Assembly (NCBI GenBank): GCA_030167145.1 | Contig: CP126532.1 | Span: 1,380,001 to 1,412,000, forward strand | Direction: 5' to 3' | DNA length: 32,000 nt | From: Ktedonobacterales bacterium | GTDB taxonomy: Bacteria; Chloroflexota; Ktedonobacteria; Ktedonobacterales; JADMIN01 | Shown here: positions 1-32,000 of the stretch, piece after piece | How positions within the stretch are numbered: the first letter of the stretch is position 1 | How the letters are laid out: each line of letters opens with the position of its first letter | Made by a program: the position numbers and the translations under genes | Notes under the pieces: generated by a model | Seen by the model: the letters and a program-made list of their open reading frames with translations, nothing else | Told to the model about the DNA's origin: nothing | Database searches by the model: none

Positions 1-146
1 CGGTCTATTTTGCCTTCGCCGGGGAGGGCGCTGTACAGGGGTTGTGGCAGTTCCATGAGGTGGCGTGCGGTGACGACGAGCGCGCCGCTGGCTGCGCCGA
101 TGGCGGCGAAGGTGGCGCCGCGTCGAAGAGTGCGTATGAAGCCCAT
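1..146 (-). CDS. N-terminal part of an unidentified protein that runs off the window (MGFIRTLRRGATFAAIGAASGALVVTARHLMELPQPLYSALPGEGKID...)
   Basis: The minus-strand frame is open from the ATG at 146 to the window edge. It has strong G/C third-position bias, a GAGAGGA SD-like motif (complement of 156-162) 9 nt upstream, and a hydrophobic N-terminal segment. It is absent from the ORF track because it is open-ended. Confidence 0.4.
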   Translation of the reverse strand, partial: MGFIRTLRRGATFAAIGAASGALVVTARHLMELPQPLYSALPGEGKID

Positions 147-297
147 GGTAAAGTATCCTCTCATATCCTCGCATCGGCAGCGTGTGGCTGCGACTGGCAC
201 TGGGTTCATCGTGAGACTGGGGCAAGAGGCGTACCAGTTTCGCGGGCGGGTGGATTGCGGCCGCGTGGGTTGGGATATGATTTGCGGTGGTCGCTGC

Positions 298-333
298 CAC
301 ACACTCGCTCTGTATCACACACTCGCTCTGTAT
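298..333. repeat. Perfect tandem duplication of an 18-bp unit (CACACACTCGCTCTGTAT x2)
   Basis: Read directly: 298-315 and 316-333 are identical. The repeat lies in the intergenic region upstream of the partial minus-strand gene. Confidence 0.9.
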
Positions 334-384
334 ATAGTACGCGCGAGGGATAGCAGAGGGCGCGGATGGGGATGGTCTACGCCA

Positions 385-1074
385 TCATTCAGGGGTAGGG
401 GCGTGTGTGCGGGCGTAGTAGCGACGCATCTTGGAGCGGCTGCCGCAGCTATCCATGCTGCACCAGCGGCGGCGGCCGCTTTTGCTGGTGTCGAAGAAGA
501 GCCAGCCGCAGTCGCCAAGGCCGGGGCAGACTTTGACACGCCGCGCCTCTGGCGAGGTGAGCAGGTCCACCGCTGAGGTGATGATGGGCCAGAGCATCTG
601 GTCGAGCGCTTGCGATGCCTCGGACCAGCGCCATTGGTAGCCATCGGGTGAGGGGAGTAGGTGGCTCTGAGCCATGGTTTCGAGATAGGCGGATTGCAGG
701 GCGGCGAGATCCGTGGCGGCAGGGGGCTGGTGGGAAGCCAGCGCGGTGAAGACGCGGTAAAGCGTTTCGCGCAGCGCGATGGCACGCGCGAATACAGCGC
801 CAGCCTGCTGTGGATGCTGCTCCGCAGTGCGCAGGAGTGTGGCTAGCTGGTCTGGGGTGAGCAGGTGGGCGTGCGCGCTCCAGCGCGCGAGGTCAGCATA
901 GCTGGAGAGGTAGTCGTGCTGGTGGTCGCCGATTCGTGGGTCAACTGAGTTGACGAAATCCAGGCAGACGCGCCCACCGAGCAGTTCAAGCTGGGCCAGT
1001 GCGGCTGAATCACCTGGGTCGCTCGGAGGCTCGCTGCGCTGTTGTTTGGGTTGTGATTTCTTGGTCGTAGCCAT
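385..1074 (-). CDS. CGNR zinc-finger domain protein (ABATE-like N-terminal domain plus C-terminal zf-CGNR), putative nucleic-acid-binding regulator
   Basis: The C-terminus VKVCPGLGDCGWLFFDTSKSGRRRWCSMDSCGSRSKMRRYY matches the C..C...F.D.S...RRWC....CG(N/S)R.K signature of the CGNR zinc finger. Codon bias looks coding. Confidence 0.85.
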   Translation of the reverse strand: MATTKKSQPKQQRSEPPSDPGDSAALAQLELLGGRVCLDFVNSVDPRIGDHQHDYLSSYADLARWSAHAHLLTPDQLATLLRTAEQHPQQAGAVFARAIALRETLYRVFTALASHQPPAATDLAALQSAYLETMAQSHLLPSPDGYQWRWSEASQALDQMLWPIITSAVDLLTSPEARRVKVCPGLGDCGWLFFDTSKSGRRRWCSMDSCGSRSKMRRYYARTHAPTPE

Positions 1075-1102
1075 GTGTCACACGATCTCCTCAGTGAAAT
1101 AC

Positions 1103-1178
1103 TTACCGTTATTTTCGTCTTGACGGGTAAGGTATTCTCGCGTTATACTTTTACCAGTAATCTCATTTTATACGGTAA
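1103..1178. promoter_or_regulatory. Divergent control region with two copies of TTACC-N18-GGTAA and a sigma70-like promoter (TTGACG 1120-1125, N18, TATACT 1144-1149) facing the + strand gene
   Basis: TTACC 1103-1107 pairs with GGTAA 1126-1130, and TTACC 1151-1155 pairs with GGTAA 1174-1178. Both pairs have identical 18-nt spacing and are offset by 48 bp. The -35/-10-like hexamers lie between and overlap them. Confidence 0.5.
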
Positions 1179-1214
1179 TGCACGGCGAGTCAAATGCGCC
1201 GAAGGAGGCCAGTT

Positions 1215-1703
1215 ATGGCGAGGAGTATGGTGAGCGTGCCAGATACAGCGAGCACGACAAGTACACGCCTGGACGTGCGTGGGTTGCTGCGGACGCTGGA
1301 TGATGGTTGGCAGGCGTATCTGCCGGCGGTGAAGGCGCTGGGCATGGAGGAGTTGCGGGCGTACCTGGCAGAGCAGGGCTACGAGCGGGTGCGCGACTTG
1401 CTGGCCCACGTGACGGCATGGAGCGAGGAGACGCTAGGCGCGGTGGAGGTGTTACGTGGCGGCGGGGAGATCCAGCGCTACGATGATCGGGTGTTCAACG
1501 CGCAGGCTGTGGCACGCTTCAGCGTGTATTCCACTGCGGAGGTGGAGCGGCGCTTCACGCTGGCGCTTGCGGCGCTCTCGCGGTTGCTGGCGGTGTTGCC
1601 GGAGGACGCGCTGGCGCAGGAGAGCGTCTATGACTGGCTGGTGACGACGATTGTGGAGCATTTCAACGAGCACCGGCCGCCGAATATGCGGGCGCTGCCG
1701 TAG
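1215..1703 (+). CDS. DinB/ClbS-like four-helix-bundle superfamily protein (function unknown)
   Basis: GAAGGAGG RBS at 1201-1208, 6 nt before the ATG at 1215. His-containing motifs (AHVTAW, EHFNEH) and a helical pattern are typical of the DinB superfamily. The family call is tentative. Confidence 0.7.
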   Translation: MARSMVSVPDTASTTSTRLDVRGLLRTLDDGWQAYLPAVKALGMEELRAYLAEQGYERVRDLLAHVTAWSEETLGAVEVLRGGGEIQRYDDRVFNAQAVARFSVYSTAEVERRFTLALAALSRLLAVLPEDALAQESVYDWLVTTIVEHFNEHRPPNMRALP

Positions 1704-1712
1704 GCGCTGGGT

Positions 1713-1741
1713 GTGCTCTCGGCCATCAATGGCCGGAGCAC
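1713..1741 (+). terminator. Stem-loop after the DinB-like gene (GTGCTCTCGGCCA-TCAA-TGGCCGGAGCAC)
   Basis: 12-bp GC-rich stem with a one-base bulge and a 4-nt loop, 10 nt after the stop codon. There is no clear U-tract. Confidence 0.45.
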
Positions 1742-1799
1742 AACGACAGGGCATACATGCCAGGAGATGCGCGGTGCGGATTGAGCGATAAAGCGAGCT

Positions 1800-1817
1800 T
1801 GCGGCATGAATGCCGCA
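1800..1817 (-). terminator. Stem-loop downstream of the GlsB/YeaQ-like gene (TGCGGCA-TGAA-TGCCGCA)
   Basis: 7-bp perfect stem with a 4-nt loop, 37 nt past the minus-strand stop at 1854. Confidence 0.4.
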
Positions 1818-1853
1818 GGTAAGTGCAGTTTGATGGTGTGCGGGAATGAGGCG

Positions 1854-2132
1854 TCAGGGGCGGGGGGTGGCGTTGCGCTGGCGGAGGCGCAGGATGAGCC
1901 AGGGGCCGATGGCGACGACCAGTACGGAGATCCAGAGCGCCATAGCGATGCTGTAGAAGTCGCCAAAGAGCCAAGTGCCGATGATGCCACCGAGGAGCGC
2001 GCCGCCTACGCCGAGGCCGAACATAATATAGCGTCCGCGCGGCCCCCAGGATTGCGGGCGCAGGCGCGCGCCGCCCGCGAGCAGGCCAACGAGCAGGCCG
2101 AAGATGATCCAGAGAAGTACCAGAATTGGCAT
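1854..2132 (-). CDS. GlsB/YeaQ/YmgE-family small membrane protein (transglycosylase-associated protein family)
   Basis: 92 aa with three hydrophobic Gly-rich helices (LVGLLAGG, GLGVGGALLGGIIG), typical of this family. Confidence 0.8.
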   Translation of the reverse strand: MPILVLLWIIFGLLVGLLAGGARLRPQSWGPRGRYIMFGLGVGGALLGGIIGTWLFGDFYSIAMALWISVLVVAIGPWLILRLRQRNATPRP

Positions 2133-2196
2133 GGCGAGCGTTCTCCATATGACAAAGAGGCGTTACGAGTCAGAGTCATCACGCGATGGGCGGACG

Positions 2197-3477
2197 TTAC
2201 GAGGCAGGCAGCAAGAGCAGGCTGACGACGCGGAAGAGCGCGCCCGCGTCGCCCAGGAGTTGCGTGATGCTCAGGCCGGTGCGCACCTCGACGTGGGCGA
2301 AGATGCCGAACTCGGCGAACTCGTGCGGGTGATTGAGCTTGGTGAGCGCGGCGGCGAAGTCACGCGATTGGGTGAAGGGCACGAATTCATCGTTGCGGTC
2401 GTGCAGCAGGTAGATCGGCGTCTTCACTTTGGCGACGAAGGCGCTGGGCGCAAGCGAGGTGAGCAGTTCGCGCATGCCAGGCGAGAGCGCGGCGATGTTG
2501 GCGTCTACATTTTCGGGTTGGTCGCCCGCCAGCAGATGGAAGGCGGCGAGCGCAGGCGGCGACAACTGGCTGAGCTGGTTATCGGAAATGTCGGGCGTGA
2601 TGCTGTTGGCAAAGGCGTTGGTGAGGATGTTGCCTTCGTTCAGCGGCAAGGTGCCCGCCATGACGTTCGCCAGCACTTGCACGGGCACGAGTTGCGGAAT
2701 CCACGGCTGTGATTTGCCATCCACGGTGATGGCGCGGCGTCCGAAGTCTTGCAGCAGTGAGGTGGTGTCGAAGTAGCCGCCGAAGAGGGTGATGAAGGCG
2801 ATGTTGTCGCGGATGCGCGGATCAGCGGCGGCAAGCACGGCGAGCGCGCCGCCCGCGCTGAAGCCGACGATGCCCACACGCTCTGGACCGACGCCCGGCA
2901 GATGTTGCAGCGTTTGGAAAGCACGCACCAGCGCATCGCTGTCGCTGGGATCGAGGTCGTAGTCAAGCAGCGTGGTGGTGGTGAAGTTCATCACGACGAC
3001 ACCCGTCCTCGCCAGCGATTGGGAGAGGTTGACGAGTTGCTCCACATTGCGGTTGTCGCCGACGCCGGGGATCATCAGCACGCCCTCGCGCTCGCCGGGG
3101 ATCAATGGGGCGGGCGCGTCAGGCGCGTAGATGTCCAGGTAGGTCGTGCCGATGGTCGCGGGCAGCGTCATCTGGGTGTGGCGCACGGGCGGCCCCAGCG
3201 CCTTCAGCGGTGGTGGCTCTTGCTGGGTGATGAGCGCGGGCAGCAGTAGCGCGGCGCGGACATTCGCCCGGCCCATGGGAAGCAGCGAGAAATAGACGCC
3301 TATGGCGAAGAGCAGCACGAGTAGCACCCGCGCGGCAATATGACGCTTTTTCAAGCGCGCGCCACTGGCGCGGGCATCAGGCGGGCCGCTCTGTGCCGCT
3401 GGTTGCGCCGCCTCCGCCGTATCCTGAGTTTGCTGCGTTTCCGAATCCACCGTGTCGGCTCCCCACGTTGCATGCAT
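2197..3477 (-). CDS. Membrane-anchored alpha/beta hydrolase (dienelactone hydrolase / S9-like serine hydrolase)
   Basis: N-terminal TM helix (VLLVLLFAIGVYFSLL), nucleophile elbow GFSAGG (G-x-S-x-G), and downstream acidic and His residues (LLHDRNDEFVP, FAHVE). Confidence 0.85.
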   Translation of the reverse strand: MHATWGADTVDSETQQTQDTAEAAQPAAQSGPPDARASGARLKKRHIAARVLLVLLFAIGVYFSLLPMGRANVRAALLLPALITQQEPPPLKALGPPVRHTQMTLPATIGTTYLDIYAPDAPAPLIPGEREGVLMIPGVGDNRNVEQLVNLSQSLARTGVVVMNFTTTTLLDYDLDPSDSDALVRAFQTLQHLPGVGPERVGIVGFSAGGALAVLAAADPRIRDNIAFITLFGGYFDTTSLLQDFGRRAITVDGKSQPWIPQLVPVQVLANVMAGTLPLNEGNILTNAFANSITPDISDNQLSQLSPPALAAFHLLAGDQPENVDANIAALSPGMRELLTSLAPSAFVAKVKTPIYLLHDRNDEFVPFTQSRDFAAALTKLNHPHEFAEFGIFAHVEVRTGLSITQLLGDAGALFRVVSLLLLPAS

Positions 3478-3595
3478 CGCTCTAATCGCTCTAACCGTAC
3501 CACTACAGCGGCTCGATGAAAAGCCTATGTGAGAGGCCCATGAAAGTACGCATCATCATCCACTACGCCGCTCGGCGAAGCAATATCACAGCGGT

Positions 3596-3614
3596 GGGCG
3601 TCCACCGGACGCCC
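3596..3614. repeat. REP-like palindrome copy a (GGGCGTCC-ACC-GGACGCCC, followed by CTACG)
   Basis: 8-bp perfect inverted repeat. It belongs to the same family as the copies at 19644, 20142, 21474 and 30492. Intergenic. Confidence 0.8.
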
Positions 3615-3730
3615 CTACGTAAGCCGTGTACGGTCCATTCCATACAAGGGCAAGGGATTGCGCGGGCAGACGGGAATGCCCGCTCCACTGGCGGGAAGCT
3701 GGCGCGACAACGAGCGGGATGGTAGAGATT

Positions 3731-3758
3731 GGGCCACCTCCCGAAAAGGAGATGGCCC
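3731..3758 (-). terminator. Stem-loop 33 nt downstream of the proline/tyrosine-rich membrane protein gene
   Basis: GGGCCACCTCC-CGAAAA-GGAGATGGCCC: 11-bp stem with one mismatch. Confidence 0.4.
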
Positions 3759-3790
3759 GTGTGCTGGTGGCTGGCGCACCATGGCCAGCA

Positions 3791-5428
3791 CTACTTCACG
3801 GCCTTCCAGCCGTCAACCTTCCAGGAAGTACCCTCCTGGATGGCAAAGAACGTCAAGGCAAGGCTTTGGTTGATGGGTATGCCTTGATAGGTTCCGGCAA
3901 TCCGCAAGTCAGTGTCTACGGACGCTTCGCCTGACTGGATTTTGTACGTCGAGAGTCGCGGCTGGCACGTGGTCCATTTCACGCCAGCGGGCATGCCAAA
4001 GTAGTCTAGGGACTCGAATTGGCTCTTCGAGATGTCCTGCTTAATCCCGCTCGAAAGCAGGTTATACGCCGAGTCCAGGTGGTTTGCCTTCAGGTAGCCA
4101 CAGAACTGGTTTATGGTATCCAGCGGCGCCAGATCGGTGCCGAGCAGCGACTGATCAATGCTGCTGATCTTCCAGGAGCCGCCCTCGACATCCAGCGAGA
4201 TGGAGCCAGACTGCGCGCCGCGCGTGGAGCGTGTGACGCTGGCGCCCAACGTGGTGGCAGTGTCGGTGTTGCTGGTGGCGATGGTGGTCAGGTTGCAGGC
4301 GGTGACGGGGCCGTCAACCAGATCCCACAGGCCGGTGGCCGAGGTGAAGAGCGCGGTGCTGCTCTGGCTGGTGAGGGCGCTGCCGAGATAGCTGTACGCG
4401 GAGGTGTAGTTTTTGCTGATCATCGCCGCGCAGAAGCCCTGTACGGTTTGCAGCGAAGTGAGGTTTACGCCCAACAGCGACGTGTCAATGGCGTCAATCT
4501 TCCAGCCGTTCTCGTTTTTCAGGTGCAGCGCGCCGGAGAGGCTGCCCTGCGTGTTGCGGTCAATGACGGCTGAGACAGTCGCGGTGCTGGCGCCGAGGCT
4601 ATACTGGTAGGCGTTGCCGCTGGTGGAGGGCTTGCAGCCGGTGACTTGTCCCTCGGCGGTGTCGAGTACCTGCGAACCTTGCGAGAACTGTTGGTGCGTG
4701 TACTGGCCCTGCATCTTGGCGGTGAGCATGTCATACGCGGCATCGTAGTTCTGGCTCTTGAGGTTAGCGCAGAACTGGATCGCGGCATTGGCTGGCGCGG
4801 ACAACTGCTGGAGCGCGAAGGCGACGCCACCTCCGGAAGCCGCGAGCAATACGGTGACCACAGCGAGGGAGATCCACAGCTTCTTGTGGGATTTCTTCGG
4901 CTGGGCGGGGGCCATCGTCGGGAATCCCTGCGACGGCGCACCCGGCATGCCGTAGGGATACATCGGCATAGAAGGCCCGCCGGGCTGCCCATAGGGATAC
5001 ATCGGCATGGATGGCGCGCCCGGTTGCCCGTAGGGTGGCATGGGCTGCGACGGGTCGGCTGGCACGCCATAGGGATACATCGGCATGGATGGCGCGCCGG
5101 GCTGCCCGTAGGGTGGCATGGGTTGTGAGGGGTCTGCTGGCTGCCCGTAAGGATACATCGGCTGGGAAGGCGGCGTTGCGTAGGGATTCGGTGTCTGCCC
5201 CGGCTCAGTCGCTGGCTGCCCATAGGGATACATCGGCATAGATGGTGCGCCCGGTTGTCCGTAAGGGTACATCGGCGTGGACGGCGCGCCGGGCTGTGGG
5301 TACTGCGGGTACTGCGGGTACTGCGGGTACTGTTGCGATGGATCGCCCTGCGGGGCGTTGGGGTCTGGCGCTTGTGGATCGTTGCCATAAGGTTGGGGCG
5401 ACGACCCCGGCCAGTTGGGGTTTGACAT
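3791..5428 (-). CDS. Single-pass membrane protein with an N-terminal P/Y/Q/G-rich tandem-repeat region and three C-terminal repeats of a roughly 100-aa two-cysteine module
   Basis: GAAGGA RBS 8 nt upstream of the start. MYPYGQPGAPSMP-type repeats occur about 8 times, plus QYPQYPQYPQYP. One TM helix (LWISLAVVTVLLAASGGGVAFAL). Three modules begin FC(A/G)..(K)..NY..AY..L and end GxWKI(D/S).ID.SLLG. The DNA shows matching tandem repeats at 4930-5335. Confidence 0.85.
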   Translation of the reverse strand: MSNPNWPGSSPQPYGNDPQAPDPNAPQGDPSQQYPQYPQYPQYPQPGAPSTPMYPYGQPGAPSMPMYPYGQPATEPGQTPNPYATPPSQPMYPYGQPADPSQPMPPYGQPGAPSMPMYPYGVPADPSQPMPPYGQPGAPSMPMYPYGQPGGPSMPMYPYGMPGAPSQGFPTMAPAQPKKSHKKLWISLAVVTVLLAASGGGVAFALQQLSAPANAAIQFCANLKSQNYDAAYDMLTAKMQGQYTHQQFSQGSQVLDTAEGQVTGCKPSTSGNAYQYSLGASTATVSAVIDRNTQGSLSGALHLKNENGWKIDAIDTSLLGVNLTSLQTVQGFCAAMISKNYTSAYSYLGSALTSQSSTALFTSATGLWDLVDGPVTACNLTTIATSNTDTATTLGASVTRSTRGAQSGSISLDVEGGSWKISSIDQSLLGTDLAPLDTINQFCGYLKANHLDSAYNLLSSGIKQDISKSQFESLDYFGMPAGVKWTTCQPRLSTYKIQSGEASVDTDLRIAGTYQGIPINQSLALTFFAIQEGTSWKVDGWKAVK

Positions 5429-5917
5429 GACAAATAATCCTTCTCGGTGAGACTAAAATAAGAACATCATCTACTACGCCTTGGCGAGTGGTCCCCCGTA
5501 GGGTGGAACGATTTTCCGCGCATTCAGTATACAGGAACCGCACAAGCGGCGCTACACGTCTGGGCCGATTCCCGCGCGGTGCAGCGCTTCCACTCAGTGA
5601 CGAACAAGCGATGGAAATTCTCCGCTGATGCCACTCGTGCGGTTGCGGCATTTCCGCCGATTTTTTGCGCCACACCTGGCAGGCGCACAGATGTATATGC
5701 AGCGTCCTCCGTTGAGTTGTACAAAAGTGTACCAACCTAACAATTTGGCGAACTATATACGCAATAATACCTAAATCCGCAGCTAGTCACAAAAAGACAG
5801 CAAGATAGAGGATTTACCTATGCCATTCGGTTACATTATCGTCTGCTCGCCGTAGGAGCCGCGTTCTACATCCTGTGTTGGCGATGACCGATCAGCCCCA
5901 TTGCGTGCGCGGGTACA

Positions 5918-7318
5918 ATGGGAAGCACACGAATGCACGTGCGACCAGCCCTGAGGAGATGTCAGCAGCGTATGCAAACGGGCCAGAGTGATGAAGCCTT
6001 CGCCGAGGAGCTAGCCGCCGAAGAGGTCGCGGCGGGCGAGCCGCCACCGCCGCCCATGCCCGCGGCGGCGCAACGGGAGAGCGGCGCGCGCCAGCGGGAG
6101 CGGCGCGCGAGTGTGTGGCGGGTGCTGCGCCATCACGACTACTCGCTGCTGTTCTGGGGACAGCTCATCTCGTCGGCGGGGACGCAGATCGCCGTTGTGA
6201 CCATCGCCTGGCAGGTGTATCTGATCTCGCACTCAGCTATCGCGCTGGGATTGATTGGGCTGGTGCAGGCGATTCCGCGGCTGATCTTCTCTGTGGTGGG
6301 CGGTGTCTTTGCGGATGTGCTGGACCGTCGCAAGATGCTGCTGGTGATAGATAGCATCCTCGCCTGCACCTCGGCGGCCCTGGCGCTCTTCACGATCACG
6401 CATGTCATCAATCTGCCGATCATCTATGTGGTGGTGTTGATCTCGGCGAGTGTGTCGGCGTTCGAGTTCCCCACGCGGCAGGCGATCATCCCGACACTGG
6501 TGCCGCGCGAGGAACTGCCAGATGCGATGTCGCTGAGCACGGTTGGCATGCAACTGACCTTTATCGTCGGCGCGACCATCGGCGGATTCATCATTGCGCT
6601 GGTGGGTGTGGCGAATACGTACTGGATTGATGTCGCTTCCTACTTCGTGGTGCTCTCCGCGCTGTTGCTGATGACTATTCCGCGCATTCCGGCTGAGAAG
6701 CGCGCTCAAGTCGGCATTGCCGCCTTCGTGGATGGCTGGCGCTTCTTGCAGGCGCACCCGATCATCCTGGCGGTGCTCTCGCTGGACTTCTTCGCGACAT
6801 TCTTCGGCTCGCCGCGTGCGCTGTTGCCGATCTATGCGAGCAGCATCTTTCATACGGGGCCACAGGGGCTTGGCATCTTGCTGGCCGCCACCTCTATCGG
6901 CGCAGTGGCGCTGACGCCGCTGACTGGCCGCATCGGGCGCATCCCGCGCCAGGGGCTAGGGGTGGTACTGGCGGTGCTGGCCTGGGGCGTGTGCATCGTC
7001 GCGTTCGGCCTGACCTCTGGTCCGCTCTGGCTGGCGGTGATCTTCCTGGCGGGGGCGGGCGCTGCCGATATGGTAAGCATGATTCTGCGCGGACTGATCG
7101 TGCAACTGACGACGCCAGATGAACTGCGGGGCCGCATGAGCGCGGTGAACGCGATGTTCGTCATCGGCGGACCAATGCTCGGACAGTTCGAGTCGGGCGT
7201 GGTGGCGGGGATCTTCACTCCTGAACTGTCGGTGGTGACGGGCGGACTCGCCTGCATCGCCGCGACGCTGGCTATCGCCGCGCTCGTGCCGAGCACGCTG
7301 AAGGCGCGGCTGAAATAA
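5918..7318 (+). CDS. MFS transporter (EntS/MFS_3-like, 12 TM)
   Basis: Repeated hydrophobic helices and the motif GGVFADVLDRRKML after TM2, typical of MFS. The start is uncertain (alternative ATG at 5972). It has a long charged, proline-rich N-terminus. Confidence 0.9.
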   Translation: MGSTRMHVRPALRRCQQRMQTGQSDEAFAEELAAEEVAAGEPPPPPMPAAAQRESGARQRERRASVWRVLRHHDYSLLFWGQLISSAGTQIAVVTIAWQVYLISHSAIALGLIGLVQAIPRLIFSVVGGVFADVLDRRKMLLVIDSILACTSAALALFTITHVINLPIIYVVVLISASVSAFEFPTRQAIIPTLVPREELPDAMSLSTVGMQLTFIVGATIGGFIIALVGVANTYWIDVASYFVVLSALLLMTIPRIPAEKRAQVGIAAFVDGWRFLQAHPIILAVLSLDFFATFFGSPRALLPIYASSIFHTGPQGLGILLAATSIGAVALTPLTGRIGRIPRQGLGVVLAVLAWGVCIVAFGLTSGPLWLAVIFLAGAGAADMVSMILRGLIVQLTTPDELRGRMSAVNAMFVIGGPMLGQFESGVVAGIFTPELSVVTGGLACIAATLAIAALVPSTLKARLK

Positions 7319-7322
7319 GTTG

Positions 7323-8285
7323 CTAGCCGCGCAGGCTGGCGCGCACCTTCTCCACCAGCTTCGCCAGCAGGTTGCCACCTGTGACCTTGGCGATGTCGTC
7401 CTGGTATTTGAGTAGTGCGCCCAGCGTATCGCGCGCCGCCGCTTCGGTGAGTTCGACCTGCCCCAAGGTCAGCAGCGCGGAGAGCCAGTCGAGCGTTTCG
7501 GCGACGCCGGGGGCCTTGAAGAGGTCTTCGCCGCGCAGCGCCTGGGCGAAGGCTACCACTTGTCGCGCGAGCGTCTGCGGCGCCTCTGGCACCCTGGTGA
7601 GGACGATGGCATATTCCTTCTCCAGGGTAGGGTATTCGATCCAGTAATAGAGGCAGCGGCGGCGCAGGGCGTCGTGGATGTCGCGGGTGCGGTTGGAGGT
7701 GAGCACGATAATTGGCGGGGTCTCGGCGCGCAGCGTGCCCAATTCGGGAATGGTGATGGCGTAGTCACTGAGCAGTTCCAGCAGATACGCCTCGAACTCG
7801 GCGTCGGAGCGATCTAGTTCGTCAATCAGCAACACGGGTGGCCGCGCATGCGAGGCATCTACGGCCTGCAAGAGTGGGCGGCGGATGAGGAACTCTGGCC
7901 CGAAGACATCGGCTATCGTGCCTGGCTCGCTCGCTACCACCGCTGGGTCGCCTTTGCGCGCTTCGAGCATGCGGATGTAGAGCAACTGGCGCGCGTAGTT
8001 CCACTCATAGACCGCCGTGGCCTGGTCAATTCCCTCGTAGCATTGCAAGCGAATCAGCGTTGTGCCCAGGGATTCAGCCAGCACTCGCGCCACTTCGGTC
8101 TTGCCGACGCCTGGCTCGCCTTCCAGCAGCAGCGGCTTGTGGCGCTTCAGCGCGAGATAGATCGCCGTCGCCAGCCCGCGATCTGCGATATAGTGACGCG
8201 CCGCGAGCGCCGCCTGGGTCGCGTCTACGCTGTCGAAGCTCTCATGCGCGCCAGGGGTGTTACCGGAAGCGATAGGAAGTGTCAC
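7323..8285 (-). CDS. MoxR-family AAA+ ATPase
   Basis: Walker A GEPGVGKT, Walker B VLLIDELDR, and a MoxR-like C-terminal helical lid. I prefer the GTG start at 8285, which has a GGAGGAG RBS (complement of 8292-8298), over the ATG at 8318. Confidence 0.9.
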   Translation of the reverse strand: MTLPIASGNTPGAHESFDSVDATQAALAARHYIADRGLATAIYLALKRHKPLLLEGEPGVGKTEVARVLAESLGTTLIRLQCYEGIDQATAVYEWNYARQLLYIRMLEARKGDPAVVASEPGTIADVFGPEFLIRRPLLQAVDASHARPPVLLIDELDRSDAEFEAYLLELLSDYAITIPELGTLRAETPPIIVLTSNRTRDIHDALRRRCLYYWIEYPTLEKEYAIVLTRVPEAPQTLARQVVAFAQALRGEDLFKAPGVAETLDWLSALLTLGQVELTEAAARDTLGALLKYQDDIAKVTGGNLLAKLVEKVRASLRG

Positions 8286-8816
8286 GATGCAAGCTCCTCC
8301 CGCACAGCGCGCGACCACGAGAACTGGCAGCGAGATTGCTGGCTTCAGCGGTCAGCCGCAACGGCACAATTGTACGGAATTGTAGCACGCGCCATGGCGA
8401 CTTCATCCACTACGGTAGTCGTGGGGGCGCGGCGGCATGCTCTCCGGGCGCGGTCGCAAGCGCACGCTGTTTCCAATCGCCCATGTCAATTTTCGCGCTT
8501 GCTGCCTCGCCTGCATCCAAATGGGAGGTTCATGCGTAGAGATGATACGCGCATATTGGCGCGCTCGCTTGTATGTTGTTAGACGATTTTAATCTGGCGC
8601 GTGTACGATAGTTACGATAGGTGAGAAGATGCGCCCGGACCAGGAATGGCCCGCGCATCACCCAGGAATGCACAGATGGATGCGTGTATCGGTTAACGAT
8701 AGGCTATAATACAACTACAACTCGCCCAGCCGTAGCAACGGTTCGGGTGGGTAGCCAGGGCGCGGCTTCCCTGGATGGCGCTGCGCCTCCGCGCGAGAAA
8801 GCAGGTACTTCGCACA

Positions 8817-10964
8817 ATGTTTGGCTCAAACACTCACCGGGCGCAACGGCAACGCGACCCGCGCGACGGCAAGCCCGCCGCGCCCGCTGCCGATGTGCTC
8901 CGCAATAATGGTGGCCCGCCCAGCCCGCCGCCGGGCGGCGGCCCCGACCGTCCGCAGCGCCCCGGACCCAACGGCGCTGGTCAGCCGCGTGGCAGCGGCG
9001 CTGGCTGGATTTCACGGCTGGTGCTGCTCTTGCTGTTGGGCGTGCTGATCTATAACGTCGTCATCTGGTGGAATCCCACGAACAGCAGCCAGGTGCTCGA
9101 TCTGCCGTATAGCACATTCGTGACGCAGGTGCAAGATGGCGATGTGCAATCGGCCAAGATTACCGATAATACCAACATCACCGGCACGCTGAAGCAGAAA
9201 GAGACCGTCGGCGGCGTCACCTCGGATCAATTCAAGACCGTCTATCCGTATAAGGACGACAACCAGTTACAAACGCTCTTGACCACGAATGGGGTGCAGA
9301 CGACCGGCGCGTATTCCGACCAGAATAACCTGCTGCTGAGCATCCTGATCAACTTCGTGCCGATTCTGCTGATTATTCTGCTCTTCGTGTGGCTAATGCG
9401 CCGCGCGGCCCAGAATCAGCAGAACATCTTCAGCTTTGGCCGCAGCCGCGCCAAGCTGATTATGGAAGACCGGCCCAGCACGACCTTCGCCGACATCGCG
9501 GGCGTGGATGAGGCGAAATCGGAGCTGGAAGAGGTGGTCGAGTTCCTCAAGACGCCGGGCAAGTTCCAGCGACTGGGCGGCAAGATTCCCAAGGGCTGCC
9601 TGCTGGTTGGCCCGCCGGGGACCGGCAAGACGCTGCTGGCGCGCGCCGTCGCGGGCGAGGCGGGCGTGCCGTTCTTCTCGATGTCCGGCTCGGAGTTTGT
9701 AGAGGTGTTGGTCGGTGTCGGCGCCAGTCGCGTGCGCGATCTCTTCGATCAGGCGAAGAAGGCGTCGCCGAGCATCATCTTCATTGACGAAATTGACGCG
9801 GTGGGCCGCCAGCGCGGCACCAGCCTGACGACGAATGACGAGCGCGAGCAGACGCTGAACCAGTTGCTCGTCGAGATGGACGGCTTCGATGCTCGGCAGG
9901 CGGTGGTCGTCATTGCCGCCACCAACCGCCCGGACGGTCTGGATCAGGCGCTGCTGCGCCCTGGCCGCTTCGACCGGCGAGTGACGGTGGATCGCCCGGA
10001 CTGGAAGGGCCGTCAGGCGATTCTGATGATCCACGCGCGGGGTGTGCCGCTCTCGCCGGATGTGGACTTGCAGCAGATCGCGCGCATGACCACCGGCATG
10101 GTGGGCGCGGACCTGGCCAACCTCGTCAACGAGGCGGCGCTGCTGGCGGCGCGGCGCAACCTGGAGCGCGTGAACATGCAGTGCTTCCTGGATGCGCTGG
10201 ACCGCATCCAGCTTGGCGCGGAGCGCCCGCTGGTGCTGAGCGAAGAAGACCTGCGCGTGGTGGCGCTGCACGAGGCGGGGCATGCGCTGGTCGGCTTGCT
10301 GACGCCGCACTCGGATCCGGTGACCAAGGTGACGATTGTGCCGCGTGGGCAGGCGCTCGGCGTGACGCAGTACACGCCGCTGGACGACCGCTACAACTAC
10401 TCGCGCGACTATCTCTTCGGGCGCATTATGACGGCGCTCGGTGGGCGCGCGGCGGAAGATGTGGTGCTGGGCAGCATCACCACCGGCGCGGAGAATGATC
10501 TGCAACAGGTGACGCTGATCGCGCGGAACATGGTAGCGCGCTGGGGCATGAGCAGCCGTATCGGTCTGCTCTCGTTCAGCGACCGCCCTAATCCGTTCAC
10601 AGGTAGCGGTGAGTTCGGGCAGCGCGAGTATAGCGAGGCGACCGCCGCCGTGATTGACGACGAGACGCGGGATATGGTGCAGCTTGCCTACCAGAAGGTG
10701 CGCGAGATGCTCACCGACCACAAGGCGACGCTAGAGCGCATCGGCCAGGAACTGCGGCGGCATGAGACGCTGGACGCGCGGCAGCTTGCGCAGATCCTGA
10801 CGGAGACGGGTGTGAGCCTGGCGGAGGTCGCGCCGACACCCAACGCCGAGACCATTGGCCTCAGCCCGGAGCCTGCCGGCGATGGCGCGACGATTCCGAG
10901 CGCCAATACGACGCCGCTGCCTGGCTCGTTCCCGAACGGGCTGGGCGGGCCGCTGGGCAACTAG
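8817..10964 (+). CDS. ftsH: ATP-dependent zinc metalloprotease FtsH
   Basis: Two TM helices, Walker A GPPGTGKT, Walker [32 protein letters not shown], and the zinc site HEAGHA. The start is uncertain (8775 or 8817). Confidence 0.95.
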
Positions 10965-10975
10965 CGCACGGCGCA

Positions 10976-11040
10976 GACGACAACACGAGACAGAGCGAGC
11001 GGGCCGGATGTCACTATGATGTCCGGTCCGCTTGTGTTGT
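10976..11040 (+). terminator. Long imperfect hairpin after ftsH
   Basis: GACAACACGAG...GCGGGCCGG pairs with CCGGTCCGC-TTGTGTTGTC, with an internal bulge. It starts 12 nt after the ftsH stop. Confidence 0.35.
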
Positions 11041-11186
11041 CTGGCTATGGCACAGTGGTTGCGATAGCGAGCGTATGCGCTGGCGGCAATGATTTCGCCC
11101 GATGAGCGGCGGATTCCCGATACCCCATGGGAGTGAGGCGCTGGCGTAAAGGAACGGGTCACTTCATTCATGGAGGAAACGTCATT

Positions 11187-11861
11187 ATGCGCGCACTCGA
11201 AGGGCTGGATACACACGCCCCGACCCAGATTCCTGAACCGCCAGTCTCGCGCTTTCTCTTTGCCGACACGCGCATGGCCTGGTTCTGGCTGCTGCTGCGG
11301 CTGTACGCGGGCTATGAGTGGTTCACTGCTGGTTTCGAGAAGGTCTTTGGCACCAGCATCAATTTCGGCTCCTTCGGCGAGAAATCTAGTTCGTGGATTT
11401 TCACCAGCACGCCGGGCACGGCACTTCAGGGCTTCGTGCGAAGCGCGTTGGGTAAGGCCGGTGGTGATCACCCCTCGGTTTCGGGGTGGTATGCCTGGTT
11501 CTTGCAGAATGTGGTGCTGCCCAATGCGGGCGTTTTTGCCTATCTGATCGCTTTTGGTGAGCTACTCGTCGGCCTAGGTCTGCTGGTGGGCGCGCTCACG
11601 GGCATTGCGGCCTTCTTCGGCGTCGTGATGAACTTCAACTATCTGCTCGCAGGCACGGTGAGCATCAATCCGCTGCTCGCCATCGTGGGATTGCTGATTA
11701 TGATGGCATGGCGTGTGGCGGGCTATTACGGCCTGGATCGCTATCTGCTGCCGCTGCTGGGCACGCCGTGGTGGTCTGGCAGCCTGGCGCGGCGGACAGC
11801 GACGAAACGCAATAGCCAGGAGCCGCCAGAGCAAAGCACGGCCGGCACGGCGCCAGCATAA
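11187..11861 (+). CDS. DoxX/DoxD-like family membrane protein
   Basis: GGAGGAA RBS before the ATG at 11187. Four or five TM helices with the N-terminal motif WFWLLLRLYAGYEWFTAGFEK, typical of the DoxX family. Confidence 0.75.
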   Translation: MRALEGLDTHAPTQIPEPPVSRFLFADTRMAWFWLLLRLYAGYEWFTAGFEKVFGTSINFGSFGEKSSSWIFTSTPGTALQGFVRSALGKAGGDHPSVSGWYAWFLQNVVLPNAGVFAYLIAFGELLVGLGLLVGALTGIAAFFGVVMNFNYLLAGTVSINPLLAIVGLLIMMAWRVAGYYGLDRYLLPLLGTPWWSGSLARRTATKRNSQEPPEQSTAGTAPA

Positions 11862-11866
11862 GGAAA

Positions 11867-11896
11867 CGCCTCCTTTCCAGCATTGGAGAGGAGGCG
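11867..11896. terminator. Strong hairpin between convergent genes, likely a bidirectional terminator
   Basis: CGCCTCCTTTCCA-GCAT-TGGAGAGGAGGCG: 13-bp stem with one mismatch. It lies between the DoxX stop (11861) and the aldehyde dehydrogenase stop (11918). Confidence 0.6.
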
Positions 11897-11917
11897 CATA
11901 GACGGGCGAAGCGATGG

Positions 11918-13444
11918 TTATTCGGCGTCGCCGAAGATGGTGTAGTGCCAGGGTTTGCGCTGCGCGCCGGTGTTGTCGAACATGACGTGCTTGATCTGGG
12001 TGTAGTCGTCAATCGCGTAGAGCGACATGTCTTTGCCAAAGCCGCTCTGCTTGAAGCCGCCGTGGGGCATCTCGCCGGTGAGCGGCAGGTGATCGTTGAC
12101 CCAGACGGTGCCGAACTGCAACGCGGCGCTGGTGCGCATGGCGCGCTGCGTGTTGCCGGTCCAGACGGAGCCAGCCAGCGCGTAGCGCACGGCGTTGGCG
12201 CGGGCGATGACCTCATCCTCGCTGGAGAAGGGCAGCACGACGATGACCGGGCCAAAGATTTCGTCGGTGACGACGGGCGCATCGTCGGCGACGCGGGTGA
12301 TGATGGTCGGCTCGTAGAAGAAGCCGTTCTCCATGCCAGGCACGGTGGCGCGCTTGCCGCCGGTGAGGAACGCGCCCTTGCCCTTCGCGGAATTGACAAG
12401 CATCTCCACGCGCTCTAGCTGGGCGGCGGAGACCAATGGTCCCATATCGGTCTTCTCGGAGGCAGGATCGCCAACGCGAATCTGGCCGACGAGTTCGAGG
12501 AGGCGCTTCACGAAGGTGTCGTAGACGCTCTCCTGCACGTAGATGCGGGTCGCGGCGGTGCAGTCCTGGCCAGTGTTGACGAAGCCGCCGACCACCGCGC
12601 CCTGGGCCGCTGCTTCGAGATCGGCATCGTTGAAGACGATGAACGGAGCCTTGCCGCCAAGCTCCATATGCACACGCTTGAGCGTATCCGCCGCCGCTTT
12701 GGTTATGGCCTTGCCGGTTTCGGTCGCGCCGGTCAGCGAGATCAGGCGGACATCGGGGTGCGCGACGAGCGCCTTGCCCACATCATCGCCGCCGGTAACG
12801 ATGTTGAGCACGCCCGCAGGCAGCCCGGCTTCCTGGGCGAGCACACCCAGCGCCAGCGTTGTCAGCGGGGTTTCGGGCGCGGGCTTCAGCACCACGGTAT
12901 TGCCCGCCGCCAGCGCGGGACCGATCTTCCACATCGCCATCATCAGCGGGTAGTTCCACGGGGCAAGCTGCCCGCAGACGCCAATCGGCTCGCGGCGAAT
13001 CATACTGGTGTAGCCGGGCACGTACTCGTGTGACGCGCGGCCATCCAGGGTGCGCGCCGCGCCCGCGAAGAAGCGCAGGCAGTCAATGGCAAAGGGCAGG
13101 TCGCTATCGTGGGCGAGCTTGATCGGCTTGCCGACGTTGCGCGACTCCATCGCCGCGAGGTCGTCGAGGTGCTGCTCTAGCGTGTCGGCCAGCTTGTAGA
13201 GTGCGGCGGAGCGTGCGCTCGGCCCGATGCCAGACCAGCGGCCATCCTCGAAGGCAGCTTTGGCGGCTGCGACGGCGCGGGTCACATCCTCCACACCGCA
13301 TTCGGGAACCACATCCGCATCCGCGCCGGTGGCGGGATTGGTGAGGGTATAGTGTCCCTTGCCCGCAGGCTCGACCAGCTTGCCGTCAAGCAGCACGCGG
13401 TCCGTCGTCAATGTTTTCAGCGCCATGTGGGCTGTTCCTTTCAT
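11918..13444 (-). CDS. NAD(P)-dependent aldehyde dehydrogenase (aminobutyraldehyde/betaine-aldehyde dehydrogenase-like)
   Basis: ALDH family hallmarks: PWNYPL, catalytic Glu motif ELGGKAP, catalytic Cys region FVNTGQDCTAATR, and the PFGG-like GGFKQSGFG. An alternative start (MALKTL) lies at 13426. Confidence 0.95.
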   Translation of the reverse strand: MKGTAHMALKTLTTDRVLLDGKLVEPAGKGHYTLTNPATGADADVVPECGVEDVTRAVAAAKAAFEDGRWSGIGPSARSAALYKLADTLEQHLDDLAAMESRNVGKPIKLAHDSDLPFAIDCLRFFAGAARTLDGRASHEYVPGYTSMIRREPIGVCGQLAPWNYPLMMAMWKIGPALAAGNTVVLKPAPETPLTTLALGVLAQEAGLPAGVLNIVTGGDDVGKALVAHPDVRLISLTGATETGKAITKAAADTLKRVHMELGGKAPFIVFNDADLEAAAQGAVVGGFVNTGQDCTAATRIYVQESVYDTFVKRLLELVGQIRVGDPASEKTDMGPLVSAAQLERVEMLVNSAKGKGAFLTGGKRATVPGMENGFFYEPTIITRVADDAPVVTDEIFGPVIVVLPFSSEDEVIARANAVRYALAGSVWTGNTQRAMRTSAALQFGTVWVNDHLPLTGEMPHGGFKQSGFGKDMSLYAIDDYTQIKHVMFDNTGAQRKPWHYTIFGDAE

Positions 13445-13466
13445 CTTGTCGTGTCATCTTGTCGTG
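13441..13466. repeat. Perfect 13-bp tandem duplication (TCATCTTGTCGTG x2) overlapping the aldehyde dehydrogenase start codon
   Basis: Read directly: 13441-13453 equals 13454-13466. Confidence 0.9.
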
Positions 13467-13613
13467 CCCAGGCTCATCGTCGCCGCGTTGGGGAGATGGA
13501 GTCAGGGGAAACTGGCTGAAGTATATGGCTGCCATCGTGGCGCCTCAAGTCTTGTGCCACGCGCGGCTGGCCAGACTTCATTGGCCACGGTGGCCAGCAG
13601 GTCATTGTACAGG

Positions 13614-15263
13614 TCATTCTGCCGCATAGCTGATGCGCATGCGATGCAGCAGCAGCGCCGCGCGCAGGTTGAGCTTGCAGAGCGGGTCATCCAGGTCGAG
13701 ACCACAGATTTCGCCAATGCGCTGCAAGCGATATTTCAAGGTGTGACGGTGGATATAGAGTTTCTGCGCCGCCTGCACGCCGTTGCCATCGTGTTCCAGA
13801 AAGACATCCAGCGTATGGACAAGCTGGCCGTTGTGGGTGCGGTCGTGCTCCACGAGTCGCTGCAAGAGCCGCGCGTAGGAGTTCTCGGTGAGCAGATTGG
13901 GTGGCAGGGCGTGCAGCCAGTGCAGAATGCCCAGTTCGTCGAAGTGGGCCACCTGGCGTTGCATGCCGAGGGCGGGTAGCAGCGCCAGCGCTTCGAGCGC
14001 CTGCTCGTAGGCGGTGTTCAGTGACGCTGCCGATGGGTGCAGGGAGCTGGCGCCAATGCGTATCGGGGCGTCGAGGGCGCTGGCCGCTGCCAGTAGGTGC
14101 TGGCAGAAACCTTCTAGCTGCTCGCGCCGGCTGCATTCGACCAGCATCACCACGCGTCCAGCGCGCTCGCCGACCGCCAGCGCCACACCCTGGGAGCGTG
14201 CGGCGCTGCGCGCCGCCGATTCCACCGAGCGCGGGTCGTTTTCGGCAGGATCCACCACGACGACGGCATGCGGCGCTTCGAGCCGCAGGTGGAACTGCGC
14301 CATCTGCTCGCGCAGCGCATTATCCAGCCGCGCATCGTCGGTGAGAAGCCTGCTGATAACCTGCCGCTCGGCGCGCTCGTGGGCCTGGTGCGCGGTCTGA
14401 TCGCGGAAGAGCACCAGCGCGGCGACGGTAGCGGCGTGCTCAATCGCGTGGAAGTCCAGTGGCTCCAGGTCGCGGGTGCCAGCGATGATCCAGACGTAGC
14501 CATAGACTTTGCGCGCAACGACGATGGGGGCGAGGATGCGCGCTTTGCTCATACCGAGGGCGCGGGTCTCGTCGGTCACGTCAATGCGTTCGGCAAGCAA
14601 GGTGGAGCGGGCGCGAGCCAGAATGCCGCTCTTGCGGAGATATTCGAGGATACGCGGCGAGCTGCGCCCTTCGCGGATGGCGCTGCGGCGGGTTTCGTCC
14701 ACCTCTGCGCCGGGGCCAGAGGCTTCGGCAAGGACAGTGAAGGAGAGGTCGTCAATCTCGACGGGGCAGCGCAGCAGCGTACACAGTTCGCGGGCGACAT
14801 CTTGCAGGCTGCCGCCATCCAGCACGAGGCGGGTGAGGGTGCGGTGGATGGCGAGGGATTGTTTATAGAGGAGATATTGGTCGTTGAGGCTATGCTCAGA
14901 GACGACACGCACCACATCCTCGAAGGCGATGCGCCAGGGCAGCTCGATGATGGGGAAGTGTTTGGCGTCTGCCGCCGCCCGCACCGCTTCGGCCACATGG
15001 TCCACATACTTGCCGGTGGCGACAATCATGCCCGCCAGGTTTTTTTCGGCAAGTTGTTCGCAGAGGGCGACCTGGGCCTGCACATCGTCGCGCAGGCCAT
15101 AGAACGTGGTAAGCAGGAGTTCGCCGGGGCGCACCCATTCGCCCGCCTGGGGAATATCCACCACCGCTGCCCATAACACCTCGCGTTCCGCGCCGGATTT
15201 CCCGGCGACAAGCTGGCCGTCGGCCATCGGCTGGAGCGCGAGCAGTTGGTGTACGGTGAGCAT
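13614..15263 (-). CDS. PucR/CdaR-family transcriptional regulator
   Basis: N-terminal PucR-like domain (MLTVHQLLAL..., LVAGKSG), central GGDEF-like region, and a C-terminal PucR HTH (LDVFLEHDGNGVQAAQKLYIHRHTLKYRLQRIGEI). Confidence 0.9.
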   Translation of the reverse strand: MLTVHQLLALQPMADGQLVAGKSGAEREVLWAAVVDIPQAGEWVRPGELLLTTFYGLRDDVQAQVALCEQLAEKNLAGMIVATGKYVDHVAEAVRAAADAKHFPIIELPWRIAFEDVVRVVSEHSLNDQYLLYKQSLAIHRTLTRLVLDGGSLQDVARELCTLLRCPVEIDDLSFTVLAEASGPGAEVDETRRSAIREGRSSPRILEYLRKSGILARARSTLLAERIDVTDETRALGMSKARILAPIVVARKVYGYVWIIAGTRDLEPLDFHAIEHAATVAALVLFRDQTAHQAHERAERQVISRLLTDDARLDNALREQMAQFHLRLEAPHAVVVVDPAENDPRSVESAARSAARSQGVALAVGERAGRVVMLVECSRREQLEGFCQHLLAAASALDAPIRIGASSLHPSAASLNTAYEQALEALALLPALGMQRQVAHFDELGILHWLHALPPNLLTENSYARLLQRLVEHDRTHNGQLVHTLDVFLEHDGNGVQAAQKLYIHRHTLKYRLQRIGEICGLDLDDPLCKLNLRAALLLHRMRISYAAE

Positions 15264-15515
15264 AGGGAGGTCCTGACATAGTAATCCATATGCGGCGCCT
15301 GCTTATGTGTGGGCAAGTCTGACGCATTTGGACAGATTGTATATATGGGGTAGGGTATCATGCTCAACTGGGGGCGCGCAAGCGTGAAGTGGGATCATGG
15401 CAGGAGGGTGAAGCGGTAAAATGCGCACTTTCCCCGACGTCTTGTCCTTGCGCCACATCGGTGTCATGCGGTGTAATACAGGGTGACAGCGCGGCGGGCG
15501 AAGGGAGAGGGGACG

Positions 15516-16055
15516 ATGAGCAAAGAACACGACCTGCTCGCGCCAGGCATTACCGCCCCCGGCGGTGTCTGGGCGGAGCTTGGCTCTGGCACGGGGGCGT
15601 TCACGCTCGTCTTGCGCGAATTGTTGGGGCCGCAGGCGCAGATCTTCTCAGTGGACCGCGATGCGCACGCACTGGAGAAGCAACGGCAAGCTATGGAGGC
15701 GCAATATCCGGGGACGAAGATCGGTTATATCCAGGGCGATTTCACCAAACCGCTGAAGTTTCCGCCGCTGGATGGCATTCTGATGGCCAACGCGCTGCAC
15801 TTCATCAAGTTCGATGAGCAGTCTGCCGCCTGCCAGCAGATCTGCACGTATCTGCGCCCCGATGGCGGCAAGCTGCTGATCGTCGAGCACGAATCCCGGC
15901 GCGGCAGCCCGTGGGTGCCATATCCGATAGACTACGAATCCTTTCAATATCTCGCCGACGAAGCTGGCCTCTCCGACATCCACCGTCTCGCGATCCAGCC
16001 CGTGCGCTTCCACGGCGACCTCTATTCCGCGATTGGCCTGCGCTTCGCGCAGTAG
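15516..16055 (+). CDS. Class I SAM-dependent methyltransferase
   Basis: GGGAGAGGGG RBS before the ATG at 15516. Motif I is VWAELGSGTGAF and the post-I acidic residue is in FSVDRD. Confidence 0.85.
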   Translation: MSKEHDLLAPGITAPGGVWAELGSGTGAFTLVLRELLGPQAQIFSVDRDAHALEKQRQAMEAQYPGTKIGYIQGDFTKPLKFPPLDGILMANALHFIKFDEQSAACQQICTYLRPDGGKLLIVEHESRRGSPWVPYPIDYESFQYLADEAGLSDIHRLAIQPVRFHGDLYSAIGLRFAQ

Positions 16056-16123
16056 CGCCGTGGCCAGAGCAGCATGTCCGCCACGCTTGACACCGTGCGC
16101 GTCATTACGATACCATGTGCCAT

Positions 16124-16143
16124 ATATTCGATTATTCGAATAT
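16124..16143. promoter_or_regulatory. Perfect palindrome ATATTCGA-TTAT-TCGAATAT, candidate ArsR-family operator; TTGACA -35-like hexamer at 16087-16092
   Basis: 8-bp perfect inverted repeat read directly. It sits immediately 5' of, or overlapping, the candidate start codons of the ArsR gene. Confidence 0.55.
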
Positions 16144-16546
16144 GCGAAAGTTGGTCACAGTAATGATGACGCATGAGCGCGAACACGATCTCTACCGGCT
16201 CCAGGCGGAGCTATGCCAGACTCTGGCCGATCCGACACGGCTGGAAATATTGCGGCTGCTGGAGCATGGCGCGCTGCCGGTGAAGGCGCTGAGCGAGGCG
16301 ACGGGGCAGCGACAAGCAAAGATCAGCCAGCATCTGGCGCTGCTGCGCCAGCGGCAGATCGTGCGCGGCGAGCGTTTCGGCGCCGAGGTGCGCTATTCGC
16401 TGACGGACCCGCGCATTCTGGACGCCTGCCGCATCACCCGCGAGATGCTGCTGGATCAGCTTGCGCGGCAGGGGACGCTGGCGGGGATGGTGGCGACAAC
16501 GAGCGAGACGGTGCGAGGGGGAGTGAACACCGATGCCGATCTATGA
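16142..16546 (+). CDS. ArsR/SmtB-family winged-helix transcriptional regulator
   Basis: LADPTRLEILRLL followed by the HTH region VKALSEATGQRQAKISQHLALLRQRQIV and the wing RYSL. The start is ambiguous (16115, 16142 or 16163). Confidence 0.85.
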   Translation: MRKLVTVMMTHEREHDLYRLQAELCQTLADPTRLEILRLLEHGALPVKALSEATGQRQAKISQHLALLRQRQIVRGERFGAEVRYSLTDPRILDACRITREMLLDQLARQGTLAGMVATTSETVRGGVNTDADL

Positions 16547-16733
16547 ATATCGCTGCGAGGAGTGCGGTGAGCGCTTCGAGCGGCTGGCGCCCATGCGCGA
16601 GGCCGACCAGCCCGCGCCGTGCCCACGCTGTGGCGCAGGCGAGACCCGCAAACAGATGTCAGCCTTCGCGGCGCTAGGGCGGACTGGCAGCGGTGGCAAC
16701 GATGCGCCCGCCTGCGCGCCGGGCGGTGGCTGA
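16533..16733 (+). CDS. FmdB-family zinc-ribbon protein (CxxC...CxxC)
   Basis: MPIYEYRCEECGERFE....CPRCG signature. It overlaps the ArsR gene by 14 nt, which suggests translational coupling. Confidence 0.8.
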   Translation: MPIYEYRCEECGERFERLAPMREADQPAPCPRCGAGETRKQMSAFAALGRTGSGGNDAPACAPGGG

Positions 16734-16820
16734 AGTGTCCGCTTCTGAGGCGGTCGCCTCATCGGATATGAACACGGGATATGGATGCTTGCATGAAAGC
16801 GAGCGAGAAGGATAACGAAG

Positions 16821-17243
16821 ATGTCAGAAGTACCGGCAACCTATGGGTTTGGCGTGACTTTGCCCATCGGCTACAACGAAGCGATCACACGGGTCAAAGG
16901 TGCGCTGAAAGTCGAAGGCTTTGGCGTGCTGACCGAGATTGATGTGCGCCAGACGCTGAATGAGAAGCTCGGCACGGAAATGCCGCCCTACATCATTCTG
17001 GGCGCGTGCAATCCGCACCTGGCGCAGCGCGCGATTGACCAGGAGCCAGAGATTGGGCTGTTGTTGCCGTGCAATGTGGTGGTGCGCGCGCAGGGAGATG
17101 GCAGCCGCGTGGAGATCGTTGACCCCCAGGCAATGCTGGGCATTGTGGGTAGCGCGCAACTCGACGCCGTTGCGAGCGAGGCAGAGCAACGCCTGCGGCG
17201 TGTGGTCGCCGCGCTCGAACGCGAAGGCGCAGCGAAAGACTAA
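16821..17243 (+). CDS. DUF302 domain protein
   Basis: Pattern EGFGVLTEIDV......YIILGACNP....A......IGLLLPCNVVV is characteristic of DUF302. Confidence 0.85.
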   Translation: MSEVPATYGFGVTLPIGYNEAITRVKGALKVEGFGVLTEIDVRQTLNEKLGTEMPPYIILGACNPHLAQRAIDQEPEIGLLLPCNVVVRAQGDGSRVEIVDPQAMLGIVGSAQLDAVASEAEQRLRRVVAALEREGAAKD

Positions 17244-17276
17244 TCAAACGTAGAGCAGAGACGGGAGAACGTACAG

Positions 17277-17612
17277 GTGTTTCGAGGGATATTCGGTGGC
17301 TCTCAAGTGGCGGCTGTGGCGCCAGAAGAGGCAAAAGCGAGGCAGGCGGCAGGGGCGTTGGTGATAGATGTGCGCGAGCCATCGGAGTGGCGCGCGGGGC
17401 ATATCGCGGGCGCGACGCTTATCTCACTCGGCACACTGGCGCAGCGCATGCATGAATTGCCGCGCGACCGTGAGATCGTGGTCGTTTGCCAGAGCGGCGC
17501 CAGAAGCGCCTCCGCTACGCGGGCGTTGCAGGCGGCGGGGTTCACGCGCGTCTATAATCTGAGCGGCGGCATGCTGGCGTGGGCGCGCCAGAAGTTGCCT
17601 ATCGCGCGCTGA
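17277..17612 (+). CDS. Single-domain rhodanese-like sulfurtransferase
   Basis: VIDVREPSEWRAGHI motif and active-site loop CQSGARS. Confidence 0.9.
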   Translation: MFRGIFGGSQVAAVAPEEAKARQAAGALVIDVREPSEWRAGHIAGATLISLGTLAQRMHELPRDREIVVVCQSGARSASATRALQAAGFTRVYNLSGGMLAWARQKLPIAR

Positions 17613-17667
17613 GCGCCTGCGGTAGGTGAGTAGTGCGTGTGGGCGGTGGCAGAGGAGGGGGTGGGCT

Positions 17668-18096
17668 ATGACGCTGTCGCTCTGGCTGCGCTTGGCGGGC
17701 GTGTTCACGCTCGTTCTCGGCCTCGCCCACTTCTTTCTGCCAGCGCTGCTGAAGTATCGCGAGGCGCTGCTGGATCGTCCTGCCGGGTGGAAGCCCGCGC
17801 GCCCCTTTCGCCTGTGGCCGTCGCGCTATATGGTCACACTTACCGACCTCTATGGCATCCTCTGGGTAATGAATCATGCCGCCAGCTATGTGCTGGTGTC
17901 GCTGGGTCTGCTCGATCTCTTCGGCGCGGAGTGGCTGCAGAGCGGCGCTGGCCGATGGCTTGCCCTCTGGATTGCGGGGTGGTGGCTGCTGCGCGCGGCA
18001 AGCCAGCTCTATCTGGGCCGTCGTGCGGGCGATTGGCTGATTCTCGTCTGGTTCACGGCGCTTGGCCTGCTGCATCTGGTCGTAGCGCTGCGGTAG
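17668..18096 (+). CDS. Four-TM membrane protein of unknown function, last gene of the ArsR-rhodanese cluster
   Basis: AGAGGAGGGGG RBS 6-7 nt before the ATG at 17668. The protein has hydrophobic helices and coding-like codon bias. Confidence 0.6.
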   Translation: MTLSLWLRLAGVFTLVLGLAHFFLPALLKYREALLDRPAGWKPARPFRLWPSRYMVTLTDLYGILWVMNHAASYVLVSLGLLDLFGAEWLQSGAGRWLALWIAGWWLLRAASQLYLGRRAGDWLILVWFTALGLLHLVVALR

Positions 18097-18102
18097 CGCG
18101 AG

Positions 18103-18642
18103 CTAGAGATCACTGATAGCCTGGCGCGCGAGCCAGCCAAACCATCCCAGCGCGGCGAAGAGCGCCAGCGACAGCAGGAGCTGCCAAAGGTGGGTGGTAT
18201 CCAGCCAGAAGGGCTGGCCGAAGTGGCCAGTGAGCGTCGGCGCGCGGTTGCGTGTGGTGCTTTTCACGGTCTCGAAGACCGCCGTGGGCACAAGGAAGAG
18301 ATCGGCGCGCAGGATGACGGTGATCAGCCAGGGCAGCGCCGCAAGCACAATCGCCCCCGCCCACGACTGGCAGAGCGCGCCAATGGCCAACGCCAGCGCA
18401 AGGATGACGACGCCGAGAATCACGCCGAAGGCCGGCACGCCCGGCTTGTCGGCAGTGCCGCAGGGCATGGGGCAGCCGTAGAGGCCGCCGCTGGTGGCGG
18501 CGGACGAGAGTGTCAGGTAGAGCAGGATCGTTTGCAGCAGCGCCAGCGCGAGCACAACCAGCCGTGCGAGCGAGCGTGGCCGGCGGATCCGCAAGTTCAC
18601 CGAGAAGTGGTTCTTGGTGCGGGGTTGCGCGTTGATGGACAT
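18103..18642 (-). CDS. Membrane protein, unknown function
   Basis: Double AGGAGG RBS upstream (complement of 18646-18662). Four predicted TM helices and a CPMPCG motif. Confidence 0.7.
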   Translation of the reverse strand: MSINAQPRTKNHFSVNLRIRRPRSLARLVVLALALLQTILLYLTLSSAATSGGLYGCPMPCGTADKPGVPAFGVILGVVILALALAIGALCQSWAGAIVLAALPWLITVILRADLFLVPTAVFETVKSTTRNRAPTLTGHFGQPFWLDTTHLWQLLLSLALFAALGWFGWLARQAISDL

Positions 18643-18771
18643 GTGTGCCTCCTATGCCTCCTGTGACTCATCTGCTGACTCGCCTGCGTGCCAACTCGCA
18701 ATGCGACGCCGCAGGGCGAGCGAGTCAATGTATCACCCGGCGGCGCGGCAAACGTGGAATCGCGCGTGATG

Positions 18772-19452
18772 TTATTTGCCCAGGCGCATGCGGCGGCTGA
18801 GCCGGGCGAGCATGACGCTGCTGTAGAACGCGAGCACGAACGCGATGATGCTGAGCCAGATGTCTACCTGGCTGAGGATGATGCTGGTGACGTTGACGCC
18901 GCTAGCGAGGAGCAAATAGGCCAACGTGACCAGGGTAAAGACCAGGCTCGCACCGGCCGGGGTACGGCGGTAGAAGCGACGCACGAACTTTTGCAGCCGC
19001 AGAAGCACGGAAACCAGCACGATGGTAATCAGCGCGACGATGAATTCAGTGCCATTCTTTTCGTTGGCAACCTGCGCGAGAAAGAGCAGAACCGACCCCG
19101 CCAGACCGAGCAGCGAGGCGACGATCAGCACGCCAGGCACGGCGGGCAGGCCAGGGCGGATGCGCGCGAGAATGCCCAGGGCGAGCACCGCGCCGATGGC
19201 GAATGGCAGCGCCACGAGCACCGCAGTGTAGATCGAGGCATTCGCGCCGCCAAACTTGCCCAGATTCAGATGGAGCAGCCCGCTATCAACCGTCGTGACC
19301 GATACATTGCCGCTGGTCGCCTTCGTGAGCGCGTCAACCGCGACTTTGATGAGGCCGAGATAGGCGATACCGGCGACAATGCCCCAGGCGATGCTGAGCG
19401 AGGCCATCTTGGCGGCTTCGACTTTGGCATCCGCCTTTTTGTTGATGAACAT
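18772..19452 (-). CDS. Polytopic membrane protein, unknown function
   Basis: About six hydrophobic helices. I prefer the start MFINKK at 19452, which has an AAGGGGG RBS. Confidence 0.7.
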   Translation of the reverse strand: MFINKKADAKVEAAKMASLSIAWGIVAGIAYLGLIKVAVDALTKATSGNVSVTTVDSGLLHLNLGKFGGANASIYTAVLVALPFAIGAVLALGILARIRPGLPAVPGVLIVASLLGLAGSVLLFLAQVANEKNGTEFIVALITIVLVSVLLRLQKFVRRFYRRTPAGASLVFTLVTLAYLLLASGVNVTSIILSQVDIWLSIIAFVLAFYSSVMLARLSRRMRLGK

Positions 19453-19643
19453 GAGACCCCCTTGATGATGCAACTGTCCGCCACACTTCTGGCATCTATA
19501 CTAGCAGGCTTGTCCAGAGGGTAGCTGAGGGAGTTGGGGATGCGGGTCGCGGTCGCCTTGCATACTGGGCATCGCCGCTGGCATAGTGAGGGGTGAGGGG
19601 ACGCGGCGGACGTCCGGTGGAGCACGGGCATCCACCGAACCAC

Positions 19644-19662
19644 GGGCGTCCACCGGACGCCC
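19644..19662. repeat. REP-like palindrome copy b (GGGCGTCC-ACC-GGACGCCC, followed by CTACGG)
   Basis: Identical to copy a over about 24 nt. It is preceded by related GTCCGGTGGA / TCCACCG inverted segments at 19611-19637 and lies just upstream of the RBS of the next gene. Confidence 0.8.
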
Positions 19663-19680
19663 CTACGGAGGAGGTTGCTT

Positions 19681-20118
19681 GTGGCGGAGACGAGCCTGGT
19701 GAAGAAATTGGGCATCAAGCCCGGCGCGACGCTGTTGATCTTGCACGCGCCTGCTGGCTATCTGGAGCGGCTGCGCCCGCTGCCGGAAGGCGCGGAACTG
19801 CGCACGAACGCAACGCCGGGCGAGCGCTACGATTTCGTGCAGGTGTTCGTGGCGAGTATCGCCGAGCTGAATGCATGCGCCGCGAGCGCCATCGCGGCGT
19901 TCAGGCCGAATGGCGGGCAATTGTGGTTTTGCTATCCGAAGAAAACGGGGAAGATCAAGACGGACATCACGCGCGATGTGGGCTGGGAGGCAGTTGGCGC
20001 GGCGGGCTTCCTGGGCGTGACGTTGATCGCGATAGACGAAACATGGTCGTCATTGCGCTTTCGCCCGCGCAGCGAGATCAAGTCGCTGACGCGCAAAGGA
20101 TCTGCGCCGGTTCGGTAA
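19681..20118 (+). CDS. DUF3052-like protein
   Basis: GGAGGAGG RBS at 19667-19674, 6 nt before the GTG at 19681. N-terminal LVKKLGIKPG and central LWFCYPKK motifs resemble DUF3052. Confidence 0.7.
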   Translation: MAETSLVKKLGIKPGATLLILHAPAGYLERLRPLPEGAELRTNATPGERYDFVQVFVASIAELNACAASAIAAFRPNGGQLWFCYPKKTGKIKTDITRDVGWEAVGAAGFLGVTLIAIDETWSSLRFRPRSEIKSLTRKGSAPVR

Positions 20119-20141
20119 TCTAGCGCAGACAGCGCCGCGCG

Positions 20142-20164
20142 AGGGGCGTCCGCCGGACGCCCCT
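20142..20164. repeat. REP-like palindrome copy c (AGGGGCGTCC-GCC-GGACGCCCCT)
   Basis: 10-bp perfect stem between convergent genes (stops at 20118 and 20180). It could double as a bidirectional terminator. Confidence 0.85.
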
Positions 20165-20179
20165 GCGGATAGGGGTGAG

Positions 20180-20791
20180 TTAGCTGGTGGGCGGTGGGGT
20201 GGTGGGCGAAGCGCCAGGGGCAGTCGGTGGCGGGGTGGTGGCGCTGGTGGTGGCGATCATGTCGGGCGTGAGGCGACCAGCATCTGCTTCCTTCATCACG
20301 ACCTTCTCGGACTGCGAGACGACCTCGTTTGGCACCTCATAATGCGTCACCTTGCCGCCGAGCCGCGTCATTTCGGCGGTGAGCGGCAATATCTCATAGT
20401 CGTCGCAGAGCACGGCGAGCGCCGCTTTACCCTGATCGAGTTGCGCGCCAATCTGCTCAATATCTTCTTTCGGCACGCCGATCCGTTTCGTGTCTATGGC
20501 GCCAAAGGCCGCGCCAAGGCCGGCCAGGACGAGTACACCGGGGGCCAGTATCAAACCTGCGATGCCGCCGACCAGCGCGCTCTTCTTCCAATCCTTCACC
20601 CCACTGCGCTCCCAGTGGAGCTTGCCATCAGACCCTTTGTAGATGACGGCCATCGAGCCGAGCTTGATGGATTCTTCAGCTTTATCCCACACATCGAGCG
20701 ATTTCTGGGCTTGCCGAGCAAGGAGCAGGTCGCTGTACAGACCGAGCACCAGTTCCTTGTTTTTGTTTGGCATGCTGCCAGCCATAGTCAT
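20180..20791 (-). CDS. DUF1269-like membrane protein with a Thr/Pro-rich tail
   Basis: AGGAGG RBS before the ATG at 20791. The architecture is a soluble N-domain (LVLGLYSD...), a Gly-zipper TM (LVGGIAGLILAPGVLVLAGLGAAFGAI), then GVPKEDIEQIG...AALAVLCDD...LGGKV, as in DUF1269. Confidence 0.75.
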   Translation of the reverse strand: MTMAGSMPNKNKELVLGLYSDLLLARQAQKSLDVWDKAEESIKLGSMAVIYKGSDGKLHWERSGVKDWKKSALVGGIAGLILAPGVLVLAGLGAAFGAIDTKRIGVPKEDIEQIGAQLDQGKAALAVLCDDYEILPLTAEMTRLGGKVTHYEVPNEVVSQSEKVVMKEADAGRLTPDMIATTSATTPPPTAPGASPTTPPPTS

Positions 20792-20985
20792 ACCTCCTGC
20801 TGTCTGCGCGCGTCTTTGCGCGTGTTTCATGGTTCGCAATGGCCGCCGCAAGGCGTACCAAATGGACACAGCGAGCCGCAGGATGTATGCCAGCGCGGCG
20901 GGTATGAGGGCGCGGCGATGGGCCGGAGAACGGCACAGGCGCAAGGCGTGAGGCGTGTGCGGGGACATTCAGCACGTGGCGCGCG

Positions 20986-21009
20986 GTGCGAAACGTGCGA
21001 AACGTGCGG
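20986..21009. repeat. 9-bp tandem repeat GTGCGAAAC x2.6 in a divergent promoter region
   Basis: Read directly. Confidence 0.85.
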
Positions 21010-21080
21010 ATATACAGCGTTCACGGGCGAGTTATGTGGAGGCTCGCACAGAGCACGCGCAGGTGAGAGGAGCAACGACC

Positions 21081-21428
21081 ATGCGTCTCGGTTTACGCAC
21101 GCTCGGCATGATCTCTGGTCTGGTGGGCACGGGCATCGCGCTTATTCTGGATATACTCTATTCGCTGGCTCATGTGTTAGGGCGCGTCACGAACATCTCC
21201 AACGACACGGGGCATTTGTGGTGGGGGCTGCTCTTCGTGATCGTGGCGCTGGTCGGCTCATTGGCGGGGCTGGTCAATGCGACGGTGGGGGCGTTGCTGC
21301 TGGTGATCGCGGCAATTGCGTTCTTCTTTGTCATCGGCCCATGGGCGCTGCTGACATCGCCGTTCATGCTGTTGGGCGCGGTGCTGATATACGCGGGCCG
21401 TGGCGAGCGGATGCAAGCGACCGCATGA
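21081..21428 (+). CDS. Small membrane protein (3-4 TM), unknown function
   Basis: GAGAGGAG RBS before the ATG at 21081. The sequence is strongly hydrophobic. Confidence 0.6.
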   Translation: MRLGLRTLGMISGLVGTGIALILDILYSLAHVLGRVTNISNDTGHLWWGLLFVIVALVGSLAGLVNATVGALLLVIAAIAFFFVIGPWALLTSPFMLLGAVLIYAGRGERMQATA

Positions 21429-21473
21429 GCGGCGGTATGAGCGGGTGGCATAGCAGCACGCGGGCAGTTCCAA

Positions 21474-21504
21474 CCATAGGGGCGTCCGGTGGACGCCCCT
21501 ATGG
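21474..21504. repeat. REP-like palindrome copy d, the most complete (CCATAGGGGCGTCC-GGT-GGACGCCCCTATGG)
   Basis: 14-bp perfect stem between convergent genes (stops at 21428 and 21542). Confidence 0.9.
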
Positions 21505-21541
21505 AGTGCGGCGGCGGCGCAGGCGGAATGAGGTTGGGTTA

Positions 21542-22087
21542 TTACGCGGACGGCGAAGCGGGCTGCGTTGTGGCGTGCTCGGCTTCGTCATGAAGCGCCG
21601 CCAGCAGCGCTTGCTGGTCCGCATCAGTGATTTCCTGCTCGACGAGCGGGAGGTAAACGCGCTCTTCCTTGGCCAGATGGACGGCGAACAGTCCATGCAG
21701 TTGCAACACCTGGCGCCGGAGTCGGCGTGCCAGTTCGGGCCGCTCGCTCGATGCGACGCTGCCCCAAATGCGCGCGGTCTCCGCGATTTGCCGCGCGTAC
21801 TCGGCAATGTACTCGTGGTCCACATGCATGGTGGCAGTGGGCGAGCCGTGCGCGCGAATCACGGGGTCGAGCGCGGGATAGAGCGTCTCGTCTTCGCCAT
21901 GGGCGTGGGGGAGTAACTCATCGGAGAGAAAACTCGACAGTTTGTTGAGCAGATCGGCCAGCGACGTGGTATCACGGCTCTCAAGACCAGCCTCGACCTC
22001 GTTGGTGTACGTATCCAGTGTCTCGGCCAGAGCGCGATGGTGGGCACGGATGGCGCTGGTCAGTGCCTGGGGCGTTGTGGTGTTCAT
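21542..22087 (-). CDS. Hemerythrin (HHE cation-binding) domain protein
   Basis: His/Glu ligand pattern: IRAHHRAL, LLPHAHGEDETLYP, HVDHEYI, HLAKEERVYLP. I prefer the start MNTTTP at 22087. Confidence 0.8.
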   Translation of the reverse strand: MNTTTPQALTSAIRAHHRALAETLDTYTNEVEAGLESRDTTSLADLLNKLSSFLSDELLPHAHGEDETLYPALDPVIRAHGSPTATMHVDHEYIAEYARQIAETARIWGSVASSERPELARRLRRQVLQLHGLFAVHLAKEERVYLPLVEQEITDADQQALLAALHDEAEHATTQPASPSA

Positions 22088-22313
22088 AGTAAAATCCTCG
22101 ATCCTCTTCCTACTCTCTGCCCTGCGACCTGCGACTCTCACGTGGCTCTATCACAGGGACATGGAGAGTATGGCGCGGCACACAATCACACGACAGCGAC
22201 TTTTCTCATACTGCATCAAAGATGCTGGCGGGCACGATGGTTGCGCGGCTGGCGCTATAATCAGAAGTTGAGATGTGGTGTTGTGTGTTGTAGCCAGCCG
22301 GAGAGGCAATGAT

Positions 22314-22868
22314 ATGGCGCGTATCCGTCCGCGAGACGCTGAGGAAGTGACGAGTGAGGCGCGGGAGATGTTCGCGCGCTTCTATGAGCAGCGGGGCAAT
22401 GTGCCGAATATGTTCCGCACGATGGCGCTCCGCCCGGAGATTGCGACGACGGCAGCGGCGCATATGCGCGCGGTGTTCGCGACGGGAACGGTTGACCCGA
22501 AGCTGAAGGAGATGCTGGCGGTGCGGGTCTCGCAGATCAACACCTGCTACTATTGCATGGCGTCGCACACCGCGATTGCCCGGCAGCTTGGCGTCTCCGA
22601 AGATCTGCTCGACGCGATGTATCACATTGACCAGCATCGCGAGCGCTTTACGCTGGCTGAGCGCGCGGCGCTGACGCTGGCGGAACGCATGACCACGGAC
22701 CCACATGGCGTGGACGAAGAGGTGTGGGTTGAACTACAAGAGCATTTCGACGAAGGGCAGATCATCGAACTGACAGCGGTGATTGGCATCTTCAATTATT
22801 TCAACCGCTTCAACGATGCGCTGCACGTGGATATTACGCCGCCCGCGCGCTCTGGCGCAGACGAGTGA
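22314..22868 (+). CDS. Carboxymuconolactone decarboxylase / AhpD-like family protein (CxxC)
   Basis: GGAGAGG RBS before the ATG at 22314. The motif VSQINTCYYCMASH is typical of the AhpD-like core. Confidence 0.85.
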   Translation: MARIRPRDAEEVTSEAREMFARFYEQRGNVPNMFRTMALRPEIATTAAAHMRAVFATGTVDPKLKEMLAVRVSQINTCYYCMASHTAIARQLGVSEDLLDAMYHIDQHRERFTLAERAALTLAERMTTDPHGVDEEVWVELQEHFDEGQIIELTAVIGIFNYFNRFNDALHVDITPPARSGADE

Positions 22869-23245
22869 AGCGGGTGGAACGAACGGGAGTAGCGGGCAGT
22901 ATGGCAGAGGATGAACTGCAGAGCGGGCAGAGTACAGCGCCTGCGCGGGATGCGGGCGAGACGCCCGAACGGGCAAGGCTGACGGCGCTGCTGGATGATC
23001 TTACCGAGCTGGCGGCGTATCTCGAAGACCGTGGACGCCACACCTATGAGCTGGCGCAGCGCTTTATGGCGAACGCGCAACGCGACGCGAGCGCGCGGGC
23101 CTACGACGAGCGGCAGGCAACGATGTTGGAATACCAGCACTACATCTGGCACGAGATTGCGGGGCGGGTGAAGAAGTTGCTGGTAACCTATGAGGACGAA
23201 GCTGAGACAATGGCAACGACGGCGACGACGGAAAGCGAGGAGTAG
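22865..23245 (+). CDS. Hypothetical acidic, helical protein
   Basis: The GTG start overlaps the upstream TGA (GTGA), which suggests coupling. Codon bias looks coding. I recognise no motif. An alternative ATG lies at 22901. Confidence 0.5.
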   Translation: MKRVERTGVAGSMAEDELQSGQSTAPARDAGETPERARLTALLDDLTELAAYLEDRGRHTYELAQRFMANAQRDASARAYDERQATMLEYQHYIWHEIAGRVKKLLVTYEDEAETMATTATTESEE

Positions 23246-23250
23246 CGCAG

Positions 23251-23598
23251 GTGGCGCGCAATCAGGCGAATAGAGGTTCGGCAGCGCGGAGCAACGCGCG
23301 CAATACTGGCAACACGGGCAGCGCGAACAACGCGCATGACGCGGCACGGCGGGCGGCGCTGCGGCGCTTGCAGATGTTGCGCACAGGCGTGACGGTCTTT
23401 GCGATGTTGGCGGGGTTGGCGTGCTATGCGCTGCTATCGCAGGTGACGGGAAACGAGGCGCTGGCGGTGGTGGCGGGGTTGGTCTTCGCGGTGCTGGTGC
23501 GGATTTCGGCGGGATCGCTGCTCCGCGATGCGCTGGTGCGGACGGTGCGCGAGCGGCAGGCGGGCGATAGGACACCTCAGCAGCAGTCGAAGGAATAG
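23251..23598 (+). CDS. Hypothetical two-TM membrane protein
   Basis: It follows the previous ORF by 5 nt. It has a basic N-terminus and then two hydrophobic helices. Confidence 0.5.
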   Translation: MARNQANRGSAARSNARNTGNTGSANNAHDAARRAALRRLQMLRTGVTVFAMLAGLACYALLSQVTGNEALAVVAGLVFAVLVRISAGSLLRDALVRTVRERQAGDRTPQQQSKE

Positions 23599-23622
23599 GC
23601 CAGGCGTAGGCAGACATTCCTA

Positions 23623-23720
23623 TCCGCCCACGCCTGTCCGCCCACGCCTGTCCGCCTACGCCTGTCCGCCTACGCCTGTCCGCCTACGCCTGTCCGCCTA
23701 CGCCTGTCCGCCTACGCCTG
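23623..23720. repeat. 14-bp tandem repeat TCCGCC(C/T)ACGCCTG x7
   Basis: Read directly: two copies carry C and five carry T at position 7. An inverted partial copy CAGGCGTAGGCAG lies at 23601-23613. The array sits between convergent genes. Confidence 0.95.
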
Positions 23721-23733
23721 CGCAGGTGAAGCG

Positions 23734-25158
23734 TTAGCGGACGTTTCGTGGGTCGGCGTGCTCGCTGTTGTATGCTTCGTATTCTTCGTAGGCGTCGTCG
23801 CCGTCATCGCCGCTCGCGGCGCTCGTGGCGCTGGCGGTGAATTCGTCTTCCAGATACTCGATATAGGCGACATCGCGGACGTACGGGTGGTCGCGCAGCC
23901 CTTCGGCGATCTCGACCTCCTGGCCGGGGGCGACGTGGGCGAGGAAGCCGTGTTTGCGCGGGATCAGCCGCATGGGCCGCGCCTGCCGCTTGACGAGCAA
24001 CGCATGCGCCTGGCCAACGCTGACGCCATTGCGGAAGAAGATGGCGATGCGCCCTGGGCCAAGAAATGGCGCCTGCTGGGCGACGGTGGAACCTTCGATA
24101 CGCCCAACCAGCGCGTGCGCCGCCTGCTCCGCTTGATCGTGCAGGCGCTTGAGTTTGGGCGCGGCGACGGCACGGCTGCGCTCGGTGATGCCGCGTGCGG
24201 TGGCGGTGAGGCGTCCAAAGACATCGCCCAGGCGTGAGGTGGGAGCCGATTCGTAAGCGGGAATAGGGCGGACACCACTGGCGCGGGCTTCGTGCTGGTG
24301 GGCAAGGCCGGTGCGCAGACCAGGCAGCAGATCGCTCCACCACTGGCGCACGAGCTCGGCGACGGGCTTATGGCCGTCGGCGTTGGGGTCGCCGTCCGCG
24401 CGCGCGACGCGCTGGCCGTGCAACCGTTGGAAGCGCTCCATTCGGGGGTTGGGCAGCGCGGCGCGTGGGACGCCGCCTGGGGGCGATCCGGCGGGCATGG
24501 GGCGTCCGTCTGGCGAAGCGAGGCGTGAGCCGACGTAGCCGCGCGGACCAGATTGCGGCGCCGATGGGGACGGCTGCGCGCCCCGTGGGCGCGGCGGTAC
24601 GGGTGGCATGGGCATCGGTCGCCCGCCAGCGTGTGGGCGCGCCGGATCGTGCGGACGCGCGAGGGGTGGGCGCGCAGTGGGCATGGGACGCGGTGTTGCG
24701 TCTGGTCGTTGCGGCCACTCGGCCCAGGCGTCCGGCGTTCCGGGCGTGGCGCGGCGCGGCGAGAGATAGACGGTAGGCTGGTCGGCGATAGCCCACTCGT
24801 CTTCATCCACCTCATCGGCGATGCCGTCGTCCAGGCCATCGTCGTGAGCATGCTCGGTCTGCGTTGGGCGCGGGTTGCTCTCTTGCAACATGTGCTTGGG
24901 AATCGCGACGGCAAGCGTGCTCTTGCGCGGAAGAGTGGGTGGCTGCTCACGGACGATTGGGGCCTGCACGGTGGCGGTCTCATCTGGGCTGTTGGGCGCT
25001 GCCGTGCGCGCAGTTACGTCTGCGGGGGTTACGTCCGCAGGGGTTACGGCCTCCAGTTGGCGCGTCTTGCGAGCGCGCGAGACGGCGGGTTTGGCCCGTG
25101 CCGCCGGAGCCTCGCTAGCGGTGGTCACGGTTGCGTCTGGTTCAGGTTGTGTCGTCAT
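23734..25158 (-). CDS. Proline/arginine-rich, mostly disordered protein with a small folded C-terminal domain (possibly subtilisin-propeptide/I9-like)
   Basis: Coding-like bias is present. The C-terminal segment IAIFFRNGVSVGQAHALLV...HGFLAHVAPGQEVEIAEGLRDHPYVRDVAYIEY has a beta-alpha-beta pattern. The start is uncertain. The track ORF extends to 25518 but that part overlaps iscB. Confidence 0.6.
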   Translation of the reverse strand: MTTQPEPDATVTTASEAPAARAKPAVSRARKTRQLEAVTPADVTPADVTARTAAPNSPDETATVQAPIVREQPPTLPRKSTLAVAIPKHMLQESNPRPTQTEHAHDDGLDDGIADEVDEDEWAIADQPTVYLSPRRATPGTPDAWAEWPQRPDATPRPMPTARPPLARPHDPARPHAGGRPMPMPPVPPRPRGAQPSPSAPQSGPRGYVGSRLASPDGRPMPAGSPPGGVPRAALPNPRMERFQRLHGQRVARADGDPNADGHKPVAELVRQWWSDLLPGLRTGLAHQHEARASGVRPIPAYESAPTSRLGDVFGRLTATARGITERSRAVAAPKLKRLHDQAEQAAHALVGRIEGSTVAQQAPFLGPGRIAIFFRNGVSVGQAHALLVKRQARPMRLIPRKHGFLAHVAPGQEVEIAEGLRDHPYVRDVAYIEYLEDEFTASATSAASGDDGDDAYEEYEAYNSEHADPRNVR

Positions 25159-25186
25159 CTCACGTGCGGCGCGAAGACCCCTGCCT

Positions 25187-26479
25187 TCAGGCGTGGAGAG
25201 GAAGCGCCGCCGCTCCTTTCTGGTAGCGGTAGCCATCCCCCCGATGGAGGGGCTGACAATACCGCACGTGAATGCCCTGAATCGTGCCGGTCGCTGTAGT
25301 GAGATTGCAGGATCCGGTGGCGCGCACCGCCAGCCGTCCCACATACACCCCGGCTTTGGCGCTGCTCGCTGGCACCACAGCTCGTACGATGTCCCCAGTG
25401 CGGAAGTCGCCCACCACGCTGGTGGCTTTGGGGGCTTTGTCCGGGAAGCCGTAGGCGTTGGTGCGGCACATCTGGCGGCTATGCCGTCCGGTCGCCATAA
25501 TCTGAAGCGGCGCCACACCGGCGACCGTCAGGGTGGGCGGCGTGCTGGCACCGACACAGGCGGCATCGAGCCAGTGCGTCTTGGGCAGCCCGCGCTGGGT
25601 GCGGTTCCACTTCGTGCGGCCGCCCGTGCCCACCTCGACGGGTAGCCCGGTCGTCTCCAGGCGACGATACAACGCCCAGCGGGTCGCGTTGACCGCTGCC
25701 GCATCTCGCAATGGCTGTCGGGCCTGCTCGTGGACCTCAGGATAGCCGAACTCAGCGGCAGTTTGCGTGCCCTTGGCGGTGTTGCAGGCTGCGCACGCCA
25801 GCGTGAGGTTGCTCACCTGGTCGCTGCCGCCGCGTGCCTTGGGCATGATGTGCTCGATCTGCAACGGCACGCCGGTGATGCCGCAGTAGGCGCACCGGCG
25901 CTCCCATTTCTCCAAGAGGTATTCCCGCACTTCGTAGCCTGCCAGTTCTCCCTGCTGGTACGCGACGCCGCTGATTTCGGGAGAGACCAACCGCTGGGTG
26001 TCGAACTTGACCAATTCCTGGGCGAGCGCCCCGATGGGCGCGAGACGCCGCAGGCGCGTGACCCAGGTGAGGATATTGGCCAGGCGGCTCTCCAAGGACG
26101 GGGGCAGCCAACCCTCGCGCCGTCTGCGGTTGGCGAAGCGGGCGGGGCGGTAGCGGGTATGGCGCTGCCGTCGCGAGCGGCGGCACATCCGCCGCTGGTC
26201 GAGCCGGTCTTTGACCTGCTGGCCCCGATGGGTCAGTTCCCCAGCCCAGACCACCTGCCCGGTCGCATCGTTGACCACCGCCAGCCCGGTGGTCCGGCTG
26301 CCCGGATCCAGCTTGAGCCGCAGCGGAGGTGGTAGCGCATCGGCTACCGCCCGCTTCAAGATGAGCGTGAACGGGTAGCGATGCCAGACAGCGGCCTTCC
26401 CCTCGGTGAGCAGCCGCCGCGCCCGCGCCGGGTGGCACGGACTGAGCGGCCTGTGCTCGGTGTCTACTACGAAGATCAT
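25187..26479 (-). CDS. iscB: IscB: OMEGA-system RNA-guided endonuclease (PLMP domain, split RuvC, inserted HNH, C-terminal TAM-interaction-like domain)
   Basis: MIFVVDTEHRPLSPCHPARARRLL (PLMP-type N-terminus). LKLDPGSRTTGLAVV (RuvC-I Asp). Arg-rich bridge helix RRMCRRSRRQRHTRYRPARFANRRRR. AQELVKFD (RuvC-II Glu). CAYCG...LQIEHIMPKARGGSDQVSNLTLACAACNTAKG (HNH). THWLDAACVG (RuvC-III His/Asp). Confidence 0.9.
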   Translation of the reverse strand: MIFVVDTEHRPLSPCHPARARRLLTEGKAAVWHRYPFTLILKRAVADALPPPLRLKLDPGSRTTGLAVVNDATGQVVWAGELTHRGQQVKDRLDQRRMCRRSRRQRHTRYRPARFANRRRREGWLPPSLESRLANILTWVTRLRRLAPIGALAQELVKFDTQRLVSPEISGVAYQQGELAGYEVREYLLEKWERRCAYCGITGVPLQIEHIMPKARGGSDQVSNLTLACAACNTAKGTQTAAEFGYPEVHEQARQPLRDAAAVNATRWALYRRLETTGLPVEVGTGGRTKWNRTQRGLPKTHWLDAACVGASTPPTLTVAGVAPLQIMATGRHSRQMCRTNAYGFPDKAPKATSVVGDFRTGDIVRAVVPASSAKAGVYVGRLAVRATGSCNLTTATGTIQGIHVRYCQPLHRGDGYRYQKGAAALPLHA

Positions 26480-26900
26480 AATTGCGTGCCCTTTCGGGTG
26501 TCCCTGGTTGCCCAGGTAATGTTCCCCTCGCCAAGGATAGCCGGCGGTTTCAGGTGACGGCGGCACTGGCTGCAACCCCGTGTGCCTGTTTAACCACCGT
26601 CCGCAGCGCGGGGGACTGAGGTGCCATCCCCCGGTGCCTATGCATTCGCCGATATCGTAGCTCTTTTCAGAACTCAGGCTGGTCAGATCCGGGCTTGCTC
26701 CTCACAAGCCCCCGGCTTCAGCCGTGGGGTATCTGACGGTTGTACCTGCCCTTGTTATGCCAGGCGCGCTGTATAGGCATGGGCGCTGTTGTCGTCCCTG
26801 GATGCGCTGCCAGCACACTATAGGATACCCGCTAGCACACGCTTGTGGGAAACGGGCATATATGACACAAGGCCGCGCTGGCTGCGGATTCACGCCATGT
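26480..26900 (-). ncRNA. Candidate omega-RNA scaffold of the IscB element; the 5' boundary and guide position are not determined
   Basis: About 460 bp of non-coding sequence lies directly 5' of iscB on the same strand. Minus-strand hairpins include CCUGG-GCAA-CCAGG (26503-26516, GNRA loop), a 7-bp stem at 26609-26633, and GGGCUUG-UGAGGAG-CAAGCCC (26691-26711) nested inside GGCUG/CAGCC. The position matches the known IscB/omega-RNA arrangement. Confidence 0.45.
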
Positions 26901-26940
26901 TGCTGGCCGAAAAGTGTCCGGTAGCAGTGGGAAGAAAATA

Positions 26941-28137
26941 CTATGCGCGGGGTGAGAAGGATTGGGGTCTGATGGGCAGATACTCATCAATAAGGCGTGC
27001 GGCATGGCGCGAGATGTCTGGGCGCAGGGCATAGTAGGTCATGCGGTCGCGGTCGTAGAGCGTGACGAAGCCAGCGGCGCGGAGGCGGACCATGTGGTGC
27101 TTGGTGGTGGCTTTGGTCAGCCCAAGCGCGGTGGCAAGCTCGGTGAGATACATCTCGCGGTCGCAGAGCAGCCGCAGGATGCGCAGGCGGGTGCTATCGC
27201 CCAGGGCTTCGAAGAAGCGCAGAATCTCTTCGCTGGGGGCGATGGGGTCGCGCTTGCGCCGTTCCTCTTCAAGGATGGTGGCTTCGATGGGGAGGCAGAA
27301 GGTGAGCGTGCCGTGCCAGAAATGATAATACACGGCGGGGCGACTGAAGTAGCTGGGAGCAAAGATGATGCGCCGGAAGCCAGCCGGGCGCTCCCATTCG
27401 ACGCCGCTCATCGCATATTTGATGAAGCGGTCGGTGGGCATCTCGGCGCGCAGGCGTTCGAGCTTGGCGGCTTCGCGGCGCAGCATCGGCGCGACCTGCT
27501 CTAGCTCAGTGGCGAAGACGGCGTCGTTCCACACATGCAGCGCCGCGACCAGCTCGCTTCGCGCGGCTTCGGGGTCGCGCAGGATGGCCGTGACGACGGG
27601 CTGGGTGTCTGCGGGATAGTGGGCGAGGAGCTGCGGCAGTGCCGCACCAGAGCCATCTGTCGTGGTGGCGGCGCTCTCGACGAGCGCGGCGGTGAGGGCG
27701 TCGCGCCAGGTGTCGCCCAGCCCTTCCTGGTCGAGGAGGGTTTCAAAGAACTGTGCGACGGGCATATCGGCGAGCCAGCCGAGGAAGACGGGGATGTCGT
27801 GCGGCTCTGGGGCCAGCGCAACCAGCGAGATGACGGTGCTGTGCAGCGCGCCAGGGTGTGTGCTGCCGAAATAGCGCTCCAGCGTGTCGAGCGCGGCGCC
27901 GTCCTGTGCGGCGCAGAGGGCGCGGGCGGATTCGATCCATGCACGTCCGATGTCGTAGTCGGTGTAGTCGCGCTCTGGCGAAGCGACGGCCACATGCAGG
28001 CTGAGCAGGAAGTCATAAGCCGGTGAGGCGACGATTTCAACCTCTGGCTGGCGCGGACGTCGCAGGTCAACGGCTCGTGGCGGTGTCTGCCGTACGTCTA
28101 GCTGGGTTCCCCCACGACTTCCATTGCTCTTGTCCAT
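26941..28137 (-). CDS. ArsR-type winged-helix regulator with a large N-terminal domain (DUF5937-like architecture)
   Basis: C-terminal FFEALGDSTRLRILRLLCDREMYLTELATALGLTKATTKHHMVRLRAAGFV is an ArsR/HTH_20 motif, preceded by about 300 aa of an uncharacterised helical domain. I prefer the start MDKSNG at 28137. Confidence 0.8.
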   Translation of the reverse strand: MDKSNGSRGGTQLDVRQTPPRAVDLRRPRQPEVEIVASPAYDFLLSLHVAVASPERDYTDYDIGRAWIESARALCAAQDGAALDTLERYFGSTHPGALHSTVISLVALAPEPHDIPVFLGWLADMPVAQFFETLLDQEGLGDTWRDALTAALVESAATTTDGSGAALPQLLAHYPADTQPVVTAILRDPEAARSELVAALHVWNDAVFATELEQVAPMLRREAAKLERLRAEMPTDRFIKYAMSGVEWERPAGFRRIIFAPSYFSRPAVYYHFWHGTLTFCLPIEATILEEERRKRDPIAPSEEILRFFEALGDSTRLRILRLLCDREMYLTELATALGLTKATTKHHMVRLRAAGFVTLYDRDRMTYYALRPDISRHAARLIDEYLPIRPQSFSPRA

Positions 28138-28203
28138 ATGCTGCCGCTCCACTTCCCCAGGCGCACTCTGCGCCCGCACTGCCACCAACACCCGTCTTGC
28201 CAG

Positions 28204-28228
28204 GACGTTCTACGACGTTCTAACGTTC
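28204..28228. promoter_or_regulatory. Direct repeats GACGTTCTA x2 (10-bp period) plus a third ACGTTC, upstream of the ArsR/DUF5937-like gene
   Basis: GACGTTCTA at 28204-28212 and 28214-22, and ACGTTC at 28223-28. The repeats lie 67-90 nt upstream of the minus-strand start at 28137. Confidence 0.4.
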
Positions 28229-28312
28229 GATACTACTACCTTATGCTCACCATCGTTCGCCGTTCATCATACGTCGCGATGCCTCAACGCGCAATGGCAT
28301 ACATCAGCACGA

Positions 28313-28332
28313 GGCGGACAGGAATGTCCGCC
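28313..28332 (-). terminator. Hairpin GGCGGACA-GGAA-TGTCCGCC downstream of the GH15 gene
   Basis: 8-bp perfect GC-rich stem, 34 nt past the stop at 28366. There is no canonical trailing U-tract on the minus strand. Confidence 0.45.
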
Positions 28333-28365
28333 CTACCAGAGGTCGGCATTGCAAAAAAAGGACTT

Positions 28366-30444
28366 TCATGATGGCGGTTGGGCGCGCAGGATGCCTTCCT
28401 GGGCGCGCTGGAGCGTGACAGCGCAGTTGATGAGGCCGATATGGGTGAACGCCTGGGGGTAGTTGCCAAGCTGTTCGCCGGTGGCGGGGTCCAGTTCTTC
28501 GGAAAAGAGGCCGAGCGGACTGGCGTGGCTGAGCAACATCTCGAAGCGTTCGCGCGCTTCTTCGATACGGCCGAGGTAGCAGAGATTCTCGACCATCCAG
28601 AAGGCGCAGGCCAGAAACGAGCCTTCCGTGCCGGGGAGGCCATCATCGGCGGCGGCGCTAGGCGCGCTGTTTTCGCCATCGCCCGCGCCGTCACTGATCG
28701 TGCGGTAGCGGTAAACGAGCGCGTCCGCGCCGGAGAGCACACGCATCGTCGCGGCGACGGTGCCAGCGGTGCGGGCGTCTTCCCAGTGGAGGAAACCGAC
28801 GAGCGGGATACGCAGGTTCGCGGCGTCCAGTACGGTGGAATCGTAGGATTGCACGAAAGTGTTGAACTGCTCGTTGTAGCCGTGCGCCAGCACATCCGCC
28901 GCGATGGCGACGCGCGAGGCGTGCCAGCGGGCGAGCGCGGCGTGATGGCCGTGTCGCGGAGCCATGCGACAGGCGCGGTCGAGCGCAACCCAGCACATCA
29001 CGCGGGAATAGACGAAGGCGCGGGGGTCGCCGCGCACCTCCCAGATGCCGCGATCCAGGTCGCGCCAGTGCGCGGAAACGTAGTCGGCGACGGTGGCGGA
29101 GAGAGTGCGCATGTCCCGCTGGGGGAGGGAATCGAGACGCATATGGGCATGGGTGGCGTAGGTATAGGCGGCGTCGAGCAGTTCGCCATACACGTCGAGC
29201 TGGCGCTGATGCGCCGCGCCGTTGCCAAGACGGACGGGCCGTGAGCCGCGATAGCCTTCCAGGTGCGCTAGCTCTTGCTCGTCGAGGGCATGATTTGTTT
29301 CGCCGCGAATGCCGTACATGATGCGGATGTCGTCCCCGGACTTGATTTGCAGATCGTGCAGGAAGTGAAAGTAGTCGCGCGCTTCGCCGGTGTAGCCGAG
29401 ACGTCCGAGCGCGCCGAGCGTGAAGGCGGAATCGCGCAGCCAGGTGTAACGATAATCCCAGTTGCGGACGCTGCCGATGGCTTCGGGGAGCGAGGTGGTG
29501 GGCGCGGCGACGATTGCGCCGGTCGGTTCGAAGGTGCAGAGCTTGAGCGCCAGCGCGGAGCGGAGGACCGCGAACTGGTAGGTGCCGGTGTAGTGGCAGG
29601 CCGCGCCCCAGGTGCGCCAGTAGGTGAGCGTTTCATCGAGGTCATGCTGGAAGGGCTGCGCGGCAAGCTGGCGCAACAGATCATCGGCCTCAGCCTGGCT
29701 GCGCGCGTAGTTGAGCTGAGCGATGATGCCGCCGCCCGCGTGTAGGGTCGCGCGGACGCGAAGGACCGAGTTGTTGTCTTCCAGGGCGATGGGTGGCTCG
29801 CCGCGTGTGGAGGGGTGCAGGTAGCGCGCGGTGAAGACGAGATAGCGCTCGCCGTCGGTCAGAATCGCGCCGACCGCATCGTCATTGAGATTGTGCCAGG
29901 TGATGGTGGGCTGGCGGCGCGCGTAGTCGAAGGTGACTTTGAGGACCAATTCAACGGGCACGCTGCCTTCGAGGCAGGTGGCCATCCGTGTGACACGGTG
30001 CGCGGCGGCGACATCGTTGCCAATCTCGCGCTCCAGGCCGGCGTCAAGGCCGTGGGGGATGCCTTGCAGCAGTGCGGGCACGCGTTGCAAGGCGTGCAGG
30101 CTCTTTTGACGCTTGCGAATGGGCATGAAATCGAGCAGGCGCATACGGCCATGCTCGCTGCTGAAGGTCGTTTCGAGGACGTTGGTTTCGGGCAGGTAGG
30201 TCATCGAAGCCTGTGCCTGGTCTGTGGGGCTGATGCGGAAGTAGCCGCCTTTGTCGGCATCGAGCAGGCGCAGAAAGATCGCCGGACTATCGAAATGGGG
30301 GAAGCAGAGCCAGTCAATCGAGCCATTCGGCGCGACCAGCGCGGCGGTGCGGCAGTCGCCGATAGCGCCATACGCGCCGATGGGGTAGTAGCGCGGCTCA
30401 TGGTCTGCCCCAATCTGAGCCTCCACACGTCCTGACGGTCGCAT
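28366..30444 (-). CDS. Glycoside hydrolase family 15 protein (glucoamylase/trehalase-like)
   Basis: N-terminal YPIGAYGAIGDCRTAALVAPNGSIDWLCFPHFDSPAIF and catalytic-domain motifs (WDYRYTWLRDSAF, QLDVYGE, EELD...G..LGNYPQAFTH) are typical of GH15. GAGAGGAGG RBS lies before the ATG at 30444. Confidence 0.9.
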   Translation of the reverse strand: MRPSGRVEAQIGADHEPRYYPIGAYGAIGDCRTAALVAPNGSIDWLCFPHFDSPAIFLRLLDADKGGYFRISPTDQAQASMTYLPETNVLETTFSSEHGRMRLLDFMPIRKRQKSLHALQRVPALLQGIPHGLDAGLEREIGNDVAAAHRVTRMATCLEGSVPVELVLKVTFDYARRQPTITWHNLNDDAVGAILTDGERYLVFTARYLHPSTRGEPPIALEDNNSVLRVRATLHAGGGIIAQLNYARSQAEADDLLRQLAAQPFQHDLDETLTYWRTWGAACHYTGTYQFAVLRSALALKLCTFEPTGAIVAAPTTSLPEAIGSVRNWDYRYTWLRDSAFTLGALGRLGYTGEARDYFHFLHDLQIKSGDDIRIMYGIRGETNHALDEQELAHLEGYRGSRPVRLGNGAAHQRQLDVYGELLDAAYTYATHAHMRLDSLPQRDMRTLSATVADYVSAHWRDLDRGIWEVRGDPRAFVYSRVMCWVALDRACRMAPRHGHHAALARWHASRVAIAADVLAHGYNEQFNTFVQSYDSTVLDAANLRIPLVGFLHWEDARTAGTVAATMRVLSGADALVYRYRTISDGAGDGENSAPSAAADDGLPGTEGSFLACAFWMVENLCYLGRIEEARERFEMLLSHASPLGLFSEELDPATGEQLGNYPQAFTHIGLINCAVTLQRAQEGILRAQPPS

Positions 30445-30491
30445 CCGCACGCCTCCTCTCCACACCGGTTGTGATAGGTATACCATCCCAT

Positions 30492-30510
30492 GGGCGTCCG
30501 TCGAACGCCC
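30492..30510. repeat. Degenerate REP-like palindrome copy e (GGGCGTCC-GTC-GAACGCCC)
   Basis: 6-bp perfect stem plus one mismatch, the same core as the other copies. It lies in a divergent intergenic region. Confidence 0.6.
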
Positions 30511-30671
30511 GTGCAAACAGAATGCGTTTATGCCTGAAGGGCTGCACGCACCCGGCGGTCTTTGCGTGGCGCATATACTATATCGAGTACATACGACTCT
30601 ATGGACAGCATACCGCATCGCGCACCTATCTCATACTGCGAGATTGTCGCGGAGACGAAGGTGGAGACCGA

Positions 30672-31055
30672 GTGAGCATCGTAAGCCGCTATGTTTGGTG
30701 GCCGGGGCATGATGCGGGCGGTTTGCTGCCGCCGGTGGATGTGCTGGCGGGTGTGCTGGCTCCGGCGATGTGGCGTGTGCCGTCTTCGTGGCCGCCGCTG
30801 ACCGCCGATGAGGCGCTGGTGTATGTGCCGCCGCAGTGGATCGGCGATTGGGAGCACGGGCACGCGCTCGCGCCAGGCTACCAGCATGTGTGGCGTGTAG
30901 CGGTGGCGGCGCTGCTGCCGCTGTCGTCCGCGCCACGAACTGCGCCGTATCGGCCCGCGACCCTGCCAGAGACGGCGACGGGGCCACGGCGCATTGGGGT
31001 ATGGAGCCGTGCGCGGCGGAGTCGTGGTGAACGGGGTGGTGATGGTAGTAGGTAA
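30672..31055 (+). CDS. Hypothetical Trp/Pro-rich protein, translationally coupled to the FHA-PrsW gene
   Basis: The GTG at 30672 has a GGTGGAG RBS 5 nt upstream. G/C-ending codon bias is strong. The stop at 31053-55 lies 14 nt inside the next ORF. I recognise no motif. Confidence 0.45.
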   Translation: MSIVSRYVWWPGHDAGGLLPPVDVLAGVLAPAMWRVPSSWPPLTADEALVYVPPQWIGDWEHGHALAPGYQHVWRVAVAALLPLSSAPRTAPYRPATLPETATGPRRIGVWSRARRSRGERGGDGSR

Positions 31056-32000
31056 GCGGTTGCGATTGGGGTGGCGACACGAGTCGTTGCCTACGCTAGA
31101 GGTGCTGGGGACGCCCAGCGTTGCGGTGCTGCGGGCGCGTGAATACGGTATCGGCATCGCCGATAGCGCAGACGTGCGCGGGCTGCGTGGTGGACGGGTG
31201 TTTCTGGCGGGCGGGCGTGTCTTTGCCATCTCTGGTGATGTGGCGACCCTGGGCCGCGACCTAAAGAATAGCGTGGTGCTGCTCGATCCCGCCGTCTCGC
31301 GCGAACACGCGCGGCTGCGACGCATCGCCGGCGGCTGGCTGGTCGAGAATGCGTCGGCGCGCGGGCCGGTCTGGGTGGGTGAGCGGCGGCTCGCGCCCGG
31401 CGAGATGACGGAGATTTTGCCAGGGGAATGGCTGACACTCGGCGACACGCAACTGCAATTCCTCGCGCCGGAGCTACGCGCCAGCGCAGCGGACACACCA
31501 GGTGAAGCGCCAGCGGGCAGCAGCGGGACGCGCGTGCTGGGGCTGGGGATCACGCTGCAATTCGCGCTGCGCGAGAAGCGCGGCGCACGCGCGTGGTGGG
31601 CCTTCGCGCTGGTCGTTCTGGGACTGCTGCTGGCGAGCGCGCTGGTGACGTTGGGCACGGTGGCTCTGGTGGGGCGCGACGCGGCGGCGGCCAGTGGCGT
31701 TGGGCATGTGCTGGCGGCGCTGACGATTCCGCTAGCGCCCGCGCTGGGCGCGCTCCTGTTGGTCGCGGCGTTCGACCGCTACGAGCGCGAGCCGTGGCTG
31801 CTGCTGCTGGGCGCATTCGTGTGGGGCGCGCTGGTGGCTATCCCACCGGCGTTTTTCGTGGAGCATGCGGTGAGCGGGCTGCTGCTGGGGATAGTTCCCA
31901 CTGCGGCGGGACCGCTGCCAGGGTTGGGCGCGGCGGCGGCGCAGGCGCTGAGCGCGGGCCTGACGGAAGAAGTGACCAAGGGCGCTGGGCTGCTGCTGCT
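31042..32000 (+). CDS. FHA domain fused to a PrsW-family intramembrane protease (3' end outside the window)
   Basis: Hand-translated frame (absent from the track because it is open-ended). FHA: LGRDLKNSVVLLDPAVSREHARLRRIAGGWLVENASARGPVWVGERRL...LGDTQLQF. Then TM helices carrying the PrsW motifs FDRYEREP and LTEEVTKGAGLLLL (EExxK). No stop occurs up to 32000. Confidence 0.75.
   Translation, partial: MVVGKRLRLGWRHESLPTLEVLGTPSVAVLRAREYGIGIADSADVRGLRGGRVFLAGGRVFAISGDVATLGRDLKNSVVLLDPAVSREHARLRRIAGGWLVENASARGPVWVGERRLAPGEMTEILPGEWLTLGDTQLQFLAPELRASAADTPGEAPAGSSGTRVLGLGITLQFALREKRGARAWWAFALVVLGLLLASALVTLGTVALVGRDAAAASGVGHVLAALTIPLAPALGALLLVAAFDRYEREPWLLLLGAFVWGALVAIPPAFFVEHAVSGLLLGIVPTAAGPLPGLGAAAAQALSAGLTEEVTKGAGLLL

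Follow-up and report, generated by a model that had tools for sequence, protein, structure and literature searches.

An apparently intact iscB gene and its omegaRNA in a probable ISC2-type transposon at the start codon of a conserved Ktedonobacterales gene

IscB is an RNA-guided nuclease and the ancestor of Cas9. Transposons of the ISC group have termini with subterminal hairpins, and their target sites were described as N/ATGA and GT/GR (the slash marks the point of insertion); among them, the ISC2 elements of Ktedonobacter racemifer (ISC2-1_KR and others) are 1,341-1,707 bp in size (Kapitonov 2016, PMC4810608). The omegaRNA scaffold of IscB sits in the right end of the element, and the TAM is common to TnpA and IscB; transcription from outside, a guide derived from the flank and a co-oriented upstream gene make up the model of biological role that we follow here (Meers 2023, 10.1101/2023.03.14.532601). 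For OgeuIscB, residues D61, E193, H247, H340 and D343 were named as catalytic (Kato 2022, PMC9640706).

We analyzed a 32-kb stretch of Ktedonobacterales DNA (the window); all coordinates are positions in this stretch. It very probably contains, at 25159-26737, a 1,579-bp non-autonomous transposon of the IS200/IS605 superfamily, ISC2 type, carrying intact iscB and omegaRNA. Along the minus strand the element consists of the omegaRNA scaffold with a subterminal hairpin, iscB, and a second hairpin lying on the iscB stop codon; by convention, the right end is the one carrying the omegaRNA. The features, with the evidence for each, are as follows.

26941-28137, minus strand: upstream ArsR-type HTH_5/HTH_20 regulator, 398 aa as called (Pfam)
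26738-26753, minus strand: predicted 16-nt guide, 5'-AAGGGCAGGUACAACC-3' (conservation edge, unoccupied loci)
26480-26737, minus strand: omegaRNA scaffold (Rfam HEARO and 11-sequence covariation)
26709-26729, plus strand: right-end subterminal imperfect hairpin, CCCCCGGCTTCAGCCGTGGGG (fold, present in all relatives)
25187-26479, minus strand: iscB coding sequence, 430 aa (profile matches, alignments, dN/dS)
25178-25198, plus strand: left-end subterminal imperfect hairpin, CCCCTGCCTTCAGGCGTGGAG (position conserved in relatives)
25159-25177, minus strand: terminal segment (...TCTTCGCGCCGCACGTGAG), from hairpin to insertion junction (conservation edge, unoccupied loci)
25155-25158, minus strand: target site and predicted TAM, ATGA (host DNA; the downstream gene starts with this ATG)
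23734-25158, minus strand: downstream host gene, 474-aa conserved hypothetical protein (MTTQPEP...) (homologues)

An initial annotation had placed an uninterrupted iscB ORF at 25187-26479. These limits were borne out exactly, and the strand, which had not been given, is minus: the ORF starts with ATG at 26479-26477, ends with TGA at 25189-25187 and encodes 430 aa with zero internal stops. Every motif that had been named for the protein was found, and in the same order: PLSP in place of PLMP at residue 11 (P11, L12 and P14 of residues 11-14 are conserved in a 45-sequence alignment); LDPGS at 57; QELVKFD at 154; CAYC at 196, EHIMP at 209 and CAAC at 229 in the HNH region; HWLDAA at 302. This motif set is far above chance level.

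The profile search suggested for checking this identity returned the IscB models: the NCBIfam equivalog NF040563 (guided_IscB) with 446.8 bits (E=3.7e-134; cutoff 175 bits), Pfam RRXRR over residues 2-177 with the whole profile covered (E=1.2e-68), and Pfam HNH over residues 196-238. In the alignment to OgeuIscB, likewise suggested, the RuvC residues D/E/H/D and the HNH histidine are all retained: D58, E155, H302 and D305 align with D61, E193, H340 and D343, and H210 aligns with H247. All five are invariant in the 45-sequence alignment, with identity down to 45%. The zinc cysteines are at 196/199/229/232 (CxxC pairs 196-199 and 229-232), and the HNH insertion between RuvC-II and RuvC-III (residues ∼196-245) is complete. 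An N-terminal PLMP domain and an arginine-rich bridge helix were found, with no REC lobe, and the size is within about 400-500 aa. Sequence and fold searches both gave IscB as the best homology, in preference to plain HNH proteins and those of group II introns; the best solved relatives, by sequence and fold, are IscB-omegaRNA complexes. Comparison with three relatives gave dN/dS of 0.13-0.15. Profile searches, comparison with solved IscB structures and the cognate omegaRNA all point the same way and support the reading of the minus-strand product of 25187-26479 as an intact IscB. It may be an active programmable nuclease, as had been proposed, and the complete HNH insertion leads us to predict cutting of both strands rather than nicking.

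The C-terminal part of the protein, for which a beta-rich domain had been proposed, is conserved within the family at residues 345-430 (45-sequence alignment). In the profile search against solved structures no significant match was found between the IscB C-terminus and solved TAM-interacting domains, the alignment stopping at residue ∼345; residues 959-1020 of TbaIscB were the sole C-terminal match, a non-significant one. The AlphaFold model (44 homologues, 71-79% identity) has a pLDDT of 59.9 overall and <50 beyond residue 284; DSSP assigned beta strands to 364-421, where the model is of this low confidence. The fold search ranked IscB complexes first, at low TM-scores (∼0.3) obtained with the low-confidence model as query. 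A longer, 462-aa version of iscB with a TTG start (to 26575) was rejected: relatives begin at MxFVVD, and the extension falls inside the omegaRNA.

The protein is already deposited, with the labels ‘5-methylcytosine-specific restriction endonuclease McrA’ and ‘HNH endonuclease’ (JGI, NCBI). Its 90%-identity cluster has one member sequence, so that no other gene product in the collection reaches 90% identity to it; identical IscB entries on two contigs represent the same locus, and the nearest other relative is 78% identical. We saw no sign of recent copying of IscB in the protein collection and its identity clusters.

The initial annotation overlooked the cognate omegaRNA, the transposon ends and the unoccupied loci. 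On the same strand as iscB, Rfam HEARO (RF02033) matches 26516-26737 over the full model, 1-211, with 137.5 bits (E=9e-29; gathering score 83), a score higher than that of most K. racemifer copies. The match ends 36 nt upstream of the iscB ATG; it is followed by an extra conserved hairpin, CUGGGCAACCAG, at 26504-26515, and by a tail reaching the iscB start codon. In the 11-sequence alignment, compensatory changes occur in 35 of the 60 predicted omegaRNA pairs and in three of the four pairs of the extra 3′ hairpin. Nineteen of the 20 related loci that we scanned share this arrangement of HEARO and iscB. A promoter scan, with a model that may not suit this phylum, found no sigma-70-like promoter in the host spacer; its one match, 26504-26475, runs from the last part of the omegaRNA tail into the first iscB bases and was given no weight. 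A terminator scan found no terminator-like site within the element.

In 19 related loci conservation has its edge exactly at GTCAG (26737), with the 5′ flank differing among paralogues; a second edge in the relatives falls directly before ATGR. The termini of the element thus delimited are GTCA...(GAG)/ATGA. Folded as DNA, the right-end hairpin reaches -8.2 kcal/mol (z=-1.7). The left-end hairpin, which overlaps the iscB stop codon, shares 16 of 21 positions with the right-end one, a GGC/GCC swap lying in the stem; its fold is weak when taken alone. A repeat search within the element gave, for direct and inverted repeats, only short matches at chance level.

Scans of metagenome contigs, a collection in which this lineage is not represented, retrieved no empty site with both flanks set 0-8 nt apart; with the right flank alone they retrieved nothing either, the window's own sequence included, and these negatives carry no weight. 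Through orthologues of the downstream host protein we reached three unoccupied loci (L081, L082 and L083), at which neither IscB nor HEARO was found. They are syntenic with the locus (an HTH gene, a spacer of 196-204 bp, then ATGACGAC...), and all three read .../ATGACGAC, this sequence coming directly after a Shine-Dalgarno-like sequence and 5-7 nt. ATGA is present once only in the window, the insertion being without target duplication. As the unoccupied loci are orthologues from other strains, with ∼50-64% protein identity, the junction is precise to ∼2 nt; the alternative cut GT/GA (Kapitonov 2016, PMC4810608) would move both boundaries by 2 nt. The insertion point lies directly 5′ of ATGA and separates the ATG of a conserved host gene from its ribosome-binding region. 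Absence of the insertion from three related genomes indicates that it is recent and lineage-specific. Given insertion at N/ATGA, as read from the unoccupied loci, the natural guide would be AAGGGCAGGUACAACC and the predicted TAM ATGA; the guide length of 16 nt was adopted from Kato 2022 (PMC9640706). This guide segment is host DNA directly outside the element, the 3′ end of the 5′UTR of the downstream host gene, and holds the Shine-Dalgarno-like AAGGGCAGG.

The 474-aa host gene is co-oriented with iscB and begins 28 nt past its stop. Homologues of its product in Ktedonobacterales have 420-550 aa, coverage up to 93% and a conserved N-terminus M-T-T/N-Q; a Pfam scan found no domain in the protein. 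Public calls of this gene (235 and 254 aa) are truncated. A 594-aa ORF, 23734-25518, overlapping the iscB 3′-end, was rejected as a mere upstream extension, the conserved N-terminus being the MTTQ of the 474-aa gene. On the other side, the ArsR-type regulator, also co-oriented with iscB, is 64% identical to its L081 orthologue. The spacer between it and the element, 26738-26940, has 203 bp, matching the 196-204 bp of the unoccupied loci, and is the likely source of omegaRNA transcription.

Among related Ktedonobacteria loci, we observed that half of the elements directly adjoin a complete host gene at its start codon (p=2e-4); guide flanks of these related elements are enriched in Shine-Dalgarno-like motifs (p=4e-8).

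The neighbours were surveyed by Pfam annotation of called genes at 15187-32000 and by ORF scans at 1-15263. Within the 32-kb window Pfam on called genes and ORF scans found no transposase of any kind, in agreement with the earlier statement that TnpA is not nearby, and no other mobile gene, in keeping with its picture of a housekeeping window. The word ‘solo’ used for this iscB holds as far as TnpA in the window is concerned; it does not hold for the rest of the element, since an omegaRNA gene and both transposon ends accompany iscB. No CRISPR array was found in the window by tandem-repeat search and Rfam, no cas1/cas2 among the neighbours (called genes and ORF scans), and no reverse-transcriptase domain or intron RNA in the window (Pfam; Rfam).

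What we computed is the protein identity, the catalytic residues, the omegaRNA with its covariation, the element ends, the insertion site and the synteny; for transcription, RNA processing, TAM, cleavage and any mobility we infer, from what has been published on the family, the following course. Transcription from the host spacer or from the co-oriented upstream gene would enter the element, and read-through would cover the 16-nt guide from the host 5′UTR, the scaffold and iscB, and would probably extend through the host gene. The processed omegaRNA would be bound by IscB, and the complex would recognize AAGGGCAGGTACAACC followed by the TAM ATGA. This combination would arise only at the ‘empty’ site, after excision by TnpA supplied in trans. 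A double-strand cut at the empty site, with HNH acting on the target strand and RuvC on the non-target strand, would then allow a sister copy to restore the element by recombination. As long as the element is in place, the guide match has GTCAG next to it instead of ATGA; therefore self-cutting would not be expected.

Domestication of the element is an improbable alternative: IscB with its RNA, or the inserted DNA itself, would serve the host, e.g. by controlling the 474-aa gene. One could point to the Shine-Dalgarno-like sequence parted from the host ATG by the insertion, to the host gene lying 28 nt past the iscB stop, the interval being free of terminator-like sites, and to the half of related elements found at gene starts; selection for capture of a host promoter is, however, a simpler account of this pattern. 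Known domesticated relatives, the TnpB-derived repressors, are nuclease-dead, while the catalytic residues here are intact, and the insertion, missing in three related genomes, is recent and lineage-specific. Rather unlikely, though clearly ahead of domestication, is that we see a stranded relic, an intact element that is immobile without TnpA and persists until mutations build up; the empty site would never arise, leaving a nuclease without substrate. TnpA was indeed not found in the 32-kb window, the protein cluster has a single member with its nearest relative at 78%, and most IscB genes have no TnpA nearby (Meers 2023, 10.1101/2023.03.14.532601). On the other hand, ORF, catalytic residues, omegaRNA and both ends are all intact, and a trans-acting TnpA is normal for the family (Kapitonov 2016, PMC4810608; Meers 2023). 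This alternative bears only on current use of the element, not on its identity.

Other identities of the protein have next to no probability. The deposited annotations would make it a restriction endonuclease of plain HNH or McrA type, and an HNH protein as in group II introns can be considered beside it; the fold search did retrieve McrA structures, with weak matches confined to the HNH part. But the HNH interrupts a split RuvC whose catalytic residues are all retained, RRXRR and the IscB equivalog match at full length, HEARO RNA lies upstream, and the reverse-transcriptase domain and intron RNA expected of a group II intron were not found in the window. The chance that the gene is a type II CRISPR-Cas remnant or a miniature Cas9 is just as negligible: Cas9d and Cas9 models match weakly, in the HNH region only (47 against a cutoff of 375, and 21 against a cutoff of 100), and the compact Cas9 structures in the fold search are ranked below IscB. 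Against it speak a length of 430 aa with no REC lobe, the lack of a CRISPR array and of cas1/cas2 (tandem-repeat search, Rfam, neighbours) and the presence of transposon ends. The McrA/HNH and group II intron identities are refuted by the profile searches together with HEARO; the Cas9 identity is refuted as well.

The transposon reading being preferred, the locus is complete but unremarkable for its well-known family. It adds little to what is known of IscB: relatives number in the thousands, and the exact protein is already deposited, generically named. What makes it useful in practice is that, for this compact (430 aa) and apparently intact orthologue, one can specify the natural guide, the scaffold, the natural target at the empty site and the predicted TAM, ATGA, so that activity is directly testable. 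A further proposal, which we rate at slightly under even chances, is that ISC2-type IscB elements of Ktedonobacteria with target ATGR insert preferentially, or are preferentially retained, at the junction of the Shine-Dalgarno sequence and start codon of a co-oriented gene. The window gives a single clear case, for which three orthologous sites are unoccupied; in the literature searched, of which coverage was partial, we found no description of such a pattern. If true, the start codon itself would be the TAM, natural guides would be ribosome-binding regions, and the element would hijack the host promoter for its guide RNA and join an operon with the host gene. If general, the pattern would explain how IscB elements secure externally supplied guide transcription, and such transposons would systematically rewire host translation initiation.

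The ISC2 elements of K. racemifer (Kapitonov 2016, PMC4810608) resemble the one described here in architecture and size and in having IscB as the sole protein with no TnpA in cis, 5′-GTCA...ATGR-3′ termini, subterminal imperfect hairpins, no target duplication and a 4-nt insertion site containing ATGA or GTGR. Our protein is, however, just 57-62% identical to those copies; the unoccupied orthologues support N/ATGA, whereas GT/GG was reported for ISC2-1_KR; and dozens of copies exist in K. racemifer, whereas the present element is single-copy as far as seen (the window and 21 kb of contig). With the OgeuIscB-omegaRNA complex (7UTN, 7XHT, 8CSZ; Kato 2022, PMC9640706), the top fold match, the locus shares domain order, catalytic residues and a guide at the 5′-end of a structured RNA of ∼200 nt. 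Differences are a low identity (22% over the structural alignment to 8CSZ), a length of 430 aa against 496 aa, a C-terminal region with no sequence alignment to the TAM-interacting region of OgeuIscB, and a predicted TAM of ATGA in place of NNRR.

For Geobacillus stearothermophilus IscB/TnpB (Meers 2023, 10.1101/2023.03.14.532601) the logic is the one assumed here: a right-end scaffold with a guide from the flank, transcription from outside with a co-oriented upstream gene, a TAM common to TnpA and the nuclease, and cleavage of the excised donor joint. That system has an AT-rich TAM of TTCAT type and an identified TnpA; here the predicted TAM is ATGA, and the window gave no TnpA. Cas9 has the same split RuvC with inserted HNH and the same arginine-rich bridge helix, and the present system is predicted to cut double-stranded DNA beside a 3′ motif under RNA guidance as Cas9 does; unlike Cas9, it has no REC lobe, CRISPR array, tracrRNA/crRNA pair or cas1/cas2, is transposon-encoded and has its guide set by the insertion site. 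Finally, IsrB (8DMB) shares the PLMP/RuvC/bridge-helix core and the type of omegaRNA; IsrB is without HNH, whereas the IscB described here has a complete HNH insertion.

An ORF of 430 aa at 25187-26479 had been described as an intact solo IscB lacking a nearby TnpA. The ORF was confirmed, on the minus strand, and so was the absence of TnpA, as no Y1 transposase or other transposase was found among the genes of the window. To that description we add an omegaRNA, which the initial annotation did not locate, both ends of the element, a defined target and empty sites. The features are as follows.

ATG 26479-26477 to TGA 25189-25187, minus strand: iscB ORF, 430 aa
26516-26737, minus strand: omegaRNA, HEARO match (RF02033; 137.5 bits versus a gathering score of 83, whole model covered)
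26504-26515, minus strand: extra hairpin on the iscB side of the HEARO match, ahead of the start codon, covarying in an 11-sequence alignment
26709-26729: hairpin at the omegaRNA-side end, CCCCCGGCTTCAGCCGTGGGG
25178-25198: hairpin at the iscB-stop-side end, CCCCTGCCTTCAGGCGTGGAG

The protein is by its sequence an intact IscB, with predicted nuclease activity, as had been claimed. All motifs listed for it were found in the order given; the N-terminal motif is where it was placed, though it reads PLSP, not PLMP. In profile searches the protein matched the whole Pfam RRXRR profile (residues 2-177, E=1.2e-68), Pfam HNH (residues 196-238) and the NCBIfam IscB equivalog model NF040563 (446.8 bits versus a cutoff of 175), while the Cas9 NCBIfam models scored far under their cutoffs. 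The nearest solved structures by sequence are the IscB-omegaRNA complexes of TbaIscB, OgeuIscB and HfmIscB; IscB complexes also ranked first in a fold search, for which the query was a low-confidence model. Alignments to 7XHT pair D58/E155/H210/H302/D305 with D61/E193/H247/H340/D343 of OgeuIscB, its RuvC and HNH catalytic residues (Kato et al. 2022, PMC9640706); thus all of these are retained, and none of them varies among 45 aligned sequences with identity down to 45%. Values of dN/dS against three relatives (71-77% identity) were 0.13-0.15, with dS near saturation, indicating long-term constraint on iscB. The last ~90 residues are conserved across the family; neither the low-confidence predicted model nor a profile search against solved structures tied them to a TAM-interacting domain. 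A longer iscB starting with TTG (to 26575) was rejected: the extension falls within the upstream RNA gene and relatives begin at the MxFVVD position, hence the 430-aa reading is correct.

The exact protein has already been deposited, as ‘HNH endonuclease’ or ‘McrA’. In public records ‘McrA 5-methylcytosine-specific restriction endonuclease’ and ‘HNH endonuclease’ are the names given to it and to most relatives, of which only a few are labelled IscB; IscB is systematically under-annotated there. The DNA comes from a 5.07-Mb contig of a Ktedonobacterales genome recovered in a JGI metagenome. The nearest other protein has 78% identity and the 90%-identity cluster has one member sequence, therefore there is no evidence of recent copying.

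HEARO is the Rfam name for the IscB omegaRNA, and RF02033 was reported to lack downstream elements (Meers et al. 2023, 10.1101/2023.03.14.532601), with which the covarying hairpin at 26504-26515 agrees. The same RNA was found in the same place in 19 of 20 related loci scanned, and 35 of the 60 predicted omegaRNA pairs showed compensatory changes in the 11-sequence alignment. In Ktedonobacter sp. SOSP1-85 (locus L020, 5290-5532) a second full-length HEARO (138.7 bits) was seen ~1 kb past the IscB gene, on its downstream side; it belongs to a neighbouring element or else stands alone as an omegaRNA.

In an alignment of the window's upstream region with those of 19 loci, conservation started exactly at GTCAG (window 26737); the sequence 5′ of it differs even among near-identical K. 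racemifer paralogues. Downstream, conservation passes through the hairpin overlapping the stop codon and stops just before ATGR. The two hairpins are alike, as expected for IS200/IS605 subterminal palindromes. According to Meers et al. [quoted passage not shown]

The gene downstream of iscB is under-called publicly, at 235 aa (JGI) or 254 aa (Logan). Its homologues of 420-550 aa span up to 93% of a 474-aa ORF starting at ATG 25158-25156, and share an M-T-T/N-Q N-terminus; they show that the gene (23734-25158, minus strand) encodes a 474-aa hypothetical protein, conserved across Ktedonobacterales and matching no Pfam domain. Directly after its stop, at 23619-23720, there is a perfect-looking tandem repeat of 14 bp in 7.3 copies (CCTGTCCGCCTACG, 97% matches).

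Three related Ktedonobacterales contigs (L081, L082 and L083) share the order of ArsR-type HTH gene, spacer and homologue of the 474-aa gene, with spacers of 196, 204 and 204 bp, respectively (203 bp in the window). In L081 the HTH gene follows a GH15 gene, as in the window, and its product has 64% identity to the window's. IscB was found in none of the three, nor HEARO in L081. At each of the three unoccupied sites an SD-like sequence and a further 5-7 nt precede ATGACGAC; in the window the element stands between ...AAGGGCAGGTACAACC and ATGACGAC... We infer that an element of 1,579 bp (25159-26737) entered at N|ATGA, separating the start codon from the ribosome-binding region, an insertion that appears confined to the window's lineage. 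If the GT|GA cut positions of Kapitonov were true, both boundaries would move by 2 nt; N|ATGA is favoured because ATG is present in all three orthologues. At N|ATGA the predicted TAM is ATGA and the predicted natural guide is AAGGGCAGGUACAACC, its length of 16 nt being taken from the literature (Kato et al. 2022, PMC9640706). The ribosome-binding region of the 474-aa gene is now 1.58 kb from its ATG, which is preceded by ...CGCACGTGAG.

A junction ATG at a gene start is not peculiar to the window (25155-25158), but is also seen among related loci L003-L037 and L076, with the junction ~0-60 nt past the iscB stop. Among 28 non-redundant loci of Ktedonobacteria type, an ORF of 100 codons or more starts at the terminal ATGR in 14, versus 18.9% of 2,536 control ATGR sites in flanks (binomial p=2e-4); 17 loci have an ORF of 75 codons or more there. 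Nine of ten junction-ORF products tested (GNAT, DeoR, HIT, altronate dehydratase, PadR, DUF951, AraC and two protein kinases) had a Pfam domain from profile position 1, 3-35 residues from the junction ATG; these are therefore complete genes with the start codon at the junction. An SD-like tetramer was present within 16 nt upstream of the element, i.e. in the natural guide, in 16 of 24 loci, versus 16% of control 16-mers (p=4e-8). About half of Ktedonobacteria ISC2-type IscB elements may thus directly precede a complete host gene in the same orientation, adjoining its start codon; we regard this as a lead, since the sample is small, hand-curated and from few genomes.

Some individual loci deserve mention. 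L003 is the closest relative from the genome collection (76% identity); there a response-regulator-like N-terminus starts at the junction ATG (~4326-4570; …TILVVEDDDALR…), but its frame is only 80 codons long and gave no Pfam match, possibly owing to a frameshift or pseudogene in that MAG. In L022 (K. racemifer NZ_ADVG01000001.1, 302666-309949) the 3′ junction at ~4340-4350 reads ...TTGTG|ATAAATAC. For IscB-1 of K. racemifer a commentary reports the TAM ATAAA; this accords with the rule by which the TAM directly follows the element, and suggests that L022 may encode that characterised protein. Rfam matches to group II introns (domain V/VI) 1.3-2.5 kb from K. racemifer IscB elements (L014, 1659-1735; L021, 6788-6876) represent other mobile elements, unrelated to IscB, that lie nearby.

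The window has no CRISPR array. Other neighbours include an ABATE/zf-CGNR regulator, alpha/beta hydrolase, MFS transporter, AAA ATPases (FtsH among them), DoxX protein, aldehyde dehydrogenase, PucR regulator, GH15 glucoamylase and FHA/PrsW protein. A 545-aa ORF (3791..5428) with weak DUF3887 and NTF2-like matches contains nested 39/78/117-bp tandem repeats (4944-5268; 70-76% matches) and probably encodes a repeat-containing protein.

The element has an intact nuclease gene, an intact covarying guide-RNA scaffold, two transposon ends and a precise insertion beside ATGA. Drawing on Meers 2023, Kapitonov 2016 and IscB structures, we propose as the most likely mechanism that transcription starting in the host spacer, or in the upstream gene of the same orientation, would yield guide, scaffold and iscB, probably with the host gene too. 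No terminator-like site was found inside the element. The IscB-omegaRNA complex would recognise the guide match followed by ATGA, an arrangement arising only upon excision of the element by TnpA acting in trans; the empty site would then be cut, and the element regained by recombination with a sister copy. The occupied site would be spared, because there the guide match is followed by GTCAG instead of ATGA. Were the genome without TnpA, the element would be a stranded but intact copy.

The element is a further member of a thoroughly known IscB kind. K. racemifer ISC2 elements were described as just such elements, of ~1.6 kb, with IscB as sole protein, termini 5′-GTCA...ATGG-3′ and targets GT|GG, GT|RA or N|ATGA (Kapitonov et al. 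2016, PMC4810608). Its interest is modest and comes mainly from the pattern of insertion between ribosome-binding site and start codon, which was found neither in Kapitonov 2016 (PMC4810608) nor by full-text literature search, and which extends the orientation bias observed for upstream genes by Meers et al. (2023, 10.1101/2023.03.14.532601).

Follow-up and report, generated by a model that had tools for sequence, protein, structure and literature searches.

This locus raises the question of what is encoded in the roughly 460 nt that separate the start codon of iscB (ATG, 26479) from the stop codon of the upstream ArsR-like gene (26941). In the window, i.e., the whole 32,000-nucleotide stretch of DNA analyzed here, neither of two independent gene callers places a gene in this gap, which holds only short overlapping ORFs; in this a sequence-only reading, which took the gap for a structured noncoding region with a candidate omega-RNA scaffold and guide, was right. 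IscB is a small transposon-borne ancestor of Cas9. We consider it highly probable that the minus strand from 26753 to 26480 encodes an omega-RNA, the partner of an RNA-guided IscB (OMEGA) nuclease whose gene lies within a non-autonomous IS200/IS605-type (ISC2) element occupying 26737..25159. The iscB-upstream RNA is a new copy of a known system, while its sequence is itself new. The RNA gene of about 258 nt plus the guide takes up about 274 of the 460 nt, and the rest lies outside the RNA gene. The interval divides as follows.

26516..26737, minus strand: omega-RNA scaffold matched by Rfam RF02033 (HEARO), model positions 1–211 of 211.

26480..26515, minus strand: 3′ extension of the omega-RNA beyond the Rfam model, with a first hairpin backed by covariation in relatives and a second hairpin and ribosome-binding site read from the sequence.

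26738..26753, minus strand: predicted guide segment, 5′-AAGGGCAGGUACAACC-3′, its 3′ edge fixed by the drop in similarity and its 16-nt length inferred.

26754..26940, minus strand: host intergenic spacer, formerly the 5′ region of the downstream host gene and outside the RNA gene, with no similarity to IscB loci, a fold z score of −0.46 and no Rfam match.

The covariance-model search that had been proposed for this region returned a full-length match to RF02033 on the minus strand, running from 26737 to 26516, at 137.5 bits versus a gathering score of 83 (E 9e-29; Rfam 15, whole window). This bears out the suggestion that an omega-RNA scaffold lies upstream of iscB on the same strand, with its guide at the 5′ end in flanking host DNA. 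HEARO has since become known as the IscB omega-RNA (Meers et al., bioRxiv 10.1101/2023.03.14.532601; review PMC13565253). No Rfam family besides HEARO was matched, either in the whole window or in the permissive E-value mode over 25000–27300, and the permissive search found no second RNA family in the 203-nt upstream spacer. In the covariance-model alignment, all consensus helices of HEARO and its pseudoknot are present in the window copy. The RNA spans 26737–26480 and thus lies directly upstream of the iscB ATG at 26479, on the same (minus) strand. Of the 460 nt formerly described as structured throughout, only the part proximal to iscB deserves the description: the fold of 26480–26737 reaches −108.5 kcal/mol (z −2.39; 2 of 200 dinucleotide shuffles equally good), whereas 26738–26940 folds no better than chance (63 of 200 shuffles equally good).

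All three hairpins quoted in the sequence-only reading occur where it placed them, namely a GNRA-capped hairpin CCUGG-GCAA-CCAGG at 26516–26503 (23 nt before the iscB ATG), a 7-bp stem CGGGGGA/UCCCCCG at 26633–26609, and GGGCUUG/CAAGCCC at 26711–26691. The supposed nesting of the last of these within GGCUG/CAGCC did not hold up, as the enclosing helix is GUCAGAU/AUCUGAC (26737–26731 / 26690–26684). GGCU instead pairs locally with AGCC in a hairpin at 26729–26709, and CAGCC is, in the family consensus, the pseudoknot partner of 26533–26529. The GNRA hairpin is kept among relatives, three of four pairs showing changes on both sides (variants CUGG/CCAG, CGC/GCG, CCC/GGG, CUGC/GCAG, CACC/GGUG, and CCUA/UAGG). 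Its position outside RF02033 agrees with the statement of Meers et al. that this model lacks downstream structural elements. Closer still to the gene, a small hairpin CCC-GAAA-GGG at 26498–26489 overlaps the likely iscB ribosome-binding site, AAGGG.

A search for relatives, restricted to one genome per species, identified 78 loci encoding IscB relatives, mostly in Ktedonobacteria and cyanobacteria. The closest protein is 76% identical, and the closest relatives share 71 to 75% nucleotide identity over the whole element. Rfam scans of 20 related IscB loci gave a full-length HEARO at the corresponding place in 19, ending 25 to 135 nt before the iscB ATG. The sole locus of the 20 with no HEARO at the gathering score is L068 (a Deinococcus radiomollis plasmid, 2700–3000), in which the IscB ORF is full length. 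RNAalifold on 12 sequences gave compensatory changes on both sides in 42 of 64 predicted pairs and a covariation term of −14.98 kcal/mol, values to be read in light of the relatedness of the sequences and of the structure being predicted from the same alignment that was used for covariation. In one relative, L040, a tandem duplication (2092–2151) containing ggccccccgcctcgaagcggc twice lies directly 5′ of the HEARO match; the Rfam match there opens atypically (GCCC... versus GTCA), and the 5′ end of this copy may be rearranged.

The 5′ limit of the scaffold is given by these same relatives. In BLAST comparisons against all loci, the matches of more than 15 relatives start at precisely 26737 or 26738, so that the comparison with other iscB copies, also proposed beforehand, gives a single point at which conservation drops (26737|26738). 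Upstream of this point, the 60 nt preceding each HEARO start align without conservation, no similarity was found between the spacer 26738–26940 and related IscB loci, and no relationship is seen 5′ of GTCA even when L007 is compared with L008, two copies that belong to one genome and have identical scaffold starts. The abrupt loss of similarity indicates that the guide is host sequence ending at 26738. The guide probably comprises about 16 nt at 26753..26738, and a guide of about 16 nt is reportedly typical of characterized IscB systems, as judged from work on OgeuIscB. This segment is host DNA carrying the Shine-Dalgarno-like AAGGG/GGCAGG of the host gene, and no second match to it was found in the window with up to three mismatches allowed. 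The sequence-only reading had put the guide somewhere in 26700–26930; its placement 5′ of the scaffold stands, but the interval was too wide, since 38 nt of it are scaffold and some 175 nt unrelated spacer.

The gene that follows the RNA, and the element that carries both, have these parts.

25187..26479, minus strand: iscB, 430 aa, RRXRR/RuvC with inserted HNH, assigned by Pfam, matches to solved structures and residue alignment.

25159..26737, minus strand: whole non-autonomous ISC/IS605-type element of about 1,579 bp, 5′-GTCA...GTGAG-3′ on the iscB strand, delimited by the extent of similarity (to L001, L002, and others), the terminal motif and analogy with L034/L016.

26709..26729, minus strand: sub-terminal hairpin of the guide-side (right) end, CCCCACGGCUGAAGCCGGGGG, 8 nt from the boundary, from the consensus alignment and DNA fold.

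25163..25212, minus strand: far-end (left-end) structure comprising an inner hairpin CUCCACGCCUGAAGGCAGGGG (25198–25178) and an outer stem (25212–25204 / 25172–25163), from the DNA fold.

25155..25158, minus strand: target/TAM-like motif ATGA flanking the far end, its ATG (25158–25156) being the host start codon, from flank comparison.

The 430-aa IscB matches Pfam RRXRR over model positions 1–174 of 174 (230.8 bits), in addition to HNH, and matches the solved structures of TbaIscB (1.4e-45) and OgeuIscB (1.3e-28). Its catalytic residues are intact by alignment with 11 to 12 homologs, in which RuvC D58, E155, H302, and D305 and HNH H210, N224, and N233 are invariant, as is the CxxC...CxxC zinc motif (C196, C199, C229, and C232). 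The exact protein is on record in one genomic context (two records with the same neighboring genes). No Y1_Tnp (TnpA) domain was found among the called genes within ±10 kb, and the element has no room for tnpA; it is filed as non-autonomous for this reason. About 98% of IscB elements are non-autonomous according to Meers et al.

The terminal motif ATGR is kept in same-genome copies, in the closest copies, and in several more distant ones, and the flanks diverge beyond it. Same-genome copies are alike up to ...TAGATGG (eight Ktedonobacter racemifer copies) or ...GGGATGA (L007 and L008) before diverging, and the window sequence at this end reads ...CACGTGAGATGA|CGACAC. For the six relatives in which similarity extends beyond the iscB stop, it ends 16 to about 35 nt after that codon. 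A repeat search within 25100–26800 returned pairs at chance level only and no terminal inverted or direct repeats. The exact insertion point can be read in K. racemifer, where one copy (L016, ∼2684–2724 and 4314–4460) is inserted in a repeated TnpB-like sequence with an uninterrupted paralog at 85% identity (L034:47–189). The empty site reads ...CTTCCCA|ATGGGG..., and the filled one ...CTTCCCA|GTCAGG...TTTTTAG|ATGGAG..., from which it follows that the K. racemifer element is GTCA...G, inserted directly 5′ of ATGG (N|ATGG). By analogy, the window element would extend over 26737..25159, with the far-end junction good to about 1 to 2 nt. An insertion model of GT|GR (Kapitonov et al.), under which the host start would be GTG, was set aside, as it finds no support in the one empty site identified, L034. 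ISC2 elements are described as having 5′-GTCA and ATGG-3′ termini, sub-terminal hairpins, and N|ATGA target sites (Kapitonov et al., PMC4810608). The guide-side boundary, which the sequence-only reading took for the transposon left end, counts as the right end under the IS200/IS605 convention that Meers et al. follow, where right denotes the HEARO end and left the end flanked by the TAM; Kapitonov et al. name it simply the 5′ terminus. In two relatives from different genomes, L003 (4288–4320) and L033 (4282–4310), family similarity is lost in the middle of the left-end hairpin, and the two share other sequence there, CTGAC(T/A)(T/C)TTATACACAAAT, which could represent a second inserted element or a variant end.

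The two end hairpins of the window element are alike, CCCCACGGCTGAAGCCGGGGG (26729–26709) and CTCCACGCCTGAAGGCAGGGG (25198–25178) agreeing in 17 of 21 positions, with a single compensatory change in the stem. The far-end hairpin lies 18 to 19 nt from its boundary and holds the iscB stop codon (TGA, 25189–25187) in the loop of its inner stem; a two-tier arrangement of this kind is also found in the K. racemifer copies, with different stem sequences. The hairpin at 26729–26709 is the first one inside the omega-RNA and presumably also acts, as DNA, in recognition by TnpA. This dual assignment bears on an alternative, that the conservation upstream of iscB reflects nothing but DNA-level transposon-end signals (TnpA-binding hairpins of the right end) in a silent or decaying copy with no functional RNA. 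Resemblance between the hairpins of the two ends is what TnpA recognition sites would show, and the absence of a predicted upstream promoter and the single copy on record point the same way. We nonetheless judge this very unlikely. TnpA signals extend over a few tens of nucleotides, but conservation here covers about 250 nt and includes compensatory changes in helices distant from the end; neither the IscB ORF nor any of its catalytic residues is disrupted; and the window RNA scores as well as those of multi-copy elements.

Less probable still is that the structured region acts purely in cis, as a 5′ leader controlling translation or stability of the iscB mRNA. The RNA ends no more than about 10 nt from the ATG, its last small hairpin covers the likely ribosome-binding site, and a weak promoter-like site at 26504–26475 overlaps the iscB start, but the RNA of this family has been shown by others to be the IscB guide RNA and the window copy has all modeled elements; a leader role may coexist with the guide role without replacing it. 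The remaining alternative, that the interval is coding, through an IscB extension from TTG 26575 or small overlapping ORFs (45–81 aa), can practically be dismissed, for such ORFs arise mechanically and are expected at ∼62% G+C, but the match to the RRXRR model starts at residue 2, and those of relatives in tblastn at residues 1 to 4, of the protein that begins at ATG 26479, indels are not multiples of three, paired-column covariation takes the place of codon-like conservation, and gene callers leave the interval empty. The N-terminal extension from TTG 26575 was rejected in favor of ATG 26479 and, given the RRXRR start at residue 2, is read-through of the RNA gene, as had been supposed.

The element interrupts a host gene at its start codon, and the gene concerned can be specified.

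23734..25158, minus strand: interrupted host gene, outside the element, encoding a 474-aa proline-rich protein (MTTQPEP...), assigned from orthologs downstream of the ArsR-like gene.

No Pfam domain was found in this 474-aa protein, which has a long proline-rich, low-complexity N-terminal half and a conserved C-terminal half. In metagenome loci with orthologs of the ArsR-like protein (54–70% identity), iscB is absent from 30 of 30, no gene lies between the ArsR-like gene and the gene downstream, and a host-gene homolog directly follows the ArsR-like gene in 18, with homology reaching residue 3 in L105. The order GH15, ArsR-like, MTT-protein gene is thus kept without iscB at orthologous loci. 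The genome and metagenome scans gave no orthologous empty site closer than about 65% protein identity; those identified share 55 to 65% with the window. Host-protein orthologs begin MTTRRN, MTTSSK, or MATTSK, on DNA such as gaggaaagatCATGACGACACG, and MTT... starts occur on ATGACGACAC, which places the beginning of the host gene at ATG 25158. The starts assigned by the gene callers, 24441 and 24498, are accordingly too far downstream. A 594-aa ORF (25518..23734) that would overlap the 3′ end of iscB was rejected as a gene, the orthologs starting at ATG 25158, and its upstream part is a mere open frame in G+C-rich DNA. Joined across the element, the flanks of the window read caagggcaggtacaacc|ATGACGACACAACC. 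The element sits between the Shine-Dalgarno-like AAGGG/GGCAGG of the host gene and its ATG at 25158; the host 5′-UTR ends in the 16 nt that make up the guide, and the host start codon is supplied by the TAM-like ATGA. The surrounding gene order is itself of note: at 26941–30618 (minus strand) and in the soil metagenome relatives L083, L087, L088, and L105, a GH15 glucoamylase/trehalase-like gene is followed by one for an ArsR-type HTH protein and then by that for the proline-rich protein, an order kept at 54 to 65% identity. The ArsR-like protein is 398 to 416 aa long, with a C-terminal ArsR-type HTH and an N-terminal part that is weakly DUF5937-like.

With a guide located outside the element, the RNA requires transcription that comes in from host DNA, an argument made for IscB omega-RNAs generally by Meers et al., according to whom these RNAs must be transcribed from outside the element. 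The ArsR-like gene upstream of the RNA is co-oriented, with its stop at 26941, and neither a sigma-70-type promoter nor an intrinsic terminator is predicted in 26738–26940; a co-oriented upstream gene with no predicted terminator fits the orientation bias reported by Meers et al. Transcription would begin in upstream host DNA, either from the promoter of the interrupted gene within the 203-nt spacer or by read-through from the ArsR-like gene. The resulting transcript would consist of host sequence, about 16 nt if the guide has the expected length (AAGGGCAGGUACAACC), followed by a scaffold of about 250 nt reaching almost to the iscB start. As in other members of the family, IscB would bind this RNA, and the complex would recognize double-stranded DNA that matches the guide and carries a TAM on its 3′ side. 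For the window copy, a TAM of ATGA/ATGR is predicted because this motif always flanks the other end of the element; K. racemifer IscB-1 has been reported to use ATAAA, and TAMs therefore vary within the family. The sole such site would be the donor joint, AAGGGCAGGTACAACC|ATGA, formed if TnpA supplied in trans excises the element. Its cleavage would force repair from a sister copy and so restore the element, by analogy with the IscB of Geobacillus stearothermophilus, for which the donor-joint mechanism is established (Meers et al., bioRxiv 10.1101/2023.03.14.532601). In the occupied locus, as read from the DNA, the guide match is followed by GTCAG and not ATGA, which would spare the locus from self-cutting.

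Compared with the HEARO/IscB omega-RNAs of OgeuIscB and G. stearothermophilus, the window copy has the same full model and pseudoknot, position, and strand, and likewise has a variable 5′ flank as guide and a 3′ extension toward the ATG; nothing essential differs, the distance from scaffold start to ATG being 258 nt here versus a reported mean of 242 nt. The window element also resembles ISC2-1_KR, an ISC2 element of K. racemifer (Kapitonov, Makarova and Koonin 2016). Both are about 1.58 kb, non-autonomous, and encode IscB only, and both have termini 5′-GTCA ... ATGR-3′, imperfect sub-terminal hairpins, and no terminal inverted repeats or target duplication. The window IscB is 57 to 62% identical to the Ktedonobacter copies. 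In contrast to ISC2-1_KR, the window element resides in an uncultured Ktedonobacteria-like genome of higher G+C and is flanked by ATGA rather than ATGG. The published target of ISC2-1_KR is GT|GG, whereas the empty site L034 supports N|ATGG for the K. racemifer copy. The TnpB/omega-RNA (reRNA) systems of IS605 elements, e.g., ISDra2, follow the same logic, with a scaffold at the transposon end and a guide derived from the flank, and in both systems the TAM is the target motif of the transposase and the donor joint a natural target. TnpB elements have their RNA at the 3′ end of the gene, transcribed from inside, and the TAM 5′ of the target, whereas for the window IscB the RNA is 5′ of the gene, transcription from outside is needed, and the TAM is 3′ of the target. 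As with Cas9 and its tracrRNA:crRNA, the nuclease is RNA-guided and combines RuvC and HNH, a structured scaffold replacing part of the recognition lobe; unlike Cas9, IscB has no CRISPR array or adaptation genes and has a single fixed guide set by the insertion site. The locus thus holds an IscB/omega-RNA pair that is apparently intact and had not been annotated before, and for which scaffold, guide, ends, and predicted TAM have now been mapped. Genome editors are being developed from compact IscB systems, and this 430-aa orthologue and its RNA constitute a usable candidate for them, one among thousands.

Of more general interest than the annotation of the window copy is the position of the insertion at a start codon, which recurs among relatives. 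In 32 independent insertions (one clade, several from the same genomes, the terminal ATG assigned by eye), an open frame of 100 codons or more begins at the terminal ATG in 18, versus 23% of 1,451 control ATGR sites in the same flanks (p 5e-5). Placement at the start codon of a co-oriented host gene was noted for the window and for L001, L006, L008, L009, L011, L012, L014, L018, L021, L024, L025, L032, L034, L035, L054, L058, L059, and L068. An SD-like tetramer (GGAG, GAGG, AGGA, or AAGG) is present in the 16-nt guide at 20 of 28 insertions, as compared with 18% upstream of control ATGR sites (p 6e-10), and an ORF-opening ATG together with an SD-like guide is found at 13 of 28 insertions versus 4.5% of control ATGR sites (p 6e-11). 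Of ten such ORFs tested with Pfam, eight proved to be real proteins, with a domain that begins, at profile position 1 to 3, among the first 25 residues (HIT, two protein kinases, DeoR, PadR, GNAT, AraC, and FMN reductase).

These observations suggest, as a tentative generalization that we hold to be possible but on balance somewhat doubtful, that IscB elements are located at the start codons of host genes and have the host ribosome-binding site for a guide. If so, the target motif and TAM, ATGR, would be the host start codon, the guide of the omega-RNA would be host 5′-UTR including the ribosome-binding site, and the host promoter would drive guide, scaffold, iscB, and then the host gene, translation of which would depend on reinitiation or coupling after iscB. 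Such placement would explain how an element that is unable to transcribe its own guide secures expression, and suggests that insertions rewire host gene translation. The placement is likely the outcome of selection, acting through a TAM that contains ATG, a dependence on transcription from outside, and the benefit of leaving ORFs undisrupted, and the insertions may have an active role in host gene regulation. A literature search, in which Altae-Tran et al. 2021 and Weinberg et al. 2009 were not covered, found no description of start-codon placement; start codons are absent from Kapitonov et al. (PMC4810608) and appear only as a plot axis in Meers et al. (bioRxiv 10.1101/2023.03.14.532601).

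In five relatives, L001 (4329–4332), L004, L021, L022, and L059, iscB terminates with the very TGA contained in the flanking ATGA. Overlap of stop and start codons as ATGA is a classic arrangement for translational coupling. The window copy differs: its iscB stop, in the loop of the left-end hairpin, precedes the host ATG by 28 nt.
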